From: a virus
Taxonomy: Duplodnaviria > Caudoviricetes
Reading direction: 5' to 3' (one strand)
Virus record (IMG/VR): IMGVR_UViG_3300029142_000002
Coordinates: 1 to 54,558 of that record
Length of the DNA stretch: 54,558 bases
The notes under the pieces: generated by a model
What the model was told of the DNA's origin: nothing
Databases searched by the model: none
Seen by the model: only the letters and a program-made list of their open reading frames with translations
Shown here: piece by piece, positions 1 to 54,558 of the stretch
Numbering within the stretch: position 1 is the first letter of the stretch
How the letters are laid out: every line of letters begins with the position of its first letter
Translations under genes and position numbers: made by a program

Positions 1-198
1 ACAAGAATAAAATGGGCAAAGTCCAGAACGATGATCGTGCGGATTGGACTGAAGCATGGGAATTATCGCCTGCTAATGTTGCTTACTGCTGGCATGCCGG
101 TCGGCATGCCAGTGAGGTGCAGACTAGCTTAGAAAGCGCAGGTTTTGAGATGCGTAGCCAAATTATATGGGCTAAAGACCGCATGGCGTTGAGTCGTG
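1..198. repeat. Terminal direct repeat, left copy (circular-assembly overlap)
   Basis: 1-198 matches 54351-54548 except a 2-nt difference (GT at 100-101 vs AC at 54450-54451). The MTase ORF reads continuously through the junction. Confidence 0.95.
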
Positions 199-557
199 GA
201 CATTATCACTGGCAGCACGAGCCGTGTTGGTATGCATTTAAGCCAGGGAAATCTGCTGATTATATTGGTGACAGAAAGCAAACCACTTTATGGAATATTC
301 CAGCAAGAGATGACTCCGGCTTGGGTCACGGCACCCAAAAGCCCCTAGAGTGTATGGAACGTCCAATCAGACACCATAAGGGCGATGTATACGAACCGTT
401 TGCAGGCAGCGGCACCACAATAGTAGCAGCAGAGCGCCAGAACCGCACGTGCTACGCGATAGAAATAGACCCAGGCTATGTGGCCGTAATACTTGAACGC
501 CTTTCCTTAATGGGACTTGAACCAGAGCTACAGACAGAGCTTGCAGCGGCGGCATGA
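1..557 (+). CDS. C-terminal part of ParB-N domain + N4/N6 DNA methyltransferase (starts at 53639 and wraps; ~422 aa)
   Basis: HGTQKP, EPFAGSGTT (motif I) and IEIDPGY here. DPPY and the ParB-like domain lie in 53639-54350 in the same frame. Confidence 0.9.
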   Translation, partial: KNKMGKVQNDDRADWTEAWELSPANVAYCWHAGRHASEVQTSLESAGFEMRSQIIWAKDRMALSRGHYHWQHEPCWYAFKPGKSADYIGDRKQTTLWNIPARDDSGLGHGTQKPLECMERPIRHHKGDVYEPFAGSGTTIVAAERQNRTCYAIEIDPGYVAVILERLSLMGLEPELQTELAAAA

Positions 558-967
558 GCAGGAAAACCAAACTAAATAGCGAAGTTCAGAAGAAAATATG
601 CGATGCACTACGGGCAGGTAATACGCGCCGCGCTTCCGCTGTTTATGCTGGTATTACTCATGCGACTTTCTATAACTGGATAAATACAGGCGAGAACCCT
701 CGCATAAAGAAAGACGGTGAGTCATATAAGGAGGATAAGCCTTTTATTGACTTTTTTGACGCAGTAACACGCGCAGAAGCAGAATGCGAGGTTTACCACG
801 TAGCCAATTTAAAGAGACATGCTGACACTGATTGGCGTGCTTCCGTCGAATGGCTTAAGCGCAGGAAGCCTCAAGAATGGTCGGAGAGGCACCACCTAGA
901 AACCAATGGCACACAAAGGATAATTGTAGAGTATGCAAGCGACGTTACCGACGATAACGTTTCCTAA
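554..967 (+). CDS. terS: Terminase small subunit (putative)
   Basis: HTH-like N-terminus and DWRASVEWLKRRKPQEW motif; directly upstream of and overlapping terL. Confidence 0.75.
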   Translation: MSRKTKLNSEVQKKICDALRAGNTRRASAVYAGITHATFYNWINTGENPRIKKDGESYKEDKPFIDFFDAVTRAEAECEVYHVANLKRHADTDWRASVEWLKRRKPQEWSERHHLETNGTQRIIVEYASDVTDDNVS

Positions 968-2141
968 GCCGCACGAAGCACAGCGGCTAATAATGAGGGA
1001 ATCTAAACGCTTCTCGGTGGTGAATTGTGGGCGTAGGTTTGGCAAAACAGTGCTTGGTATAAACCGCGTTTGTCTACCTGCTATCGAAGGAAAGCCTACT
1101 GCCTGGTTTGCACCCTCCTACAAGCTACTGGCAGAACCGTGGCGCGAGATACGAAAGATTCTTAAGCCTATTACCAAGCGCAGCAACGCCACCGAGAAAC
1201 GCATAGAACTAATTACAGGCGGTTCTGTCGATATGTGGTCACTAGACGACCAGGACGCGGCAAGGGGCTACAAGTACAAACGAGTGGTGGTTGATGAGGC
1301 TGCAATGGTTAAGAACCTGGAGGAGGCGTGGCAGGCAAGCATACGCCCTACCCTGGCAGACTATCAGGGCGACGGTTATTTCCTGTCCACGCCTAAAGGC
1401 ATGAATTTCTACTGGCAAATGTACCAGTGGGGCCAGGACCCACAGAAAGCCGACTGGATGAGCTGGACAATGCCAACAAGCGAGAGCCCGTTCATCGATC
1501 CTGTTGAGATTGATGCTATGTACCGCCAGATGCCAGAACGCCTGTTTCAGCAGGAGGTGTTAGCCGAGTTCATTGAGGACGCTGGTGTTGTATTTAGGCA
1601 CGTTAAAGATCGCGCTACTGCGACAAAGCAGGAAAAGGCTATCAAAGGACATCAATACGTTTTTGGCGTTGACTGGGGCAAACTAAAGGATTTTACGGTT
1701 ATTACGGTAATTGATAAGACTACTAAGCAGGAAGTCTACAAAGACCGGTTCAATCAGATTGATTACCAGGTGCAGCTATCGAGACTAAAAGCCTTATACG
1801 AGCGTTTTAAGCCTTATAAGATAGTTGCTGAGAAAAACAGCATGGGCGAGCCTTTAATTGAGCAACTCTACCGCTCTGGCATGCCTGTTGAGGCGTTTCT
1901 AACGACGAACGACAGTAAGGCGGCTATCATTGACGGTTTGGCGCTAGCATTTGAAAAGGATGATATCCAGATACTGGATGATTCTGTGACAATAGCAGAG
2001 CTGCAAGCTTACGAGGTTGAACGGTTGCCGTCTGGTAGGTTCAGATATAATGCACCAGAAGGCTTTCACGACGATACAGTAATGAGCATGGCGCTGGCAT
2101 GGTCAGAGGTTAGTAAACCTATGGACTGGCTGGTATGGTAA
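933..2141 (+). CDS. terL: Terminase large subunit
   Basis: Walker A GRRFGKT, Walker B VVVDEAA, STPKG coupling motif, nuclease GVDWG and HDDTVMS. Confidence 0.95.
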   Translation: MQATLPTITFPKPHEAQRLIMRESKRFSVVNCGRRFGKTVLGINRVCLPAIEGKPTAWFAPSYKLLAEPWREIRKILKPITKRSNATEKRIELITGGSVDMWSLDDQDAARGYKYKRVVVDEAAMVKNLEEAWQASIRPTLADYQGDGYFLSTPKGMNFYWQMYQWGQDPQKADWMSWTMPTSESPFIDPVEIDAMYRQMPERLFQQEVLAEFIEDAGVVFRHVKDRATATKQEKAIKGHQYVFGVDWGKLKDFTVITVIDKTTKQEVYKDRFNQIDYQVQLSRLKALYERFKPYKIVAEKNSMGEPLIEQLYRSGMPVEAFLTTNDSKAAIIDGLALAFEKDDIQILDDSVTIAELQAYEVERLPSGRFRYNAPEGFHDDTVMSMALAWSEVSKPMDWLVW

Positions 2142-2155
2142 ATAAATAAGGAATA

Positions 2156-3685
2156 ATGGCAGGCGTTAAAGTATTAGACACAAGAAACCCCCTTAAAGCA
2201 ACTTCGCTTAATACAATTCTTTCCTGGTTCAATCAGGACAAGAAAACAAAAGCGGACGTTACTACCCTATTCCATGAACAGGGATGGTTTCATAGGTGTG
2301 TTGATCTGCGCGCCAAGACCATCCAGAACATGCCGTGGAGTATAACAACCACCGGCAGCGATAAACCGATATGGAGCAGTGATGATGCGCAGGTGCCTGA
2401 CGAGCTGGCATTCGTTGAGCAGCTCCCGCGCTTTCTATACATGTGGGAGGCGGCGCTGGTTACTGTTGGCAAGGCGTATACGCTTAAGGAGTCGGACGGA
2501 CAGGACGACGGGCTGCACTATTTTAACCCTATCAAGATTGAGCCCGTAAAGACGAAAGAGCGCGGCATTGTGGCATATAAGCGACAGGTGAACGGGGAGC
2601 AGGAAATTTACTCTGCCGAAGACATGATAGCGCTGTTCCACCCTGACCCGTTTGTAGAGAATGGCCCAGCGTCACAGCAGGCAGGATTGCAGAACGCGAG
2701 GGTTTTGCGCGCATTAGACGGCTTTCTGGTGTCGTTTCTTGATAAAGGGCTGATAAAAGCCACGATATTAAGCGTTGAAGGAGGAGAGCATGCGCAGCCG
2801 GAACAGCTAGAGAAGCTTAAGAAGAGCTGGAAAAAGACGCTGGCAGGTTGGTTCAACGGTGGTGATCAGCATATCTTTAACAGTAAGATTAAGCCTATTC
2901 CTATTGGTGAGGGCTTAAATGATCTTAGTGACGCCAAGCTGACCAAGGACCAGCGAGAAGCTGTTTGCGCGGCTTTAGGTATTCCGCTATCGCTTATGAT
3001 GGGCAGCGCTGCCAACTTTGCCACAGCAGAGCAGGACCACGTGAACTATTACAGCTTCACGGCTATTCCTGAGGCTAAGTTCTTAATGCGTGAGCTGAAC
3101 AAACAGCTATTCTCCCCTGCTGGCTACGAACTGACGTTCCACCCGGAAAGGCTAGAAATCATTCAGCGCTACGAACTGGATAAGGCTGCCAAGGTGGTGC
3201 AGGTTGTCGGCGCCCCTGTGCTTACGCAGGACGAGGGTAGGGAATTGCTAGGATATCAGCCGCTGGGAGCCTCTGAGATCGTCATAGACGCACGCGAGGA
3301 AGAGCCTGCACAGATTAGCGCAGGAGACGAGGATATGAGCCAGGAGGACGAGCAGAAAGCAATCGAGGATATTGTGCGGCGTGTTCTTGAGGAGCAAAAG
3401 CCTAAAGAGGTGGTTACCGATTGGAAAGTGGCAGGTGGTGATTTGCTTTATGCAGTTAGTAAGGGTACGGGTGGTGTTGTTGAAATGCCTGTAATTAATC
3501 ACGGCATTACCTCATATGATGCAGACCTAAAGAACTGGCGCCGCAAAATCAGCAAGAAAGACAATAGGCAGGTAAAGTTTAACCCGGACCACCTTAGCGC
3601 CTACGAAACAGCCATAATAAAGCAGCGGCTGGAGACAGATATGCCGCTTGATGAGGTATTCGACCCGCCTTTTGTGGGTTTTTAG
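2156..3685 (+). CDS. Portal protein with C-terminal extension
   Basis: Follows terL; HK97-type portal motifs (VCAALGIP, NFATAE, LTQDEGRELLGY). Ends on slippery G GGT TTT TAG. Confidence 0.9.
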   Translation: MAGVKVLDTRNPLKATSLNTILSWFNQDKKTKADVTTLFHEQGWFHRCVDLRAKTIQNMPWSITTTGSDKPIWSSDDAQVPDELAFVEQLPRFLYMWEAALVTVGKAYTLKESDGQDDGLHYFNPIKIEPVKTKERGIVAYKRQVNGEQEIYSAEDMIALFHPDPFVENGPASQQAGLQNARVLRALDGFLVSFLDKGLIKATILSVEGGEHAQPEQLEKLKKSWKKTLAGWFNGGDQHIFNSKIKPIPIGEGLNDLSDAKLTKDQREAVCAALGIPLSLMMGSAANFATAEQDHVNYYSFTAIPEAKFLMRELNKQLFSPAGYELTFHPERLEIIQRYELDKAAKVVQVVGAPVLTQDEGRELLGYQPLGASEIVIDAREEEPAQISAGDEDMSQEDEQKAIEDIVRRVLEEQKPKEVVTDWKVAGGDLLYAVSKGTGGVVEMPVINHGITSYDADLKNWRRKISKKDNRQVKFNPDHLSAYETAIIKQRLETDMPLDEVFDPPFVGF

Positions 3686-3737
3686 AGGCTCCTGCAAAAC
3701 ACTATCCAGGGTATGCAGAGAGCTTAAGGACGCTGGA
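3676..3737 (+). promoter_or_regulatory. Candidate -1 ribosomal frameshift signal (slippery heptamer plus stem-loop/pseudoknot) joining portal to MuF
   Basis: G_GGT_TTT at 3676-3682 in portal phase. Stem AGGCTC-CTGCA (3686-3696) pairs with TGCAG-A-GAGCTT (3714-3725). Loop TCCAG is complementary to CTGGA at 3733-3737. Confidence 0.65.
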
Positions 3738-3900
3738 AATCTGTGGTAATCACAGAGGAAACTATCTTTTAAGAGGTGGTGATTACGTAAAGGCTAATGC
3801 AGTTAATGAATGGAAAGCCATAGAAACCCTACGCCAACCGCATTACAGCAACACAGCACCTATCATTGAGCAGTTCTTTGACGAGCAGGAAGCGGCTATT

Positions 3901-4518
3901 ATGCCAGAGATCAAAACAGTAGACTTTTCTACCCTGTTTGATTTCTCCCGATGGGCGCGGCGTTTCATTGAGGTGCTGTCTGCATCAATCAGGCAGGCAA
4001 TCGATTCCGGCAAGCTGGCAGGAGGCTTAAGGGCTAACTTGACAGCAGAGCAGATAGAAGATATTCCTATCCAGTACGAGATTATTGCGCGCCAGGTAGC
4101 GCGTAGTGAACTGGTAAACCGCGAAACTGAGAAGCAGGTAACAAGCCTTCTAATCAGTATGACGCAGGAGAATGCAAGCCAGCAGGAAATGCAAAGGGCG
4201 CTGCGTAGACTGTTTGAGGGTTACAAAAAGTGGCGGGTTGACAGGATAACCAATACTGTTGTTGTAGGGGCTTTTGAGGCTGGACAGCTAGAGAGCTGGA
4301 AAGCTGCTGGCATACCGTCAAAGATCTGGATTTCTACGGCTGACGATCGTGTGCGTGAGGACCATGATTCGCGTGTACATACACGCCTATCTGAGCCAAT
4401 CGATATAAACTTACCCTTTGAGGTTGGTAATAGCTTGCTGCAGCATCCTGGTGATCCTGCAGGCCCTGCTAATCAGGTCATTAACTGCCGGTGCACAATG
4501 GCACCGTTTATAGAATGA
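3901..4518 (+). CDS. MuF/SPP1 gp7-like minor head protein (frame open from 3655, probably reached by frameshift)
   Basis: KIWISTADDRVREDH ... HPGDPAGPANQVINCRC motif; 82 sense codons upstream of the first ATG. Confidence 0.85.
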   Translation: MPEIKTVDFSTLFDFSRWARRFIEVLSASIRQAIDSGKLAGGLRANLTAEQIEDIPIQYEIIARQVARSELVNRETEKQVTSLLISMTQENASQQEMQRALRRLFEGYKKWRVDRITNTVVVGAFEAGQLESWKAAGIPSKIWISTADDRVREDHDSRVHTRLSEPIDINLPFEVGNSLLQHPGDPAGPANQVINCRCTMAPFIE

Positions 4519-4856
4519 GCTATGACTTTTACAAATATCATGAGTTTATACCTACCCATGAAAGGGTAAGGGATGGTGCTTTTTGGCTAGATTTTCAGTA
4601 TCCAGGCTGGGCAGAGAAAATTAACGGGCCTAGCATTGAGTCAAAAACAGAATGTATTCTATGTCAAGTTACGGGGATTCCTGATTGGAAAATTGCAAAA
4701 CAGCATTTAGGGCTTGAGCAGGACGACTCAGTAATGTATGGTTTCGAGAAGATGCAATGCTATGAAAGCGGCGGCGAATTAATTACCGATAGTTACGAAG
4801 ATCTTGATGTTTCATGGTTGAAGGAGATTAATAGGCGGACACAAGCACCGAAATGA
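4515..4856 (+). CDS. Hypothetical protein
   Basis: ATGA overlap with the MuF stop; start moved from 4491 to the ATG at 4515. Confidence 0.6.
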   Translation: MSYDFYKYHEFIPTHERVRDGAFWLDFQYPGWAEKINGPSIESKTECILCQVTGIPDWKIAKQHLGLEQDDSVMYGFEKMQCYESGGELITDSYEDLDVSWLKEINRRTQAPK

Positions 4857-4947
4857 TTGAACTAGGACTTACATTATTCGCTTTCTTTGTATTGTGGCTT
4901 ATGTCTGGTGACAAGCCAAAGCATACTAATAATCGAGGTACGTTTTA

Positions 4948-5418
4948 GTGAACAGGCGAGATATACTAAAGGCTTTTTCGATACTGCCGTTTGTCGGTCC
5001 TCTGAAGCTAGGCGAGCCAGAACAAAAAGCAGTATCAACTGATATTGTGCCTGTTGAGGTTAGCTATGAGGCGATTAATAAGGCTGATATAGTTGGCTAT
5101 GTAGAAGGAGTACCAGCGAAGGATATCACATTACACTTTAATCGTGACTCTGCATTTCCTTCTGCCGCTTTGTTTGCCTTACAATCTTATGAGGTTGAGG
5201 TAGAACTATTTGAACCGTCTGAATTGTTAGAATCAAAGGCGTTTGCAACTACTTCTGCAGGAAGCACAGTCACATGGAAAGCATTCCCTCGGAGTGGTGG
5301 TACATATACAGGTGAAGGCAGGGTCGTTGAGTACAATTTAGATGTACCACATAATGCACCGGAAAGGTGTACCCTGTTGATTCAAGGCATTGGTTCATAT
5401 ACAACGTATGCAGAATGA
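4948..5418 (+). CDS. Tail-tube-like domain protein with twin-arginine-like N-terminus
   Basis: N-terminus MNRRDILK; C-terminal half aligns by eye with the tube protein at 9631-10092; GAGG RBS upstream. Confidence 0.6.
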   Translation: MNRRDILKAFSILPFVGPLKLGEPEQKAVSTDIVPVEVSYEAINKADIVGYVEGVPAKDITLHFNRDSAFPSAALFALQSYEVEVELFEPSELLESKAFATTSAGSTVTWKAFPRSGGTYTGEGRVVEYNLDVPHNAPERCTLLIQGIGSYTTYAE

Positions 5419-5651
5419 CCCCAGCCGAAAAGCTAAATATGGTCCTTGTTAACGGTGGCCTACCTGAGCTTACAGAAGGCGAGGTTAAGCGTGCGCACCG
5501 TTATATGCGCCTGCTCAAGGCTGGTGTTATTGACACCATCGTTCAAAGGCGGGACGAGAAGGATAAGAATGGTGATTTGCGGATTATGGCAACGCAAATT
5601 ATAAAAGACCGCTCATTGTTACAGCTTGTTAAGGACAAGCTTGGTAATTGA
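5415..5651 (+). CDS. Hypothetical protein
   Basis: ATGA overlap with the previous stop; ATG at 5415 is in frame with the listed ORF. Confidence 0.6.
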   Translation: MTPAEKLNMVLVNGGLPELTEGEVKRAHRYMRLLKAGVIDTIVQRRDEKDKNGDLRIMATQIIKDRSLLQLVKDKLGN

Positions 5652-5781
5652 AACATATGTGCATTTAGTGTATATTTAGAACTGCAGGACGGGCACACGT
5701 AAAGCGTGAAAACCTGTCTTGCTTGAAATTGACTATTAGTCCATAAGGGACGCTTTGCCAATCGGCGAGGTGTCCTTTTTT
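5652..5781 (+). promoter_or_regulatory. Putative late promoter and structured leader of the capsid gene
   Basis: AACATATGTGCA-N6-GTATATT, also seen near 41905; hairpin 5684-5722; 15-bp GU-rich hairpin with T-run at 5745-5781. Confidence 0.5.
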
Positions 5782-5787
5782 ACGTTT

Positions 5788-7665
5788 ATGGAAAATCTAG
5801 AATTGGATACAGTTGTCTGGTACGGTGGCGAAGTCAAAGCGCTAGACGACGAAGGGAAAGTAGGTGGCTATCTGGTACGCTTTTCAACAGCAAGCGACCC
5901 CGACTTAGCCGGTGACTACTTTACGAAAGATACCGACTTCGGTTTTGCAACCAAGTCCACTGTTCTTTATCACCACGGCATGGATAAAACCATTAAAAGC
6001 CGCGATTTGGCAGTTGGCGAGCTAAAGATTGATGATGTAGGTGTCTGGATTGAAGGTCAGCTCAAGATGCGTGATGAGTATGAAAAGGCAATATTCGAAA
6101 TGGCAAAGGCGGGTAAGCTCGGCTGGTCATCTGGTACGGCTTCTCATCTTGTATCTCGCAAATCGGTAGGCAGCGCCACCGAGATACTGTCGTGGCCGCT
6201 TGGCTTAGACGCAAGCCTCACCCCTACCCCATGCGAGCCACGTACGCAGGCTATTCCCTTAAAATCACTGAATATCGAAGGTATTTCACTCGAAGTGCCT
6301 ACAAACGCAGAGCTTGAAAGCTCAGAGACAGAGAATGCAGAGGTTGATTCGCTATCGACGGACATTCCTGTAGTAGAAGAAAGCAATGCGGAGCCAACAG
6401 CATCGGCTAACGATGCAACAACCGCAGAACAACAAATGGAAAATACCACACCGCAGGCTGACGACCAGGTGCAGGAAACCCCTGCTATTGAGGTTGAAAA
6501 GCCCGCAGAGACTAAGTCTCAAGAACCATCAAGGATTATCGTTCCTACGCAGAACGTTACTATTCCCCTTGATCAGTACAACGCGCTTATCCAGCAGGAA
6601 GCAAAAGCTTACTCGCAAGAGCCTAAGCGCATCGTTAAGGCGTCCCACGACATTTCTACAGCGAACGTTAACCTGAAGACAGGACTTGGCGACAGCGAAC
6701 AGAAATCAATCGCACACTGGATAAAAACCGGTGACTGGGGCGCAGTAAGCCACATGAAAGCAACCAACGCCACAGGGCAGCAGGTTCTTTCAATCAAGGC
6801 TTCTAATGATACCGACATGAACGTTGGCACTGCTGCCGATGGTGGAAACGCTGTTCCTACGGGGCACTTTCAGAACATCGTAGCGCGCCGTGATGAAATG
6901 ATGCTGGCTAACCGCCTAGGCGTTCAAAACATCCCAGGCGTTGGCACTACTGTTAACGTGCCTGTTGATGCAGAGGATGACGGCGAGTTCGTTTCAACGG
7001 CAGAAGCAGCAGCTAACGACCGTGACGCTCCAGCGCTCGGTACGGTAGCGATGACGCTGGCCAAGTACACGAAGCGTGTAGAATTTAGCGACGAACTACT
7101 GCAGGATGAAGATAGCCGCCTCATGTCATTCATCGAGAACTTTATCTCTCGTGGCATGGCGAAGACGCACAATGATCTTTTGATCACTGAAGTCGAAACC
7201 AACGGCACAAGCCTCAAGTCCTTTGCAGGCACAGCCGCAATCGCAGCCGGTGAGATTCAGGACATCACATTCAATGATAACCTGGCCTACTACCTGGATG
7301 ATTCTGCCTCTGTAGCATGGGTTACACGCCCTGCGACATATGGAGAGATCATCTCTATTCAGGGTAATGAGTTCATTTACGACACCAATCCACAAGGATC
7401 TAGTGTCGCAACCAATGGCGCCAAAGGCATTTTGGCTCAGTATCCGGTGCATTTCTCGAACAAGGTTGAGACGCTTGCCATAGGCAACAAGTCGATCCTG
7501 TTTGGTAACTGGTTCTATGTAGGTGTTCGTAACGCTCCTGAGTTCCAGGTGCTGCGCGATCCTTACTCAGCAGCCACCACAGGCCAGCTTCGCCTTCACT
7601 ACTACTTCCGCACGGTGTACAAAGTACTCCAGGCCGAAGCAATTGGGTACGGCGAACAAGCATAG
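5788..7665 (+). CDS. Prohead protease - major capsid protein fusion (HK97 fold)
   Basis: N-terminal protease (DLAGDYF, VLYHHG, LGWSSG, DASLTPTP), acidic linker, HK97 capsid motifs (GGNAVP, ILFGNW, VLRDPYS). ATG at 5788 preferred to TTG at 5755. Confidence 0.92.
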   Translation: MENLELDTVVWYGGEVKALDDEGKVGGYLVRFSTASDPDLAGDYFTKDTDFGFATKSTVLYHHGMDKTIKSRDLAVGELKIDDVGVWIEGQLKMRDEYEKAIFEMAKAGKLGWSSGTASHLVSRKSVGSATEILSWPLGLDASLTPTPCEPRTQAIPLKSLNIEGISLEVPTNAELESSETENAEVDSLSTDIPVVEESNAEPTASANDATTAEQQMENTTPQADDQVQETPAIEVEKPAETKSQEPSRIIVPTQNVTIPLDQYNALIQQEAKAYSQEPKRIVKASHDISTANVNLKTGLGDSEQKSIAHWIKTGDWGAVSHMKATNATGQQVLSIKASNDTDMNVGTAADGGNAVPTGHFQNIVARRDEMMLANRLGVQNIPGVGTTVNVPVDAEDDGEFVSTAEAAANDRDAPALGTVAMTLAKYTKRVEFSDELLQDEDSRLMSFIENFISRGMAKTHNDLLITEVETNGTSLKSFAGTAAIAAGEIQDITFNDNLAYYLDDSASVAWVTRPATYGEIISIQGNEFIYDTNPQGSSVATNGAKGILAQYPVHFSNKVETLAIGNKSILFGNWFYVGVRNAPEFQVLRDPYSAATTGQLRLHYYFRTVYKVLQAEAIGYGEQA

Positions 7666-7680
7666 TAATTGAGGGACAAC

Positions 7681-7698
7681 GGGAGCCTTCGGGCTCCC
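7681..7698 (+). terminator. UUCG-tetraloop hairpin after the capsid gene
   Basis: GGGAGCC-TTCG-GGCTCCC with only a weak U-tract, so it may be a stabiliser rather than a terminator. Confidence 0.5.
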
Positions 7699-7718
7699 AC
7701 CTTCAAAAGAGAAGCACC

Positions 7719-7892
7719 ATGAAAGTAAAGTGTGTTAGAAGCTGTTCAGGGCCTGGTATCAATCTCGCTTTTGGTCGTGAATATGATCTTACAGCGGAGC
7801 AGATCAAGGCTGTTGGCGCGTCGGTGGAGGTAATCGAAACCAAGAAGCCAGCGCCTAAAAAGGCACCAGCTAAAGCGGCTAAGAAGAAGTGA
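7719..7892 (+). CDS. Small Lys/Ala-rich head-associated protein (57 aa, not in the ORF track)
   Basis: Translated by hand as MKVKCVRSCSGPGINLAFG...KKAPAKAAKKK; typical position after the capsid gene; GTGA overlap with the next gene. Confidence 0.7.
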   Translation: MKVKCVRSCSGPGINLAFGREYDLTAEQIKAVGASVEVIETKKPAPKKAPAKAAKKK

Positions 7893-8428
7893 TAGACGTT
7901 ACCACCATAACGGCAGGAAGCAACCTTGTGTCAGTGCAGGAAGCAAAGGATTATCTAAACCTCGATGCGGATTATCCTGAGCTTGTAATGCTGATTAAAG
8001 GCGTTCAAGAAAAGGCAGAAGCCTACTGCGCGCGTAGCTTTACGAGTAGAACCCTTGAATTAAGGCTGGACTACTTAGAAAGCGATGTGCTAACGCTCCC
8101 CCGTTATCCGGTAACATCGATCACCTCTGTTAAGACGCTTGATGAGTCGGACGTTGAGACAACGATAGCAAGCTCAACCTACTACCTCGCTGACCAGGAG
8201 CGGCTCGTGTTTACCACGTCGCCAGAGGTTCAGCGTGACTTCGGCGGTTTGCTCATCCGTTTCGTGTGCGGCGATTCTACGCAGGCGCCCAGCTCTATTA
8301 AGGCGGGCATATTAAAAGCCGTGTCAACGGTATTTGAAAACCGGGAAGATTACGTGATCGGTTCAGCCGTTTCTCGTCTTCCTGATAGCTCAAAAACGTT
8401 CTTTGATACCTGGAGGACGCTATGCTAA
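7889..8428 (+). CDS. Head-tail connector (HK97 gp6-like)
   Basis: LVSVQEAKDYLNLD, AEAYCARSF, LPRYPVTSITSV, FENRE; synteny. Confidence 0.85.
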   Translation: MIDVTTITAGSNLVSVQEAKDYLNLDADYPELVMLIKGVQEKAEAYCARSFTSRTLELRLDYLESDVLTLPRYPVTSITSVKTLDESDVETTIASSTYYLADQERLVFTTSPEVQRDFGGLLIRFVCGDSTQAPSSIKAGILKAVSTVFENREDYVIGSAVSRLPDSSKTFFDTWRTLC

Positions 8429-8766
8429 GATCTGGTTCATTGCGTGAGACGCTGACGCTGCAAGTCAAGACAATCACGAAAGACCAGTATCACGAGAATA
8501 GCGAAACATGGTCAGATGTGACGAATGTGTGCGCAAGCGTGCAGCCGCTTGCTGCTAGCGAACAGGTGAAAGCGGATCGTCTAGAGACACAGCAGCGGCT
8601 TGTTATTACGATGCGCTATCGTACTGGCGTTACGGTCAAAAACAGGTTTACGCATAACGATTGCGGCACTATTAAAGCCTACGACATTGTCAGTGTCAAC
8701 AATCGAGATGGTCGAAACCGGGTCCTTGACATTGTAGCGCTTTACGAGCAAGACAATGCGGTATAA
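8422..8766 (+). CDS. Head closure/adaptor protein (SPP1 gp16-like)
   Basis: SGSLRETLTLQ ... ITMRYRTGV ... YDIVSV pattern; synteny. Confidence 0.85.
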   Translation: MLRSGSLRETLTLQVKTITKDQYHENSETWSDVTNVCASVQPLAASEQVKADRLETQQRLVITMRYRTGVTVKNRFTHNDCGTIKAYDIVSVNNRDGRNRVLDIVALYEQDNAV

Positions 8767-8768
8767 CT

Positions 8769-9221
8769 GTGGCAAGCTTTAGAGTTGAAGTCAAGGGTAT
8801 TGAGGCGGCAAAAAAGAAGCTAGGCGCCGAAGCTGATAAGTTTCTAAGGGAGGCTGACCGCAAGTTTAAGGTTGCTGGCACGCGCATGGAGTTTTATGCA
8901 AAGTCTAGTGCTCCTGTTGATACCGGTTTTCATAGGCGCAGTATTAGACACGTGCCCAACTCGCCTTTCTTGTCAACCATACTGATAGCTGCAGCTAAAT
9001 ATGCCTCGGTTCTTGAGTTCGGTTTTTTTGGCTTTGTCTCTGTCTCAGCGCATACGCGCGTGATCACACAGGCTTTCGGTAGGCCACTATCAGGACCTGT
9101 TCAAGTTCAGGTAGATAGCCACATAAGGCCAATGAGCAGACCAGCAAGGCCGCATATCAGGCCAGCAGCAGAACGTGCTTTAGAGCAGCTAATAACAGAT
9201 TTGCAAGGTATTCAGATATGA
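8769..9221 (+). CDS. HK97 gp10-like neck/tail protein
   Basis: APVDTG, YASVLEFG and ARPHIRPA motifs. Confidence 0.85.
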   Translation: MASFRVEVKGIEAAKKKLGAEADKFLREADRKFKVAGTRMEFYAKSSAPVDTGFHRRSIRHVPNSPFLSTILIAAAKYASVLEFGFFGFVSVSAHTRVITQAFGRPLSGPVQVQVDSHIRPMSRPARPHIRPAAERALEQLITDLQGIQI

Positions 9222-9631
9222 GATCTGCAAAGCTAGCATTACAGGATGCAATAGGTGATGCCATTAATGCGCAGTTCACTACTGATTCGATCAGTGCTAC
9301 CGCTGTTACTAATCCCGAGCAAGGCGGATCTATGCCGCTTGCGGTGATTGGTCAAGACAACGAGGACGATAGTGGCACCACTAAAGATCAGGATGCGAGC
9401 TCTATCGCCCATAACATCTACCTGCATAGCACAAGCATAGTAGAGGTCAAACAGATGGCAGATTCGGTGCTTCAGGCGGTGGGACCAGGAGAGACAAAAT
9501 TAAGCCTTGGCGCGAGCTTCTACGAGGTAGGACGCAAGCTAGAGGCAAACGATTTAACAACAGAGCGCAGGCCAGAGGGTGATATCTACAATGCTCTTGT
9601 TAGGGTGCGCTATCAAATAGGTCATAGGTAA
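9218..9631 (+). CDS. Tail terminator/completion protein (DUF3168-like)
   Basis: Size and position before the tube gene; PLAVIG motif. Confidence 0.7.
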   Translation: MRSAKLALQDAIGDAINAQFTTDSISATAVTNPEQGGSMPLAVIGQDNEDDSGTTKDQDASSIAHNIYLHSTSIVEVKQMADSVLQAVGPGETKLSLGASFYEVGRKLEANDLTTERRPEGDIYNALVRVRYQIGHR

Positions 9632-10092
9632 TGGCAGATACGGAAAAAGTCGGTAAAGATTTTCTGTTCTATATAAATGCAGGATCAGAACCATCTACAC
9701 CCGACGAAATAACCAACTACACAAAGGTGGGCTTGATCACGTCTTTCGAGTTCAGCCTTTCGGCAGATCGCATCCCTGTGGTTCATAAGGATACGGGCAA
9801 CTTCCGCGAAACGCTTGGCGGCTCACAGGGCTATACGATCAATCTTTCAGGCGTTGTTCCTACCGATGGCAACGCAGGGCATACAATCGTGCACGACGCA
9901 GCCAAGGCTACGGCAGACGCATCCAAGCTGGTTTACTGGCTTAATACGTCAGATGTGACTAATGATTATCAGAAGCGCGGCAGCGGTCGTGTGCTTGATT
10001 ACACGGAAAGCCACCCTACTGATGACGTGATCACATGGACGGCGGTGATCGAAGGTAATGGCGATTATACGCATGAGCTTGTAGACGCATAA
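9631..10092 (+). CDS. Major tail tube protein
   Basis: KVGKDFLFYI ... HKDTGNFRETLGG ... IEGNG pattern of TP901-1/GTA-like tube proteins; synteny. Confidence 0.85.
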   Translation: MADTEKVGKDFLFYINAGSEPSTPDEITNYTKVGLITSFEFSLSADRIPVVHKDTGNFRETLGGSQGYTINLSGVVPTDGNAGHTIVHDAAKATADASKLVYWLNTSDVTNDYQKRGSGRVLDYTESHPTDDVITWTAVIEGNGDYTHELVDA

Positions 10093-10119
10093 TCATAACA
10101 CATTCACTAACCCCCAAAG

Positions 10120-10380
10120 GTGATTTTTATGCTCGTTCAGGGTGGAGACCTGGAGTATTTCAAAAGGCACTTGAAAGAATATTTCAACGCCGATTACAGT
10201 TTGACAAAAGCTGTTAGAATAGAGTTCACCGATCCTGGTGACGGCAATAAGTGGCCTAACGTTCATATGACGCTAACGAAGGACACCAAGCCGGAATTAA
10301 AGGTCAGGTTTAGGCGTGATCATTTCCAGGCAGAGATCTACGACAAAGACGACAATCTTTTATACGGTAGTAAGCAATGA
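10120..10380 (+). CDS. Hypothetical protein
   Basis: Fills the gap between tube and chaperone genes; ATGA overlap with the next gene. Confidence 0.55.
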   Translation: MIFMLVQGGDLEYFKRHLKEYFNADYSLTKAVRIEFTDPGDGNKWPNVHMTLTKDTKPELKVRFRRDHFQAEIYDKDDNLLYGSKQ

Positions 10381-10712
10381 AAGCAGCAAACCCCCAGGCT
10401 GGTGAAGTGGCATTGAGCATTGATGGCAAGGATTATATCCTGCGCATGTCAATGAATAGGGCTGCTATAGCCGAAGGCTTTTTAGGGAAGTCGATCTGGA
10501 GCATAGACGGTGGTGGTGTCGCATATATTCGGGCGCTGTTCTTCTCAATGGTTCACGATCAAGGCGTCGAGTCTATCGATGCGGCAGGTGATCTTTTAAA
10601 CAGTTCTTTCAAATACTTAGCAGACGCTGTAATGCGCGCATTTACCCTTTTTTTCCAGATGCTAGGCGAGAAGGTGGTGAAAGTCATTCCCTTACGTGGA
10701 ATTACTTACTAG
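10377..10712 (+). CDS. Tail assembly chaperone (gpG-like)
   Basis: ANPQAGEVALSIDGKDYIL, GTA-gp10-like; contains in-phase slippery T_TTT_TTC at 10649-10655. Confidence 0.8.
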   Translation: MKAANPQAGEVALSIDGKDYILRMSMNRAAIAEGFLGKSIWSIDGGGVAYIRALFFSMVHDQGVESIDAAGDLLNSSFKYLADAVMRAFTLFFQMLGEKVVKVIPLRGITY

Positions 10713-11044
10713 AAACAGCAGTGGAATACGACATTTCGACTACTGAGTTCTGGCAGATGTCACTAAAAGACTTTGAACGTGTGGTCTGGACTAAAGGCAA
10801 TAAGCGGGTAAATGACGCTAAGGTAATGCACGAAACAGCGCTCTTACGTCTTGCGATTGGTACTAGTGATGTGATCAACATGATAGGAGGAACGCAGATC
10901 AAGGACTACAAACCGGTATCAGCAAAGGATTTGCTTGACAGGTGGCAAAATAAAACACTTAGCATCAAGGAGCTTAAGGCAAGAATGAAGGCAGCAGATG
11001 ATCGCAGTGAGGCAAGGCTTAAGCGCGAAAGGCGCAGAGGTTAA
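10655..11044 (+). CDS. Tail assembly chaperone gpT-like segment (expressed as a ~222 aa G-T fusion by -1 frameshift)
   Basis: -1 frame is open from the slippery site through 10721-11044; EFWQMS motif typical of gpT segments. Confidence 0.75.
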   Translation, partial: PDARREGGESHSLTWNYLLETAVEYDISTTEFWQMSLKDFERVVWTKGNKRVNDAKVMHETALLRLAIGTSDVINMIGGTQIKDYKPVSAKDLLDRWQNKTLSIKELKARMKAADDRSEARLKRERRRG

Positions 11045-11214
11045 ACTGGTGTTTTTTCCGTCTTCTTAGTCACAGCAACAAATATAGCACCTATGAGCGG
11101 AGTCAGGAATAGTGATGCGATAAAGCCAACCCAAAAGGGATTGCCACGATTGGTATTCCATGCTCCGATGAGCACGCAAACAACTAGATAAAACACAGGA
11201 ACTAACGCTTCCAT
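11041..11214 (-). CDS. Small two-TM membrane protein (57 aa, not in the ORF track)
   Basis: Translated by hand as MEALVPVFYLVVCVLIGAWNTNRGNPFWVGFIASLFLTPLIGAIFVAVTKKTEKTPV; fills the gap exactly; G-rich RBS. Confidence 0.7.
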   Translation of the reverse strand: MEALVPVFYLVVCVLIGAWNTNRGNPFWVGFIASLFLTPLIGAIFVAVTKKTEKTPV

Positions 11215-11230
11215 AAAACCCCCTATTTAA

Positions 11231-11509
11231 ATGAGCAAAGATAACAAGGCCAGCTTTACAATAGACGACAAAACATATACAATTCTGCTCACTGCCAATG
11301 GACTTTCTAGTGCCGAGGCGCTTACAGGGCTTAATCTCTGGAATATGGGCAGAATGACAATAAACCACGTGAGAGCCCTTGTCTATGCTGGCATAAATGG
11401 TCAGCATGAGATTAAAAAGCTTGAAGATGTTGGTGAACTGCTAGATCTCAGTTTCAATGAAATTGTTGAGGCTGCCACGGAAGCATATACAAAATACTTT
11501 GACAAATAG
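11231..11509 (+). CDS. Second tail assembly chaperone paralog
   Basis: Collinear similarity to 10377-10712 (TIDDKTY/SIDGKDY, VRAL/IRAL, GELL/GDLL). Confidence 0.7.
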   Translation: MSKDNKASFTIDDKTYTILLTANGLSSAEALTGLNLWNMGRMTINHVRALVYAGINGQHEIKKLEDVGELLDLSFNEIVEAATEAYTKYFDK

Positions 11510-11511
11510 TT

Positions 11512-13041
11512 GTGGCTGACGTTACCGTACATATAGAAGGCGATGATTCCGGGTTAGAGAAGACTCTGGAAAACAGCGGAAAAAAGGTTGATCGCTTTGG
11601 AAAAAAAGCGGATGGTCTTTCCAAGAAAGTAGAAAAGGCGGGCAAAAAAACAAAGGGGGCCACGCTTGAGTTATCACGCATGGGCGGAAAGCTTGCTGCT
11701 GGGCTTGGATTAAGCGCAGCCACGGCAGGCTTTAAGATATTTGGTGCTGTTGTAGAGCAGCAGATGCGTGAAGCGCGCAGACAGGCAGAATTAACACAGA
11801 AAGCTTTTGAAGACGCTTTTAGTGCTGCCCTATCGGTCAATATTGATACAGCAGGATTTCAAATCAATAATAGGGATCAGGTAGTAGCTTTAGGGCAGGC
11901 AGCGCAGCAAGAACTAAACAGAATCAACCAGGAACTTAGAGATAAATTCGGTGGGTTGATTGATTCTGATATATTTGAAGGCAGCCTTGAGAAGGCATTA
12001 CAGGCTGCCTCTTTGGTTGGGATTGGCGAAGAGCAACTTGTAATTCTTAGGGATTTGCAGCGGCAGCGCAAAGAGCTACAGACACAGGTTGATTTTTACA
12101 CTAGCATAGAGCAAAAGCTTACCAACATAAGCAGACTTAACAGGCAGAATGAAGGCAGGGGTTTATTTAAAGATCCTAGCGGTAAAAACTCGGTTGCGGT
12201 TGGTCCTCCTAAAGGCCAGTCAGTTAGTGGGTTAGATGATTTCTTTAATAATGAAGCTAGACAGAAAGAATTTGACAGGGCCACAAGCTCATTTGGTGAA
12301 TTGCCGGAGCTTCCTGAGCAGGAGATTGATTCTTTTGATCAGTTCATCTTAGACATGGGTAAGGTTTCAAAGCTTGCCCAGCATGACATTATACCCGCTT
12401 ATGAGGCGATGTCTCAGCAGTCGGCATTGCTTGAAGGCCAGCTTACTGAAATGATTGGATCTGGCGTTGATCCATCAAGCGAAGCGTTTTTGGCATTGAA
12501 AGACAAGCTCTTCAATGTTAGGGAAGAAATGCAGAAAATGGAGTCTGCTACGGTCCTTACATCTAAGGCTTTTGGATTAGTTAAGAGTATTGGTGAAACT
12601 GCGCTTTCGGGACTGGCTTTCAAGTTTGAAGAAGCAAATAGCGCCGCAGCTAAATTTAGGAATACATTAAGACAGATAGGAAATCAGCTTATCGATTTCG
12701 GGGTCAGTACGCTACTTGATACTGGGCTTTCTCTCGGTATTGGAGCATTGACGGGCAACCCGATTTCTTTTGGTGCAGCACTAGGCTCCGCACTTGGTAT
12801 TGAGGGGTTGAGTTTTGGGAGCAAAAAAGGCGGAGGTGCTTCATTGCCCACGCCTTCAATCCAGGCTATTCAGCAACCCCGAACGCCAATCCTAGACTTA
12901 GGCAATGCTTTCACTCCCCCATCACAGGCGGCGCCGCAAAAGGTACAGCTTGAGGCAACGTCTATCGGTATTAGCGGCGAGGAGCTTCTGGTATTAATTA
13001 AGCAAGCGGAAAGCACAAGCGTGAGGCGCAGAGGCTTCTAA
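11512..13041 (+). CDS. Tape measure protein (short, 509 aa)
   Basis: VTVHIEGDDSGLEK N-terminus; helical Ala/Gly/Leu-rich sequence; follows the chaperones. Confidence 0.8.
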   Translation: MADVTVHIEGDDSGLEKTLENSGKKVDRFGKKADGLSKKVEKAGKKTKGATLELSRMGGKLAAGLGLSAATAGFKIFGAVVEQQMREARRQAELTQKAFEDAFSAALSVNIDTAGFQINNRDQVVALGQAAQQELNRINQELRDKFGGLIDSDIFEGSLEKALQAASLVGIGEEQLVILRDLQRQRKELQTQVDFYTSIEQKLTNISRLNRQNEGRGLFKDPSGKNSVAVGPPKGQSVSGLDDFFNNEARQKEFDRATSSFGELPELPEQEIDSFDQFILDMGKVSKLAQHDIIPAYEAMSQQSALLEGQLTEMIGSGVDPSSEAFLALKDKLFNVREEMQKMESATVLTSKAFGLVKSIGETALSGLAFKFEEANSAAAKFRNTLRQIGNQLIDFGVSTLLDTGLSLGIGALTGNPISFGAALGSALGIEGLSFGSKKGGGASLPTPSIQAIQQPRTPILDLGNAFTPPSQAAPQKVQLEATSIGISGEELLVLIKQAESTSVRRRGF

Positions 13042-13042
13042 T

Positions 13043-16000
13043 ATGGCGTTTGTTACTAAATACACCATATCGAAGTACAATCACCAGACATCGACCACTT
13101 GGAATGCGCACATTCAAGAGGACGGGGCAACATTTGACTCTAATCTCGCGCCTGGTCCTAGTCCCATATCGATCAATTATACGTGCGACTCATCCGAACC
13201 CGACTGGGTTGTTGCGCCTTCCGTTGCTACCATATCTTTTGTTGATGATTCGTCCGGTAAGCTTGTCGAGTTCTTTAACTCAGGGACGGATCAGCGCTAT
13301 AAGCTGCTAATCCAAGAAGGCAGTACGACCGTTTGGAGCGGCTTCATTGATCCAGAAAGCTATAGGACTGTCCCCTATAAAGAAAACTACGTTTCAACAT
13401 TTCAAGCAACAGATAGGCTAAGTGTCCTTAGAAACTCATCATTCAAGGACGGCGCATTATTCTATGAGGGGCAGGAGCGGTTTTCTACAATACTTGCGCA
13501 GTGCCTGGACAAAACAGGCTTAGACCTGGATATGGCAACGCATTCGCAGCGCTACTCATATCTTGCCAGTAACAGCCTTGATGAAGAAGACGACCCGCTC
13601 TATTACCACACGGTCGATCAATCGGTATTTCTTGACAGTCAGGGCAATGCCTATTCCTGCTGGACAGTTCTCATAAACGTGCTTGCTGCTTGGGGCTTGC
13701 AATTGTTTCAGGCGCAGGGCAAATGGTGTATTTATGAGCGCGAAAGAAATGTGTCTGCAATACTACCCTATACGTTTAACTCCTGGAATTACACGAGCGC
13801 AGGCGCGCAAGATACTCCGGTTTTAAGCACGGTAAATGCCAAGATTGAGGTTAGTGACGATTCGGCAGACGAACTGTTCTTTCATGAGGGCTTACGGGGC
13901 GGCGCTGAAGTAGCCATTGGGCAGGCCGACTTTACCTATTGCCAGGGTGACATTGATCAGATATTTAGTAACCTTGATTTTGATACTGATGATAATCTAT
14001 CTGATAACTGGACTATTGTAGGTGTTCCTGCGCTGGATAACGATGCACACGAAGGCGACAACTCCGTAGATCTTGGTGCAGACTGGCAACTATCGCCAAA
14101 TAGCGACGGCGCACTGCATTATATACACCAGTCCGCCATTACGTCTGTTAGTAGTGCGACGGGCTATAAGTTCAGGATTAAGCTACGCCTCAAGATGCCA
14201 GAAAGGTTAGACCTTCCTTCCGGTCGTGAGGCTTATTGGTATTTCAAGTTCAAGGTGGGCAGTAATTTCTTCAAGTGGTCTGATACCACATGGACGGGCA
14301 CTGACACCCTTAACGAAATACCTATTTATAACTACATACAGACTGCTGACTGGTCCTTTGACTTCACGTTTACTACGCCGGTTCTTGATGGGCTTTCAGG
14401 AACGCCTTATATGGAGTTTCGAAACGTGGTTGAGGATGATCCTGGTAGCGGCAGTCAGACGCAGTTTTCGATCCTTCTTGACACGATCACCTTTGATCTT
14501 ATCAATCCTTCGTCACAGGTTGTAAAGCGCTACTCAAAGACCAGTGCTACGATTTCAGGCACAACAAATGGAGAGATCAAAAACATAGGTGTTAGCTATT
14601 TCGGGGAGGGTCCTTTGGATCTATACCCCGGCGCTATTCACCAGAAAGACAGTACCGATTCAGATGTAGGGATAGCAACGGACTGGAAGCTTACGGTGCC
14701 TTCGTCCGCTACAGGCCATTCGTTTGACAGACTGACGGCGGAGCGTAAGATTGTTCAATTTGGCAGCCCTGCCAGGTACTATGATGGTCCGATAGCCCAC
14801 AAGGGTACAGCGGCTTCTACGGAGGTTAGGCCAGAGAACCAGATACAGATCGAAAGACCAGACAGTACTACCATTGATGAATGTATGTGGTACAGGTCTT
14901 TGACGTGGAAGCCAGCGGACCCACAGAATAATATCAAAGCATCATGGTGCGCAATCAATGATGATTCATTTACAACTGTAATTACAGTTAATGCGCTTGA
15001 TGAGATTGACGAGGAAGGGAATGCAATATCTATTGCAAACAGCGTCGTTAGCGTCGTCAGCAATACGCAGCTTGAGACGGTAGAGAGCGAAACAGCATTG
15101 CAGGCACTCTCTGTGGGTGATACGTCGCAGGCTGTTATCATGCAAAGCTATAACAGCGGGCAGCGCGAAGGTGCTGGCACTTTTGTTAAGGATAGCACTG
15201 ATACATCTAGCACCACGAATGATATTACAATCTTTGCCAGTACAGATGGCAAGCGTATACACCGCGTAGGTTCAGAGTATCCGTGGGCGGTCCAGTGGGC
15301 AGGCGCCAAAGGAGACGGCACCACAGACGACGCTACCGCGCTGTCGGACATTATAGCAGCAGCAGCGGGCGGCGCGATTACGCTACCTCCAGGGCGCTAT
15401 GTGGTAGACTCTACGATAACGATTGACGGGCAGGCGCTCTCTATGATTGGCCAGCAGTCAAGCTACTACAAGGACGACGGGCGCACCGGCTTTAACGCTA
15501 CACCATCGGGCGCCGTCATTATGTCCGGATCGAGCCTAACGGGTCCAATCTTCAAGATTCAGGACACAACAACAACCAATGAAGAGTTCTCCCCTATTCA
15601 CTTCGAGAACATTCATTTTATCGGCAATGGTACCACAGATACGCATGCGATACAGGTTATAGGCGGCTCCAATGTTCAGGTTAAGAACTGTAATATAACA
15701 GGCTTTACGAGCGATGGCTTTAAATCAGAGACCTCAACTGTGGGCAATACTAACCAGCCGGTAACAATAAAACTTCTTGGCTCCACTTTTGAAGGCAATG
15801 GAGGAAACGGCGCAAGTCTCGACTGCCAATCGAGTATCATCGATGACTGTATTTTCGTCGACAATACGTCCGGGGGGCTTTTGGCAGTCGAGACCAGCGT
15901 TGCAAACACCTTCAGCCGCAATACCTTCTCGAGTAATGATGGGTACGGTCTTAAGGTGGCTGGGCTTGGCGGCAGCGTTATTAGTGAGAATCTATCATCG

Positions 16001-17596
16001 GGCAATGATGGTGCGGGAATATTTGTAGGGCATTCTACGCTGCTTGCTGTGCAAACGGTCGTGAACAACACCGTTTCGAGCAATGGCGTTGATACGGGCA
16101 ACACGAACGAGAACCGCGCAGGGATAACGCTAAAGAATATATTTGCTGGCACCATTACCGGCAATACGACAAGCTTTAACGGCTCTTACGGTATGTTTTT
16201 CGACGTCGTAAAGAATACGGCGCTATCTGGCAATACAGGTACAGGAAACACGCTGGGCTTTCTGAATACGCGCGCGCAAAAGGTAAGCGGCGTGTACAAT
16301 GCTATCGAGTACGGAGCGCTACAGGCGGGCAATAACGAGTCAGGAACGCTTGCGGAGCTGATCAGCGCAGCAGAAGAAGGATCTGTCATCGAGCTTCCTC
16401 ATGGCGACTACATGTTAGAGTCTAGCGTTGCCATTAACAAGGCTGTTACTATTCGCGGGCAGGCTACGAAAGAATCTACAGGCACAATAGGTACGCGCAT
16501 CGTTGCTGCGGCAAGCCTGGATAATCCCTGCTTTGTTATTAGCGCTTCAGGCGTAAAGATAGAGCGCGTCAACTTTATCGGCGATTCTTTGCAGGCTGGC
16601 AATGCACACGGCGTTGAGTGGTCCTCTGGCAGCGACGGCGAGCTAAGGCACTGCGTAATAACCGGCTTTATAGGAACGGGGCTCCGCATTAATAGCGGCG
16701 TGACTGATATAACCGCCTATGACGTGCGCGTAGATTCCTGCAGCGATAAAGGTATGTTTATCCAGGGTGATGATTGCATCATTGACCGCTGCAAGGTGAC
16801 GAATAACGGCACAATCGGTATTCTTACCACAAACGCCGACGATCTGATTGTCTCGCGTTCCTTTATCAGCAGCAACGGCACTGATGGCGTTCAGATGCAG
16901 GGTGGCTTTCATAACATAGTCACTGACTGCCACATCAAGCTTAATGACCAGAATGGCATCAATATTCGCTCAGGTGATAACCACAGCGTACAGGGCTGCC
17001 ATATTAACTGTAACGGCGCGGACACGGGAGCGGCAACGGTAGAACGCGCGGGCGTGTATGTGCGCGAGGGCAACAAGCACCAGGTTAACAATAACCACAT
17101 CGGTGACAACCAGGCAAGTGCTACGCAGCTCCATGCCGTGGCTACCGGTGACTTGTTAAATAGCGCTCACATTATCGGCAATACCGGTGAGGGCAATGCG
17201 ACTGCCTTTTTCAACCTCGATTCTACGAGCGCTGGCGATCTCGATATCGATCTGGACCACACTGAAACGATTGATCTGGCGAGCTTAAATGCTAGCACAA
17301 GCACCACAGAGGCCATAACAATAGCTGGCGCGCGTCCTGGCGACCGCGTAACGTTAGGTCCGCCCAGCAACTGGGATATGGATGTACAGTTTTGGGGCTA
17401 TGTGTCGGCAAATGACACGTTAACGATCAAATTCTACAACATATCTGGAGGCGCTATCAACCAGGCGTCAGGTGACTGGAAGATAGGTCTATCAAGGCGA
17501 GAAGGAGCAACGGCCAGCGTACCCCCTGCTACTGGCTTGACTGCTCTTACTATCGTCAATTTCAGTAATGCTAATCTATTAACACAAGCTGATTAA
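13043..17596 (+). CDS. Tail tip/hub protein fused to two right-handed beta-helix (pectate-lyase-like) domains
   Basis: Hub-like N-terminus (VWSGFIDP, FQATDRLSVL), GAKGDGTTDD motif, many PbH1-like N-x-x-x-G-I repeats. Confidence 0.8.
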   Translation: MAFVTKYTISKYNHQTSTTWNAHIQEDGATFDSNLAPGPSPISINYTCDSSEPDWVVAPSVATISFVDDSSGKLVEFFNSGTDQRYKLLIQEGSTTVWSGFIDPESYRTVPYKENYVSTFQATDRLSVLRNSSFKDGALFYEGQERFSTILAQCLDKTGLDLDMATHSQRYSYLASNSLDEEDDPLYYHTVDQSVFLDSQGNAYSCWTVLINVLAAWGLQLFQAQGKWCIYERERNVSAILPYTFNSWNYTSAGAQDTPVLSTVNAKIEVSDDSADELFFHEGLRGGAEVAIGQADFTYCQGDIDQIFSNLDFDTDDNLSDNWTIVGVPALDNDAHEGDNSVDLGADWQLSPNSDGALHYIHQSAITSVSSATGYKFRIKLRLKMPERLDLPSGREAYWYFKFKVGSNFFKWSDTTWTGTDTLNEIPIYNYIQTADWSFDFTFTTPVLDGLSGTPYMEFRNVVEDDPGSGSQTQFSILLDTITFDLINPSSQVVKRYSKTSATISGTTNGEIKNIGVSYFGEGPLDLYPGAIHQKDSTDSDVGIATDWKLTVPSSATGHSFDRLTAERKIVQFGSPARYYDGPIAHKGTAASTEVRPENQIQIERPDSTTIDECMWYRSLTWKPADPQNNIKASWCAINDDSFTTVITVNALDEIDEEGNAISIANSVVSVVSNTQLETVESETALQALSVGDTSQAVIMQSYNSGQREGAGTFVKDSTDTSSTTNDITIFASTDGKRIHRVGSEYPWAVQWAGAKGDGTTDDATALSDIIAAAAGGAITLPPGRYVVDSTITIDGQALSMIGQQSSYYKDDGRTGFNATPSGAVIMSGSSLTGPIFKIQDTTTTNEEFSPIHFENIHFIGNGTTDTHAIQVIGGSNVQVKNCNITGFTSDGFKSETSTVGNTNQPVTIKLLGSTFEGNGGNGASLDCQSSIIDDCIFVDNTSGGLLAVETSVANTFSRNTFSSNDGYGLKVAGLGGSVISENLSSGNDGAGIFVGHSTLLAVQTVVNNTVSSNGVDTGNTNENRAGITLKNIFAGTITGNTTSFNGSYGMFFDVVKNTALSGNTGTGNTLGFLNTRAQKVSGVYNAIEYGALQAGNNESGTLAELISAAEEGSVIELPHGDYMLESSVAINKAVTIRGQATKESTGTIGTRIVAAASLDNPCFVISASGVKIERVNFIGDSLQAGNAHGVEWSSGSDGELRHCVITGFIGTGLRINSGVTDITAYDVRVDSCSDKGMFIQGDDCIIDRCKVTNNGTIGILTTNADDLIVSRSFISSNGTDGVQMQGGFHNIVTDCHIKLNDQNGINIRSGDNHSVQGCHINCNGADTGAATVERAGVYVREGNKHQVNNNHIGDNQASATQLHAVATGDLLNSAHIIGNTGEGNATAFFNLDSTSAGDLDIDLDHTETIDLASLNASTSTTEAITIAGARPGDRVTLGPPSNWDMDVQFWGYVSANDTLTIKFYNISGGAINQASGDWKIGLSRREGATASVPPATGLTALTIVNFSNANLLTQAD

Positions 17597-20587
17597 ATGG
17601 CATTTACTCATAGCGACTGGAACAAGACCGGTTGCACCGCTTCGGCAGATGGTACGCTGACCGAAGATACGAATAGCAACAGGCACAGCTTCTATCAGGA
17701 CATTCAATCTTTGATAGATACAGAAGGCTTAGGCACTTCGGCAATCCTTAAGGCCAAGGTTACGCCGATTGGTCGTACACGCGCCTGGATTGGATGCAGG
17801 CAGAATAACGGGTTCTTCCAGCAGACATTCCTGCTCACTGGTAGCGGATCGATTGAGACCAGCGGCAGCAACGTTACTAGCGCAACGATTGACGCAAACG
17901 GCGACGGCTCCTATACCTGCAAGGTTGTCTATAGCGGCACGTTCAGTTCTACCAATACGGTCTTTGCTGTGGGCGCTATGATTAGCGACAATACGCAGAC
18001 CTATACAGGCACCGGTATTGCTGCGATTAAGGTAGAGGAACCACAGCTAATTAAGGGCACGACGGATATTGATTTTGTGTCTACCGATGACAGGACGATC
18101 TACTACGATTCGGAGACGGGCGACGGCTCGCAGGATGCGACGATGCCAGCGAGCAACAAGCCTAGCCAGATCGAGCCACTATTCATATCCTCCACCGGTA
18201 GTGATGAGCTAACAATATCAGACTTTACCTATGATGCTGACGATCTAACCGTCAGCTGCCTCGTAGACTGGAACGGCAATACGTCAGCGGTCAAGACGCT
18301 AGCAAAGCACTGGGATGGATCAAGTCAGAATGCATGGAAGGCTTATTTAACAACAGATGGCAAATTCACTGTAGACATTAGCGACGATGGCAGCACTACA
18401 GACAAATCATATGTAGCGGTAAAGGCGCTTGATACAGACGAAAAAACGCTATGCTCTTTTACCTGGGATGGTACGGATTTAAAGCTTTACTATAATGATA
18501 TTGAACTGACTACCGCAGCAGGCGAACTAACGAAAACGACAGACAACGCAATAAGCGGCGACCTGCATAATTCAACAGATAGCATCAGGATCGGCGATGA
18601 TCACTATGGTAAGTATTATGAGTTTAGGATATACGACGGCGCAGCAACGGGCGCAGAGATAGCGTCTATCGCCTCTGGCTTTGGCGTCTCTGGCCTTCCT
18701 GATGGCACGACACCGGGCGGCGGTGGCGGCGGCGATCTTCCGTCAAATGCCGCAGATATGATACAGTGGATAAAGGATCAGGGATATTTAGACAGTGATA
18801 TCTTTTATATAAATAACTCTACGGGTAGTGATTCGAACTCGGGCACGTCAAGTGGTGATGCATGGGCAACGATTGGCAAGGCAGCATCAAACTTAACGGC
18901 TGGACAAGCCGTTTTTATCAGTGGTGCAGGCGGCAGGTTTTACGAGCAAGTCACGCCACAAAATAGCGGTTCCTCTGGCAATCGGATTATGTACGTGGGT
19001 GACCCTGATAACCCCTGCATTATTGATTCTAGCGAGCTTTTTACATCAAGTGGAGGAAGCAATTGGACCAGCGAGGGCGGCGGCATGTACAGCGCCAGTT
19101 ATTCAGCCACGCGTTACTTCTCTGATGAAGCTGCATACTTCGCTCAGTCGCCCGGTACGGGACTGGTACCTCTGTCTACCTTTATGACGCATCAGGTCAT
19201 TTATAATGATGCGCAACTCGTTCGAAAATCTACCTCCGACCACACAGTAGAGCCTAGTAGCATGGAGCAAGGTGAATGTTGGTTCAAGACGACGGGAAGC
19301 AGTGACAGTGCATTCAAGTCACCTACTGAAGTTTGGGTTAGGCTGCCGGGTGATATCGACCCAGATACGGTTGATATGAGGATTGGATCTGATAAAAAAT
19401 ACCTTTTTGACTGGCACGCAAATACATGGGAAGAAGGTTTTCCCGGTGCTAATGACAACGGCAGCGGTAACGCTAGCGGCAGAGACCATTTAGCGCTCAT
19501 TAACATACATCTGAAGTTTGGCTGCTGTATCCGTAAGCGTGGACCTTTATCAATTCGGGGCACTGGTTGGTGGCTTAGATGGTGTTCTATAAGTGACAGC
19601 AACGCATATAGCTTTACCATTTATGGCACAAATCACACTGTAGAAAATTGCAAGTTTATCAATAGTGGGTGCGGGCCTGCAAGGATGGAGTACTGCCAGA
19701 ATACTAGCGGTACAACCTTGTTAGATAAATGCCTCTACAAGAACGATAATATTCATAGCTTTCCTGAAAGCTGGGATGCTGGGTTTAAAATTAGTCACAG
19801 TGGCGACGGTGGCACAACTAAATGGACGAATAGTCATTGGTATCAGTCGGGTGCGGTAGGTATTTGGTGGGATATTTTTAATGGAGATAATAATGGTACA
19901 GGTGAAGCCTTTCTGGTTGAGCATTGCATATTTGAGGAGCAAGGAAGGCACGGAATATTTGTTGAGCATAACAGCGAAAACGTTGTTATCAAGCACTGCG
20001 GAATTTGGAAGACGAAGTTAACGCAGGAAGGAAACCACAACCACAAGCTTGGTACTGGCGTCCGCATTGCAGGCGCTGGCCTTTGCACATTTGAGAACAA
20101 TGCTATTGTGCAGAACGATGGTATTGGGTGGTACAGTAAAGCGGGACAAGACGGGCGCGGGCCGAACAATCAAGACACAATCAGAAACAATGTCTTTATC
20201 AATAATAACCAGGATGGCACACATGATATTGATAGGTGCGAATTCTTCGGCGGTGATGATGTAGACGAGCCTGGTACTTATCCGTGGAGCAGCTCAACGA
20301 TTGACGATAACGTATTTTTTAATACCCTCCCCTCTGGCGTCAACTATTTTGTTGAGGCGAATACCAATTCAGGATGGGTGGCGAATGACACCATTAGCTG
20401 GTTCGAGGACTCAAGTAGAACAAACGGCAGTGGAAATGCGATAGCCGCAAGTGCTGCTGCTGTTGTGCAAGATGAGACAGACAGAAAAGAGTTCTATGTG
20501 ACGGTCGGCAGCTATACGAGCAAAGGACCACAAAGCTTTACGCATTACGAGGACTTTACAGATACAGGTTGGACCATACCCTCTTAG
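17597..20587 (+). CDS. Tail spike/receptor-binding protein: CBM-like + LamG-like + beta-helix
   Basis: FTWDGTDLKLYYN and YEFRIYD (LamG), poly-Gly linker, GSDSNSGTSSGDAWATIGKA (DUF1565-like), beta-helix repeats. Confidence 0.75.
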   Translation: MAFTHSDWNKTGCTASADGTLTEDTNSNRHSFYQDIQSLIDTEGLGTSAILKAKVTPIGRTRAWIGCRQNNGFFQQTFLLTGSGSIETSGSNVTSATIDANGDGSYTCKVVYSGTFSSTNTVFAVGAMISDNTQTYTGTGIAAIKVEEPQLIKGTTDIDFVSTDDRTIYYDSETGDGSQDATMPASNKPSQIEPLFISSTGSDELTISDFTYDADDLTVSCLVDWNGNTSAVKTLAKHWDGSSQNAWKAYLTTDGKFTVDISDDGSTTDKSYVAVKALDTDEKTLCSFTWDGTDLKLYYNDIELTTAAGELTKTTDNAISGDLHNSTDSIRIGDDHYGKYYEFRIYDGAATGAEIASIASGFGVSGLPDGTTPGGGGGGDLPSNAADMIQWIKDQGYLDSDIFYINNSTGSDSNSGTSSGDAWATIGKAASNLTAGQAVFISGAGGRFYEQVTPQNSGSSGNRIMYVGDPDNPCIIDSSELFTSSGGSNWTSEGGGMYSASYSATRYFSDEAAYFAQSPGTGLVPLSTFMTHQVIYNDAQLVRKSTSDHTVEPSSMEQGECWFKTTGSSDSAFKSPTEVWVRLPGDIDPDTVDMRIGSDKKYLFDWHANTWEEGFPGANDNGSGNASGRDHLALINIHLKFGCCIRKRGPLSIRGTGWWLRWCSISDSNAYSFTIYGTNHTVENCKFINSGCGPARMEYCQNTSGTTLLDKCLYKNDNIHSFPESWDAGFKISHSGDGGTTKWTNSHWYQSGAVGIWWDIFNGDNNGTGEAFLVEHCIFEEQGRHGIFVEHNSENVVIKHCGIWKTKLTQEGNHNHKLGTGVRIAGAGLCTFENNAIVQNDGIGWYSKAGQDGRGPNNQDTIRNNVFINNNQDGTHDIDRCEFFGGDDVDEPGTYPWSSSTIDDNVFFNTLPSGVNYFVEANTNSGWVANDTISWFEDSSRTNGSGNAIAASAAAVVQDETDRKEFYVTVGSYTSKGPQSFTHYEDFTDTGWTIPS

Positions 20588-20591
20588 CACT

Positions 20592-21113
20592 ATGAAATTC
20601 ATATCTAATCTCAAGGAGCCATTATCGTTTTTTACGAATCTGGCTTACTTCATTGTCGGTTGCTTCGCCGCCTTCATAGGCTCTAATCCCCTACTGGCAA
20701 TATCTCTAATCTTTCTATCCGCCGGTTCTGCCGCATTCCACTACGCAGGATCACTAGTTGATACAAGCGCGCACAGGGCTGATGAAGGCGCAATCTACGC
20801 CGTTTTGTGTTCGCTACTGTTAACGGTGACGGGCTTCAATCCCTTCCTGGTAGTCCTTGGCGCGCTGGGTATGTTTGTCCTGATCTTTTATATGCAGGAT
20901 ATCGACCTGTTTAAGTGGGCGCCAATCCTTTGCGCTGCTATTGTGTTAGCGCTGGCCATCAATTACGGCATCTTGTCAGCACTACCTGCTGCGGTTGTTG
21001 GCCTTGCTGCATATCTGGTGCGCGCCAAACTGCCTGATTCAGACTGGCAACATGCCGCGTGGCACTGCCTGAGTGCGGGCGCTATCTACCTGGCCTGGGA
21101 GGTAACAATATAA
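20592..21113 (+). CDS. Multi-TM CREST-superfamily (ceramidase/haemolysin III-like) protein
   Basis: EPLSFFTNLAY, SAAFH (SxxxH), conserved D (RADE), HAAWH (HxxxH); several hydrophobic helices. Confidence 0.65.
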   Translation: MKFISNLKEPLSFFTNLAYFIVGCFAAFIGSNPLLAISLIFLSAGSAAFHYAGSLVDTSAHRADEGAIYAVLCSLLLTVTGFNPFLVVLGALGMFVLIFYMQDIDLFKWAPILCAAIVLALAINYGILSALPAAVVGLAAYLVRAKLPDSDWQHAAWHCLSAGAIYLAWEVTI

Positions 21114-21712
21114 TGCCTAAGAAAAAACGCAACCTTGGCGGCTTCTTCAAGAAGTTAGGTATGGGCGGGCTCGCTGTTGTGGCGGAGCTTGACCCTACAG
21201 GACTTGTCAAGAAGATCGGAAAGCAGTTTCCAGGGCTTAACGAGATCATTAGCGATGATAACCTGACCGACGCGCAGGTACAGGAAGAAATGATGGCTAA
21301 GTTTCCCAACATTGCCAGGGACCTTAGGGAGCTTGAGCTGCAGGAGTTTAAGACGCGCATGCAGACGTTGGTTGAGTTAGAAAATGCAGACGTAGCGCGT
21401 GAAAAGGTACATTCCGAAGACCGCGCAAGCGCACGAGATATGCGCATCAAGACAGGTGATAAATTCCCAAACTACCTGGCGGCGGGCACCGTGGTATTTG
21501 CCTTTGTGCTGGTCTTGCTGCTGCTGTTCTACGATATCCCCGAGGGTAACGAGCAGCTTTTAAATATAGGCTTTGGCGCAATACTGGGCGTCTTGTCAAC
21601 GATCTTTGCCTTTTTCTTTGGTAGCAGCTCCGGTAGCAAGAGAAAGACCGACAGCATGACGAAGATCATGAACGGTGGCAAGCCTCACCACTTTATACCT
21701 GGGGGCAAGTGA
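21113..21712 (+). CDS. Holin-like membrane protein
   Basis: DRASARDM motif, two C-terminal TM helices, FFFGSSSGS; precedes the endolysin; TAATG coupling at 21113. Confidence 0.7.
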   Translation: MPKKKRNLGGFFKKLGMGGLAVVAELDPTGLVKKIGKQFPGLNEIISDDNLTDAQVQEEMMAKFPNIARDLRELELQEFKTRMQTLVELENADVAREKVHSEDRASARDMRIKTGDKFPNYLAAGTVVFAFVLVLLLLFYDIPEGNEQLLNIGFGAILGVLSTIFAFFFGSSSGSKRKTDSMTKIMNGGKPHHFIPGGK

Positions 21713-22134
21713 TGTACAACATGCAGACGCATAGGGATAGCCTTTTGATCGACGTGCGCTGGTACGGTGAGTATTGGCGCGAGTATCCTATTGCGGAGCA
21801 TTTCACACTAGGCGAAGCTGCCTGCTCTGACGGCTCCCCCACTATCAAGCTTCACCCGGCCGCTATTCTGCTGGTTAGCGCAATACGCAGGGAATTTGGA
21901 ATAACTAGAATAAACTCATGGTACAGAACGCCAGGTTTTAACAGGTCTATTAACGGGAGCGAGTTCAGCAAGCACTTATACGGCATGGCCATTGACGTGC
22001 GCTGTGACCGGGTCACCCCTGAGACTGTTGCAAGTTTTGCAGACGAACTAGGCGCTGGAGGTGTTGGGATTTATGATTCTTTTACTCATGTTGATATTGC
22101 CGGTCAAAATAGAAGATGGGATAATCGTACTTAA
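21709..22134 (+). CDS. Endolysin, peptidase M15A family
   Basis: SWYRT...N...S.HLYGMAID and GVGIY..FTHVD zinc-binding motifs. Confidence 0.9.
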   Translation: MMYNMQTHRDSLLIDVRWYGEYWREYPIAEHFTLGEAACSDGSPTIKLHPAAILLVSAIRREFGITRINSWYRTPGFNRSINGSEFSKHLYGMAIDVRCDRVTPETVASFADELGAGGVGIYDSFTHVDIAGQNRRWDNRT

Positions 22135-22486
22135 CTTACTAGCTTCTTTCTACCAGGAAGAAGTAATTGATGCAGTAGGTGTATTAAGGAATGATCCCCT
22201 GCTCTATCTTGTTGTTGTGCTGCCCTTGTTTGCGGTGTTTGGCATGGCATGGCTTTATATGTCTAAGCACAAAGAAAACAAGGAATTAAGGACGGAAAAT
22301 AAAGACCTGACAACTGGCATAATAGACTCTAACAAGCTTAGCACAGAGGCTATTACCGCACAGGTTGAGGTAATGCGCACAATGAGATCCGATCAAAAGG
22401 ATGCATTATCGCGCTACGACCAGAAAACAGATACTATTCTGACGCACCTTACAGAAATAAAAGTGAAGATGGGGAAAAATGACTAA
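22061..22486 (+). CDS. Membrane-anchored coiled-coil protein (lysis accessory?); start uncertain
   Basis: One TM helix (LLYLVVVLPLFAVFGMAWLYM) followed by a coiled coil; lysis-cassette position. Confidence 0.55.
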   Translation: MLGFMILLLMLILPVKIEDGIIVLNLLASFYQEEVIDAVGVLRNDPLLYLVVVLPLFAVFGMAWLYMSKHKENKELRTENKDLTTGIIDSNKLSTEAITAQVEVMRTMRSDQKDALSRYDQKTDTILTHLTEIKVKMGKND

Positions 22487-22943
22487 TGAGGAGCTAAAGC
22501 GGAGCGTAAGCCGACTTAAGGAGATGCAACAGTTTGGGGTTGGTGAAACCTTCCCCGACAGAATGAAGGCGCTAAGGCATAATGAGGCGCTTATAAGAGA
22601 GGCGCTGCCTTTTGTGTCGTTTGGCGAGGATGATTCTATTAAGTGCTGGCCTTTTCCTGTTCCTGATGGGGCTGGCTTTGATATGTTTCTTTTAATAACT
22701 GACGGAATTACGTCTTTTCCTACTAATGAGAAGCACAAATATATATACAAAAATACATTACAGACGCTCTTTATTATCAACGGAAATGCTACAATTGTTA
22801 CCCCGCATAGAAAGATCAGGCTTACGGCCGGTGAGATCAAGGAAATAGAGCCTGGGACACCAGTGAGGGTTACCTACAAAAACTGCATTATTCTGTTTAA
22901 GATATCACCAAGAGTGGATTTTAATGACTTCTTTTTTGAGTAA
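22479..22943 (+). CDS. Cupin-fold protein
   Basis: LFIINGNATI ... IRLTAGEIKEIEPGTP cupin pattern. Confidence 0.55.
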   Translation: MTNEELKRSVSRLKEMQQFGVGETFPDRMKALRHNEALIREALPFVSFGEDDSIKCWPFPVPDGAGFDMFLLITDGITSFPTNEKHKYIYKNTLQTLFIINGNATIVTPHRKIRLTAGEIKEIEPGTPVRVTYKNCIILFKISPRVDFNDFFFE

Positions 22944-22951
22944 AAATTAGG

Positions 22952-23161
22952 GTGTGGGTTATGTCCGTTAACGATGCTTTGTATTTCTTATTCGTAGATC
23001 CACACCCTATTCTTTTAGTTTTCTACGTGGCAATCCTGCCGATGTGGATATGCTACCAGCTCCAAAAGATCGAATCGCTCCCCGATGAAACTGATTCTAT
23101 TAATTTGGCTCTTCTTAAACCTGGTGCTACCAGTTTTCTGGTATCGACTAAAAAAGAATGA
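22952..23161 (+). CDS. Small membrane protein
   Basis: Hydrophobic segment; co-oriented and fills the gap. Confidence 0.45.
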   Translation: MWVMSVNDALYFLFVDPHPILLVFYVAILPMWICYQLQKIESLPDETDSINLALLKPGATSFLVSTKKE

Positions 23162-23183
23162 GCCAGAGATAACCAAATGACTG

Positions 23184-24089
23184 ATGGCTGAAAACAGTCA
23201 GCGCCAGAAAGCATCTGCTAAGATTTATAAGCTTTCCGACGCTGTGAACAAAGAATGGATCGTACAGCAAAAGAGCGAAAACGTTCACCTTTTACGATTC
23301 AAATATAAAGCCAATTGGGAGCAATACGTCTTGCTTGCCTCGGATATTCACTTTGACAACAGCCATTGCAAGCGGCCGCTATTCAAGAAGCACCTGGAGC
23401 AGGCAAAGGAAAGGAACGCGCCGGTTATTATACCTGGTGATCTGTTATGCCTGATGCAGGGTAAATACGATCCTCGTAAAAGCTATGACGCGCTCCTCCC
23501 CCAGTATAAGACCGATGATTATTTTGGGGCCATTATCGATGATGCCGTGAAGTTCTTTGAGCCATACAAGAAGCAGTTAGCCGTCATAGGCTACGGCAAC
23601 CACGAGACGAGCGTGCTGAAGCGCAGCAATGTAGATATGATCCGCTGGCTGTGCCGGGAGCTTGGAAGCTTTCGCGGTGGCTATCGCGGCTTTGTGCGCT
23701 TTCTTTTCCAGCATGAAGCGGGCGGATCGAGGCAGAAAAAGACGATGTTTTATACGCATGGCGCAGGCGGCGGCGGTCCTGTTACGCGCGGCGTCATAAA
23801 GCACAATCGCCGCGCGTCAATGGTTCGTGATGTTGATATCATACTTTCGGGACATATCCACGAATCATGGGTATTAGAAAACGAGCAGTTTGCTTTAAGC
23901 GATCAGCATGTCATTAAGCATAAGAAGCAGTTACACATACAGTGCCCAACGTACAAGGACGAGATCGGCACAGGCGCAGCAGGTTGGGCGAACGAGAAGG
24001 AGTTTCCACCAAAGCCGCTCGGCGGTTGGTGGCTTAAGTTCAGCGCACTGAATAATACAATATCAGTATCAGTAGAGCGAGCAGAATAA
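23184..24089 (+). CDS. Calcineurin-like metallophosphoesterase
   Basis: SDIH, GD, GNHE, THG and GHIH motifs in the canonical order. Confidence 0.9.
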   Translation: MAENSQRQKASAKIYKLSDAVNKEWIVQQKSENVHLLRFKYKANWEQYVLLASDIHFDNSHCKRPLFKKHLEQAKERNAPVIIPGDLLCLMQGKYDPRKSYDALLPQYKTDDYFGAIIDDAVKFFEPYKKQLAVIGYGNHETSVLKRSNVDMIRWLCRELGSFRGGYRGFVRFLFQHEAGGSRQKKTMFYTHGAGGGGPVTRGVIKHNRRASMVRDVDIILSGHIHESWVLENEQFALSDQHVIKHKKQLHIQCPTYKDEIGTGAAGWANEKEFPPKPLGGWWLKFSALNNTISVSVERAE

Positions 24090-24113
24090 AATTTCTAGTA
24101 GTAAGTCGAACCA

Positions 24114-24419
24114 ATGCAGTGTAAGAACTGCGCTCCCCTTATGGTATTCGAAGCTATGACAGATGATACACGTGTTGTTGACATTTACGAGAAGAAAGGA
24201 CGCTACAAAATAGACGGTGATATAGCATATCAGATCACCGAAGACGGGCAACAGATACCCGTATCTATTCCCTATGTGCTGTCACTGATTGCCCGTCACA
24301 GAAGGCACTACAAACACAAGGGCGAACCTGTAACATTTAAAAGCTATTGGATGCTTGCAGGAATATCGTTTGGGTTTACGATTTTAGTTGGCGGGCTGCT
24401 GTGGATGTGGCTGTTTTAA
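24114..24419 (+). CDS. Hypothetical protein with C-terminal TM helix
   Basis: ORF track; hydrophobic C-terminus. Confidence 0.55.
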   Translation: MQCKNCAPLMVFEAMTDDTRVVDIYEKKGRYKIDGDIAYQITEDGQQIPVSIPYVLSLIARHRRHYKHKGEPVTFKSYWMLAGISFGFTILVGGLLWMWLF

Positions 24420-24442
24420 GCAGCAATGAATTACCGGAATAT

Positions 24443-24472
24443 TGTAACAGTTGCCACACATCAACTGTTACA
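24443..24472. repeat. Perfect 11-8-11 inverted repeat (lox/dif-like site or operator)
   Basis: TGTAACAGTTG-CCACACAT-CAACTGTTACA in a 316-bp intergenic region that holds further GTAACA boxes. Confidence 0.8.
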
Positions 24473-24735
24473 TCATGTGTTGCAGTTGTGTAACACTTAA
24501 AACACTAGTTGATTTGGCGTTAATTGAATCAATTAGGCATCTTTTGTATTTTACTATATCTGCAAACTACAATAGGTGACAGACTTCCCTTTAAGCTGTT
24601 ACCGAAGTCAATACTGAATATCCCGTACCTGTTCAACCTTCTGTGTCAATATCGGACTAGCTACCCGTTACACACGGAACGCTTTGTAGGCGTGCAGGGG
24701 TTGTAACAGTGCGGGAGTCTTCAACGGAGGAATAA

Positions 24736-25686
24736 ATGCCACAGTTCAAAAGTTCGCGGGGGTATAGTATACCCGGTGGCGATGGGCAGTCAGGCGTTGC
24801 AACACGCAGCAAAAGAGGAGAACGCATTAAGCTAGAAATAGCACCTAACAAACCGCAGTCGAAACTGGTTACACCATCTGGTGATCCTGTCACAATTAGC
24901 AGCCAGTCGAATACGCAGTTACTCAGAGAAGCACACGTAGAATCTGACGCATTTAATACCAAGAGCAAGAAGAAGGTTAAAAGTACTTACCGTGTTTTTA
25001 ACTGGATAGGGGGCGTAGGCATTATTGGTATTATTCTGGGCGGTTGTGTGATGGGCATTACCTATTCGCTAAGTCATAAAATATCCGACATTGAATGGGT
25101 GAACTACCTTATGGCCGCGTCTACATCGATTGGCTTGATTATAGGTATTCTGTTTCTGGGCAACTCGTTCAAGGGGCTTAAGGCAGGTGCTTTTCAAGGA
25201 ATTGACAAATGGATAGTAACCATCTCTATGGGGCTTGTTTTCCTCGACGAGATAGGCGGCGGCGTTGTTATGTTCAACCCTGAGTTTCAATCGTTTTATT
25301 ATACGTTCTTTGCACCTCTGATGCTGCCGTATATTGTGCTTGTGTCTAAGGGGCTGGAGCTGCTTAACACAAAGGAGCGGCGTAGCCGGAAAGCCAATTC
25401 TGTTAAGGAGAAGAGAAAGCACGTATTGGCGATGCAGGAGCACCAGATTCCATTACAAAAGGCGAAGGCAGAAGAGAAGGCGCGGCAGGTAGGGTCATTT
25501 GCCGCAATGGTTCACCGGGGAAAGGTATCATTCCTTTCTACAGTGCTTTCGTTTTTCTCTGGGTGGGGGGCTGCTATAAGTCAGGCGCAAGGCAATATTC
25601 AAGACAGCATTAACAGGCAAGCCGCTTTTATTGAAAGCAAGCCCAGAAAGAAAACAGCGAGCAGAAAGGCAAAAGCAAAAAAGTAG
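24736..25686 (+). CDS. Multi-TM membrane protein with basic coiled-coil tail
   Basis: GGAGG RBS; about four hydrophobic helices; ends on A_AAA_AAG TAG. Confidence 0.8.
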   Translation: MPQFKSSRGYSIPGGDGQSGVATRSKRGERIKLEIAPNKPQSKLVTPSGDPVTISSQSNTQLLREAHVESDAFNTKSKKKVKSTYRVFNWIGGVGIIGIILGGCVMGITYSLSHKISDIEWVNYLMAASTSIGLIIGILFLGNSFKGLKAGAFQGIDKWIVTISMGLVFLDEIGGGVVMFNPEFQSFYYTFFAPLMLPYIVLVSKGLELLNTKERRSRKANSVKEKRKHVLAMQEHQIPLQKAKAEEKARQVGSFAAMVHRGKVSFLSTVLSFFSGWGAAISQAQGNIQDSINRQAAFIESKPRKKTASRKAKAKK

Positions 25687-25859
25687 GGGCAGGGGAGAAG
25701 CTTAAAACTGAGAAACCCCGTAAGACCAGGCGCCGAAAGTGTAACAACAAGGAGTGCGACAATGATGTGTTTGGCAAGGCAGATACGTGCAGCCCAAGTT
25801 GCCGAACAAAGATAAGCCGCAAGCCGTCGCTTAGGCGCAGAAAAAAAACCACCGCTTAA
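25683..25859 (+). CDS. -1 frame extension encoding a Cys4 zinc finger (58 aa)
   Basis: VGAGEKLKTEKPRKTRRRKCNNKECDNDVFGKADTCSPSCRTKISRK...; no start codon upstream of the first Cys pair. Confidence 0.65.
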   Translation, partial: VGAGEKLKTEKPRKTRRRKCNNKECDNDVFGKADTCSPSCRTKISRKPSLRRRKKTTA

Positions 25860-25869
25860 TAGGTCACAC

Positions 25870-25919
25870 AGCCTCTACTCTAGACGATGGCGTATCGTCA
25901 GAAGGGTAGGGGCTTTTTT
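25870..25919 (+). terminator. Intrinsic terminator between convergent transcription units
   Basis: AGCCTCTACTCT...AGGGTAGGGGCT stem with inner GACGAT/ATCGTC, followed by a T-run. Confidence 0.7.
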
Positions 25920-26151
25920 AGTTTAGAGATATTGTACCCAGTGACTTGATATATGCGTCAAATTTCTCGTATTTCTTAAGTCTCAATTCTCCCTCCTTAA
26001 TAATTCTGTTAAGCTCCTGCTCGCGTTCCTCAGATCTTGCTACCATTCGGCAATATGCATCACGTACTTGCCATTCCCTGATCAGGTATCCGCCAATTCC
26101 ACCAGCAACCATAAGCATCAATAAGGAAACAATTTCATGTAACTTTTCCAT
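25918..26151 (-). CDS. Small membrane-anchored coiled-coil protein
   Basis: GGGAGG RBS; N-terminal TM helix. Confidence 0.6.
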   Translation of the reverse strand: MEKLHEIVSLLMLMVAGGIGGYLIREWQVRDAYCRMVARSEEREQELNRIIKEGELRLKKYEKFDAYIKSLGTISLN

Positions 26152-26177
26152 TGAATTTGAAACAGCCTCCCACTGCT

Positions 26178-26327
26178 TTATTTTCCAAAGAACAAGGAGA
26201 TAACAGCTAGAATAATGCCTCCAAAGGAAAGAATTAACCAGGCAATCCTGTTGTCTTTTCTCTGTTCATCAATGGCATTCATCTGATTTTTTATCAATGA
26301 TTCCATTGCTTTATAATAATCATCCAT
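26178..26327 (-). CDS. Small protein with C-terminal TM helix (49 aa, not in the ORF track)
   Basis: Translated by hand as MDDYYKAMESLIKNQMNAIDEQRKDNRIAWLILSFGGIILAVISLFFGK. Confidence 0.55.
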   Translation of the reverse strand: MDDYYKAMESLIKNQMNAIDEQRKDNRIAWLILSFGGIILAVISLFFGK

Positions 26328-26328
26328 G

Positions 26329-26508
26329 TCAAAAGCCGAAGCTGATAAGGTTATTAAGTGGTGTTATGATAATGCCTTGCGCCGTCCGGTTGTCACGAAC
26401 GACCGTCACCGCTATGTGCTCCGCTGGGAGATGGCAACGGGTGGTGATTTCGTCACAAACCAGTACGACAGCGCAAGGCATTGGTGTAGGATTATGGAGA
26501 TTGAACAT
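26329..26508 (-). CDS. Hypothetical protein (MFNLHNPTP...); strand uncertain
   Basis: Fits the leftward gene run and stops 1 nt before the next ATG; competes with the + ORF at 26326-26595. Confidence 0.4.
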   Translation of the reverse strand: MFNLHNPTPMPCAVVLVCDEITTRCHLPAEHIAVTVVRDNRTAQGIIITPLNNLISFGF

Positions 26509-26536
26509 AAAGCAGGGGTAATAGGCTACTGGCAGG

Positions 26537-26791
26537 CTAGGGCAGCAGAAACCAGCCCAAAAGGGCAACTGCCAGGAAAACCAAAAAGACAATAACAAAG
26601 TCTTTAGCCTCTTGCTGCAAATCGGGATCTTGACCCAGCAGGGTTTCAATCCTTTTTATCTGCTTTTCTATGTTCGGATCTTCCTGCTCGGTTTGCTTTC
26701 TGATTCTTGAATTAACCTGCCGTTGACGCTTTTCGGCATCCATGTCGCGTTCAATCTGCTTGAGTATCTTTTTTTCTTGCTTGTTCATCAT
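26537..26791 (-). CDS. Coiled-coil protein with C-terminal TM helix
   Basis: ATGA overlap with the upstream gene; hydrophobic C-terminus. Confidence 0.6.
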   Translation of the reverse strand: MMNKQEKKILKQIERDMDAEKRQRQVNSRIRKQTEQEDPNIEKQIKRIETLLGQDPDLQQEAKDFVIVFLVFLAVALLGWFLLP

Positions 26792-27783
26792 TCATTCTCC
26801 ATACCAGCAAACCATTCCTGTGTATCCTGCGCTTGTTTCTGCATGCCTAGACTATTGACATGTTTACCGTCCTTAAGCTCACTGGCCAGCAGCTTGCGCC
26901 TATCAAAGCCTACAGGCTGATCAAAGTAGCCTAAGCTGATTAGTGTATCGGCAACAGCCTGCGCGAACTCGTCGTGATACTCATCGCCTTGTGGTACATG
27001 TCCATCCTCATATGGCCAGGTGCCAACGACGTAAAGAGTAGCGCCTGTCTTACCGGCTAGCGTGTTGTAAACATCAATACCCATATCGATATAAGTTTGC
27101 GAAATGTCGGCGCCTGGTGTATATAGGCCAGCGCTGTAAACGTCGCTTACGCAAATCTCCCAGACGATAGCGTCTGTTTCTGGAAACTCCACGAGCCCAC
27201 GGTCAAAGTGATTCCACCGGGAGTTGTTAGGATTTGACCAGAGGCTAATACCGCCGCCGCCGTAGCCTTTGACGATTTTCTGCCCGCTTGAATTGTACTG
27301 GCTCCAGTGTGGTATTTCGTTCGCGTATATGTCTAGCGCCTGGAACCAGTCACGACCTTTTGAACACGACACCAAGCCCAGCATATCGATAGCACCAGTC
27401 ACAGTAGTATCAGGTGGGGGAGTAGTGGTATCAGGGGGAATGACGGTCGTATCAGGTACGATTAGCGTAAGGTTGTCTTCTAGCGTCCACCCTGTAGGAT
27501 TACCGGTAAAGGCAACCTTCCAGTAGCCATTTTCGGGGCCGCTGGTTATCTCGCCTTCCGTACCTTCAGTTACAGAACGGGCGCTACCTGTGCCGCTGCT
27601 GTTTTTGTATATCAGCGTGCCTGCGTTAGCCGTCACAGAGTCGCCAACGGCAAACGAAATATCTTGAAGGGTTATGCCTGGTGCGTTTAGTTCGTTGTTG
27701 CCTACCGTGTCGCAGCTAGTAAAGAATGCTACCAGTAGGAGCGCAATCATAGCGATTGCGAATGTTTTGTCTTTCATTTTCAA
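26788..27783 (-). CDS. Lipoprotein with PDTT linker and SGNH-hydrolase-like C-terminal domain
   Basis: Lipobox FFTSC after a hydrophobic signal; three PDTT repeats; C-terminal DGKHVNSLG (DxxH) motif. Confidence 0.6.
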   Translation of the reverse strand: MKMKDKTFAIAMIALLLVAFFTSCDTVGNNELNAPGITLQDISFAVGDSVTANAGTLIYKNSSGTGSARSVTEGTEGEITSGPENGYWKVAFTGNPTGWTLEDNLTLIVPDTTVIPPDTTTPPPDTTVTGAIDMLGLVSCSKGRDWFQALDIYANEIPHWSQYNSSGQKIVKGYGGGGISLWSNPNNSRWNHFDRGLVEFPETDAIVWEICVSDVYSAGLYTPGADISQTYIDMGIDVYNTLAGKTGATLYVVGTWPYEDGHVPQGDEYHDEFAQAVADTLISLGYFDQPVGFDRRKLLASELKDGKHVNSLGMQKQAQDTQEWFAGMENE

Positions 27784-27796
27784 ATACCTGGTATTG

Positions 27797-28240
27797 TTAT
27801 GCTGCGCGTTTTAGCCCATGCCATTGCAGCATTAGTTTTAGATATGCTTCGTGTTTTTCTCTGGTGTTCAAGAGGTGGCCAGAGATATCCAGGTATTTCT
27901 TGGATCGCGTGTCGTAAACGAGGTACTTGTGCGCAATCAAATGATTGGCAGGGGTGAGGAGGATGACATCAAGCCAGTGATCTTTATTGTAAGACCAGTG
28001 ATGTCTATGTCTATCCTTGACTATAGGCAACATGCGCATACACGCATTTCTTGCCTTGTTTTTTAAATCATTATCAAGAATTTCGGTCTTCTTAGAATGG
28101 CGGACCGGCATTCCAGGCATTGAGAGAATGGTAGCCTCATAACAACTATTACATTTATTGCAATAGCCGTCTAGGTTTCGCCTGGAAATCATGTACTCAG
28201 AAAGCTCTTTGCTTTCTTTGCACGTGTTACAAACTTTCAT
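27797..28240 (-). CDS. HNH-like/zinc-binding endonuclease
   Basis: Two CxxC motifs, then HHWSY...LDVILL...H...H. Confidence 0.55.
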   Translation of the reverse strand: MKVCNTCKESKELSEYMISRRNLDGYCNKCNSCYEATILSMPGMPVRHSKKTEILDNDLKNKARNACMRMLPIVKDRHRHHWSYNKDHWLDVILLTPANHLIAHKYLVYDTRSKKYLDISGHLLNTREKHEAYLKLMLQWHGLKRAA

Positions 28241-28251
28241 GGAAGTGAAAT

Positions 28252-28466
28252 CTGTACCACTTCCTGTACCACATGAAATGCAAAAACCCCGAAATTAGCT
28301 CGCATTGGCTGATTTCGGGGTATTGGAAGTGGTCAGGGGCGGAATGGTTAACGGTTAACTTATCGTTACTTATCACTATCAAAGAGTACATAGGCTGCAC
28401 ATCTTTCAGGCTGTTAGTAATTGGGTTATAATAGTTGGGTGCAAAACTGTACCATAATCCGTACCA
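28252..28466. mobile_element. attP: attP: tRNA 3'-end core flanked by integrase arm-type repeats
   Basis: Core 28329-28345 reads ATTCCGCCCCTGACCAC on the minus strand (T-loop to acceptor end of a tRNA). C(T/C)GTACCA pairs at 28252/28264 and 28447/28459, each 12 bp apart. Adjacent to the integrase. Confidence 0.8.
28282..28320 (-). terminator. Terminator downstream of the attP tRNA fragment
   Basis: CCCCGAAATCAGC...GCTAATTTCGGGG plus TTTTT on the minus strand. Confidence 0.75.
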
Positions 28467-28469
28467 GCA

Positions 28470-29684
28470 TTGGCAAGCTTTAGTATTTACATTCGCAGAG
28501 AGACAAAGGCTAAAGACGGGAAAGCTCAACTCCGACTTTCTATATCTCATGCAAATGTAAGGAAATGGGTAAAACTCTCCATTCGAGTAAAAGAGAGAGA
28601 CTGGAACCCTAAAAATCAATCCGTAAGAAAAGGGGGAAAGGAATCTACTAAGATAAACGAATACATACAGGGCATTGTTGCTAAATGCCATGAAATAGAA
28701 ACTGAAATAATCAGTAAAGGAAGCATTGTGACTGCAGCGCTCCTTAAGGAACTGATTGAAAGAGAGATTGACCCTAGAGCTACCGAGAAAGATTTTATCA
28801 GCTATGCTCGGCAGGTGATTAAGGATTACCAGGAGCTTGGTAAAATCAGCACTTATAAAAGAATGACGGTTATCGTCAATAAACTGGAGGCTTATAGAAA
28901 AGCTGTTCTTTTCGAGGAAATCACACCTACCTTTCTGCGTGCTTATCAAAAGCACTTGATGACTCATTATGGTAATAACTTGAATACTGCTAGCAAGAAC
29001 CTTGCAGGCATTAGGACAATTTTTAGGATGGCTATCAGAGAAGGAGATTTTCCACAGGAGAAGAACCCATTTTTCCAGATAACTCTTAAAACCCAAAAGG
29101 TAACTAAGAAGCACCTGCGACCAGAAGAGATAGATAAAATAATCTCTTATGAGGTTGAGCCGGATAGCGGTATCGATAGGGCGCGAGACTATTTCATGTT
29201 CTCTTTCTACCTGTTCGGTATGCGATTCTCTGACGTTGCTATGCTTAAGCCTGAGCACCTTGTCCATGTTGGCAATGATTTGCGATGCGTCTGGACAATG
29301 GGGAAGGTAGACAGAGAGCACGGCGTTCTGGTTGTGCCACCTGCTAAAAAGATCATTGAAAGGTATCAGCCAGGCGAATACATATTCCCGATTCTTGAGG
29401 GTTATGACGTATCTACGCCAACCAAATTGAGAAATGCTATCGAGTCGAGAAATACAAGGATAAATAATGATCTCAAGAAATTGAAAGAAAGAGCTGGTAT
29501 TGATACCCACATCAGTTTCCATATTGCAAGGCACAGCATTGTAGGCTATCTCCTGCACAAGGATTGGAGCATCTACGATATTTCTAAAGCTCTTGGACAT
29601 TCAACTATCAAACAGACCGAGACTTATTTAAAAGGGTTTGACTTTGGTAACCTAGACGACAAAATGAAGGGTTTATGGTCTTAA
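28470..29684 (+). CDS. int: Tyrosine integrase (arm-binding + SAM-like + catalytic; Bacteroidota-type architecture)
   Basis: GMRFSD, K, FHIARHS, LGHS and TETY catalytic motifs. Confidence 0.95.
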   Translation: MASFSIYIRRETKAKDGKAQLRLSISHANVRKWVKLSIRVKERDWNPKNQSVRKGGKESTKINEYIQGIVAKCHEIETEIISKGSIVTAALLKELIEREIDPRATEKDFISYARQVIKDYQELGKISTYKRMTVIVNKLEAYRKAVLFEEITPTFLRAYQKHLMTHYGNNLNTASKNLAGIRTIFRMAIREGDFPQEKNPFFQITLKTQKVTKKHLRPEEIDKIISYEVEPDSGIDRARDYFMFSFYLFGMRFSDVAMLKPEHLVHVGNDLRCVWTMGKVDREHGVLVVPPAKKIIERYQPGEYIFPILEGYDVSTPTKLRNAIESRNTRINNDLKKLKERAGIDTHISFHIARHSIVGYLLHKDWSIYDISKALGHSTIKQTETYLKGFDFGNLDDKMKGLWS

Positions 29685-29968
29685 CCTTCTTCATTTTCTA
29701 TAAAATTGTTCAGAGTTTCTCTGTCATAACGGTATCCGCCACCAAACTTTTTTGCCTTTACTTTTCCTGCTCTACGCTTGTTGGCTAAAGTCAGATTTGA
29801 TATGCCAAGATATTTGGCAGCTTCTTTTTCAGTGTACCAGTCTTTGGTAAGGAAGAATCTTTCCTCTAGCTGCTGTATTGACGATTCAGCATTTTCCATC
29901 GCAATCTTAACGGCGTTTTGAATAAGCTCTCTTAAGTCGCGTTCTTCGGTTACTACTATTTTTGACAT
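29681..29968 (-). CDS. xis: Excisionase-like HTH protein
   Basis: WYTEKEAAKYLGIS...RRAGKVKAKKFGGGYRY; convergent with int. Confidence 0.8.
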   Translation of the reverse strand: MSKIVVTEERDLRELIQNAVKIAMENAESSIQQLEERFFLTKDWYTEKEAAKYLGISNLTLANKRRAGKVKAKKFGGGYRYDRETLNNFIENEEG

Positions 29969-30024
29969 AGTTCTATAAGGATTTGGATTGTTCTCAATAG
30001 GGCAGGGGGTCTCCTTTTGTTTTT

Positions 30025-30924
30025 CTATTCCAATTCATTAAGCATAAATTCTCGCTGAAATTCTGTAGAGTGCTCTCCATACAATTCGCTAATACTATCT
30101 ACAGAAGACAATAAAAAAACAGATTTGGCGCCCTTTACTTCTGTTTTTGTAATTTTATATTCGATTTTTTCCTTTGGCAGAACACCCATCAGTGCAGACC
30201 TTACGGTCAATGGGGCATAGGGACTTGTAGAATTTTGCCTTGCTTTTTCGCAATCCTCAGAGACATTAATCATAAAAATATTTGATAGGTCACTTCTTTT
30301 TTGCAAAGCTATTTGCCACCACTTCTTTGTGTTAAGACCGATAAGCACAATAGCTGTTTTATTGAATTTGATTGTTCCATTGTCCAAGGTTGCTCCTGGT
30401 CCTGCCAGATATCTAAATGCGGTTGATATATCTTTGAAGTCCAGGTCTATAAGAGATATGGGTTCTATGCCTTTTTGCACCAAGTCTTCATCAGTTACAC
30501 CTCTTTGGTATTTGACTGAATGCATTCCGCGCAAACTATACCCATCGTCGATTAATTTCAGGCGAAAGGCCGACTTGGCTCCTTCGACCAGCACCCGATC
30601 AATCTTTACCTTTTGGTACCCAGATATATTTTCTTCAATGAATGCTTTCGGTGTGCGTATACTTAAGGTTGGGGACATAGCATCTGTGTTTTTTCTTGCA
30701 CCCTTTTCAAAAGGATCACATTCAATCAGATACAGGACACTTTTAAACCCAGATGCCCATACGGCTAGCTTCCACCATTTCCCTTTTTCTAGTTCCATTA
30801 TGTGCCTAGCTGCAGCATTGAACGTAATACTGCCCTTGTGAATAGTCCCACCAGGACCAGCATGTAATTTATAATTTGTTTTCAGATCTAAAATCTGCAG
30901 ATCTTCTATGTTTAGTAATTCCAT
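30025..30924 (-). CDS. Hypothetical protein with an internally duplicated domain
   Basis: AGPGGTIHKGSITFN..KWWKLA vs AGPGATLDNGTIKFN..KWWQIA; ARKN vs ARQN; VEGAKSAF vs VKGAKSVF. Confidence 0.75.
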   Translation of the reverse strand: MELLNIEDLQILDLKTNYKLHAGPGGTIHKGSITFNAAARHIMELEKGKWWKLAVWASGFKSVLYLIECDPFEKGARKNTDAMSPTLSIRTPKAFIEENISGYQKVKIDRVLVEGAKSAFRLKLIDDGYSLRGMHSVKYQRGVTDEDLVQKGIEPISLIDLDFKDISTAFRYLAGPGATLDNGTIKFNKTAIVLIGLNTKKWWQIALQKRSDLSNIFMINVSEDCEKARQNSTSPYAPLTVRSALMGVLPKEKIEYKITKTEVKGAKSVFLLSSVDSISELYGEHSTEFQREFMLNELE

Positions 30925-30965
30925 TTGCTTTTGGGGAGTTTAGTTAATTCTAGCAGGGCAGGGGC

Positions 30966-31526
30966 CTAAACCGCTTGTTTCTTTTTGCCGGTGCCGTTGC
31001 AGGTTTTGCACTTTATGCCTAAATCACCACGGACATTAAACACAGTACCATTCTCGCACTCCGGACAATCCTCTAAATCTAGTTCGGCTTTCAAATTCTC
31101 ATGTGAAATCGTTCCGTATATTTCTGCTTCTTCCAATGCAGCTTTTGAGTCCTCAATATCTAGCCTGTCTTCCACCTGCTTCTCCAGCGCCTGCACCAGC
31201 GCGAGGACGGCTGCTGTTGCATCTGATTCCAAGTATTCACTTTCTATCATTGACGGCAGAAAGATTCTAAACTTGGATTTACCATCTACCCTGTTTAGTG
31301 CGTAGTCCCAGTTCTGCTCCTCACAATACCCACAGACAGCGCCGAATAACGACCACTCATCATAAAAGTCCAGGAGCACCGAACTTGTTGGCTTGGTCCA
31401 TAAAAGCCTATCGCCGCTATATATCATAAATGTCTCAACTTCAGTGCGAATCGACAGTTTGTTCTCTATCCTAACAAAATCCGGAGCCAGCACAGCCAGC
31501 CTTTCGAGTCCTTGCTGTAGTGTCAT
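30966..31526 (-). CDS. Hypothetical protein with antitoxin-like segment and C-terminal zinc finger
   Basis: CPECENG ... CKTCNGTG; N-terminal domain is paralogous to 33784-34131. Confidence 0.7.
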   Translation of the reverse strand: MTLQQGLERLAVLAPDFVRIENKLSIRTEVETFMIYSGDRLLWTKPTSSVLLDFYDEWSLFGAVCGYCEEQNWDYALNRVDGKSKFRIFLPSMIESEYLESDATAAVLALVQALEKQVEDRLDIEDSKAALEEAEIYGTISHENLKAELDLEDCPECENGTVFNVRGDLGIKCKTCNGTGKKKQAV

Positions 31527-31783
31527 TGGGCTGCCTCCATGCGGGTTTTGAGTTCTTCGAGTATTAACTTCCTTAAGTTCTTTTGTCCAAAAGTGTAGTA
31601 TTCAGGAGTTTCCTCAATCATCTCATCCACAGTAGCCAGCCAGCGGTTGTTATTTTCGTGAACAATCCTGTCGAATGCTCTTGCAAGTTGAAACGGAGCC
31701 CTGCTATTTTTATAACATTCGTACATCCAATCTGGAAAAGTTGCTCGCATTTCACTAGTGATTATATCTTGTATTTCACTCAT
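31523..31783 (-). CDS. Hypothetical protein (C-terminus similar to 51915-52103)
   Basis: ATGA-coupled on both sides. Confidence 0.7.
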   Translation of the reverse strand: MSEIQDIITSEMRATFPDWMYECYKNSRAPFQLARAFDRIVHENNNRWLATVDEMIEETPEYYTFGQKNLRKLILEELKTRMEAAQ

Positions 31784-32313
31784 GCTGCTTTCCTCAATAA
31801 TTTACCGGAGTCTGTTAAGTAATCGAGCAGAACCCAGCGCGCTTCCTCGTACCAGTAGCACACCTCCGTTCTGTGTCCTAGCCAGCGCATCAGGTCTGCC
31901 CATTCTCGCTGTAAATCGGTTAGCTTGTTATAACCGTATTTCATTTCTATCCACAGTCCCGTATAGCCGCCGATAGGGGCAGGGAGGTGTATGTCATTCA
32001 CGCCAGCCTTAAGCCCTTCAGCTTTCATTTGCGCGCCCATTACCTTGCTGCGCTTGGCGGCATTAGGCACAGCATACAGCGCTGCTAAGTGCGGGTAATA
32101 TTTGACGTTTTCTGCTGCCCACTTGAACAGCTTTACCTGCTGCTTGTGCTCACTGCTGTTTTTAGGCGCCTCACGCCTTGCAGGGCGCGCGCTGTAGTGA
32201 ATCTCACCGTATACCATGTCCGCAGGCTGCGCGTCTGCTAGGCGATTCTGGGCGCTATCAGGGGCTTTGTTTGCATTGTAGTCTGCTAGCCACTCGCTTG
32301 AAAATCCTTTCAT
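31780..32313 (-). CDS. VRR-NUC domain nuclease
   Basis: SEHKQQ, AVPN, GLKAGVND, LWIEMK and LTDLQREW motifs. Confidence 0.9.
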   Translation of the reverse strand: MKGFSSEWLADYNANKAPDSAQNRLADAQPADMVYGEIHYSARPARREAPKNSSEHKQQVKLFKWAAENVKYYPHLAALYAVPNAAKRSKVMGAQMKAEGLKAGVNDIHLPAPIGGYTGLWIEMKYGYNKLTDLQREWADLMRWLGHRTEVCYWYEEARWVLLDYLTDSGKLLRKAA

Positions 32314-33224
32314 GCCGCTTTCCTCATTTGCATTGTTTCAACTTCAAGAATCAGGTTTGCTATCATTTCGGGTATCTGTGGCACAACGGCATTTCCTAGT
32401 CCTCTAATTCTGTCCACCCTGCGGGATACCCCTGAAGCCACTCGACCCACTCCGGGTTCAGGTGCCCACGTCCTAATTCTGTCCCTCGAAAAGGATTGGC
32501 ACTGCCACCCCATTCGTCTAACCTCCCGACGTTGTTTCCCTGTGCTGCATTTGGTGTTGGCCACATTGCTACCCTGTCCGGTAATGACTCGCTGCGGGGC
32601 TTGTTCACTTGGTTTGCACTGCCCGACTTCCAGGGACTGGAAGTCGGTGTGGGCCACATTTTTGGGTGTAGAACCTGAGCTGGCAAACCGTTTCGATCGT
32701 CCGCTGCTATCTGACCCCGTTTCTCCGAATCGTTCGCTCTCGGCGTGTGCCACAATCCAGACTCTTTGCCGGATGTGCGGGGCATCGACTCCACAAGCTG
32801 GAATAATAAATGCTTGCGTGTCGTAACCCGACTCTTCCAGGTTAGAAAGCACCTCGTCGAATGTGGCTTCCATTTCCCCAACAGTAAGTCCGTAAACATT
32901 CTCAGCAACGACCCATGAAGGTTGGACAGCTTGTATAACTCTAAGCATTTCAGGCCAGAGGTAGCGGTCATCTTCTGCGCCGCCTCGCTTCCCGGCTTGG
33001 CTGAATGGCTGGCATGGGAAGCCTCCGCAAATAACGTCAACTGCTTTAAGGTTTTCCGCTCCGACATTCTTTATATCTCCAAAACGTTCTATATGAGGAA
33101 AGTTCTTTTCAAGCACCCTCTGGCACCATTCGTCTTTTTCAACCTGCCATACTATTTCAAAGCCAGCACGCTGAAAGCCTAAATCGAAACCACCTATACC
33201 AGCGAACAAAGAGCCTACAGTCAT
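32310..33224 (-). CDS. dcm: C5-cytosine DNA methyltransferase (alpha-type chain, motif IX not apparent)
   Basis: LFAGIGG, GGFPCQ, ENV, R.RVWIV and GNAVVP motifs. Confidence 0.92.
   Translation of the reverse strand: MTVGSLFAGIGGFDLGFQRAGFEIVWQVEKDEWCQRVLEKNFPHIERFGDIKNVGAENLKAVDVICGGFPCQPFSQAGKRGGAEDDRYLWPEMLRVIQAVQPSWVVAENVYGLTVGEMEATFDEVLSNLEESGYDTQAFIIPACGVDAPHIRQRVWIVAHAESERFGETGSDSSGRSKRFASSGSTPKNVAHTDFQSLEVGQCKPSEQAPQRVITGQGSNVANTKCSTGKQRREVRRMGWQCQSFSRDRIRTWAPEPGVGRVASGVSRRVDRIRGLGNAVVPQIPEMIANLILEVETMQMRKAA
32396..33067 (-). CDS. Nested alternative-frame MTase beta-type subunit (M.EcoHK31I-beta-like)
   Basis: 223-aa same-strand ORF fully inside dcm; W(H/P)TP repeats and terminal LNPEWVEWLQGYPAGWT (motif IX-like). 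Confidence 0.75.
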   Translation of the reverse strand: MSERKTLKQLTLFAEASHASHSAKPGSEAAQKMTATSGLKCLELYKLSNLHGSLLRMFTDLLLGKWKPHSTRCFLTWKSRVTTRKHLLFQLVESMPRTSGKESGLWHTPRANDSEKRGQIAADDRNGLPAQVLHPKMWPTPTSSPWKSGSANQVNKPRSESLPDRVAMWPTPNAAQGNNVGRLDEWGGSANPFRGTELGRGHLNPEWVEWLQGYPAGWTELED

Positions 33225-33787
33225 GCCGCTTTCCTCTGCTTTGACGGCTTGCGCATCGGCGCATATTCCTTGAGCACGGTTGGCGAGGTGTTGATTGCCG
33301 TACCACCGGAAAACCTGGCCATTACAAAATCGATGGCATCGTCTTCAGTTACTCCGCGTTCAGCCATCCAATCGATAGCCTCGTTGATATGCAGCTCCTG
33401 GCTGCTGATTAACTTCCCGCATTCCTTTCTTATCTGCGCAGGAGTAGCCTTCTTCTGCTTGGTCTTCTTGCGCCCGTTTATCCAGTTGTTGTAAACCGTA
33501 AGCTTGAACTTGACATCGTACATCTCATTGACCTTTGCGCGCACCGCAGAGACCGTCAGTCCTTTCTTGTGCAGCTCCTTTGCGGTGCGCTTAATGTTGC
33601 CTTTGAGGTTAACGGGCACAATGCTTTTTACCTTGTAGCGCCGAATGCTAGATATCGAAGGTATTTCGCTTTCTTTATAGCCCCTTAGCATGAGCACTCT
33701 TTTAACGTCTTTCGCCGTTATACCTGGTGTATTCTTTTTGATATCTATTATTACCGGGTAGATATCCGCGTATTGTGTCGGTTTCAT
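33221..33787 (-). CDS. Basic HTH-like hypothetical protein
   Basis: Coupled ORF; IPSISSIRRY helix-turn-helix-like segment. Confidence 0.6.
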   Translation of the reverse strand: MKPTQYADIYPVIIDIKKNTPGITAKDVKRVLMLRGYKESEIPSISSIRRYKVKSIVPVNLKGNIKRTAKELHKKGLTVSAVRAKVNEMYDVKFKLTVYNNWINGRKKTKQKKATPAQIRKECGKLISSQELHINEAIDWMAERGVTEDDAIDFVMARFSGGTAINTSPTVLKEYAPMRKPSKQRKAA

Positions 33788-34131
33788 GCTGCTACCTCGT
33801 CATTGACTGATTCCAGTGCTTGCAGGTAGGCAGAGAGAAGGGCTTCGGCTGGGCAACTATCATGTAACCCAATACACCATCCATCCAATCCAGGCTGATA
33901 GAAAGTATTAGCCCTATATCTCTTTTTAGGGTTATAAAGCACAGACCAGTCCCACCCTCGTGCCTCCATTGCCTGCTGGATTGCGTACTGAATGATTGCA
34001 AGTTCATACTTACCAAAATTCGAACACACATCAACCTGCATTCCGTCAATAACGTAGATTGTATCCTCTGAGCAATTCAGGTAGCACTCGTCACTCTCTA
34101 GCTCGGCCCATTTTTCAAGTAGTTCTTTCAT
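33784..34131 (-). CDS. Hypothetical protein (paralog of 30966-31526 N-domain)
   Basis: PAEALLSAYLQALE vs ATAAVLALVQALE; WDWSV vs WDYAL. Confidence 0.7.
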   Translation of the reverse strand: MKELLEKWAELESDECYLNCSEDTIYVIDGMQVDVCSNFGKYELAIIQYAIQQAMEARGWDWSVLYNPKKRYRANTFYQPGLDGWCIGLHDSCPAEALLSAYLQALESVNDEVAA

Positions 34132-34352
34132 GCTGCTAACCTCATTTCAAGCTGTTTCAAAATTCTGACTCCATACAGCCACAGCGTAACCGGCACATGT
34201 AGCCAGAACCTTTTCTGATTATTTGTACCAAAAACTTTGCGTTGCATCTGCCTATGAGTCAAATATGCATCGACGGAAGGGTAGGGGATAAACACCCGTT
34301 TACCGGTTCTCCTGTCTATGATTGTTGCACCTGTAAATCTTGATTTACTCAT
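34128..34352 (-). CDS. Hypothetical protein
   Basis: ATGA-coupled in the early operon. Confidence 0.6.
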   Translation of the reverse strand: MSKSRFTGATIIDRRTGKRVFIPYPSVDAYLTHRQMQRKVFGTNNQKRFWLHVPVTLWLYGVRILKQLEMRLAA

Positions 34353-34582
34353 AGATTGCCCACCATGATTTTAATGTCGCGATGAAGAATAACGCGATTG
34401 CCGACAGCAGCAGTGCTGTCAGTGTTGCAAGCACCATGTTCTCGAATCTGTTCGCTAGTTTTGACATAGGTTTGAAGGTCTTGACAAATGGACAGAAAGC
34501 CATAGAACATGAGGAAGGCTACTAGGATGAATCCAAAGCCGTTTATGGATTTAACGAGCATATCAAGAGCTTTCCAGTTCAT
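34349..34582 (-). CDS. Small membrane protein
   Basis: ATGA-coupled; one TM helix. Confidence 0.6.
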   Translation of the reverse strand: MNWKALDMLVKSINGFGFILVAFLMFYGFLSICQDLQTYVKTSEQIREHGACNTDSTAAVGNRVILHRDIKIMVGNL

Positions 34583-34890
34583 GCCGCTTTCTTTTGTTTT
34601 GGTTTATATTTGCCGTATATGATGCGATAAACTTCTTTTCCGTCTTCATATCCGACTACTTCGATTACTCGTTTTGTATGCTGTTGAAACTGTTCAATGA
34701 ATCCGTCTGCAGAGGCCAAGAATTTCGTTCTTGTTTCGAATCTGTCGATAACACTATCCTTTTTGTACCGGATACATTTGTATAAATGGCAGCCGTCTTT
34801 ATCACGTGGTTTTCTGTCGATATACCACCCAAGTTTGCGACATACGGCAAACCATTTCGGCATGTCTTGCGGCTGAATTTCTAGAGTCAT
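34579..34890 (-). CDS. Hypothetical protein
   Basis: Coupled in the operon; ends KKAA. Confidence 0.65.
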   Translation of the reverse strand: MTLEIQPQDMPKWFAVCRKLGWYIDRKPRDKDGCHLYKCIRYKKDSVIDRFETRTKFLASADGFIEQFQQHTKRVIEVVGYEDGKEVYRIIYGKYKPKQKKAA

Positions 34891-34892
34891 TT

Positions 34893-35498
34893 CTATCTGT
34901 TTGTTTTTTCGTAAACAAGGGGAGGGAAGGCATGTAGCTTTGTTGCAGGGATGACAAAAGCACCCTCCAGCTTTCCCACTCCGTTAGCATTTTCTGGTAG
35001 TTCGTCTTCACGCGCCCAGCCAACCAGGTGAACCGTGATCAATGGGTTTGCTTTCAGTCCTTGAATGCTAAAGCTTTCTGTTAAGGCCAGCCCGTACACC
35101 CACCCCTTATGGCGCTCCCTTGGTCGCACCGGTAGGTTATAAGTCATTGGATCCTGACTGCGGCGCATCATCGATGTCTTGATATCGATACGGCAGCGGG
35201 GGAGGTCATATCCGCCATCGCCCTTTGTGGGGAATCTGTTCTGGCTGTGGCGCATGTCGAGGTATGCGCGTTCGTCGCCATCGCGCCACAATGCGAGCGC
35301 ATAATTTCCTACGAGCCCAACGATCTGATCTTCGCTAAGGTGTTTGCGCCTGTCATCGGTTTTGCGTATTTGCGAGCGGCCGCCGATCGATGCTTTCATT
35401 GCATCGCGGTAGATGGTCACCAGATCGCGCCGCGTCAGGCGCATAGTGATCACATGATTTGTGCAGGGGGTTGATATGCTTTCCGCTGGATGTGTCAT
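34893..35498 (-). CDS. Putative PD-(D/E)xK-fold nuclease-like protein
   Basis: GDGGYDL...IDIKTS pattern. Confidence 0.5.
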   Translation of the reverse strand: MTHPAESISTPCTNHVITMRLTRRDLVTIYRDAMKASIGGRSQIRKTDDRRKHLSEDQIVGLVGNYALALWRDGDERAYLDMRHSQNRFPTKGDGGYDLPRCRIDIKTSMMRRSQDPMTYNLPVRPRERHKGWVYGLALTESFSIQGLKANPLITVHLVGWAREDELPENANGVGKLEGAFVIPATKLHAFPPLVYEKTNR

Positions 35499-35731
35499 GC
35501 TGCTATGCCGCTTGTTTTAGTTGTTTGTAAAAGTCTTGATTGAGGCTCGGCTCGCACAGAATGTCCAGGATGTCGGCGGCAGACTGCGCAATGCCAACCT
35601 GCTTTGGTTCGCTGAATGTCTCTGACTGTCCATCGGACACCACCTTTGCCGGTGAGCCAACTGGTGCCATCACCGCCGCAGTTATCGCAGCAGCGCTGCC
35701 TGTACTCCTGTTCTGGTTTTCGTCTTCGCAT
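35495..35731 (-). CDS. Small zinc-finger protein
   Basis: CDNC ... CAVC; coupled to the next gene. Confidence 0.55.
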   Translation of the reverse strand: MRRRKPEQEYRQRCCDNCGGDGTSWLTGKGGVRWTVRDIQRTKAGWHCAVCRRHPGHSVRAEPQSRLLQTTKTSGIAA

Positions 35732-35810
35732 CGTCTTTCATGTTTTGCCAGTGGCGGCGTACCGAGTACCGACCAGGCGAAATGCTTTTTGCAGCAGGTG
35801 TTTTCTGGAA

Positions 35811-36431
35811 TCATCGCAAGTAAAAAACAGTTTTTTCGCCTAGTAGCGCGGTTTCGAAAAGTGTATGTATTGGCTCTCCTTTCTCGCCCGAAAATGCCAA
35901 TGCTTCAGGGTACTCGAACAAGCGGCCACGTTTGACAAAATCCGTTTCTTTCGCCTTGGCAAACACGACCGGGTTGATGGTCCGGTTGTATGTGATTGTC
36001 TCGGCAAGTTCAATGCTAGTCGGTATGTAGGCCGCAGCGTAAGCAAGCTCTTGTTTTGTCCAGGTAGCTGTTAGGATGACTTTAGCAAGGCGCCGCTGCA
36101 TGTCACGGTTGAGCGTATGCCCAAAAACATAGCCGAGGGATAAGATTTCTTTCATTGCCTCACCCTCCGTTGCTAGTGCGACGAGCGGGGAGGTGTCCGG
36201 AAGCATCTGGAGTTTTGCCAAGGCCCGCGAGTTCTTCGGGGGTATATCCGCACTGGAGGAGGTATTCGTATTCAGAGGCTTCGCCTGGCCTTTTTGGACG
36301 GCGAGCTGCCGACCCCTGGCCCGGTTGAAAGCCTTGCGGCATCGCTCTGCCAGTTCCGGTTTTAAGCTCGTGAATAGTTGCTCCACCTGGAGCGCCTCGC
36401 CAAGTCGTTGGGGCTGTGCCATTGCTGTCAA
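35811..36431 (-). CDS. Replication accessory protein (helicase-loader position); start uncertain
   Basis: Follows and overlaps the initiator; the real start may be the internal MLPDT. Confidence 0.5.
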   Translation of the reverse strand: MTAMAQPQRLGEALQVEQLFTSLKPELAERCRKAFNRARGRQLAVQKGQAKPLNTNTSSSADIPPKNSRALAKLQMLPDTSPLVALATEGEAMKEILSLGYVFGHTLNRDMQRRLAKVILTATWTKQELAYAAAYIPTSIELAETITYNRTINPVVFAKAKETDFVKRGRLFEYPEALAFSGEKGEPIHTLFETALLGEKTVFYLR

Positions 36432-37038
36432 GTTGCTTTTTGTACCGGCTGATTATGCCGGTGATGTTTAATGGGTTGTAACCCATAGCGCGCCAGTCTT
36501 TCAGGGTGTATTCTAGCGAGCTGAGATTCTCACATTTAGCAGAGAGTTCTTCCTGGTGAAACAGTTGGGGTAGGGGTTCATCTGGATAAACCTTTTGCCA
36601 GAGTTTAACCTGATCCGAAAGACCATCGGGGGAGGGGGTTTTTTTAGCCTCGTGCGCGCGCTCTTGAGTAACACTCTCTGTATTAGGTTTACTATAGGTG
36701 TTTATATTAGAGTTATTAGTAATACTATAGTTGTGGGTTGTAGCTGGGTTGTGATTGTTTGATTCTGTGTAAATTTCGCGGTTTTTTGGGTTGTTCGTGG
36801 GTTGTGGCGATTTTGCAAGAATTAGGTCTGTTTTTGCATCGATTTCATCCCAGTTTTGACGTACCCAAGCGCGCGTTCTTCCCCATATTCTACCGTACTC
36901 TCTTTGGCTTTTTTCCTTGTTGTCTTCACGGTCAAATAGCAGGCTAATAATAGCTCCTTCAACTGTAAAACCTTGCTCTTTATTTTCATGTCTTAACATC
37001 TTCCAAACCAGTTTTCTAGGGAGGGTATAGTACTTCAT
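36160..37038 (-). CDS. Replication initiator-like protein
   Basis: N-terminal wHTH-like (SQREYGRIWGRTRAWV), Asn/Thr-rich linker carrying DNA repeats, DnaD-like C-domain (LEYTLKDW). Confidence 0.65.
   Translation of the reverse strand: MKYYTLPRKLVWKMLRHENKEQGFTVEGAIISLLFDREDNKEKSQREYGRIWGRTRAWVRQNWDEIDAKTDLILAKSPQPTNNPKNREIYTESNNHNPATTHNYSITNNSNINTYSKPNTESVTQERAHEAKKTPSPDGLSDQVKLWQKVYPDEPLPQLFHQEELSAKCENLSSLEYTLKDWRAMGYNPLNITGIISRYKKQLDSNGTAPTTWRGAPGGATIHELKTGTGRAMPQGFQPGQGSAARRPKRPGEASEYEYLLQCGYTPEELAGLGKTPDASGHLPARRTSNGG
36700..36810. repeat. Iteron-like repeats / candidate replication origin
   Basis: Four GGGTTGT copies in two pairs (~36735-36752 and ~36788-36805) next to an AT-rich tract inside the initiator gene. 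Confidence 0.55.
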
Positions 37039-37050
37039 TTCAGCCTCTGT

Positions 37051-37221
37051 TTAACCGTCTCTTCGTTGTGGTTTAATGGTTCTAATCCAGCCGTTTAATG
37101 TTGGTCGAGTAGGCACTTTTAAGCCTTCGTATTCAAGCTGCGTCTGGATATCCCGCACTGTCCAGCGCGGGTGCTTTTGCTTGAGTTCGATCACTCTTGT
37201 TTTTAGTTGTTCAGCGTTCAT
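37051..37221 (-). CDS. Small HTH protein
   Basis: WTVRDIQTQL...PTRPTLNGWI; TAATG coupling at 37221. Confidence 0.65.
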   Translation of the reverse strand: MNAEQLKTRVIELKQKHPRWTVRDIQTQLEYEGLKVPTRPTLNGWIRTIKPQRRDG

Positions 37222-37649
37222 TATCCTTCCTTCTCGTAGAGTGAAAGTCCAAGGCCCCACTTAGCACATGCGCGGCGAAATGCCATTGACTCAGCATTAC
37301 TGGACGGGTCGCCAAAGCCTTTAGTATCGAGCTTTTCAAGGCCAGTAGCTTCGCGGTAGAACCGTCCTTCGGCGCAGTTGATAAACACGCGCACAGTCAG
37401 GATTATGTGTGTCTGTGTTATCGTCCTATCAGTTACTTCGTATTCCCATCCCGGCGCGTAAAAGTCCATAAGCCGAGCAACTTTATGCCAGGGGATATAA
37501 GTGATATTGTTACCGCCTAATCTCTTCTGTGCGAGCACCCTTTTGGGTACATCCTTTTGTAGGTCATCAAGTATTAGGCTAAGTGGTCGTGATATTTCAC
37601 GGCGCATCTGTTTTACTTTAGCGGGTTGTTGTTCTTGGGGGTGTGCCAT
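37221..37649 (-). CDS. Rad52/Rad22-family single-strand annealing protein (Sak-like)
   Basis: ITYIPW, REATG and NAESMAFRRACAKWGLGLSLY motifs. Confidence 0.88.
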   Translation of the reverse strand: MAHPQEQQPAKVKQMRREISRPLSLILDDLQKDVPKRVLAQKRLGGNNITYIPWHKVARLMDFYAPGWEYEVTDRTITQTHIILTVRVFINCAEGRFYREATGLEKLDTKGFGDPSSNAESMAFRRACAKWGLGLSLYEKEG

Positions 37650-37651
37650 AG

Positions 37652-38047
37652 CTAATTCCTATTTGTCATATACATTTCATTACGAGCAAACTTCATCATC
37701 TCCATAAGGCTATCGAGCTTGTTTCTTGCTGCGAAATAAGCAGCCTCTTTCTCAACCAATGCCACCTTTTCGTGGTACTGTCTTTCTAAATATTCCTTGT
37801 ATCCTATTGAGGCGCGTGCGATAGCCTCCAAGCGCGCCTCTGTTACTTTCTCGCCTACCTCTTGGAACTCAGCGCGGCGCTCCTCTATGATGCTATAGAG
37901 CTTGGCTTTGCGAAAGTCGGTCATGTGTTCGACCTTGGCTTTCTGCGTCCCGTACTCGACAGAGAGGAGGCGCACGCGCTCAATGAGTTCATCTATATCA
38001 ACACCCGTTAAGCTTTCTGTGCGCTCTTTGAGTTCGTTGTAGTCCAT
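37652..38047 (-). CDS. Helical hypothetical protein (recombination-mediator-like position)
   Basis: Coiled-coil ORF next to Sak; KVTEARLEAIA. Confidence 0.6.
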   Translation of the reverse strand: MDYNELKERTESLTGVDIDELIERVRLLSVEYGTQKAKVEHMTDFRKAKLYSIIEERRAEFQEVGEKVTEARLEAIARASIGYKEYLERQYHEKVALVEKEAAYFAARNKLDSLMEMMKFARNEMYMTNRN

Positions 38048-38090
38048 TCGCTGTTTTTGTTAGGCGATGTACAATCGCCGATGTACACCG

Positions 38091-38288
38091 TTATTGCACC
38101 GCCATACGTGTGTCTTGTATCTGCTTATTCAGCCGCTTTACATGCTCTTCGTCGGTGTAAATGCACCAGCCGGAGTGCGGCGGGTCCTGGTCGTTGAAGT
38201 CCTCAAGCATGCTCACAATGAGGTATGCAAGCACAAGCACCGCAGCGACTCCAGTTAGTATGGTGTCAATGTCAATTTCCATTTCCAT
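38091..38288 (-). CDS. Small membrane protein
   Basis: One TM helix; 2 nt after the upstream stop. Confidence 0.55.
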   Translation of the reverse strand: MEMEIDIDTILTGVAAVLVLAYLIVSMLEDFNDQDPPHSGWCIYTDEEHVKRLNKQIQDTRMAVQ

Positions 38289-38290
38289 TG

Positions 38291-38548
38291 TTATTTCCCG
38301 ATATCTTTGATAACACCGGCAACAACGGTATCGAATGCGGTAGCTTCTTTTACTACTATTCTGGCGCGTTCTGTCATGGTGTCAAAGTCCTTGAGCCTAT
38401 TAATCAGCCGCTGGTTTTCTGCGGCTAACTCCTTGTTCTCCTTTGCTAGCCTCAGGTAATCTTTGAACAGGTTGTCATAGGATTGCTTGAGTGAAAGCTT
38501 ATTTATTTTCGTTAGCTGTCTAGCTTCATTGCTTATAATTTGTAACAT
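38291..38548 (-). CDS. Coiled-coil hypothetical protein
   Basis: ATG at 38548 (MLQIISNE) preferred because the longer start runs into hairpin-rich DNA. Confidence 0.6.
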   Translation of the reverse strand: MLQIISNEARQLTKINKLSLKQSYDNLFKDYLRLAKENKELAAENQRLINRLKDFDTMTERARIVVKEATAFDTVVAGVIKDIGK

Positions 38549-38559
38549 ATCCGTACTGG

Positions 38560-39030
38560 CTTTGCGGTACGGGTGTCCGTACCAGTTAAGGCGATATACA
38601 ATCGCCGAAAGGAGGCAGGAGCGGCAACCGGCATCTCTAATGATTGCCGCTCCTAGCCATGCCGGGATTGTACACAACAGCTTTTGTTAATAAAGCTATA
38701 CCCGGCATTGTGGACGCGCTGGGTAGTCAGCCCAGGTGTTGCAGCCGCTGCCTAGATTCCGCTAGGATTAGCTACAGTCGATGACATTCCGCGCCCATAT
38801 TGGAGCCTGCTAGATTCCCGCATAACCTTGCATAATGAAACGATTGTGCGGCAGGCTCCAATTCCCTCAGGAGGGGATATCAATATTTAAAAGAACCGGT
38901 CCCGGCAGGGTGTACACTAACCACCTCACATAACAGCAGTCCTGCCGGGACTTTTCTGGCTGCTAGCTAGTCTCTCGCTATGTGCGATACCCTGGAGCCA
39001 GAAATTCAAGCTCGTAAAGAACTATCAGCA
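38560..39030 (-). promoter_or_regulatory. Hairpin-rich untranslated region with boxA-like motifs
   Basis: Four long inverted repeats; GTTCTTT(T/A) twice on the minus strand (~38888-38896 and ~39014-39023). Confidence 0.5.
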
Positions 39031-39106
39031 ACCGATTATTGCGACTGCAATTATTATTGCTCCAATGATGATTGCGCACCCGATACAGCTAGTGTCTATT
39101 TGTACC

Positions 39107-39322
39107 TCAGTTTTGGCCATTGTCTTTACTCAAATCTTTAAGAGGCAGCAGCACCTCAAATTCTGTTAAAGGCGCAGTGCCGTATTCTTTGCCGTATGTT
39201 TTATGCCAGTTCTTGATTGCTTCTTCGACGGTTTGCCCATACCTCCATTCGTGCTTGTCACCGTATGTTTGGCAGCGCCAACCGTGAGCAACTGGCTTTA
39301 TCTTGACAAGGAACTGATTCAT
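39107..39322 (-). CDS. Hypothetical protein
   Basis: Start moved to the ATG at 39322 (GCGGCATGA coupling). Confidence 0.6.
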   Translation of the reverse strand: MNQFLVKIKPVAHGWRCQTYGDKHEWRYGQTVEEAIKNWHKTYGKEYGTAPLTEFEVLLPLKDLSKDNGQN

Positions 39323-39540
39323 GCCGCGCGCCTCATTGATAGTTTGGCGCCGTATAGATCGCGGTTCTGGAAGTAGCATTTCCAGCAGGCTTGCAGCGGC
39401 TCGTCAGTGCTAGGGACGTACATACTGATGTCTTTGGCACACTCTACTTCATGCTCGTGTAGCTCTTCCATTAGTAAGCTATCCTGGCTGCGCTGCTGGC
39501 TAATTTCGTTGATGTCATATAGATCGGCTGTGTCGTACAT
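39319..39540 (-). CDS. Hypothetical protein
   Basis: ORF track; CxxC; ends RRAA. Confidence 0.6.
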   Translation of the reverse strand: MYDTADLYDINEISQQRSQDSLLMEELHEHEVECAKDISMYVPSTDEPLQACWKCYFQNRDLYGAKLSMRRAA

Positions 39541-39635
39541 GGCGTTTTCTGTGTAGGTATTCGTAGAGATAGGGGATTAGTAGGGCAGCGGCGAACGAAG
39601 CCGGATATGCCCAAAAGATTGCTGTTGGCATGTGC

Positions 39636-39983
39636 TTATGCCGCGCGGTTTCTGTGCGGCGCTAGATCGTTGTTATAGAACAGATCCCAGTCGCTTAGGA
39701 CTTCCGCCTGTGTGCTCGGCTTGTAGTCAATCGACATGCTATGCCGAACGTGGCCTTGGCGCATGAGGCTGTCGATTGTAGCGACAGGTATGCGTTCATT
39801 AGCAGGCGTCAAAAAGTAATCTTTTGACTGGGCGTCGCTGATCCGAGTGAGCTTGAACGTGTGCTCCTTCTTTCCAGCAACTAGCTTGAAATGTTGAAGA
39901 CGAGAAGTCTTCTCCGGGGGATTTGCTTTAGTTTCAGCAGGGGTTGTTGAAACTTTTACAGATTTTAATGTATATTCTTTCAT
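39636..39983 (-). CDS. Hypothetical early protein
   Basis: AGAGG RBS; first gene after the RHH regulator. Confidence 0.65.
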   Translation of the reverse strand: MKEYTLKSVKVSTTPAETKANPPEKTSRLQHFKLVAGKKEHTFKLTRISDAQSKDYFLTPANERIPVATIDSLMRQGHVRHSMSIDYKPSTQAEVLSDWDLFYNNDLAPHRNRAA

Positions 39984-40059
39984 AGTTAAACCTCTTTTGA
40001 GGGTTAGAAGCGACTTCCAAGTTTTCCAGACGGGGGAGTCGTTTTTTATTTACGTGACC

Positions 40060-40242
40060 TTAGGAGGCAACACCAAATTCTTTTTTCATTGCTGGTAGGC
40101 ATCGTTCAATGGCTTTTCTAAGCACATAAACCACAGGTCGCTCATCAGCTTGCGCTATTGCCTTTGCGTCTTCGTGGATCTTTTTGTCTAAATGCAAAAG
40201 CACTGCGTGTGTATTCGTGTTATCTTTGTTTTGTTGTGGCAT
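40060..40242 (-). CDS. Ribbon-helix-helix (Arc/CopG-like) regulator in the Cro position
   Basis: AVLLHLDKKIHEDAKAIAQADERPVVYVLRKAIE strand-helix-helix pattern; divergent from the repressor. Confidence 0.7.
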   Translation of the reverse strand: MPQQNKDNTNTHAVLLHLDKKIHEDAKAIAQADERPVVYVLRKAIERCLPAMKKEFGVAS

Positions 40243-40342
40243 TGTTTTGGTTTAGATTATATATCCTCGATACATCAATAATATATACATGTAATGCAGG
40301 GAATGCAAGCAATGCACGTAACGAAACTGTAACGATTGTAAG
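40243..40342. promoter_or_regulatory. Divergent switch region with a leftward promoter and three AATGCA repeats
   Basis: Minus-strand TTGCAT-N17-TATATT; AATGCA at 40293, 40302 and 40311 (9-bp period) covering the -35. Confidence 0.65.
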
Positions 40343-40954
40343 ATGGCTCGGATTAAGCCTGAAATATTGCGCATAACGCAGTCATTGCAAGAGATTGTCG
40401 ATGCAGATTATGCAGGAAATGCAGCAGAACTAGCCAGGGCGCTAGGTGAAAATGAGTCTACATTTAGCCGCATATTGAATGGCTTTTCTGAAAAAGGCGC
40501 GGAAAGGGTAGTGCGTAAGCTTGTTAATATGGGGCGTAGTGAGGCAGCTATTCGCACAGGGAGATTAGTTGCACATACCTCTGCACATGACCAGAATATG
40601 TCAGGGGAAAATCCCCCTCGTGAATTAGGTAAATACACGGTCGCAGAGATAGGCGAAAAGACGCATGCAGGTGATAAATTTGATGCTGTAGTTGTTAAGG
40701 GCTTTGACAAAGAAATGTTAAAGCGCATTCTTAACATTGTTGCTCAGAAAGTACCGGAGGGAGCTATGGATGTCCTTATCAATGATAGGGGCGGGGTGTA
40801 CGAGGTAAGAGTAACGGACTTAGTAAGTGAGATTGATGGTGTTCTAAGAAATGTAGAACTGGTCGCCCGGATATCGAACGCACTGAGGAAGGACGGAGGT
40901 GGCTATGCCCCGCCACAAGAACAAAAACAAGAACCCCCAATCAGCAAAAGCTAA
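40343..40954 (+). CDS. XRE-type HTH repressor (CI position)
   Basis: NAAELARALGENESTFSRILNG; no recognisable S24 peptidase domain. Confidence 0.75.
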   Translation: MARIKPEILRITQSLQEIVDADYAGNAAELARALGENESTFSRILNGFSEKGAERVVRKLVNMGRSEAAIRTGRLVAHTSAHDQNMSGENPPRELGKYTVAEIGEKTHAGDKFDAVVVKGFDKEMLKRILNIVAQKVPEGAMDVLINDRGGVYEVRVTDLVSEIDGVLRNVELVARISNALRKDGGGYAPPQEQKQEPPISKS

Positions 40955-41148
40955 TCGAGGGTTAGCCGCTAGGCCGAGGGTGGTGCAAGCACCCAGGACA
41001 AGCGGTTTCAGGTGCATGTAGGCGAAATAGCTATAACGCCGAACAGGGGTAGATGCACAATTTTGGACAGAAAGATAAAAAAACATCGTCTATATTAAAG
41101 ACGTTTTACCACATTCATTTATTCTTTTTTATTAGTAATTACTTAATT

Positions 41149-41520
41149 ATGAAATATCTCACCGTCATAATTACCGCTCTTATGCTATCGGGCTGCCTTA
41201 CGGCCAGCGTTACACAGTTAAGCAGTAAGAACTATCCGGTACTTGCGCCGGAGGATGTTACTATCTATCTGTCGGAGGAGGATATACCAAACGAGTTCGA
41301 AAAGGTGGCGATCATATACACGAAAGGCGATCACGGCTGGACAAATGAAAGCCAGCAGTATGAACTGGCCAGGACGAAAGCCGCAGAACTTGGTGCCAAT
41401 GGCGTATTAATTGTAGGGATAACAGACCCAAAGACGGGGGCGAAAGTAGCGCAGGCGCTGATAGGTACAGCGGCCAATAGGAAAGGGGAGATGATTGCTA
41501 TCTATGTTTTTGATGATTGA
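41149..41520 (+). CDS. Lipoprotein (YbjQ/heavy-metal-binding-like fold), possible lysogenic conversion or exclusion gene
   Basis: MKYLTVIITALMLSGC lipobox; KAAELGANGVLI motif. Confidence 0.75.
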   Translation: MKYLTVIITALMLSGCLTASVTQLSSKNYPVLAPEDVTIYLSEEDIPNEFEKVAIIYTKGDHGWTNESQQYELARTKAAELGANGVLIVGITDPKTGAKVAQALIGTAANRKGEMIAIYVFDD

Positions 41521-41593
41521 CCCAAATCTGCTATAACTAACAGTTACTATTCCCCGTATTATTATATATAAACCTTAACGGTTTTGTGATCTT

Positions 41594-41630
41594 AACCCGG
41601 CGCGGCTTCGGCTTCGTCGGGTTTTCTTTT
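41594..41630 (+). terminator. Intrinsic terminator
   Basis: AACCCGGCG...CGTCGGGTT stem with TTCG loop and a T-rich tail. Confidence 0.75.
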
Positions 41631-41835
41631 GTGGGCAGTTTCCCCGTAAGGCGGTGCGCTTTTGGCGCAATCTTTGAACCATTTAGCAATAGCTTGAATA
41701 TATGTGTTAATTCCTATGTGTTAGGAAAGCAATCATCTCAGTAAAAGCACATCTGGCACGCCGGGTACACAAAGGGTCAACACCAGGCGCGGCCAATAGC
41801 ATATCTCAGGCACGTTCTAGTGCTATGGTGGGTGT

Positions 41836-41880
41836 AAACCCCGGTTAGGTTTGATGAGGGCTTAACCGGGGTTTCTTTAT
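41836..41880 (+). terminator. Intrinsic terminator-like hairpin
   Basis: AAACCCCGGTTA...TAACCGGGGTTT followed by CTTTAT. Confidence 0.65.
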
Positions 41881-41904
41881 ATATGGTGCACATGCGTCAC
41901 AAGG

Positions 41905-42005
41905 AACATGTGTGCAATTTTTGGTATATTAGAAAGACGATACGAAGGCGGGGTAGAGCCTTGGTTCTCGCGTTTTCTTGCTAAGTTTGGCCCCGCCTTC
42001 TTTTT
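41905..42005 (+). promoter_or_regulatory. Putative late promoter and hairpin leader of the fibre module
   Basis: AACATGTGTGCA-N7-GTATATT, then GAAGGCGGGG...CCCCGCCTTC-TTTTT. Confidence 0.5.
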
Positions 42006-42080
42006 ACAGCATTTCCCCCTGATGCATCTCTAGCGACAAAAGCTCTATCCCCATACTCATGGGTTCAGACTGTTAGCCTA

Positions 42081-43778
42081 ATGGCTGCCCCTGTATTTGA
42101 ATCAAGTACCACCGCCGCGACGGGCAACGCCACGTCGCTATCATTGACCTATCCCAGTAGCATAGCGTCAGGGGATGAACTATACGTATGGGCGACAAGT
42201 GACAGAACTACATCAAGCCACGCGGTAAGCGGGTTCACCGTTATCGACGGGCCGCTAACAACGGCGGGCGGATCGAATAGAATCACGAGCTGCTTGCTGG
42301 GCCGCGTAGCAGACGGAACAGAAACAGGATCTGTTAACCTTACATGGTCCACGTCGGAGGAGATGACGGCCATCATGTTTCGTGTCTCCGGTGGCGACAA
42401 CGATACAACGCCACTATTGGCGGCGATACGTGATGAGGGCACAGGCACTGATCCATCAAGCGCAGGCGCCGTGCCTGAGAGCGATGATTATTTGATGGTC
42501 TACCTGGCAGGGCAGGATAAGGGCATGACGGTCGGGACCTATCCCAGCGGTACGTCAAACACCAACAGCGTAGCGCAGTCAAATGGCAGCGGGTGCGCCA
42601 TTGCGAGCAAGTCGCAGACGGGTGACAACTCCACCACATACGGCGATGACACATGGACGATTTCAACGGGCTTTTATAAGACGGCGTGTACGCTGTTTAT
42701 TAAGGCGGCGGCAGGTGGCACTGAGTACAGCGAAAGCGTAAGCGACGGCGCAGAGGCGGGGGAGACCATAACAAGCACACTAACGGTGCCGGTCAGCTTT
42801 TCGGAAGGCGGCAGCGCAGGCGAGACATTTAGCGCGGTGCTTGAGATGGGCGCAAGTATCAGCGAGGGGTCGGCGGCGGGCGATTCATTTAGCGCGGCAG
42901 GATCTATTTACAACACTTCTATAAGTGAAGGCGCAGAAGCGGGCGATAGTACGACAGCGAACCTGGAAATTAATGTCAGCATAACCGAGGGCAGCAGCGC
43001 AGGGGATAGTACAGGTAAGATAGCCGACCTAACAGCAAGCATTTCAGAGGGCGCGAGCGCAGGCGACACAACAACGGCGCTCGCGGTGCTACTTGCATCG
43101 ATCACGGAAGGGGCGCAGGCGGGCGAATCGTGGGCTAATACGCTCATAGTGAACGCCTCTATATCCGAGGGCGCGCAGGCGGGAGACACTTTCGCCGAAT
43201 CGGTAGACGGGACGATAAACGACGCTATAAGCGAGGGCAGCAAGGCAGGGGAGAGCTTTGTGGCTGCTATGTTTATGCTCGCCAGCATCAGCGAGGGCGG
43301 TAGCGCAGGAGATGTTTACACCGCCGCGCTTGAGCTGGCCAAAAGCATTACTGAAGGCGCACAGGCGGGTGATACATTCGCTGCCGCCGTCGAGTCAGGT
43401 GTAAGCACTTATAACGAGTCAATCACCGAAGGATCAGCGGCGGGTGATGCGTTTGCGGCAATCGCTGAGATGGCCAAGGCCATAAGCGAGGGCGCGCAGG
43501 CAGGGGAGAGCATATCACAAAATTTAATACTTAACTCCGTAATCAGCGAGGGCGCGGTTGCTGGCGACTCGTGGTCAGCAATACTTGTGCTTGCGGCATC
43601 GATTACGGAGGGGGCAAGTTCTGGCGATTCGTTCACAATCCCAGGATTAAACGGTTATCTCGTTGCCACTCTTAGCATCATTTCAGCGCTCGCTGGGACG
43701 CTAGCAACTCAGGACGCGCTAAGTGGCAGCACTTCAACAACAGACGCGCTCACCGGTAGCGTCACAACAAATCCATAA
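42081..43778 (+). CDS. Virion fibre-like protein: N-terminal beta-rich domain + 15 x ~20-aa SI(S/T)EGxxAG(D/E) repeats
   Basis: Repeats counted by hand in the translation. Confidence 0.8.
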   Translation: MAAPVFESSTTAATGNATSLSLTYPSSIASGDELYVWATSDRTTSSHAVSGFTVIDGPLTTAGGSNRITSCLLGRVADGTETGSVNLTWSTSEEMTAIMFRVSGGDNDTTPLLAAIRDEGTGTDPSSAGAVPESDDYLMVYLAGQDKGMTVGTYPSGTSNTNSVAQSNGSGCAIASKSQTGDNSTTYGDDTWTISTGFYKTACTLFIKAAAGGTEYSESVSDGAEAGETITSTLTVPVSFSEGGSAGETFSAVLEMGASISEGSAAGDSFSAAGSIYNTSISEGAEAGDSTTANLEINVSITEGSSAGDSTGKIADLTASISEGASAGDTTTALAVLLASITEGAQAGESWANTLIVNASISEGAQAGDTFAESVDGTINDAISEGSKAGESFVAAMFMLASISEGGSAGDVYTAALELAKSITEGAQAGDTFAAAVESGVSTYNESITEGSAAGDAFAAIAEMAKAISEGAQAGESISQNLILNSVISEGAVAGDSWSAILVLAASITEGASSGDSFTIPGLNGYLVATLSIISALAGTLATQDALSGSTSTTDALTGSVTTNP

Positions 43779-43782
43779 TAAC

Positions 43783-44349
43783 ATGTTAGTAGGAAAAGGA
43801 AAGACAAGCGATGCGTTCGAAAGCGGGCTTGTAATGCAAAAAGGACTCGTAGGCAGGGCAAAGCCTGAGGGCTATTGGCGGATCACCTGTGTTGACAAAG
43901 ACGGCAACGTAAAATGGGTAGAAGACTACCAGAACGTCATCACCGAAGCTGGTCAGGATTATTTGCTTGACGTTGGATTGTCAAATGGCACGCAGATTTC
44001 AACCTGGTACGTTGGGCTAACTGACGATTCGCCAACCATCGCAGAGGCAGACACCATGTCATCTCATTCGGGGTGGGTTGAGGCTGTGCCTTACTCAGAT
44101 GCAAACCGCATTACGTGGTCAGATGGCGGCGTATCAAGCCAGTCCGTAGATAATAGTGCATCAACGGCTGACTTCACGATCAACGCGACCGACACTGTTG
44201 GCGGCGCATTCCTGGTATCAAACAACACCAAGAGCGGCACTACTGGCACGCTCTACGCCGTTGGCGCCTTCAGCTCTAACCGCGCTGTTGAGTCAGGTGA
44301 TACGCTGAAAGTAACGGCAACATTCACAATGGCCGATGACGGTGCATAG
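43783..44349 (+). CDS. Fibre subunit-like structural protein
   Basis: NVITEAGQDYLLD, WYVGL, GTLYA and GDTLKVTATFT pattern of small phage fibre proteins; ATG at 43783. Confidence 0.65.
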   Translation: MLVGKGKTSDAFESGLVMQKGLVGRAKPEGYWRITCVDKDGNVKWVEDYQNVITEAGQDYLLDVGLSNGTQISTWYVGLTDDSPTIAEADTMSSHSGWVEAVPYSDANRITWSDGGVSSQSVDNSASTADFTINATDTVGGAFLVSNNTKSGTTGTLYAVGAFSSNRAVESGDTLKVTATFTMADDGA

Positions 44350-44351
44350 TT

Positions 44352-44672
44352 ATGAGCGTATCTGCTGAAATACATATCGGAAATGATACGGTTGTGACGC
44401 TCACAGGACTGCAGAACGCTATCGACAGCAGCTATCAGAACAGCGCTACCGTTACCTGTACCATCAAGGATGGGAGTGGTAGCGCTGTGTCTGGCGTCAC
44501 GTTTCCGGTGACAATGGATTATGTGGCGGCATCTGACGGCATCTACCGCGCAACGATTGACAAGGCATTAGCCGTATCAGAGGGCGTTACCTATTACGTA
44601 GAAGTTACCGCTGCCGAGGGCGGCGTGGATGGCTTCTGGAGGATTGCGAGGCATGCTACCTATCGTGACTAA
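44352..44672 (+). CDS. Small Ig/BppU-N-like beta-sandwich adaptor
   Basis: ATVTCTIKD...GIYRATI...YYVEVTA pattern. Confidence 0.6.
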   Translation: MSVSAEIHIGNDTVVTLTGLQNAIDSSYQNSATVTCTIKDGSGSAVSGVTFPVTMDYVAASDGIYRATIDKALAVSEGVTYYVEVTAAEGGVDGFWRIARHATYRD

Positions 44673-44768
44673 TGACATAAATGATGACGACGTTTTAACC
44701 AGGCCAAATCCAAAACCTAAGTCGAAAGGAAGCGCTGTTTTCTAGTTAATACTTAACTAGGAGGCAGT

Positions 44769-44978
44769 ATGAAAACGAATAGGCTTTTGTATCACTTGTT
44801 CGGAAAGGATGAACATGGATTTCCAGATATCCCTTCTAAAATTTCTGGTGTTCAGATATCCCGGATAATAAACACTGCGATCGGAGGATGTTCTTGGTGT
44901 TTCCCTCACCAGGGATACTGTTACTGGCATAAGCCGCAAAAGAACTGGAAAAAGAAAAGACGCACGCAGTACAAATAG
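44769..44978 (+). CDS. Small basic Cys/His protein
   Basis: AGGAGG RBS; CSWCFPH; own terminator downstream. Confidence 0.65.
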   Translation: MKTNRLLYHLFGKDEHGFPDIPSKISGVQISRIINTAIGGCSWCFPHQGYCYWHKPQKNWKKKRRTQYK

Positions 44979-45005
44979 AATCTCTAACGAGAGGATGGGA
45001 AGCAT

Positions 45006-45064
45006 AACCCGCTGCTGGCTTTAGCACGTGCAAACGTGTTAGCCGGTGGTGGGTTTTTTTGTTT
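45006..45064 (+). terminator. Intrinsic terminator
   Basis: AACCCGCTGCTGGCT...AGCCGGTGGTGGGTT followed by a T-run. Confidence 0.8.
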
Positions 45065-45069
45065 GCTAC

Positions 45070-45121
45070 TTGCATTTTGTGATATGAAATATTATGTTTC
45101 ACTGTGAAACTAAATGTTTCA
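45070..45121 (+). promoter_or_regulatory. Promoter with two tandem palindromic operators
   Basis: TTGCAT-N17-TATGTT; TGAAA-N7-TTTCA at 45085-45101 and 45105-45121. Confidence 0.7.
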
Positions 45122-45163
45122 TACACTGTAAGCAGTAATAAATACAGAAAATTGAGTGGATTG

Positions 45164-45439
45164 ATGGCTAGAAAAGCGATTATAAAGGCAACTGAAGAGC
45201 TCCCTAAATTAGATAGGAAGGACGCATATAAAACGGTTGCAAGGCTGGTGGATGAGTCAGGGCTAACAAAAAAGGAAATTGCCAAGTGCATTGGCAAGAC
45301 TTACCGAATGTTACACTTGGCTTTGACTTGTGATTTATACCCAGGAATTTTAATCGATGTACTGGAATGCCTTGGTTACCGTGCATGGAAAGTTGAATAC
45401 ATCGACACTGAAATCAAAACACCAAAAGGGGAGGGGTGA
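45164..45439 (+). CDS. XRE-type HTH regulator
   Basis: SGLTKKEIAKCIGKTYRML; ATG at 45164 lies downstream of the operators. Confidence 0.7.
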   Translation: MARKAIIKATEELPKLDRKDAYKTVARLVDESGLTKKEIAKCIGKTYRMLHLALTCDLYPGILIDVLECLGYRAWKVEYIDTEIKTPKGEG

Positions 45440-45440
45440 T

Positions 45441-45992
45441 ATGGAAACTCTGACGAAAGCAAAAGAGCGCCCAATTCTCTTCAATAGCGAGATATGGAAG
45501 CCTGTAGTGGGTTTTGAGAATAGGTATGAGGTATCAAATAAGGGTCGTGTAAGATCCTTGAGTACCTATCGTTCTGGGTACTTCCACAAAATGATGAGTC
45601 AGTATGTTCAGAACAAAGGATATTGCTATGTCACATTAAGGAATAAGGAGCGGAAACAGGGTTTTGCTGTTCACAGACTTGTTTTAGAAGCTTTTGTTGG
45701 TCCGTGTCCAAAGGGAAAACAAGTAGCACATTGGAATGGAGATCCAGGAGATAATCGAGTAGAGAATTTGAGGTGGGCAACAGCAAAAGAAAACATCAAA
45801 GACAGGGCGCGACACGGTCGTACTGCTAAGGGTGAAAAATCTGGCTCATCCAAGCTGGATAGAAAAGCAGTTAAGACTATCAAGAGGCTAAAAGATAGTG
45901 GGCTTTCTGCATGTGAAATAGCTCATCTTGCTTGTGTTAATTACAGTACAATCTTAAGCATTTGGAGAGGTGAAACATGGAAACACTTGTAA
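45441..45992 (+). CDS. NUMOD4-HNH homing endonuclease
   Basis: EIWKPVVGFENRYEVSNKGRVRS (NUMOD4); VHRLV...H.NGDPGDNRVENLRW...EN (HNH). Confidence 0.92.
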   Translation: METLTKAKERPILFNSEIWKPVVGFENRYEVSNKGRVRSLSTYRSGYFHKMMSQYVQNKGYCYVTLRNKERKQGFAVHRLVLEAFVGPCPKGKQVAHWNGDPGDNRVENLRWATAKENIKDRARHGRTAKGEKSGSSKLDRKAVKTIKRLKDSGLSACEIAHLACVNYSTILSIWRGETWKHL

Positions 45993-46654
45993 GAGAAAAA
46001 CCGATACTTTTTTCTGGCGAGATGGTTCGGGCTGTGCTTGATGGTAGAAAGACGCAGACGCGTCGGGTAGTCAAGCCGCAATCCAGAATCATTCTACATG
46101 ACAATGGGCAGGCACTAACAGATAGTGGTTGGTTGCCTGAGCTAGACAATCCCTACGGCAAACCAGGAGATCAGCTTTGGGTTCGGGAGACTTGGGCTAC
46201 TAGCTTAAGTTTAGATCAAACTTCACCTGCCGAGATTGCCGTACATGCGCATTATGCAGGCTATAATGACGGAAATCATCCTTTGGCTGATTTGTGGTAC
46301 ATCGCTGATATGCACTATCGGCAATGGGGAGATGAGAAGACGAGTTTAGGCAAATCTAGGCCATCAATCCACATGCCCCGGTGGGCGTCTCGCATTCAGC
46401 TTGAAGTAACCGACGTGCGTGTTGAGCGGGTACAGGATATTAGTGAAAAAGACATGGTCGCAGAGGGTATTGTGCTTAAGTATTCTGACTATGAATGGTT
46501 CAATCGTAGTAAATTTTCAAGTGAGCAGTTTTTCGGTTTTGACCTGGATCAGGCTTGGATCGACTTATGGAACTCAATCAACGAAAAGCGTGGCTTTGGG
46601 TGGGATGTTAATCCTTGGGTATGGGTAGTTGAATTTAAGATGATAAAGCCATGA
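45977..46654 (+). CDS. ASCH/PUA-like phage protein
   Basis: PILFSGEMVRAVLDGRKTQTRR, PGDQLWVRETW, PSIHMPRWASRI and NPWVWVVEF motifs. Confidence 0.85.
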   Translation: METLVREKPILFSGEMVRAVLDGRKTQTRRVVKPQSRIILHDNGQALTDSGWLPELDNPYGKPGDQLWVRETWATSLSLDQTSPAEIAVHAHYAGYNDGNHPLADLWYIADMHYRQWGDEKTSLGKSRPSIHMPRWASRIQLEVTDVRVERVQDISEKDMVAEGIVLKYSDYEWFNRSKFSSEQFFGFDLDQAWIDLWNSINEKRGFGWDVNPWVWVVEFKMIKP

Positions 46655-46917
46655 CAGCCGAGCCCCAAATAGCACAGCCTGAAGACGTTCTGTCGTATGA
46701 TGTTGACCAGATGGAAGCGCAGCTATTGTATGCGTGCATGCTTAAGGGTATGGACTATTATTCGGTGTGGGGTAGGGCGCGCTTTAACATGATATCGATG
46801 AGCTGGCATAGCAGCGGCGCCGTGTGGTATGTAGGCGGCGAGCCGGTGCTGGAGTGGCTAGAGTACACAAAAGAATTTTGCATTCCTGCGCTTGCGCGGG
46901 AGCTGGTAACAAACTAA
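46651..46917 (+). CDS. Hypothetical protein
   Basis: ATGA-coupled. Confidence 0.6.
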   Translation: MTAEPQIAQPEDVLSYDVDQMEAQLLYACMLKGMDYYSVWGRARFNMISMSWHSSGAVWYVGGEPVLEWLEYTKEFCIPALARELVTN

Positions 46918-47197
46918 CCCCCTGAGATTATGAAAAAGACATTTACGCTTGTTGCGTGGCTCGTTGCTGCGCTGTTAACAGTGGCAGCCGTTAACGAGGA
47001 GGCCGTGAATCTTATTATTGCGGGGTGGTAATGACTGAGTTTATTGACAGTCTGAGCCCGATGGAAGCGGTGGTGCTGATCGTTGTATCTGGTGCTCCTG
47101 ATGTGCTTTGGTGTTGCGCTTGGTTATGTGATAACCAGGACAAAAAAGGAAGCTTAAGAAACCGCCCCTTTTAGCTAAAAGATAAAAAGAAATTATT

Positions 47198-47443
47198 ATG
47201 TCTGGAATGCACAAGGATCTGGTCTCAAGATTAATCAGTGCCTCATTGCCAAGTAGTACGCACAAGCTATCTTCAAAGGATAGGGAAATGGCGATTTTCT
47301 ACATAAAAGAAAAGAATCACCATCGTGATATCGAGAAATTGAAAATACTAAGTGATGCTGATTTGTACCACGCGTTCGCACTAGAGCTAAATGAGGATTT
47401 CATGGAGAGTGATTCAGACTGGATAAATACAGGAAAAGTATAG
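47198..47443 (+). CDS. Cassette-like hypothetical protein
   Basis: Preceded by an AGAAACCGCCCC junction repeat. Confidence 0.65.
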   Translation: MSGMHKDLVSRLISASLPSSTHKLSSKDREMAIFYIKEKNHHRDIEKLKILSDADLYHAFALELNEDFMESDSDWINTGKV

Positions 47444-47503
47444 AAGCCAATGAATCAGTTTCGATAATCGAGAAACCGCCCCGGAGGTAAATAAGAAAAA
47501 ACT

Positions 47504-47752
47504 ATGTCAAGACGAAAGCGCAAAATATATTATACCATCAATGTATCCGGATATTGGTGGGCCGGGAGAAGATGGGTAAAAGAGTTTGATGGGCCAGGGT
47601 CTTCTCATAGACGATGCAATACTATGGTATCTGCAACTAAAGCGATGCTCTCTGCTCCTGACAATGCTGTTATGCTACAGATATACAGGCACAATGGTGT
47701 CAGGATGATGAGAAAGTACTTCAAGAAAGAGACCAAAACCGCTTCCGAATAG
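47504..47752 (+). CDS. Cassette-like hypothetical protein
   Basis: Flanked by junction repeats; ends TASE. Confidence 0.65.
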   Translation: MSRRKRKIYYTINVSGYWWAGRRWVKEFDGPGSSHRRCNTMVSATKAMLSAPDNAVMLQIYRHNGVRMMRKYFKKETKTASE

Positions 47753-47815
47753 CACACCATAACCGAATCAGTTTCGATAATCGAGAAACCGCCCCTTGAG
47801 CTAAAGAGGAAAACA

Positions 47816-48058
47816 ATGGAAATAGATTATGGTCCTCAATGCCCAGTCTGTGAGCTTGATTTAGACTGGGAAGACTGCACTAACTGCTGTGATGGATATA
47901 CACACCATGATTGCGGTGAAGATACCTGCTGCTGCCTTTATCCTGATGATAATGTCAAGTGCGATATTTGTGAAGGCGCTACGGGTTGGTGGAGATGTTT
48001 TCAAAATAAATGCGGATCGTGGTTAGGGAAAGAGCTAACTAAAGCCGCTTCCAGATAG
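47816..48058 (+). CDS. Cys-rich zinc-binding cassette-like protein
   Basis: Multiple CxxC motifs; GAGG RBS; ends AASR. Confidence 0.7.
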   Translation: MEIDYGPQCPVCELDLDWEDCTNCCDGYTHHDCGEDTCCCLYPDDNVKCDICEGATGWWRCFQNKCGSWLGKELTKAASR

Positions 48059-48113
48059 CAGCCCGTAAACGAATCGAGAAACCGCCCCCGAGATTTAAAA
48101 AGAGAACTGAATT

Positions 48114-48344
48114 ATGAAATATCTGAGATCAAGACGAGCGTGGAAAGCATGGGCACGCAAAAATCATTTCGTAGGGTGCGAGTATTTCGAAGAGCCTAAA
48201 CGATTTCCTTGCTACGCTTATTTCATAGTTGCAGACTGGCACATGCAGCAAGAAGCATCTGTGTACCTGTATTCGGACGATATTGCAAAAATGGCGATCA
48301 ACGTTGGTCTTAACCTGCATTCAGCAGCTATCGCTTCCGAATAG
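48114..48344 (+). CDS. Cassette-like hypothetical protein
   Basis: Flanked by junction repeats; ends IASE. Confidence 0.65.
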   Translation: MKYLRSRRAWKAWARKNHFVGCEYFEEPKRFPCYAYFIVADWHMQQEASVYLYSDDIAKMAINVGLNLHSAAIASE

Positions 48345-48557
48345 CAGTCCGTAAACGAAGGGTAAGTTTCCTAAATAATGCCTTATCGAAAGCAAACTAA
48401 GAGGTAATGAAATGGATAAAGATATCGTAAAAGCCATGATTAGGCTACACAAAGCAACCGGTAGCTTGAGAAAGAATCTGCGCCGGATGACTTACAGGGA
48501 ATTTAGAAGCAAGCGGTTTTTGATGACCTATTAACCACAAGCACGGAGGTGCTGAAT

Positions 48558-48965
48558 ATGAGAACACAACAAGAAATTATAGACAGAATTAAGGCTAATG
48601 AGGAAGACATGTTTTTCGGTATGGTAGTAATGGATTTATTGCAATACCTGTCTTTTGATAATGCAAAGCAGTTTTTGAAAGAGGATGTAACTATTGCAGA
48701 CTGGGAGGCAGACAAATTGCCAAGACAGTTGACGGAAGAAAATGTTAAGGATGAGATGATAGATTATTTAGACTTTGCATTTGAAAAGGCTCATGGTGAA
48801 AGGGGGCTTTCTGCAGGTCGTTCCATGTATCACTACACCAATTGGTTTTGGCTATTGGGTGACGATGTCCTGGAGGAGATTGGTGACTTGATGCAATATG
48901 AGAATTACGGGTTAGCGCACTTGTGCAGGATAGCTAAGTATCTAGAACAGGAAGTACCAGCTTAA
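48558..48965 (+). CDS. Hypothetical protein
   Basis: GGAGG RBS; ERGLSAGRS motif. Confidence 0.7.
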   Translation: MRTQQEIIDRIKANEEDMFFGMVVMDLLQYLSFDNAKQFLKEDVTIADWEADKLPRQLTEENVKDEMIDYLDFAFEKAHGERGLSAGRSMYHYTNWFWLLGDDVLEEIGDLMQYENYGLAHLCRIAKYLEQEVPA

Positions 48966-49011
48966 TCGCTAAACCATATAGTCGATAAGGCGACGGATAG
49001 GAAATAGACAT

Positions 49012-49512
49012 ATGAAATCACATTGGCAATATATAAGATATTTAATTCGGCATAAGTGGTTTGTGTTGGTAGCTGGATTAAAAGTGCGTGCCCCTTTGTG
49101 GAGATTGATAATTCATGATTGGAGTAAGTTTTTACCTTCTGAGTGGTTCGCTTATGTTGATTATTTCTATCGTGAAGAAGAAACTATATCGGATGATCAA
49201 TTTGTAGATGAGCGTTTCAATATGGCTTGGCTATATCATCAAAACCGTAATAAGCATCACTGGCAATACTGGGTCATGCAAAAAGAAGATGGCGGATTAG
49301 CAGTTTTGCCTATGCCTGAGAAGTATGTTCGTGAAATGGTTGCTGATTGGGCAAGTGCCGGACGCGCTATTAATGGACATTGGGATGTTGCTCAGTGGTA
49401 TCGAAAGAATCGAGACAGAATAAAGATTCACTCTGAAACACGGATGGAAGTTGAACAATTGCTGCAAGTTTATTACGGATATCGCATTAATGTAGAAAAC
49501 AAAGTAGCATGA
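49012..49512 (+). CDS. DUF5662-like HD-domain protein
   Basis: HK...HDWSKF...H..RNKHHWQYW...MP...EMVADW. Confidence 0.75.
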   Translation: MKSHWQYIRYLIRHKWFVLVAGLKVRAPLWRLIIHDWSKFLPSEWFAYVDYFYREEETISDDQFVDERFNMAWLYHQNRNKHHWQYWVMQKEDGGLAVLPMPEKYVREMVADWASAGRAINGHWDVAQWYRKNRDRIKIHSETRMEVEQLLQVYYGYRINVENKVA

Positions 49513-50507
49513 AAAGCCTCCAGCAACACAGCGCAGCATTACCAGCACAGCTCCAGGGACCAGCACGGAAAGCCAAGGCTTACGCAAGTGAGAACCTGCG
49601 AAAGAACACCAAGCGGACGTATAGGGCAGGGTGGGGCGTGTTCATTGCCTGGTGCAAAGACAAGGGCGTAGAATCATTGCCGTGTACTATCGATACGGTA
49701 GCGCTGTTTGTCTCTGATATGGCAGAAAGCCGTAAGTACAATACGCTTGTAGCTTATATGTCCGCAATCAGTGTTGCGCATAAGACCGCTGGACACGACA
49801 CGCCGGTAAGACTAAGGGACGAGCCGCTACGTTCAGTGTGGGGCGGCATAAGAAACACGCACGGCTCGAGTAGCAAAAAGGTGGCGCCGGTTATGGCTGG
49901 TGACCTGGTAAAGATTGGTCAGTATATCGACGGCGCACTTGTTAACGCTACAGCAAAAGACAGGCTCACCCTGCTTAGAGATAAGGCTATTCTGCTAATC
50001 GGGTTTACAGGCGTTATGCGCCGTAGTGAAATTGCAGCTATTGAGATAGATAAAATCCGCTTTACTGACGAGGGCATTGTAATCACGCTGTTCAAGACCA
50101 AAGGCGACAAGAACAACGCAGGCGTAGAGATTCCGGTTTATAAGCAAGAAAGGTTTTGCCCGGTTGATGCAATCAAAGCCTGGATAAAGGCGGCTGGTAT
50201 TCGTTCAGGGTTCGTTTTTCAGCGCGTAGACAGGCACGGCAACGTAGGAGACGGCACAAAAGCAATGTCAGGGCAATCAATAGCGACGATCGTTAAGAAC
50301 TACGCCAGCATTGCAGGGCTCAACGCAAGCGCGGTAAGCGGTCACAGCTTGCGCCGGGGCTGCGCTACGCAGATGGCGCGCAATGGTGAGCCTGATAGAA
50401 TTGTGATGCGTCATGGACGCTGGAAGACGCAGCGCATTGTCGATGAGTATGTAGAGGCAGGAACGCAGTTTTCGGAAGATAATCCAACTAAACGATTGGG
50501 GTTGTAG
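49509..50507 (+). CDS. Second tyrosine recombinase, Cre-like (SAM-like core-binding domain, no arm-binding domain)
   Basis: NTKRTY..W..F..WC N-domain; RD.AILL.GF...RRSEI, KTKGD, SGHSLRRG, HGRW and EY catalytic motifs. Confidence 0.92.
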   Translation: MKSLQQHSAALPAQLQGPARKAKAYASENLRKNTKRTYRAGWGVFIAWCKDKGVESLPCTIDTVALFVSDMAESRKYNTLVAYMSAISVAHKTAGHDTPVRLRDEPLRSVWGGIRNTHGSSSKKVAPVMAGDLVKIGQYIDGALVNATAKDRLTLLRDKAILLIGFTGVMRRSEIAAIEIDKIRFTDEGIVITLFKTKGDKNNAGVEIPVYKQERFCPVDAIKAWIKAAGIRSGFVFQRVDRHGNVGDGTKAMSGQSIATIVKNYASIAGLNASAVSGHSLRRGCATQMARNGEPDRIVMRHGRWKTQRIVDEYVEAGTQFSEDNPTKRLGL

Positions 50508-50509
50508 GT

Positions 50510-50926
50510 ATGGAAATTTATTACTCGATAGATGAAGATCCGGAGGTCTTGAGCCACCAGGACATAGACGAAGTTGTTGAATCATGGGCTAATGACTATT
50601 GGCGAGTCGAGCGCTTGCCTGAAGAACTGGAAATATTCGAATGGCATCCTAAGCCCATGAGGACTCCAGAAGATATTGCTGAAAGTGTGCTAGAAAATAT
50701 CATAGAACGTCTAGATGAAGAGTATCAATACGACATATACGCCGATGGCACAGAGCCTTGCAGTGAGATGAAGAATGCAGCACTGGTTTTCGCACAGGTA
50801 GTTGCAAAGGAATATCCTAATAATGCATGGGCTGTCAAGAAATCATTCAAGGTTAACCCCAGGAAGCATCTGTCAAAGGATTTGCATCATATGGGTTTCA
50901 ATGATCCTGCAATGAAAACAGCCTAG
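50510..50926 (+). CDS. Acidic hypothetical protein
   Basis: 2 nt after the recombinase stop; followed by a palindromic site. Confidence 0.7.
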   Translation: MEIYYSIDEDPEVLSHQDIDEVVESWANDYWRVERLPEELEIFEWHPKPMRTPEDIAESVLENIIERLDEEYQYDIYADGTEPCSEMKNAALVFAQVVAKEYPNNAWAVKKSFKVNPRKHLSKDLHHMGFNDPAMKTA

Positions 50927-50974
50927 CTCTTGATATGATTACCATATCGAAAGTTAAATAAAGAGGTTTGAGGT

Positions 50975-51223
50975 TTGATTATAGGCCCGGTTGAAATACG
51001 ATTTCTTAGCAACAAAGAGAGACTCTTGGCTAGATTTAAGTCCGTTGGACCCAGAGAAGACAGACACAGCCCTATGAGATCACTTAGTGAAATGTTGGGA
51101 TGGGCTTTTGAGAATGGCTATCAGGAAAATCATCATACATATGACGAGGTTCAGGAGTATCTGTTTGGGCTTATAAACAGAGATTGCCCAAACGCTAATT
51201 GTAAAGTTTGCAATCCTGAATAA
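50975..51223 (+). CDS. Hypothetical protein (paralog of 52372-52623)
   Basis: Shared GP.EIR, FKS.GP.EDRHSPM.SL.EM and NGYQE motifs. Confidence 0.75.
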   Translation: MIIGPVEIRFLSNKERLLARFKSVGPREDRHSPMRSLSEMLGWAFENGYQENHHTYDEVQEYLFGLINRDCPNANCKVCNPE

Positions 51224-51281
51224 CAGAAACCAGCAACACCCCACACCCGGCATAGCTGGGGTGGATTAACGGAGGTACGGT

Positions 51282-51644
51282 ATGGGAAATAGGTCAAAAA
51301 CAAAGTCCAGTGACGACTGGGTGCGCACAATGCAGCCTGTTAAGGATGATCAAGGGAAATATTGGGTAGCTGATCCTGATTGGCTGCCTCCAGAAAGAAA
51401 GACTGTATTAGTCTGGATTGAAGAAGAGTTTCTCCCGAGGCTTGGATATGTCAGGTATGCTGCTGGTGATAAAGATAGTCCATATTGGGTTGTTTATACC
51501 GCGCGTAAGGATCATCACCTAGAAGATGATAGCGACCCAGTGAAGGTTGTAGCATATCTAGACTGTGTACCACAGACAAGGCCATCCTTCTTAGATAAAA
51601 ACATGAAGCTAACTCCAGATTCATGGCCTGATTCCAAGCCTTGA
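51282..51644 (+). CDS. Hypothetical protein (DUF551-like LP...VLVW motif)
   Basis: GGAGG RBS; WLPPERKTVLVW. Confidence 0.6.
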   Translation: MGNRSKTKSSDDWVRTMQPVKDDQGKYWVADPDWLPPERKTVLVWIEEEFLPRLGYVRYAAGDKDSPYWVVYTARKDHHLEDDSDPVKVVAYLDCVPQTRPSFLDKNMKLTPDSWPDSKP

Positions 51645-51685
51645 TATTGTCACTTATAGGGGCTTGAGAAAATAAAGAGGCAACC

Positions 51686-51904
51686 ATGAACGATTCAGAA
51701 TTTTATAACATATTAGCCGAGTACACGCATCCAAGTATTCAGCGCGGACAAGTTTGGTGCAGGGAGTGCGGGGGCACACAGAAAGTAAACCCTGCGTATT
51801 CCTTGCAACACGGATGGCCTAAGTGCTGCGGCTATACAATGACAATCGATAGCCCAGAAGAACAACAGAGGTTATCTAACACCGCCACAAAGGCGGAAAA
51901 CTAA
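51686..51904 (+). CDS. Small zinc-ribbon protein
   Basis: WCRECG ... GWPKCCGYTM. Confidence 0.7.
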   Translation: MNDSEFYNILAEYTHPSIQRGQVWCRECGGTQKVNPAYSLQHGWPKCCGYTMTIDSPEEQQRLSNTATKAEN

Positions 51905-51914
51905 AGGAGGTCAT

Positions 51915-52103
51915 ATGTATTGCAGAAGTTTTGAAGAACACAGCATGGAAGTGAGTGATGCTTTAGAAGAGCGCGATGCCAAATGGTTGGCAATGATAAA
52001 AGAGATAAGGCAAGAGATCGACAAAGATTGGACTGCTGATGGCGAAATAGCTTCAGCGCAATGGGGCCTTAAAGAACTGGAAACCCGAATGAAATATAGG
52101 TAA
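51915..52103 (+). CDS. Hypothetical protein
   Basis: AAGGAGG RBS; similar to the C-terminus of 31523-31783. Confidence 0.65.
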   Translation: MYCRSFEEHSMEVSDALEERDAKWLAMIKEIRQEIDKDWTADGEIASAQWGLKELETRMKYR

Positions 52104-52119
52104 ACTAAAGGAGGCAAAA

Positions 52120-52308
52120 ATGATAATTGAAGTTTATTTACACACGGCAGAGCACAGGAGATTTCCTGACAATGTAGCAACGATTAATATCCATGATGAA
52201 GATGGGGAGATTGTAGGTACTGAATCGCAAGCAAAGATAAAGGAACTATTTTCCGAAATATGGGGCGAGCCTGTTTACATCGATTTGGTTAAGGATGTAC
52301 ATCAATAG
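52120..52308 (+). CDS. Hypothetical protein
   Basis: AAGGAGG RBS. Confidence 0.65.
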   Translation: MIIEVYLHTAEHRRFPDNVATINIHDEDGEIVGTESQAKIKELFSEIWGEPVYIDLVKDVHQ

Positions 52309-52371
52309 GTTTTGATAAGTCTTCGTTATCGAAAGCAAAATGAATAGAGCGAATAATAAACGAGTCAAACT

Positions 52372-52623
52372 GTGCGAATAGGTCCTTTTGAAATACGCTG
52401 GCTAACTCCTGAACAGCGACTTTTAGATCAGTTTAAATCTACTGGCCCAAGTGAAGACAGGCACAGTCCAATGAAATCGCTTGGCGAAATGATTCATTAT
52501 GCATACGACAATGGCTATCAGGAAAAAGACCATACGTTTGATGAAGTGATGAAATATATGTTCAGGCTGATAAATAGATTCGAAATGGGAGATGGTAGAA
52601 ATCTTACAGACGACAAAGGGTGA
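52372..52623 (+). CDS. Hypothetical protein (paralog of 50975-51223)
   Basis: Same shared motifs as 50975-51223. Confidence 0.75.
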   Translation: MRIGPFEIRWLTPEQRLLDQFKSTGPSEDRHSPMKSLGEMIHYAYDNGYQEKDHTFDEVMKYMFRLINRFEMGDGRNLTDDKG

Positions 52624-52779
52624 ATTATGAGCAAAACTTGGAGACCAGATTACAATCAAGAGGCGCGAACTCATGAGGCAAGATGGGCAAATGAAGCTAG
52701 GAACACTTAAGCAGCTTGTTGATGAACTAACCCAAGAACCAAAACAGTAAATTTTCGTATCTTGTAGCACATAGGATAT

Positions 52780-53088
52780 ATGTACCTATGTGAGCACGTC
52801 CCCCCTACTGCTGCAATTCTGTCACAAACAACCTATCCAGCAGCATTGACAATTCCTGAAAAGTTTCTAACCGTGGAACACGTAGCCTATCAGTCAGCCG
52901 ATTGGGATGGGCAGATAGAGCACGGTTTCATAATAGACGACGGTACGCAAGGCTGGTGCTTTACACTTACCGGCGATAGCGTCTTTCACAGCGGCACTAA
53001 TGTAGTTATTCGCACGCTGGAATATGATGCGCGTGAGTATCCTGTCAAACTGCACTCTAAAGACCAGGCTTTTCAGTCATTTAACTAA
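52780..53088 (+). CDS. Hypothetical protein
   Basis: AGGA RBS; CGTATCTTG promoter-like motif ~25 nt upstream. Confidence 0.6.
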   Translation: MYLCEHVPPTAAILSQTTYPAALTIPEKFLTVEHVAYQSADWDGQIEHGFIIDDGTQGWCFTLTGDSVFHSGTNVVIRTLEYDAREYPVKLHSKDQAFQSFN

Positions 53089-53098
53089 CCTCCCCGAT

Positions 53099-53437
53099 AT
53101 GAGCACAAAGCACAATCTTACAGAGCTTCCACAATTGCCAACGCCAGGAGAACGATTAGCTGAAATGATCGAGAAGCAAGGGCAGTATTTAGCAGATGTT
53201 GCTGCATCGAAGCTATACGCGAAAAGAGGCAATCTAAAAGACATTGCAACTGTATGTACTGAGATGATCAGTAACATGCAGGAGTACTACAATAACTGGA
53301 GTCAAGAAAAGCCGGTGCCGGTGCAGCAGAAAGTAACCAGGCGCGTTGTGGAGGAAGTACGCGAACCGGTGCCAGCGCTGGATAATAGCTGGCTGCCTGG
53401 TGCTGCTGAGAAAGCTATGTATGGGGAGGCTGGGTGA
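53099..53437 (+). CDS. Hypothetical protein
   Basis: ATG at 53099 preferred, after the stop of the previous gene. Confidence 0.6.
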   Translation: MSTKHNLTELPQLPTPGERLAEMIEKQGQYLADVAASKLYAKRGNLKDIATVCTEMISNMQEYYNNWSQEKPVPVQQKVTRRVVEEVREPVPALDNSWLPGAAEKAMYGEAG

Positions 53438-53637
53438 TGGTTGAAGAATTAGACCGAAAGATTAAAGCCTTAAAGCACGAAGTCTGGAGTGGCTATTTTC
53501 ACCTTGGTTTTTTGATTGCCTTTAGTGGATTAGCCATTACGTTGTTTTTTATGGGAGAAATGACAAATGCTTTATTAGCGTTGGTAGTGACTTACTTAGG
53601 TGATATAAACGAAAGACTAGACAAACAGCAGCGTTGA
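53434..53637 (+). CDS. Small membrane protein
   Basis: GTGA overlap; hydrophobic core. Confidence 0.6.
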   Translation: MMVEELDRKIKALKHEVWSGYFHLGFLIAFSGLAITLFFMGEMTNALLALVVTYLGDINERLDKQQR

Positions 53638-53638
53638 G

Positions 53639-54548
53639 ATGGCGAATAATTATCCAGCAGTCATAGAGACAAAAGATGGCGACATTATAAAGCTGCTCAA
53701 CGACGGCCCTCCGTCTGTTGTCCCTGTTGATCGTTTGGTATTGCACGAAGCAAATCCGCGCCAGGGTGATGTTGGTGCGCTTGCTGTGTCGTACAAAGAG
53801 AACGGGTTCTATGGTTCAGTAATAGTAGATGCACGCGACATGCGCGTGTTAGCGGGTAATCACCGTGTAAAGGCTGCTGTTGCTCTTGGCATGGAGAAGA
53901 TTCCTGTGCAGCTCATAAAGACAGATAGCGAAATGCACGCTATCAAGATACTACTAGCTGACAATAGGCACAGCGACCTGGCCACGTATGATAATGAGGT
54001 CTTGGCAGAGTTATTACAGACGGTGGCGCTGTCTGATGAGGGATTACTGGGTACTGGTTTTGATGGCGACGATGTAGATGAATTACTAAAGGAGGTAGGC
54101 TTTGCTAGTGATCCAGAAGAAGCACCAGAAGCGGAGATAGACAGGGCTGAAGAATTGCGCGTTAAGTGGGGCGTTGAGCATGGACAACTGTGGCAGATTG
54201 GGCGGCACCGGCTGCTTTGCGGTGACAGTACGAATAACGATGATGTGGAGCGGCTGCTGGGTGGGAATGAGCCCGCTTTAATGGTTACAGACCCACCGTA
54301 TGGCGTTGAATATGATCCCAAATGGCGCGCAGCGGTAGGTATCAACAAAAACAAGAATAAAATGGGCAAAGTCCAGAACGATGATCGTGCGGATTGGACT
54401 GAAGCATGGGAATTATCGCCTGCTAATGTTGCTTACTGCTGGCATGCCGACCGGCATGCCAGTGAGGTGCAGACTAGCTTAGAAAGCGCAGGTTTTGAGA
54501 TGCGTAGCCAAATTATATGGGCTAAAGACCGCATGGCGTTGAGTCGTG
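53639..54548 (+). CDS. N-terminal part of ParB-N + N4/N6 DNA methyltransferase (not in the ORF track because it runs off the end)
   Basis: Translated by hand: HEANPR...VLAGNHRVKAA...LADNR (ParB-like), GRHRLLCGDST, VTDPPYG; in frame with 12..557. Confidence 0.9.
54351..54548. repeat. Terminal direct repeat, right copy
   Basis: Matches 1-198. Confidence 0.95.
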
Positions 54549-54558
54549 ACTGGGAAAC
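54544..54558 (-). other. Amplification primer remnant (artefact)
   Basis: Reverse complement GTTTCCCAGTCACGA matches the common random-amplification (SISPA/round A-B) tag; the sequence leaves the terminal repeat at 54549. Confidence 0.85.

Follow-up and report, generated by a model that had tools for sequence, protein, structure and literature searches.

How several depolymerase spikes are mounted on one phage tail matters in practice for host-range engineering, and the known solutions are N-terminal anchors and short N-terminal peptides. In chaperone-usher pili, one subunit's strand completes the fold of the next subunit (donor-strand complementation), and the pilins, whose Ig fold is incomplete, are unable to fold alone. 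Among phage receptor-binding proteins (RBPs), the anchor-branch systems of G7C (gp66/gp63.1), K1-5, and the Klebsiella KP32-type phages are thought to hold the second RBP on the first via a short conserved peptide with a minimum of 7 residues, according to the available excerpts of their description (PMC6872550). The GTA_spike_fiber domain, which also occurs in the RcGTA head spike fiber, is another point of comparison. The RcGTA fiber binds capsular polysaccharide, as stated in the accessible part of the source (PMC10218006); in structure 6TB9 this fiber protein, Rcc01080, was resolved for residues 2-10 only and its domain was not, as far as the excerpted text reports (PMC7296036). Here, we analyzed a viral DNA stretch of 54,558 nucleotides (IMG/VR record IMGVR_UViG_3300029142_000002; hereafter, the window), in which two adjacent tail spike genes divide the opening motif of such a domain between them.

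Two Adjacent Tail Spike Genes in the Window

The genes P0001 and P0002 (Table 1) are located in the tail module, and both products carry beta-helix/depolymerase signatures (pectate-lyase, PHROG tail-spike). P0001 starts with a tail-attachment part, followed by two blocks of right-handed beta-helix (residues ~753-1019 and 1167-1313), a small C-terminal domain, a linker, and a tail with the residues NLL. Its matches include Pfam Beta_helix (1.7e-31), NosD, and Pect-lyase, as well as PHROG EPS depolymerase / tail spike; a T4gp10-like docking domain was absent among its Pfam and PHROG matches. The beta-helix of P0002 scored slightly below the PF13229 cut-off (1.1e-5; 25.6 against 25.9 bits) and stands out better in its homologues P0004 and P0010. 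The idea that the tail contributes a strand to the P0002 LamG domain was rejected, since the LamG_3 match of P0002 is complete. In P0043, a relative with the canonical arrangement, LamG_3 starts at profile position 27, and the N-terminal strands there seem to be part of LamG.

Table 1. Coordinates of the two spike genes, their junction, and the domains of the second spike in the window
Feature	Coordinates	Strand	Basis
P0001, first tail spike gene, 1517 aa	13043..17596	+	ORF list, translation
P0001 last 32 residues REGATASVPPATGLTALTIVNFSNANLLTQAD, linker and conserved tail	17498..17593	+	Alignment of 5 tails
P0001 stop/P0002 start, TAA+ATG	17594..17599	+	TAA 17594-17596, ATG from 17597; sequence read
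P0002, second tail spike gene, 996 aa, MAFTHSDWNKTGCT	17597..20587	+	ORF list, translation
P0002 CBM-like beta-sandwich, GTA_spike_fiber-type, residues 1-165	17597..18091	+	NF048003, AF2, Foldseek
P0002 Laminin_G_3 (ConA-like), complete, residues 200-356	18194..18664	+	Pfam PF13385, 1e-8, profile 2-151 of 151
P0002 right-handed beta-helix, presumed depolymerase body, residues 657-806	19565..20014	+	Pfam PF13229

The P0001 C-terminus (...FSNANLLTQAD) is followed by TAA and, with zero spacer, by the ATG of P0002 (MAFTHSDWNK); the codons across the junction are AAT GCT AAT CTA TTA ACA CAA GCT GAT TAA ATG GCA TTT ACT CAT AGC GAC TGG AAC AAG. The exact NANLLTQAD-TAA-ATG abutment given in a preliminary description of this locus was confirmed in the sequence. 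Any start codon that directly follows a stop shares its frame, and the common reading frame thus carries no added information. No Shine-Dalgarno-like motif was found within 25 bases upstream of the P0002 start; one is also missing at 12 of 19 window starts examined, which makes this analysis uninformative on coupling. P0001 ends with the opening half (NLLxxxx), and P0002 starts with the other half (xFxxxxWxK), of a widespread domain motif. The complete opening NLLxxS[EQ]xFxxxxWxK is not present in one chain: P0002 has xFxxxxWxK only, and NLLTQAD sits in P0001.

The Divided Motif Opens a CBM-Like Domain

The NLL...W motif, named in the preliminary description as the opening of phage fiber CBM-like domains, is real: it marks the beginning of the NCBIfam NF048003 GTA_spike_fiber domain, which is a CBM-like beta-sandwich. 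The regular expression N[LIVM][LIVMF]xxxxx[FWYL]xxxxW matched 15 instances in 10 of 26 distant relatives (P0021-P0046) and 197 instances, 187 of them unique, in P0021-P0165 (consensus ...LLIEEARTNLLTYSE). On canonical relatives, NF048003 scored 193.7 bits in P0043 (residues 61-249 = profile 1-182) and 398.3 bits in P0031. The latter begins MPRQNLLTQSNTFTDAVW (MPRQNLL), with nothing upstream, and NLL therefore belongs with the downstream domain in canonical proteins. The GTA_spike_fiber set further includes Rcc01080 (6TB9 chain F3), E217 gp45 (8ENV_K), Pa193 gp46 (9B45), and the gp17 tail fiber (9OCC_C); the motif is carried by Rcc01080 (LLLEASATNLLPNSAQFEAASWGK), 8ENV_K (LLSSSPRTNHVLTS), and 9OCC_C (NTSKNVILYNTNLTNVVW).

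The P0002 domain starts at profile position 14/15 of 182, without the LIEExRT-NLLxxS opening. Alone, it matched NF048003 with 29.5 bits (residues 2-156 = profile 15-166, E 9e-7), and with the 7-residue tail plus X the score was 31.4 bits (profile 8-166, a gain of +1.9 bits), both under the curated cut-off of 36 bits. Scores in the family were 23.6 bits in L014 and 33.1 bits in L015 (two of the related loci compared below), 32.5 bits in P0007, 23.9 bits in P0020, and 43.5 bits, above the cut-off, in P0014; the downstream domain of a third locus, L001, had no NF048003 match. An alignment profile for the P0002 N-terminal domain matched 6tb9_F3 at 7.3e-15, and the domain end EEPQLIKGTTDIDFVST aligns with WGAQLEEGSxPTSYIxT, a closing strand of the GAQLExG...YIxT type. 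Judged by sequence, the P0002-type domain is a distant subfamily of NF048003 GTA_spike_fiber (E about 1e-7).

Profile coverage was gained across the junction when the halves were joined, with our own HMM, with NF048003, and in a six-frame NF048003 search that reads through the TAA (17570-18064 = profile 7-166). With our own HMM, built from 15 motif instances, the P0002 domain alone scored 98.0 bits (profile 20-188), and the sequence joined without TAAATG scored 109.9 bits (profile 8-188), a gain of +11.9 bits and 12 profile positions; the gain was +5.9 bits with M kept and +4.7 bits with X at the stop. As a control, 1763 other ORF ends were joined to the same domain and scored with this HMM, yielding a mean gain of +0.6 bits (sd 1.7). 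Gains of at least 10 bits occurred in 4 of the 1763 joins, including that of the real P0001 tail, which ranked second. The match of the joined tail and domain exceeds chance. The NLL-to-W distance in the relatives is one residue longer than in the window, with own-HMM gains of just +3.4 to +7.1 bits, and the tail brought no NF048003 gain in L014 (23.6 to 22.2 bits); the exact NLL-to-W spacing is particular to the window, where MAFFT pairs PATGLTALTIVNFSNANLLTQAD with PVTGQCLGLLIEESRTNLLLWSQ gap-free.

The tails were also ranked among 2197 ORF ends by a PSSM made from 187 canonical pre-domain segments. With the full matrix, the tails of the four orthologues ranked 1st, 2nd, 4th, and 8th, the window tail being 2nd; minus the NLL columns, the five tails ranked 11, 86 (window), 138, 398 (L014), and 595. 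The canonical residue is E or K at position -4 and R or E at -2, and the F-x-N pattern of the tails is not canonical. Outside the NLL columns, the similarity of the tails to the canonical pre-domain segment is weak. An 86-aa ORF (10120-10380) ending in DDNLLYGSKQ was treated as a chance occurrence (rank 2189 of 2197).

Conservation of the Split and of the NLL Tail

The split was compared at four loci (the window, L014, L015, and L001), which are related and not independent. The search for further loci gave one full-length locus among viral contigs, two among metagenome contigs, and none among genome contigs; a blastn search against a phage collection gave no match, and the split was not seen again independently of these loci. 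P0046, which seems to start without NLL, was rejected as such an example and is probably a truncated gene call, because most of the 17 related viral loci inspected (22 returned) carry the motif in frame upstream within the same ORF.

P0001 orthologues are P0012, L014:1253-5896, and L001:793-5430. At all four loci, the upstream orthologue ends with NLL plus 3 or 4 residues, the downstream protein starts with M-x-[FL]...W, and the tail and N-terminal lengths together differ from the canonical NLL-to-W distance by no more than 1-2 residues. The order of P0001-type and P0002-type genes is kept in L014 (TAA GCC ATG, +3 nt, in frame) and in L015 (TAA AA ATG, +2 nt, out of frame); in L001, ~570 nt with two small ORFs separate the two genes. 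TAA is the stop at all three abutting junctions, and in-frame stops lie 0, 1, 9, and 25 codons 5' of the downstream starts. The same split with different junctions implies that the split is old, not a recent 6-base cut, and that the exact abutment in the window is a local detail; the earlier proposal of a clean fission by TAAATG is not supported.

All 18 close members of the downstream family (P0002-P0011, P0013-P0020) share the start point, and the NLL motif is present in none of them; the 17 homologues of P0002 (956-1191 aa or fragments) start identically. This is the sole family found to begin at profile position 13-16. Fused homologues, as suggested in the preliminary description, were sought and not found: a tail-region search at 834-2655 aa gave one homologue, P0012, which ends in NLLQQA, and in an all-length search the domain lies at residues 4-10 of the nine closest matches (E of 1.1e-15 or lower).

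In the alignment of five tails, P, F, N, N, L, and L are invariant, in P0001 at 17561-17563 (F), 17567-17569 (N), and 17573-17581 (NLL). The pattern F-x-N-x-N-L-L is kept in four orthologues with overall identities of 48, 41, and 31% as well as in one 73-aa ORF, a conservation to be read with the fact that the tail was itself selected by its NLL motif. Its invariance in such diverged orthologues suggests that the tail has a function. The NLL codons differ among the four loci (AAT CTA TTA, AAC CTT TTA, AAC TTA CTC, and AAC CTG CTC) and the amino acids are constant, which points to selection on the protein. The 73-aa ORF lies in L001, where the two tails (NLLYYG and NLLLYG) are most alike each other and one acceptor domain is present despite two NLL-tailed ORFs. 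The 3' ends of two successive L001 genes resemble each other over ~33 nt, and each contains the next ATG: …AACCTGCT…TATGGCTAA and …TATGGCTAG.

Structure Predictions for the Tail and the Domain

AF2 modeled the P0002 domain alone with a pLDDT of 80.4 and a pTM of 0.80, as 14 strands plus one helix, with residues 8-153 confident. Foldseek matched this model to 8env_K (7.6e-5) and 9b45 (1.4e-4), both with probability 1.00, followed by CBMs. In a cis fusion with the TAA read as Q, residues 1-39, i.e., the entire tail and junction, had pLDDT <50 and formed no strand, so nothing in the model shows a missing strand or packing of the tail on the domain; the underlying alignment had 12 rows, four of the canonical family (P0043, P0030, P0042, P0046), with the opening segment in P0043 and P0042 only. 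Complex predictions of the 32-residue tail against the CBM-like domain alone (P0002 residues 1-172), with one copy per chain, gave 0.62, 0.24, and 0.02 in three runs, below the mark set for a verdict, and weigh neither for nor against docking. A required strand donated by the P0001 tail is not supported by the AF2 models of the lone domain and the cis fusion, as the domain is predicted to fold alone and the tail is disordered in cis; the modeled acceptor is complete without the tail, unlike the incomplete acceptor of donor-strand systems. The strand complementation put forward in the preliminary description is therefore left with mixed results: the coverage gained across the junction agrees with it, and the folding of the domain alone speaks against it.

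Evaluation of Alternative Explanations

The best explanation overall, to which we give a slightly better than even chance, is an old conserved fission whose C-terminal NLL peptide has been kept by selection for docking of the second spike. Its parts differ in strength: a conserved fission giving two proteins is highly probable, whereas the step by which the NLL peptide would hold the second depolymerase spike on the first is plausible but somewhat doubtful. P0001 and P0002 would be two separate depolymerase-type tail spikes of an uncultured tailed phage, and an old gene fission, or a module junction, would have divided the opening motif of a CBM-like domain of the GTA_spike_fiber type. Profile positions 1-14 (...hhhxFxNxNLLxxx) would thereby have gone to the C-terminal tail of the upstream spike and positions 15-182 to the N-terminus of the downstream one. 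The tail may have been retained as a short docking or assembly peptide that holds the second spike at the distal end of the first, possibly in the place of the canonical opening segment on the CBM-like domain, and the abutting stop and start may give coupled translation of both partners. A split-domain "plug and socket", in which the 14-residue opening segment re-associates in trans with the P0002 domain and stacks the depolymerases end to end, is rather unlikely.

The strongest rival is a real fission in which P0001 itself needs the NLL tail, for instance to cap its C-terminal domain or trimer or to be recognized by an assembly factor, and P0002 attaches by other surfaces. This is consistent with a domain that AF2 renders complete and confident without the tail, with a tail undocked even in cis, and with L001, where the acceptor gene is two ORFs off and the 73-aa ORF bears the same tail beside a single acceptor domain. 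However, NLL goes with the downstream domain in canonical proteins such as P0031, and the motif would need to have gained a new function to act in cis within P0001; the near-canonical length sum at all four loci also argues against this reading, which we consider unlikely.

It is distinctly less probable that the P0001 family ends in an unrelated motif, F-x-N-x-NLL, which by chance both resembles the opening motif of the domain and lies beside a late-starting domain. The PSSM ranks minus the NLL columns (86 for the window, 398 for L014), the non-canonical F-x-N, and the restriction of the exact ungapped fit to the window agree with such a coincidence, but the full tails of the four orthologues rank 1st to 8th of 2197, the window tail is second of 1763 for the gain on joining, the adjoining gene is from the sole family found with this late start, and the MAFFT alignment is gap-free. 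The NLL-coding end might instead be a shared DNA boundary for swapping receptor-binding cassettes, conserved as DNA, which the similar gene ends with embedded ATGs in L001 would fit; NLL codons that differ while the amino acids do not make this very improbable. The weakest alternative, the ~2,500-aa fusion with a nearly intact domain proposed earlier, produced by some ribosomes reading through or hopping at the TAA, fits the in-frame junctions of the window and L014 but is extremely improbable, given the out-of-frame L015 junction, the two ORFs intervening in L001, the fall of the own-HMM gain from +11.9 to +4.7 bits with two residues added, the failure to find a fused homologue, and TAA, which is not known as a leaky stop, at all three abutting junctions.

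Comparison With Known Systems

If docking by the tail is true, the severed opening of one protein's domain, carried as a C-terminal peptide by the protein encoded before it, would provide a new, sequence-recognizable docking rule and a natural split domain used for assembly; re-association in trans, if true, would be a mode of docking that has not been described among phage receptor-binding proteins. A limited literature search for split-gene strand complementation in bacteriophage tailspikes returned no relevant paper, which leaves its absence in print unproven. Even without a docking role, the locus indicates that folding is still predicted for the very common NLL..SE.F....W.K domain when it begins 14 residues late, a case that helps domain-boundary annotation of tail fibers.

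The concept is like that of donor-strand complementation in chaperone-usher pili, but the P0002 acceptor domain is modeled as complete without the tail, and the sequences are unrelated. The N-terminal domain of P0002 belongs to the GTA_spike_fiber group, distantly by sequence and also by its predicted fold; in the 197 canonical instances a single chain contains both the opening segment and the domain, whereas here the opening ends the previous gene. The arrangement of two adjacent depolymerase-type spike genes is shared with the anchor-branch systems, in which, as far as the available excerpts of their description go, the second RBP carries the conserved peptide N-terminally and binds through it to a T4gp10-like domain in the first RBP (PMC6872550). 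In P0001/P0002, by contrast, it is the first RBP that bears the peptide, at its C-terminus, and the second RBP offers its N-terminal CBM-like domain as a candidate acceptor.

Two abutting tail spike genes

In the window, the first tail spike gene (P0001) runs directly into the second (P0002), with the junction reading ...AAT GCT AAT CTA TTA ACA CAA GCT GAT TAA ATG GCA TTT ACT CAT AGC GAC TGG AAC AAG. The abutting TAA-ATG reported in the preliminary description is thus borne out, and with no base between stop and start the two genes can only share one frame. A major tail protein is encoded upstream of the pair and an endolysin downstream; the record has 54,558 bases and a completeness estimate of 66%. 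Profile matches mark both products as resembling tail spikes or depolymerases. In P0001 they show two right-handed beta-helix blocks (Pfam Beta_helix 1.7e-31, NosD, Pect-lyase), alongside PHROG matches to 'EPS depolymerase / tail spike'; P0002 has a weaker Pfam Beta_helix match and a complete Laminin_G_3 domain (residues 200-356). The P0001 blocks are separate (residues ~753-1019 and ~1167-1313) within its single 1517-aa chain; counted together, the two genes hold three depolymerase-like bodies. Full-length relatives of P0002 were recovered from three related loci (L014, L015, and L001), and in each a P0001 orthologue lies upstream.

Spike genes, junctions, and small ORFs in the window and three related loci
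Locus	Feature	Coordinates	Length	Terminal sequence	Junction
Window	P0001 ORF	13043-17596	1517 aa	C-terminal ...TIVNFSNANLLTQAD	
Window	P0002 ORF	17597-20587	996 aa	N-terminal MAFTHSDWNKTGCT	
Window	NF048003 six-frame match	17570-18064			single TAA within
Window	Small ORF	10120-10380	86 aa	C-terminal ...DKDDNLLYGSKQ	
L014	Upstream spike			C-terminal ...VQIQFTNNNLLFDA	TAA GCC ATG, 3-nt spacer, in frame
L014	Downstream spike			N-terminal MAFTPTGSNW	
L015	Upstream spike			C-terminal ...VKIQFTNYNLLQQA	TAA AA ATG, 2-nt spacer, out of frame
L015	Downstream spike			N-terminal MPLDPTHSLW	
L001	Upstream spike		1546 aa	C-terminal ...VELEFTNHNLLYYG	followed by two ORFs
L001	First small ORF	5426-5647	73 aa	C-terminal ...DIRFRNPNLLLYG	
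L001	Second small ORF	5640-5921	~93 aa		
L001	Downstream spike	6001-9591	1196 aa	N-terminal MAFDPTQPEW	

Many window genes abut or overlap (19 starts, 933 to 24736), and a loose Shine-Dalgarno-like motif occurs within 25 bases upstream of 7 of these 19 starts, a hint that the host relies only weakly on SD sequences.

The motif and its domain

Residues 1-180 of P0002, searched against 1.8 billion representatives, gave 36 matches. The domain lies at the extreme N-terminus in the 9 closest (E 1.1e-15 or better) and is mostly internal or behind an N-terminal region in the more distant ones. The pattern N[LV][LV]xxS[EQ]xFxxxxW opens the domain in 10 of 26 distant matches (15 instances). In a larger set (P0021-P0165) 197 instances were found (187 unique; consensus RFDHDPVTGESLGLLIEEARTNLLTYSE, then DFxNAAWTK), so the domain-opening motif NLLxxSExFxxxxWxK given in the preliminary description is real. 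The domain is NCBIfam NF048003 'GTA_spike_fiber', positions 1-182 of which correspond to residues 61-249 of the canonical relative P0043, with NLL at 8-10 and F at 16. By sequence, the RcGTA head spike fibre Rcc01080 has the same domain (6tb9_F3, 7.3e-15, alignment profile) and the motif segment LLLEASATNLLPNSAQFEAASWGK; E217 gp45, Pa193 gp46, and a gp17 tail fibre carry it as well. The solved RcGTA structure resolves only fibre residues 2-10 (PMC7296036) and so does not show whether the domain needs the tail. Since the canonical relative P0031 starts with MPRQNLLTQSNTFTDAVW, NLL goes with the domain after it rather than with whatever precedes.

Another canonical relative, P0046, has an apparent domain start without NLL; it is probably a truncated gene call, since the canonical LLIEPQRTNLL is in frame upstream in most of 17 related viral loci inspected (in the set L195-L213). 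For P0043 and P0047, Laminin_G_3 is matched from profile position 27 onward, and 'ITFTRASSGTY' stands N-terminal to the spike-fibre domain; a ConA-like sandwich may thus have taken in the CBM-like domain as an insert. P0002 has a complete LamG domain, placed after the CBM. Two P0002 homologues, P0010 (1191 aa) and that of L001, carry ~200 extra residues (…IVIEAES…HTLxxGGRSNN…) between LamG and the beta-helix, and this insert has the look of an additional carbohydrate-binding module.

Folding of the domain and position of the gene boundary

AF2 modeled residues 1-180 of P0002 (6-row alignment) with pLDDT 80.4 and pTM 0.80, the first strand starting from W8 and residues 1-7 poorly defined; Foldseek with this model retrieved E217 gp45 and Pa193 gp46, then CBMs. 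In a cis fusion (32-residue P0001 tail, Q at the stop, domain; 12 alignment rows, four canonical-family, among which only P0043 and P0042 include the opening segment) the domain reached pLDDT ~90, and residues 1-39 stayed below 50 without secondary structure. A required strand donated by the upstream protein, as proposed earlier, is therefore unsupported.

On NF048003, P0002 residue 2 aligns to position 15 and the P0001 tail NLLTQAD to 8-14, placing the gene boundary between 14 and 15 of the 182-position model. An ad hoc HMM from 15 canonical motif instances scored the P0002 domain at 98.0 bits (profile positions 20-188) and the halves joined without TAAATG at 109.9 bits (8-188); the gain was 5.9 bits with M kept and 4.7 bits with X at the stop. 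The curated NF048003 score rose from 29.5 (15-166) to 31.4 bits (8-166) with the 7-residue tail plus X, and its six-frame match spans the stop. When 1763 other ORF ends were joined to the domain, the mean gain was +0.6 bits (sd 1.7); 4/1763, the true P0001 tail among them, gained at least 10 bits. Thus the domain folded completely alone in AF2, but the joined sequence did gain profile coverage across the junction in three tests (ad hoc HMM, NF048003, and six-frame).

Conservation of the P0001 tail

The full-length orthologues are 48, 41, and 31% identical to P0001, and the five-tail alignment has invariant P, F, N, N, L, and L (F-x-N-x-N-L-L). Across 115 sequences (114 fetched loci plus the window) the tail is confined to the four orthologues and the L001 73-aa ORF, apart from three short ORFs fitting a loose pattern without NLL. 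The tail looks to be under selection. One alternative to the docking role proposed below gives it a role in cis only. Another is chance resemblance of the tail to the motif, on which a PSSM bears that was derived from 187 canonical segments preceding the domain and applied to 2197 ORF ends: the orthologue tails ranked 1st, 2nd, 4th, and 8th, and only 11th to 398th once the NLL columns were removed, so homology beyond NLL is suggestive but not proven. MAFFT did align PATGLTALTIVNFSNANLLTQAD with PVTGQCLGLLIEESRTNLLLWSQ gap-free. The tail of the L001 73-aa ORF was not significant (258th; 595th without NLL columns). A third alternative takes the tail for a recombination-junction sequence; its codons vary between loci, which argues that constraint acts on the protein.

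The L001 73-aa ORF, a predicted ORF with no PHROG match, ends in F-x-N-x-NLL-x-YG like the 1546-aa spike, and in both, ...TATGGCTA(A/G) contains the next gene's ATG; ~33 nt are common to these junctions. The end of the 86-aa ORF directly after the window's major tail protein recalls these tails (NLLYYG/NLLLYG), probably by chance; it fits the PSSM poorly (2189 of 2197), has no PHROG match, and is probably a gene in the tail-assembly-chaperone position.

An old split with variable junctions

The split is common to four related loci including the window, which are not independent of one another. Because in-frame stops lie just upstream, the downstream proteins cannot have longer N-termini, and the P0002 database homologues share the start point in 17/17 and carry the motif in 0/17. 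As to a fused form, the P0001 tail region searched against proteins of 834-2655 aa matched only the P0001 orthologue P0012, and an all-length search of P0002 1-180 gave no close internal copy. From these comparisons, the gene split is old and conserved and the exact TAAATG junction is not. The differing junctions exclude a recent 6-base insertion, and the clean cut by TAAATG described earlier gives way to spacers of 0, 3, or 2 nt, or two intervening ORFs. The window owes its perfect ungapped motif fit to a P0001 tail with one residue more, and a P0002 N-terminus with two residues fewer, than in relatives. Readthrough of the P0001 stop, the other earlier proposal (~2,500 aa), cannot be the conserved mode because the frame relation varies between loci. 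The split observation is therefore confirmed and its first interpretation partly supported.

Proposed mechanism and comparison with known systems

P0001 and P0002 are two proteins from abutting genes, whose translation is probably coupled; an old fission split a GTA_spike_fiber-type domain within its opening motif to give the pair. The favoured though tentative reading is that the NLL tail retained on the first spike serves as a short peptide for docking or assembly of the second. The logic resembles that of anchor-branch RBP systems with their short conserved peptides (PMC6872550), but the polarity would be opposite: here the first RBP would bear the peptide at its C-terminus, and the second would offer the socket at its N-terminus.

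Follow-up and report, generated by a model that had tools for sequence, protein, structure and literature searches.

A phage gene encoding a membrane protein is probably expressed by programmed -1 ribosomal frameshifting, giving 316-aa and 374-aa isoforms, the longer of which would carry a cysteine-rich tail from a hidden reading frame. The gene lies in a 54,558-nt stretch of viral DNA (IMG/VR record IMGVR_UViG_3300029142_000002; Duplodnaviria, Caudoviricetes), the whole of which we refer to as the window. Because the arrangement is kept in two distant relatives, it looks like real programmed frameshifting. It also looks like a previously undescribed case, in which a known recoding mechanism operates in a new gene family.

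A membrane protein gene ending in a slippery heptamer

The gene and its adjoining elements are arranged as follows.

24726..24731, + strand: Shine-Dalgarno-like GGAGGA, 4 nt ahead of the ATG, as read from the sequence
24736..25686, + strand: zero-frame ORF, 316 aa, with terminal codons GCA AAA AAG TAG
25677..25683, + strand: slippery heptamer A_AAA_AAG, in the X_XXY_YYZ register of the zero frame
25684..25686, + strand: zero-frame stop TAG, immediately 3' of the heptamer (a "shifty stop" context)
25683..25859, + strand: -1 frame extension, 58 codons followed by TAA (25857-25859), very basic and start-less
25740..25802, + strand: Cys motif C-x4-C-x10-C-S-P-S-C, a putative zinc knuckle, zinc binding being suggested solely by the spacing
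25870..25920, + strand: terminator hairpin and U6, beginning 10 nt past the -1 frame stop

What a preliminary description of this DNA had stated about the end of the ORF, the heptamer, the 58-codon -1 frame and the Cys motif all holds. The 316-aa protein begins with a disordered, basic N-terminus; four membrane helices follow (about residues 91-109, 124-142, 155-175 and 186-206), then a long helix of basic character and an end rich in Lys. Its AlphaFold model is all-helical (pLDDT 69). Four hydrophobic helices are present in all family members examined (7/7), and K/R counts in the 316-aa protein favor an N-in/C-in topology.

According to the model we favor, most ribosomes would halt at the TAG at 25684, producing an inner-membrane protein of 316 aa with four helices, while a fraction would slip back one base on A_AAA_AAG. 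The slip could involve both Lys tRNAs, or the P-site tRNA-Lys could move from AAG to AAA with a slow-to-decode stop codon in the A site. Shifted ribosomes would take GTA as the next codon and add 58 residues, yielding the 374-aa isoform, in which the basic tail (K-P-R-K-T-R-R-R-K) with its Cys knuckle would act as a cytoplasmic nucleic-acid binder. Given four membrane helices and termini that carry positive charge, the inferred topology places the tail probably in the cytoplasm. The tail most likely binds nucleic acid, in which case a binding arm would be present on a fixed minority of the subunits of a membrane assembly.

The -1 frame has coding character

Translated from position 25683, the -1 frame tail reads VGAGEKLKTEKPRKTRRRKCNNKECDNDVFGKADTCSPSCRTKISRKPSLRRRKKTTA. 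This frame is open only from 25635 and contains no ATG, GTG or TTG ahead of the first Cys pair; its earliest start-like codon is a GTG at 25767, past that pair. Codon-usage log-odds were +5.7 in the -1 frame, compared with -24.0 and -51.9 in the other two + strand frames, and in a calibration on real genes a score of 5.7 was reached by only 1.1% and 0% of off-frame windows. Read-through or reassignment of the TAG was considered and rejected: the zero frame past the TAG scores -24 in codon usage and closes 8 codons after the TAG in one relative (L002, below), and the long ORFs of the window read normally with table 11. An antisense ORF (25628..25852) has a codon-usage score like that of the sense tail and was likewise rejected, as the L002 tail is overlapped by no minus-strand ORF of at least 40 aa.

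The heptamer alone is unremarkable in number, with AAAAAAG occurring 20 times in the window against an expectation of 14.7 +/- 3.6. ORFs of at least 90 aa contain six in-phase A_AAA_AAR heptamers, and only the one at 25677-25683 lies against a stop codon and leads into a long open -1 frame (58 codons, versus 1, 20, 19, 6 and 7 for the others). Stop codons occur in the -1 frame at a frequency of 0.084 per codon across 14 long genes of the window, and a -1 frame is open for at least 58 codons at 1.7% of 7474 positions, such that the chance of an open frame this long is about 1.7% per locus.

The arrangement is conserved in distant relatives

The family is tiny, with 12 homologue clusters among 1.84 billion representatives. 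The homologue clusters are 280-342 aa long, five of the 12 terminate exactly at Lys-Lys, and Lys-Lys occupies the alignment position of the slippery site in 10 of the 12 family proteins and lies three columns off in an 11th. The preliminary description had called for a search for homologues with an in-frame finger or a conserved heptamer; the former was found in 0/12 clusters, and the latter could be followed at the DNA level at three independent loci (the window, L002 and L004), the other nine clusters being compared as proteins only. The L002 and L004 proteins are 45% and 29% identical, respectively. An in-register slippery A-run is kept at the homologous Lys-Lys in 3/3 DNA loci. L002 has A_AAA_AAG (7413-7419) followed by TAG, as in the window, and L004 has A_AAA_AAA (3936-3942), after which the zero frame continues for 10 codons without an adjacent stop. 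A -1 frame is open at all three loci, for 58, 63 or 72 codons, and ATG, GTG and TTG are absent before the Cys motif in each.

The tails themselves are related at the protein level. Similarity was clear between L002 and L004 (z 14.3, 0/2000 shuffles as high) and between the window and L002 (z 5.7, 0/2000), and was not significant by itself between the window and L004 (z 1.4, 191/2000). Where the three loci differ in the codons for K-P-R-K-T-R-R-R-K, the changes are silent in the -1 frame and in no other; Pro in K-P-R-K, for example, is encoded by CCC, CCT or CCG, and a CGA/AGA change is synonymous only in that frame. The preliminary description had made its case depend on conservation of the -1 frame cysteines in homologues, which is true of one pair: the second, C-x3-C (C36 and C40 of the tail), is unchanged in all three aligned tails, and the first, C-x4-C, is confined to the window, the relatives having CxCxC (C-Q-C-G-C at the second pair) and a downstream His. 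The three loci offer natural variants that differ in whether a stop adjoins the site, in an A6G or A7 run, and in the kind of Cys motif.

The terminator hairpin of the window (25870-25914) has a stability of -26.4 kcal/mol (z -4.7, 0/200 shuffles equally stable) and was missed by a simple terminator scan because its loop is long. Past the -1 stop, L004 also has a hairpin (z -3.1, then UGUUUUUG), as does L002 (z -1.2, with a weak U tract), so that at 3/3 loci the hairpin trails the -1 stop and not the zero-frame stop.

These data bear on the possibility that no recoding occurs and that only the 316-aa protein is made, the -1 frame being an untranslated remnant of a decaying continuous gene or a chance frame. 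Lys-rich C-termini favor A-runs, and the number of heptamers, as noted, is not excessive. A remnant, however, would not be expected to keep an open, start-less frame with a conserved protein sequence in three lineages at 29-45% identity, the supposed ancestral in-frame form was found in 0/12 clusters, codon usage prefers the -1 frame, and the terminator is placed after the -1 stop. We consider this explanation quite unlikely. The same comparisons favor the earlier claim that an A_AAA_AAG frameshift would append a hidden Cys-rich tail and create the two isoforms, on the strength of a slippery run with a conserved start-less tail at 3/3 loci and an in-frame fusion in 0/12 clusters.

Attempts to enlarge the set of DNA loci returned little. 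Nothing new came from the queries P0005 (viral and metagenome collections), A2 (viral, metagenome and genome collections) and A5 (genome and viral collections), and the 12-row family alignment was too divergent for use as a search query. A DNA-pattern search of the site recovered only the record of L002; a second DNA pattern returned nothing although L002 contains it, making that blank unreliable. A word-index protein search with the ORF found only itself, and tblastn and megablast against phage GenBank gave no match.

The A-run is genuine

Had the run been A7, as the preliminary description allowed, the two frames would be one continuous ORF. The contigs show A6 and not A7: it was reproduced in both covering contigs (2/2) with 0 differences and 0 gaps, one a Logan contig (word depth about 5100) of run X1, which may be the source sample, and the other from run X4 of a different study (depth 2). 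Runs X3-X5 cover the gene only in part, and no RNA run was listed for the stretch. The run of six is genuine and not an assembly error.

An A-run may also change length during replication, with A6 <-> A7 variation in the DNA switching a sub-population of the phage to the long form. The length of homopolymer tracts can vary, and since the evidence consists of contigs, which drop rare variants, rather than reads, a minor A7 sub-population may exist. Tracts of 6-7 A are, however, short for contingency loci, A6 was the same in both studies, which are separated by nine years, the L004 run of A7 recurs without change in a second record (L005), and the in-frame length occurs in no assembled relative. 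Phase variation of this kind is very improbable as the source of the long form.

Ribosomal frameshifting and its alternatives

Stop codons next to slippery sites, or "shifty stops", are said to be an established stimulator of frameshifting, in work attributed to Weiss and colleagues from 1987, and a stop adjoins the heptamer at 2/3 loci. The heptamer itself is favorable: of those tested in E. coli, A_AAA_AAG, which is the dnaX site, is the most prone to shifting according to a review (PMC5009743), and A_AAA_AAA, as at L004, is less shifty there. The same review relates the efficiency of a heptamer to the tRNA-Lys set of the host, about half of bacteria having a single tRNA-Lys (PMC5009743). 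The ranking of the two heptamers is that of E. coli, which may not be the host of this phage. As a host clue we looked for tRNA genes, and the window yielded none.

We did not find a consistent stimulator. A search for a downstream RNA structure 5-9 nt from the site gave nothing convincing at the three loci (fold z 0.3, -1.8 and -0.4); hairpins lie at 8, 16-30 and 12 nt and share no common architecture, and a possible compensatory pair (GGGG/CCCC versus GAGG/CCUC) seen by eye downstream is ambiguous. An upstream Shine-Dalgarno-like stimulator is inconsistent, with AAGG lying 7 nt before the site in the window, about 14 nt before it in L002, and absent from L004.

Lack of a recognizable ribosomal stimulator would also fit transcriptional slippage, in which RNA polymerase inserts an extra A on the A6 or A7 run and normal translation yields the same 374-aa product. 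All three sites have pure A-runs (A6, A6 and A7), and transcriptional realignment is described for IS elements, Thermus dnaX and Shigella spa13 in the same review (PMC5009743). Against this, the exact X_XXY_YYZ register is present at 3/3 loci, and two of the three runs end in G followed by a stop, a context relevant to ribosomes and irrelevant to RNA polymerase. Productive bacterial slippage sites are, moreover, usually runs of 8-9 or more, and for this reason runs of A6, A6 and A7 count as short. We consider polymerase slippage unlikely, and we infer both that ribosomes make the shift and that they do so with some efficiency.

Alternatively, the tail could be a separate, unfused small protein, translated from a non-canonical start or by ribosomes that re-initiate past the TAG. 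The zero-frame stop does overlap the first codon of the tail (AAG_TAG / G_TAG), and in the window and L002 the site is followed by GGGGAG, a G-rich sequence resembling a Shine-Dalgarno motif. No ATG, GTG or TTG precedes the Cys motif at any of the 3/3 loci, however, the sole near-cognate codon, an ATC in L004, is far upstream, and stop-start coupling at the beginning of the tail is impossible in L004, whose zero frame closes 10 codons into the tail frame. Independent synthesis of the tail is thus highly unlikely, and programmed -1 frameshifting by the ribosome is the reading we carry forward.

A conserved cassette with a structured RNA leader

The preliminary description had proposed that the locus has its own regulatory region and terminator, which agrees with the finding of a conserved structured RNA leader in addition to the terminator hairpin. 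Two further elements lie upstream of the frameshift gene.

24114..24419, + strand: gene for a small membrane protein, 101 aa, with one C-terminal membrane helix, a conserved upstream partner
24575..24716, + strand: conserved structured RNA leader, roughly 140 nt, predicted with RNAalifold on three loci

Homologues of the small protein occupy the same place in L002 (5891..6139; BLASTP E 1e-5) and L004 (2403..2663; E 1e-4), and both have a C-terminal hydrophobic helix; Pfam, PHROG and PADLOC matches to the 101-aa protein were none. The leader is composed of helix 1 (24575-24582/24597-24603) and a core (24621-24716), in which a long stem (24621-24639/24698-24716) encloses hairpins at 24640-24678 and 24681-24695. 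Pairing was kept in 95.5% of 110 cells, versus 35-48% when the structure was slid along the alignment, and compensatory changes occur in 14 of 38 pairs; 0/500 shuffles reached any of these measures. Rfam contains no match to the leader at E<=1. A covariance model of the leader (R1) found exactly one copy in each gene-carrying phage record (3/3) and none in one related record without the gene. Between the leader and the ORF, the Shine-Dalgarno-like motif has an equivalent in the same place in both relatives (AGGAGGA in L002, GAGG in L004), and such a motif stands at only 8/18 other gene starts in the window, by a loose criterion. As read from the sequences, the order of the cassette is conserved: a predicted small tail-anchored protein gene, RNA leader, four-helix frameshift gene and terminator. 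The phage is uncultivated and aquatic, and the cassette closes its late (structural and lysis) gene block.

Function of the protein and its tail

Similarity searches returned no confident relatives of known function. Searches of Pfam, PHROGs and PADLOC with the ORF and the tails gave only sub-threshold matches (e.g. HAAS_TM, E 8.9e-4, 19.8 bits versus a cut-off of 28.3), and PADLOC listed 0 families at E<=0.1 for the ORF, the tail, two neighboring genes and two homologues. No match of 0.9 or more was obtained in the ESM Atlas (TM-scores 0.26 or less), and Foldseek with the AlphaFold model of the 316-aa protein against PDB and BFVD returned 0 matches at E<=0.001. The suggestions in the preliminary description that the protein is a DNA tether, sensor or defence effector thus gained no support, the PADLOC, PHROGs, Pfam and fold searches all being empty. 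A holin was considered and rejected: the protein is 316 aa where holins are typically under 150 aa, the gene is not beside the endolysin (it lies 2.6 kb and four ORFs past an M15 peptidase endolysin at 21709..22134), and the sole holin match, Phage_holin_3_6, had E 0.22 and 12 bits against a cut-off of 28.4.

For the tail, the earlier label of zinc finger gained no support: the three tails matched no Pfam family at E<=10, and the AlphaFold tail model has a pLDDT of 54, lacks secondary structure and shows no confident fold. The tail is a putative zinc knuckle, judging from its cysteine spacing. The window tail searched alone against longer proteins gave none; a tail profile gave only two weak matches (E 9e-3 and 9e-2), unrelated proteins that carry the motif CxCGCG...(H/C)RKR in frame, and a PDB sequence search with the tail profile gave a low-complexity match only.

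No report of a frameshift joining a phage membrane protein to a zinc finger was found in full-text search listings, and the words "membrane" and "holin" are absent from the available part of the PRFect paper (PMC10885494). Standard gene calling hides this conserved domain, as all 12 family entries stop at or near the slippery site. By the A_AAA_AAG mechanism, a sub-stoichiometric arm for binding nucleic acid would be added to a membrane protein whose gene family is named in no database. Should the long isoform bind DNA or its own leader at the membrane, phage membrane proteins would gain a new functional class.

A speculative and, in our view, doubtful proposal is that temperate aquatic phages carry the cassette as a self-contained device of the membrane. 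The shift would fix the ratio of four-helix subunits without and with a basic zinc-knuckle arm, and the arm would bind either its own mRNA leader or incoming or replicating DNA at the inner membrane. A leader-binding arm would imply autoregulation and membrane-localized translation; with a DNA-binding arm, the assembly would resemble a Rex-type exclusion sensor-channel or a DNA tether of the phi29 p16.7 type. The leader itself would then define a new class of RNA associated with this four-helix gene family.

Comparison with known systems

Protein p16.7 of phage phi29 sits in the inner membrane, where it binds nucleic acid through a cytoplasmic part and organizes the phage DNA. Its resemblance to the proposed membrane-anchored nucleic-acid binder is one of function alone; no sequence or fold relation to the 316-aa protein was found. 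Whereas p16.7 is the product of an early gene, has one membrane helix and involves no recoding, the gene described here stands at the end of the late block, encodes four helices and appears to be frameshifted.

In its recoding signal, the phage gene resembles E. coli dnaX (tau/gamma), which has the identical A_AAA_AAG, decoding by tRNA-Lys and two products at a set ratio (PMC5009743). The dnaX site, however, has its own upstream Shine-Dalgarno-like and downstream stem-loop stimulators, neither of which was found in the phage gene. The shift truncates DnaX, but it would lengthen the phage protein by adding a new domain, and the two proteins are not related. The IS911 and IS150 slippery heptamer is likewise A_AAA_AAG. 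In IS3-family OrfA-OrfB pairs, a -1 shift close to where the upstream ORF ends joins a C-terminal domain from a start-less overlapping frame (PMC5009743), much as proposed here. Unlike these elements, the phage locus has no transposase or inverted repeats, and the shift would add a 58-aa basic Cys knuckle to a membrane protein.

To our knowledge, few conserved phage frameshifts are known besides those of tail-assembly chaperones and some capsid genes. The lambda G/GT-type chaperone resembles our case in having a conserved phage -1 shift and a C-terminally extended minor isoform, and differs in gene, protein class and genome position. It is also near-universal in long-tailed phages, in contrast to the 12 clusters found here, and it is conserved by position and mechanism, not sequence, according to PMC5009743. 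The window contains a second homopolymeric -1 site, T_TTT_TTC (10649-10655), at the position of the tail-assembly-chaperone frameshift, and the phage seems to use both.

Sequence and reality of the proposed frameshift site

The 316-aa ORF of the four-helix gene (24736..25686, + strand) ends GCA AAA AAG TAG, and three features mark its 3' end.

25677-25683, + strand: slippery heptamer A_AAA_AAG at the end of the four-helix ORF
25683 to the TAA at 25857-25859, + strand: -1 frame tail of 58 codons, VGAGEKLKTEKPRKTRRRKCNNKECDNDVFGKADTCSPSCRTKISRKPSLRRRKKTTA
25870-25914, + strand: hairpin followed by U6, 10 bases past the -1 stop (-26.4 kcal/mol, z -4.7)

The preliminary description had proposed that an A_AAA_AAG frameshift here appends a hidden zinc finger to a membrane protein; its statements on the ORF end, the heptamer, the -1 frame and the missing start were all correct on re-reading, and the hairpin with U6 past the -1 stop corresponds to the terminator it had assigned to the locus. 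The -1 frame is open from 25635 only and contains no ATG, GTG or TTG ahead of the first Cys pair. The heptamer is not special by itself, as 20 copies are present in the window versus 14.7 expected; only one of the six in-phase A_AAA_AAR heptamers, that at 25677-25683, lies on a stop codon with a long open -1 frame. Across the phage's long genes, 1.7% of 7474 -1 positions open onto 58 or more codons. Codon usage across the tail scores +5.7 in the -1 frame versus -24 and -52 in the other frames, a value that off-frame windows reach in only 1.1% and 0% of cases, and the adjoining end of the four-helix ORF scores 7.7.

The length of the A-run, which the preliminary description had singled out for checking, was examined in Logan contigs aligned over 24600-26000. 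The site is spanned with 0 differences and 0 gaps by one contig of sequencing run X1, which may be the source sample (word depth ~5100), and by one of run X4, which belongs to another study made nine years afterwards (depth 2). Both read A6 rather than A7, at a contig level that could miss a rare A7 sub-population. The agreement between these contigs excludes assembly error as the origin of A6. Separately, a low-depth X1 contig (5.7 versus ~5100) links 25696-25725 with unrelated sequence upstream; this junction at 25696, inside the tail region, stems from a minor variant, from recombination or from a branch in the assembly.

Conservation of the proposed frame change

A word-index search with the four-helix protein returned only itself, and an exhaustive HMMER search of 1.84 billion representatives yielded 12 homologue clusters (P0001-P0012) of 280-342 aa; a 13th hit (719 aa, low-complexity, E 1.4e-4) was set aside. 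None of the 12 clusters is long enough for an in-frame fusion with the tail, so the in-frame finger that the preliminary description had suggested seeking in homologues has no fused form among them. In 10 of 12 alignment rows Lys-Lys occupies the frameshift position, and in an 11th it lies three columns off; five homologues stop exactly at Lys-Lys and another five extend by a short zero-frame KKA..RR(W)F.. end. Most of these proteins carry an (S/G)GDGQ(S/T) motif near the N-terminus, but P0008 and P0009 have it close to the C-terminus.

At the DNA level, the comparison comprised the window and two independent phage loci, L002 and L004, reached via a neighbouring phosphoesterase gene and via P0003. 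Other scans for further DNA members gave nothing new; a pattern scan for AAACCNCGTAAGACCAGGCGC (L002 7464-7484) found no match even though this sequence is present in the L002 record, so its blanks are unreliable. Both loci retain the A-run. The L002 protein is 45% identical to that of the window and its gene ends ACA AAA AAG TAG, with a -1 frame of 63 codons, VEAGEGSSTVKVSTRKPRKTRRRKRKYSTCQCGCGEAIVSPRAGKKFQNATHRKRWERQRSKA. The L004 protein is 29% identical (protein alignment A2) and its site reads GTA AAA AAA GCA, which is A_AAA_AAA in register; the zero frame goes 10 codons past the site (KKAQRRRFRLW) and the -1 frame is open over 72 codons, ...EKPRKPQAKRRKKRGKVYTHCQCGCNEEIPAEDRMAGKMYLNDTHGARVRNRERRKRQKAKA. 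Another record, L005, matches L004 at every position over 1900 bases, A7 included. All three -1 frames lack a canonical start ahead of the Cys motif, and a hairpin lies behind the -1 stop rather than the zero-frame stop at all three loci.

Protein similarity between the tails of L002 and L004 (z 14.3) and between those of the window and L002 (z 5.7) is equalled by 0 of 2000 shuffles in either case; that between the window and L004 alone is not significant (z 1.4). A K-P-R-K-T-R-R-R-K block common to the tails uses CCC, CCT or CCG for Pro and either CGA or AGA for one Arg, codon changes that are silent in the -1 frame only. By these comparisons, the tails are protein homologues of one another. 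Mutation or a decaying gene was rejected as an explanation of the -1 tail, because the same frame transition occurs at the same A-run, with a selected tail, in distant lineages.

Probable mechanism of the frame change

The X_XXY_YYZ register is present at all three sites, and a run-ending G with an adjacent stop codon at two of the three; register, terminal G and adjacent stop are features relevant for ribosomes, not RNA polymerase. Slippage of RNA polymerase on the A-run during transcription remains a rival to this ribosomal reading, but productive slippage in bacteria usually takes runs of 8-9 or more, and by that threshold A6 is short. 'Shifty stops' are reportedly classical, going back to Weiss et al. 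1987. No convincing stimulatory structure was found in the 104 nt from the site in the window, L002 or L004 (fold z 0.3, -1.8 and -0.4), the downstream hairpins begin 8 to 30 nt from the sites with no architecture common to the three loci, and no consistent upstream Shine-Dalgarno-like element was found near the three sites. According to one review, A_AAA_AAG, which is the dnaX site, shifts much more readily in E. coli than do A_AAA_AAA and the U-rich heptamers, and only one tRNA-Lys is present in about half of bacteria (PMC5009743).

The tail and the four-helix protein

The tail has no Pfam match and no PDB relative, and its AlphaFold model is unusable (pLDDT 54). The three-tail alignment places C-S-P-S-C of the window opposite C-Q-C-G-C of the relatives, two columns being invariant Cys; in place of the upstream C-x4-C pair seen in the window, L002 and L004 have a downstream ...(F/Y)xNxTH motif. 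Conservation of the -1 frame cysteines, as originally envisaged, therefore holds for the C-S-P-S-C pair and not for the first C-x4-C pair. A CxCGCG...(H/C)RKR motif is found in frame in two unrelated database proteins, with weak E-values. From the Cys spacing we reasonably infer that the tail would bind zinc, and its extreme basicity suggests nucleic-acid binding.

Four hydrophobic helices are present in all seven family members examined, with a fifth, weaker hydrophobic stretch in only three. Counts of K/R (16 in the N-terminal 87 residues, 24 past helix 4) favour a topology with N- and C-terminus both cytoplasmic. The protein's AlphaFold model (12 sequences, pLDDT 69) consists of helices throughout, and residues 212-297 form a single long one; it gave 0 matches at E<=0.001 against PDB and BFVD, and Pfam, PHROGs, PADLOC and ESM Atlas returned nothing usable for the protein. 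It matched no known defence model, and a holin identity fails on size, endolysin distance and family match.

In the proposed mechanism, frameshifting would fix the minority of subunits in a membrane assembly that bear a cytoplasmic nucleic-acid-binding arm. Such an assembly may serve as a phage-DNA tether, as an exclusion device, in lysis timing or in regulation via its own leader. The recoding mechanism is textbook; novelty lies in the gene family, in the trans-frame domain and in the leader RNA. Full-text literature searches, among the matches listed, and excerpts of the PRFect paper yielded no phage frameshift joining a membrane protein to a zinc finger.

A conserved cassette with a structured leader RNA

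Two further elements precede the four-helix gene.

24114..24419, + strand: small protein gene (one C-terminal membrane helix), upstream of the leader RNA
24575-24716 (L002 6267-6408; L004 2840-2981): structured RNA leader

Homologues of the small protein, which belongs to no known family, lie at the same place in L002 (5891..6139, E 1e-5) and L004 (2403..2663, E 1e-4); they share an RY(K/E)I.G motif, and at all three loci the leader RNA and the four-helix gene come after the small gene. A C-x2-C pair at the start of the protein is found in the window copy only. The gap between the two genes is ~310-330 nt in all three phages and is better conserved than the proteins.

A common fold of the leader pairs 95.5% of cells versus 35-48% with slid partners, compensatory changes occur in 14 of 38 pairs, and 0 of 500 shuffles reach any of five measures; this three-sequence covariation, clear of the slid controls, is suggestive of a conserved structure. 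Searching with a covariance model gave a single copy per phage record that has the gene (3/3) and no copy in a related record that lacks it. In the window, 9 nt separate the end of the leader from a downstream GGAGGA Shine-Dalgarno-like motif. This conserved, covarying RNA has no Rfam match at E<=1. The regulatory region that the preliminary description had ascribed to the locus appears to exist in the form of an undescribed structured RNA.

Genomic setting

By its PHROG matches, the window, which is an entire virus record of 54,558 bases, is a tailed temperate phage. On the + strand these matches comprise small and large terminase, portal, head-morphogenesis protein, major head protein, adaptor and closure proteins and major tail protein; large tail-spike or depolymerase-like proteins and an M15-peptidase endolysin follow the structural genes, and an integrase, methyltransferases and an HNH endonuclease are located elsewhere. 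The sequencing runs in which this stretch occurs are aquatic metagenomes, with no RNA run among those listed. The record ends (1-198 and 54351-54548) repeat each other over 198 nt at 99% identity, and the 3' end interrupts a ParB-methyltransferase ORF that resumes at the 5' end. The record's listed class is linear and 66% complete, but the genome is probably whole, either circular or terminally redundant, at ~54.35 kb.

One other candidate site lies after the major tail protein gene.

10649-10655: T_TTT_TTC in register near the end of ORF 10377..10712; the next ORF is 10721..11044

Between 10592 and 11044 no stop interrupts the -1 frame, and this seems to be the usual tail-assembly-chaperone frameshift, an identification by position only since neither ORF matches a PHROG.

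The four-helix gene closes the rightward late block, and minus-strand genes begin just beyond it. There, three small ORFs (77, 49 and 84 aa; 25918..26791), each with a hydrophobic helix judging from its translation, converge on the terminator hairpin of the four-helix gene; the 331-aa ORF after them has a lipoprotein-like signal ending in Cys, and none of the four has a family match. In L002, an ORF that looks tyrosine-recombinase-like from its translation (9384..10601) lies ~2 kb past the cassette, which would place the cassette near the integration module in that phage.

What the first reader, a model, noticed from the sequence alone, without database searches (positions are those of the whole stretch)
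47452..52623. Candidate phage gene-cassette system: 9-7-9 palindromic sites around a Cre-like recombinase
Seen: five intergenic sites share arms of two types (T(C/T)GATA(A/T) and CCTA(A/T)) around a variable 7-bp spacer (48367, 48980, 50928, 51639, 52310), and two more carry a TTTCGATAA arm (~47459, ~47772). Each lies at or just after a stop codon and before the next RBS. Sites 48367 and 48980 are inverted relative to each other and share GCCTTATCGA. Two paralogous genes (50975, 52372) each follow a site ending TATCGAAAG. A second tyrosine recombinase, not needed for attP integration, sits in the middle. Established: tyrosine recombinase core sites are inverted arms around 6-8 bp spacers, and integrons tolerate variable sites by recombining folded single strands. 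Inference: an integron-like capture and shuffling array using a non-IntI recombinase. The alternatives are repressor operators or RNA-processing hairpins, and the differing spacers argue against simple lox-type exchange.
Basis: partly seen in the sequence, partly recalled or inferred. Interest (0 to 1): 0.85.

Follow-up and report, generated by a model that had tools for sequence, protein, structure and literature searches.

The report
Multi-copy lox-like sites around phage recombinase
A temperate aquatic phage carries several copies of the short palindromic DNA site that its Cre-like recombinase family normally keeps as a single copy next to the gene, placed exactly at gene junctions, which suggests (but does not prove) that small genes are inserted and swapped there.

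Summary
The window holds a family of 9-7-9 dyads (consensus GTTTYGATAA-N7-TTATCRAAAG) at gene junctions between 47.4 and 52.4 kb, around a Cre-like tyrosine recombinase (49509-50507).

Two sites are true palindromes (50927-50953, 52309-52335). The others are half or hybrid sites.

Decisive new evidence: in 32 of 86 loci encoding homologues of this recombinase, a GATWA-N6/7-TWATC dyad lies within 450 nt upstream of the gene. That is 32 of all 48 pattern hits, in 4.6% of the sequence (p about 1e-31). The experimentally proven SCre/SloxM1 site has the same core. So these are very probably the recombinase's own lox/dif-type sites.

One site per gene is the family norm; an array is unusual.

For cassette insertion:
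- complementary half-good sites flank one or two genes;
- one such pair, in a second phage, has identical spacers;
- two sites are conserved between phages whose flanking genes are unrelated.

Against:
- all spacers in the window differ;
- contigs show no rearrangement;
- the second phage shows no recombinase in its 26 kb.

An integron-type folded-strand mechanism is not supported. The GAAACCGCCCC motif is a separate element.

The parts
49509..50507 (+). Cre-like tyrosine recombinase, 332 aa. It is the second tyrosine recombinase of the phage.
   Evidence: PF00589 E 2e-17. Best solved relatives are Cre chains, E 5e-11; the alignment shows R171, K198, H279-x-x-R282, W305 and Y314 opposite Cre's catalytic residues. 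Not an integron integrase by NCBIfam.
52309..52335 (+). Canonical 10-7-10 dyad site GTTTTGATAA|GTCTTCG|TTATCGAAAG, between the stop of 52120-52308 and paralogue B.
   Evidence: 33 of 37 nt identical to a site in phage record G006 whose flanking genes are unrelated.
50927..50953 (+). Canonical dyad site, GATAT variant: CTCTTGATAT|GATTACC|ATATCGAAAG. It starts at the stop of 50510-50926 and lies before paralogue A.
   Evidence: As RNA it would fold well (z -5.0).
48366..48392 (+). Hybrid site: variant left arm GTTTCCTAAA, spacer TAATGCC, good right arm TTATCGAAAG.
   Evidence: (I19). It aligns with the perfect 9-9-9 palindrome of G006.
48979..49005 (+). Hybrid site of the complementary kind: good left arm TAGTCGATAA, spacer GGCGACG, variant right arm GATAGGAAAT. 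It lies directly upstream of the DUF5662-recombinase operon.
   Evidence: (I19).
51638..51664 (+). Weak site: good left arm CCTTGATAT (contains the stop codon TGA), spacer TGTCACT, poor right arm TATAGGGGC.
   Evidence: The predicted hairpin uses AAGCCUU/GGGGCUU instead.
47458..47467 (+). Lone left-type arm GTTTCGATAA fused to the G-type motif. An identical copy lies at 47771-47780.
   Evidence: (D9).
47771..47780 (+). Second copy of the lone arm GTTTCGATAA.
   Evidence: (D9).
47158..48088 (+). Four GAAACCGCCCC motifs (47158, 47472, 47785, 48078) before ribosome-binding sites of small genes. This is a separate junction element, not a dyad site.
   Evidence: The same motif occurs x4 in G006. 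A variant, GAAACCACCCC, occurs x3 in G011, which has no recombinase and no dyads.
49012..49512 (+). DUF5662 gene overlapping the recombinase start. It is also next to the recombinase in G001.
   Evidence: Pfam E 2e-41. 53% identity to G001 2521-3051. Absent from 5 more distant recombinase-bearing phage records.
50975..51223 (+). Paralogue A (82 aa), downstream of site 50927.
   Evidence: 54% identical to 52372-52623. No family in Pfam or PHROGs.
52372..52623 (+). Paralogue B (83 aa), downstream of site 52309.
28470..29684 (+). First tyrosine recombinase (404 aa), the likely prophage integrase.
   Evidence: PF00589 at 29112-29633, E 1e-16. XerC/D-like by NCBIfam.

Best explanation
The 9-7-9 dyads are double-stranded lox/dif-type core sites of the Cre-like recombinase 49509-50507: two protomers bind the inverted arms ...YGATAA / TTATCR... 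around a 7-bp crossover spacer. In this recombinase family, which is very common on plasmids, one such site sits next to the gene.

In this phage the site has multiplied at gene junctions of the accessory region ahead of the packaging genes. The most likely way to get that pattern is recombinase-mediated insertion, and occasional excision or exchange, of small circular promoterless gene cassettes. A cassette would enter a resident site by ordinary lox-type exchange between sites with matching spacers. Each insertion leaves two hybrid sites flanking the insert. Later decay of one arm or of the spacer freezes the insert, as lox66/lox71-type sites do.

The outcome resembles an integron array; the chemistry is Cre-like.

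Shown: the sites, their placement, and their family-wide link to the recombinase gene.
Inferred: binding, recombination, and the cassette history.

Sub-claim odds: sites are the recombinase's cognate type, about 0.8; cassette insertion or exchange, about 0.4.
For: (1) Family-wide link between site and gene.
- Profile A7 found 561 relatives in genomes; the best 80 loci were taken, plus 6 phage loci, 86 in all.
- 32 of the 86 have GAT[AT]A-N5-9-T[AT]ATC within 450 nt upstream of the gene. That is 32 of all 48 hits in 930,514 bases, inside 4.6% of the sequence, binomial p 1.7e-31.
- The spacer is 7 nt in 26 and 6 nt in 6. The extended arms match at 9 or more of 11 positions in 25 of 32.
- L004 has acttttGATAA|TGCAGAG|TTATCacaaga, the same arm as in the window.
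- Two annotated plasmids each hold exactly one such dyad near the gene.

(2) SCre/SloxM1, proven by experiment, reads ...GTCCGATA ACTGTAAT TATCGGAC... (PMC3082901, passage). That is the same core as L372 and L373.

(3) The enzyme is Cre-like, with the full catalytic set.

(4) Co-occurrence in relatives.
- G001 (recombinase 62% identical) has 2 dyads, 0.4 kb before and 0.65 kb after the gene.
- G011 (portal 62% identical, 45.9 kb) has neither recombinase nor dyads.

(5) Cassette signatures.
- G006 sites CTTTCGATAA|AATAGCG|ATTTGGAAAG and CTTACGCCAC|AATAGCG|TTATCGAAAG flank one 83-aa gene. Their spacers are identical and their good and bad arms are complementary.
- Window sites 48366 and 48979 have attL/attR topology around two genes.
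- Sites 52309 and 48366 have orthologues in G006, in the same order, with unrelated genes on every side.

(6) An array is unusual for the family. Only 5 of 86 loci have 2 or more pattern hits, and the extra hits lack extended arms.
Against: - No two sites in the window share a spacer, so no exchange between them is possible now by classical rules.
- Contigs of 4 runs laid on 46900-53100 show only the reference order and no joint between sites. Contigs cannot show rare forms.
- G006 carries 3 canonical and 2 half sites but no tyrosine recombinase in its 26,145 bases, including the whole stretch from the GAAACCGCCCC array to the large terminase. The record is 33% complete.
- The arms here are shorter and less perfect (8-9 of 10) than in many family members.
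- Two sites (G001 at 87, G006 at 3436) have 9-nt spacers, outside the family's 6-7.
- The 'second arm type' may be a decayed first type.
- The identical spacer in G006 lies in a 40-nt stretch that is similar overall, so a duplicated junction could explain it.
- The family default is one site on a plasmid next to stability genes: 2306 plasmid records match. That points to multimer resolution rather than cassette capture.
Confidence: 0.42

Rival explanations
1. The dyads are the recombinase's sites, but they serve genome cyclisation or multimer resolution, not gene capture. Several sites with different spacers lie close to the packaging start, so more headful-packaged, terminally redundant genomes would carry one site twice. 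Each site recombines only with its own copy, and the differing spacers prevent deletions between sites.
For: - All spacers differ.
- In the window, G001 and G006 the sites lie within about 1.5-9 kb upstream of the terminase genes.
- The window's ends overlap by about 200 nt, as expected of a circularly permuted or circular assembly.
- The family is typical of plasmids, beside stability genes.
- P1 Cre/loxP near pac is the model; this is recalled, not from a call.
Against: - It does not explain half sites, complementary hybrid pairs, or the strict placement between stop codon and ribosome-binding site.
- The sites lie upstream of the terminase genes, whereas packaging usually runs downstream (recalled).
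- The phage also has an ordinary integrase.
Confidence: 0.2
2. The dyads are cis-regulatory junction elements: operators of another DNA-binding protein, promoter-plus-stem-loop cassettes of the PeSL kind, or RNA hairpins. They are conserved because they control the accessory genes. Gene swapping at them happens by homologous recombination, and the recombinase is a bystander.
For: - They lie in a fixed orientation 6-36 nt before start codons.
- TTGATA-N18-CAAAAT at 52312 fits a sigma-70 pattern 9 of 12.
- PeSLs have a stem-loop between -35 and -10, run from stop codon to Shine-Dalgarno sequence, flank ORFans and form mini-circles without a dedicated recombinase (PMC2839356, passages; PMC4122927, abstract).
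- G006 has sites without a visible recombinase.
- 4 of 7 palindromic sites have a T.G at the same stem position on the coding strand.
Against: - The same dyad sits beside recombinase genes in unrelated genomes and plasmids. A phage-specific regulator or promoter would not explain that.
- The arm sequence is conserved without covariation.
- Half sites cannot fold.
- G006 site 11073 has a C-A mismatch on the coding strand.
- The -10-like hexamer abuts the Shine-Dalgarno sequence at 48393 and 50954, so a transcript started there would lack it.
- Promoter-like hits in the region are no more frequent than in shuffles: 20 against 18.9.
- No Rfam family matches.
Confidence: 0.2
3. It is an integron-like system in the strict sense: the sites are recombined as folded single strands, like attC, which would tolerate the different spacers.
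For: Palindromic sites at the 3' side of promoterless genes, all in one orientation. The spacers differ.
Against: - A folded site would be a 9-bp stem with a 7-nt loop, that is one binding box, not the two boxes (R and L) of attC. The attC architecture is recalled, not from a call.
- The recombinase gives no match to the integron-integrase models.
- Family members keep simple duplex-type dyads like the proven SloxM1 site.
Confidence: 0.03
4. Chance similarity, or leftovers of a local duplication, with no function.
For: Sites 50927 and 52309 precede paralogous genes and could have been copied with them (D12, 37). The 23-nt inverted pair ranks only 19th among inverted repeats of the 14.5-kb region.
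Against: - Shuffle controls.
- TTATCGAAA is tied for the most frequent 9-mer of G006, at 6 copies.
- The sites are conserved across phages with unrelated flanks.
- The family-wide link to the recombinase gene.
Confidence: 0.02

Closest known systems
Cre/loxP of phage P1 and its relatives SCre/SloxP and VCre/VloxP
   Same: - A Cre-like enzyme (PDB Cre E 5e-11).
- Inverted arms around a short asymmetric spacer.
- The site lies near the gene.
- SloxM1 (CTCGTGTCCGATA ACTGTAAT TATCGGACACGAG; PMC3082901, passage) shares the CGATA...TATCG core.
   Different: - Only about 24% identical to Cre.
- Arms of 9-11 bp rather than 13.
- The gap between GATAA and TTATC is 7 nt here; it is 6 in SloxM1.
- Several copies, with different spacers and with half sites, instead of one.
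- Whether SCre belongs to this clade was not tested.
Single-recombinase Xer systems with the site beside the gene (XerS/difSL, XerH/difH). Recalled, not from a call.
   Same: One tyrosine recombinase, and one dyad with ATAA...TTAT inner ends next to its gene. Weak NCBIfam hits to XerD, XerC and XerS, all far below their cut-offs.
   Different: Those resolve chromosome dimers at one site. Here the gene is in a phage and on plasmids, and the window has an array of sites.
Integron (IntI, attI, attC cassette array)
   Same: An array of small, mostly promoterless genes in one orientation, each bounded by a recombination-type palindrome that starts at or in the stop codon.
   Different: - No IntI signature.
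- The sites are 27-bp duplex dyads, not 57-141-bp attC (sizes recalled).
- No attI or Pc next to the recombinase was seen.
- The recombinase sits in the middle of the array.
lox66/lox71-type (left-arm / right-arm mutant) site pairs used to make insertions stable
   Same: Complementary good/bad arms on the two sites that flank an insert, with the same spacer (G006 10507/10807). The window pair 48366/48979 has the same topology. Such mutant sites 'for inversion and integration' are mentioned in PMC3082901 (passage).
   Different: Those are engineered sites. Here the pattern is natural and could also come from decay or from a duplicated junction.
PeSL regulatory cassettes of T4-type phages
   Same: Conserved stop-to-Shine-Dalgarno intergenic elements with a stem-loop, flanking ORFans in variable regions and serving as exchange points (PMC2839356, passages).
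   Different: PeSLs are strong sigma-70 promoters plus terminators, and they recombine by homology without a dedicated recombinase. Here promoter evidence is weak, and the motif is the family site of a recombinase encoded on the spot.
Shufflon (Rci/sfx) of IncI plasmids. Recalled, not from a call.
   Same: A tyrosine recombinase, many sites with a 7-bp spacer, and only one arm well conserved.
   Different: Shufflon sites are inverted and lie within one gene's 3' end, and they only invert. Here most sites are direct and intergenic. The invertase model hit is far below its cut-off (E 0.006, 16 bits against 221).

Membership tests
Tyrosine recombinase, Cre-like | PF00589 catalytic domain with the residues R, K, H-x-x-R, W/H, Y | tested here: met
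   PF00589, 63.8 bits against a cut-off of 27.1. The alignment to Cre puts R171, K198, H279, R282, W305 and Y314 opposite Cre's catalytic residues. R171, K198, H279, R282 and Y314 are invariant in 14 homologues.
lox/dif-type site-specific recombination module | Inverted arms around a 6-8-bp spacer, close to the recombinase gene | tested here: met
   Sites 50927 and 52309 (10-7-10, 8 Watson-Crick pairs + 1 T.G of 10) lie 0.4 and 1.8 kb after the gene. The same dyad type lies upstream of the gene in 32 of 86 family loci.
lox/dif-type site-specific recombination module | The recombinase binds the arms and exchanges strands in the spacer | not testable with these tools
Contigs show no joints at the sites.
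Integron | IntI-type integrase | tested here: not met
   NCBIfam gives no hit of 49509-50507 to TIGR02249 or NF011946. The best hits are generic Xer-type models, far below their cut-offs.
Integron | attC architecture: two pairs of boxes R''-L''...L'-R' that fold as a single strand | tested here: not met
   The sites are single 9-10-bp arm pairs with a 7-nt spacer. The attC definition is recalled.
Integron | Array of promoterless cassettes in one orientation | tested here: met
   Junction table.
PeSL-type regulatory cassette | Consensus sigma-70 promoter plus stem-loop terminator | tested here: inconclusive
   Only 52312 (9 of 12) and 50912 (9 of 12) are flagged. Hits are no more frequent than in shuffles (20 against 18.9), and no terminator-like site lies at the dyads.
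Shufflon / DNA invertase | Invertase-type recombinase and inverted sites within one gene | tested here: not met
   NF007370 scores 16.3 bits against a cut-off of 221. The one inverted pair flanks two whole genes.

The most novel reading that the evidence does not exclude
This is a natural multi-site lox system. A Cre-like recombinase uses an array of mutually incompatible (heterospecific) lox-like sites at gene junctions to capture single-gene circles. It also swaps whole blocks between co-infecting phages by double exchange at two shared sites, as in recombinase-mediated cassette exchange.

The window phage and the otherwise unrelated phage G006 both turn up in run X3. They share two orthologous sites in the same order, and these bracket entirely different gene sets.
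Probability: 0.25. Interest if true: 0.85.

Novelty: new variant of a known kind. Interest (0 to 1): 0.68.

Why it matters
If the array is active, it would be a second route to gene-cassette arrays, independent of integrons. It would be built on ordinary Cre-type duplex recombination, and it would sit in phages, where the origin of mosaic 'ORFan' regions is an old open question.

It would also offer a ready-made set of natural, mutually incompatible lox-like sites with their enzyme.

Even the minimal result is useful. It predicts the recognition site (arms ending in CGATAA, 7-bp spacer) for a large and mostly unannotated family of plasmid and phage 'site-specific integrases'. That prediction is directly testable.

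Tried and rejected
- DNA search of the 6.2-kb region against deposited phages: no match.
- Single-protein locus searches found nothing: recombinase in viral and genome contigs, paralogue pair, portal. The recombinase profile in metagenome contigs also found nothing.
- Pattern scans for the dyad:
  - 98 single hits, mostly chance or other phage families.
  - 76 loci, only G006 with 3 matches.
  - 120 or more single hits across all phyla, so no host clue.
- L066/G007 looked similar downstream of its site but shares no genes and has one site only.
- Paired GAAACCGCCCC scans gave only G006, one high-GC provirus terminator, and 53 metagenome contigs. The contigs inspected are GGGGCGG-GAAA-CCGCCCC tetraloop hairpins or tandem repeats. 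None has A-type arrays, and only two have any protein match to the window, neither to the recombinase.
- Reads:
  - Only contigs were available, and no joints at sites were seen.
  - One joint, 50512 to 52660, comes from another organism's contig with a 28-nt side, too weak to use.
  - Parts of the stretch without cover in runs X3, X5 and X6 are not interpreted.
- My earlier leading idea, a regulatory operator or RNA hairpin, was demoted.
- The general test for any 10-bp dyad upstream of the gene was only mildly enriched: 35 of 81 loci against 59 of 278 control windows.
- DUF5662 as a partner of the recombinase: absent from 5 other recombinase-bearing phage records.
- Supplementary files of PMC3082901 and PMC2839356 (site maps, PeSL lists) were not seen.

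Full report
**What the window is**

The window is an IMG/VR virus record of 54,558 bases. Its first ~200 bases repeat its last ~200, so the assembly is probably circular or circularly permuted, at about 54.35 kb. It is a temperate tailed phage.
- It has portal, capsid and tail genes, and a tyrosine integrase at 28470-29684.
- A long rightward operon of small genes runs into the packaging genes.
- Runs that hold it are aquatic metagenomes.

**The observation**

The sites sit between a stop codon and the next ribosome-binding site. The left arm often contains the stop codon itself (TGA or TAA inside TGATAA). All 9 intergenic gaps of 41 nt or more between 47.4 and 52.4 kb hold a motif or hairpin, while the short gaps hold only a Shine-Dalgarno sequence.

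The motif is far above chance.
- TATCGAAAG occurs exactly 4 times, all on the + strand within 4 kb. With one mismatch there are 27 matches against 12.7 +/- 3.4, and 0 of 100 shuffles reach 27.
- WTATCRAAAG and its complement each give 18 matches against about 8 in Markov shuffles.

The sites are not all alike.
- 50927-50953 and 52309-52335 are true dyads.
- 48366 and 48979 are hybrids of one good arm and one variant arm.
- 51638 has only a good left arm.
- 47458 and 47771 are lone arms inside an identical 31-nt repeat that continues into a different motif, GAAACCGCCCC.

**The recombinase**

49509-50507 is a tyrosine recombinase (PF00589).
- Its closest solved relatives are Cre chains (E 5e-11). 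All catalytic residues are aligned, including Cre's Trp.
- It is not IntI-like.
- It is the second PF00589 gene of the phage.
- Homologues are very common on plasmids: 2306 records, 1697 of them covering at least 80% of the query. In two annotated examples the gene lies beside toxin-antitoxin stability genes.

**Relatives of the phage**

| Record | Size, completeness | Relation to the window | Cre-like recombinase | Dyad sites | G-type motif |
|---|---|---|---|---|---|
| G001 | 26.9 kb, partial | recombinase 62%, portal 59%, DUF5662 53% identical | yes | 2, bracketing the recombinase (at 87 and 2220) | not seen |
| G011 | 45.9 kb, 60% complete | portal 62% identical | no | none | 3 copies of the variant GAAACCACCCC, ~280 nt apart |
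| G006 | 26.1 kb, 33% complete | different structural genes; 4 weak protein matches | none seen | 3 canonical, 2 half | 4 copies |

- In G001 the gene order differs from the window, and the other accessory genes and the terminase are unrelated.
- The G011 result shows that the G-type motif is a separate element, independent of the recombinase.
- In G006 all sites lie at gene junctions upstream of its terminase. TTATCGAAA is tied for its most frequent 9-mer (6 copies). It shows no tyrosine recombinase at all.
- Window site 52306-52342 is 33 of 37 identical to a G006 site, spacer partly included. Window site 48366 aligns with a perfect G006 palindrome. In both cases the genes on either side are unrelated.

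**The turning point**

Up to that stage I favoured a regulatory reading: an operator, a PeSL-like cassette or an RNA hairpin. I then took a profile of 14 homologues to the genome collection. It found 561 relatives; I kept the best 80 loci and added 6 phage loci, 86 in all.
- In 32 of the 86, a dyad GAT[AT]A-N5-9-T[AT]ATC lies within 450 nt upstream of the recombinase gene.
- These are 32 of all 48 hits in 930,514 bases, although the upstream windows are only 4.6% of the sequence (binomial p 1.7e-31).
- The gap is 7 nt in 26 loci and 6 nt in 6. The arms extend to 9-11 matches of 11 in 25 of 32.
- Examples: acttccGATAA|TATATAG|TTATCggaagt (Bacillaceae); gtgtccGATAA|CATTTCA|TTATCggacac (Salinivenus); acttttGATAA|TGCAGAG|TTATCacaaga (phage L004, the same arm as in the window).
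- The outer arm changes from lineage to lineage, while the inner CGATAA/TTATCG stays.
- The experimentally proven SCre site SloxM1 reads CTCGTGTCCGATA ACTGTAAT TATCGGACACGAG (PMC3082901, passage). Its authors found it by the same logic: a palindrome close to the gene.

A phage regulator or a promoter cannot explain a dyad that travels with this gene through plasmids, chromosomes and phages of many phyla. The dyads in the window are therefore, with about 0.8 probability, the cognate lox/dif-type sites of this recombinase.

One caution: in L432 a GATAA-N5-TTATC repeat surrounds a ParB-like gene and is probably a partition site. It has another spacing and was not among the 32.

**What the array means**

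One site per gene is the norm. Only 5 of 86 loci have a second pattern hit, and those lack extended arms. The window, G001 and G006 are the exceptions.

Three features fit insertion of circular cassettes at resident sites.
- Integration of a circle into a site must leave two hybrid sites. G006 has exactly that around one 83-aa gene: good-left/poor-right and poor-left/good-right, with the identical spacer AATAGCG. I estimate the chance of an identical 7-mer among the few dozen within-genome pairs at about 0.004. This is my own estimate, not a tool result.
- The window pair 48366/48979 has the attL/attR topology: variant-left/good-right ... good-left/variant-right. The two variant arms are themselves a split palindrome (TTTCCTA...TAGGAAA). 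Their spacers differ, though.
- Orthologous sites persist while everything around them has been replaced.

Against activity now:
- All spacers in the window differ.
- Contigs of four runs show only the reference order.

So the array may be largely frozen.

**Rivals**

- A cyclisation or resolution role for several mutually incompatible sites near the packaging genes explains the differing spacers well. It does not explain the half sites.
- The regulatory or PeSL-like reading keeps some weight. The elements share PeSL's stop-to-Shine-Dalgarno layout (PMC2839356, passages). Promoter evidence is weak, no Rfam family matches, and there is no covariation.
- The integron-type folded-strand mechanism is not supported.

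**Comparison with what is known**

- It works like Cre/loxP or SCre/SloxP in chemistry (inferred), and like an integron or a PeSL region in outcome.
- It is a member of the tyrosine-recombinase, Cre-like class.
- It fails the tests for integron, shufflon and PeSL membership.
- A natural array of lox-type sites with different spacers at gene junctions is not something my two literature searches on this point turned up. Those searches were narrow, so absence from print is not shown.

**Verdict**

- Observation: confirmed.
- Interpretation: partly supported. The sites are recombinase sites (likely); they form a cassette system (possible, about 0.4); the mechanism is integron-like (unlikely).
- Novelty: new variant of a known kind.
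- Interest: 0.68.

Noticed in passing
window 1-200 and 54351-54550: The two ends of the record are a direct repeat of about 200 nt, so the genome is probably circular or circularly permuted (about 54.35 kb), although it is classed as linear. Inside the repeat, the palindrome CTGGCATGCC-GGTC-GGCATGCCAG has its 4-nt centre flipped (GACC) in the other copy. Primer-like letters (GTTTCCCAGTCACGA) stand at the contig end and at loose read ends.
   Followed up: partly
window 47158, 47472, 47785, 48078; G006; G011: The motif GAAACCGCCCC stands just before the ribosome-binding sites of a run of small genes about 300 nt apart. The same motif occurs x4 in G006, and a variant (GAAACCACCCC) x3 in G011, which lacks the recombinase. 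It has no dyad partner. Elsewhere in metagenomes the same letters are mostly the 3' half of GGGGCGG-GAAA-CCGCCCC tetraloop hairpins. Its function is unknown; it may be a leader or translation-control element.
   Followed up: partly
window 47732-48361: Three unrelated small genes (47504-47752, 47816-48058, 48114-48344) share a conserved block of about 38 nt. It spans their last codons, the stop codon and the following 20 nt (68-79% identity). The junction element therefore reaches into the coding ends.
   Followed up: no
window 52768-52792: Another 9-7-9 palindrome of a different sequence, CACATAGGA|TATATGT|ACCTATGTG, overlapping the start of ORF 52780. No counterpart in G001. The 8-mer CACATAGG occurs once in G006, inside its methylase gene.
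   Followed up: partly
window 24441-24500: A perfect 11-8-11 palindrome, TGTAACAGTTG|CCACACAT|CAACTGTTACA, with further TGTAACA-type repeats. It lies in the 316-nt gap between the last late gene and 24736. It looks like an operator or attachment region.
   Followed up: no
window 28287-28320: A 13-8-13 inverted repeat with one mismatch (CCCCGAAATTAGC...GCTGATTTCGGGG), 150 nt upstream of the integrase gene. It could be a terminator or part of attP.
   Followed up: no
window 42081-43778: A 565-aa ORF built of about 60-nt (20-residue) repeats rich in Gly, Ala, Glu and Asp, in a region of 55% G+C. No PHROG match.
   Followed up: no
G001 (L002) 3739-3768 and 4341-4374: Two further intergenic palindromes with 8-nt spacers that resemble each other: TACCTTACGTG|TAGCAAAT|CACGTAAGGCA and TTAGGATAGCTAA|TCACAAAT|TTAGTTAGCCTAA. 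Each stands right before a start codon.
   Followed up: no
L432 1086-2050 (Pseudonocardia contig): GATAACGCCGTTATC occurs two to three times around a ParB-like gene next to a family recombinase. It is probably a partition site. This is a reminder that GATAA...TTATC dyads of other spacing have other binders.
   Followed up: partly
window 50479-50512 and about 52660-52687; run X3: A 5.6-kb contig of another organism matches the last 34 nt of the recombinase gene region, and then 28 nt inside the small ORF 52627-52750, skipping 2147 nt. This may be a relative with fewer accessory genes, but the evidence is too weak to use.
   Followed up: no
window 933-2141; G001 5324-6571; L311: The large terminase of the window is unrelated to that of G001, although the portal and tail genes are 55-60% identical. 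A 4.9-kb contig (L311) has the window's terminase at 84% identity. There is a mosaic break between the recombinase region and the portal.
   Followed up: no
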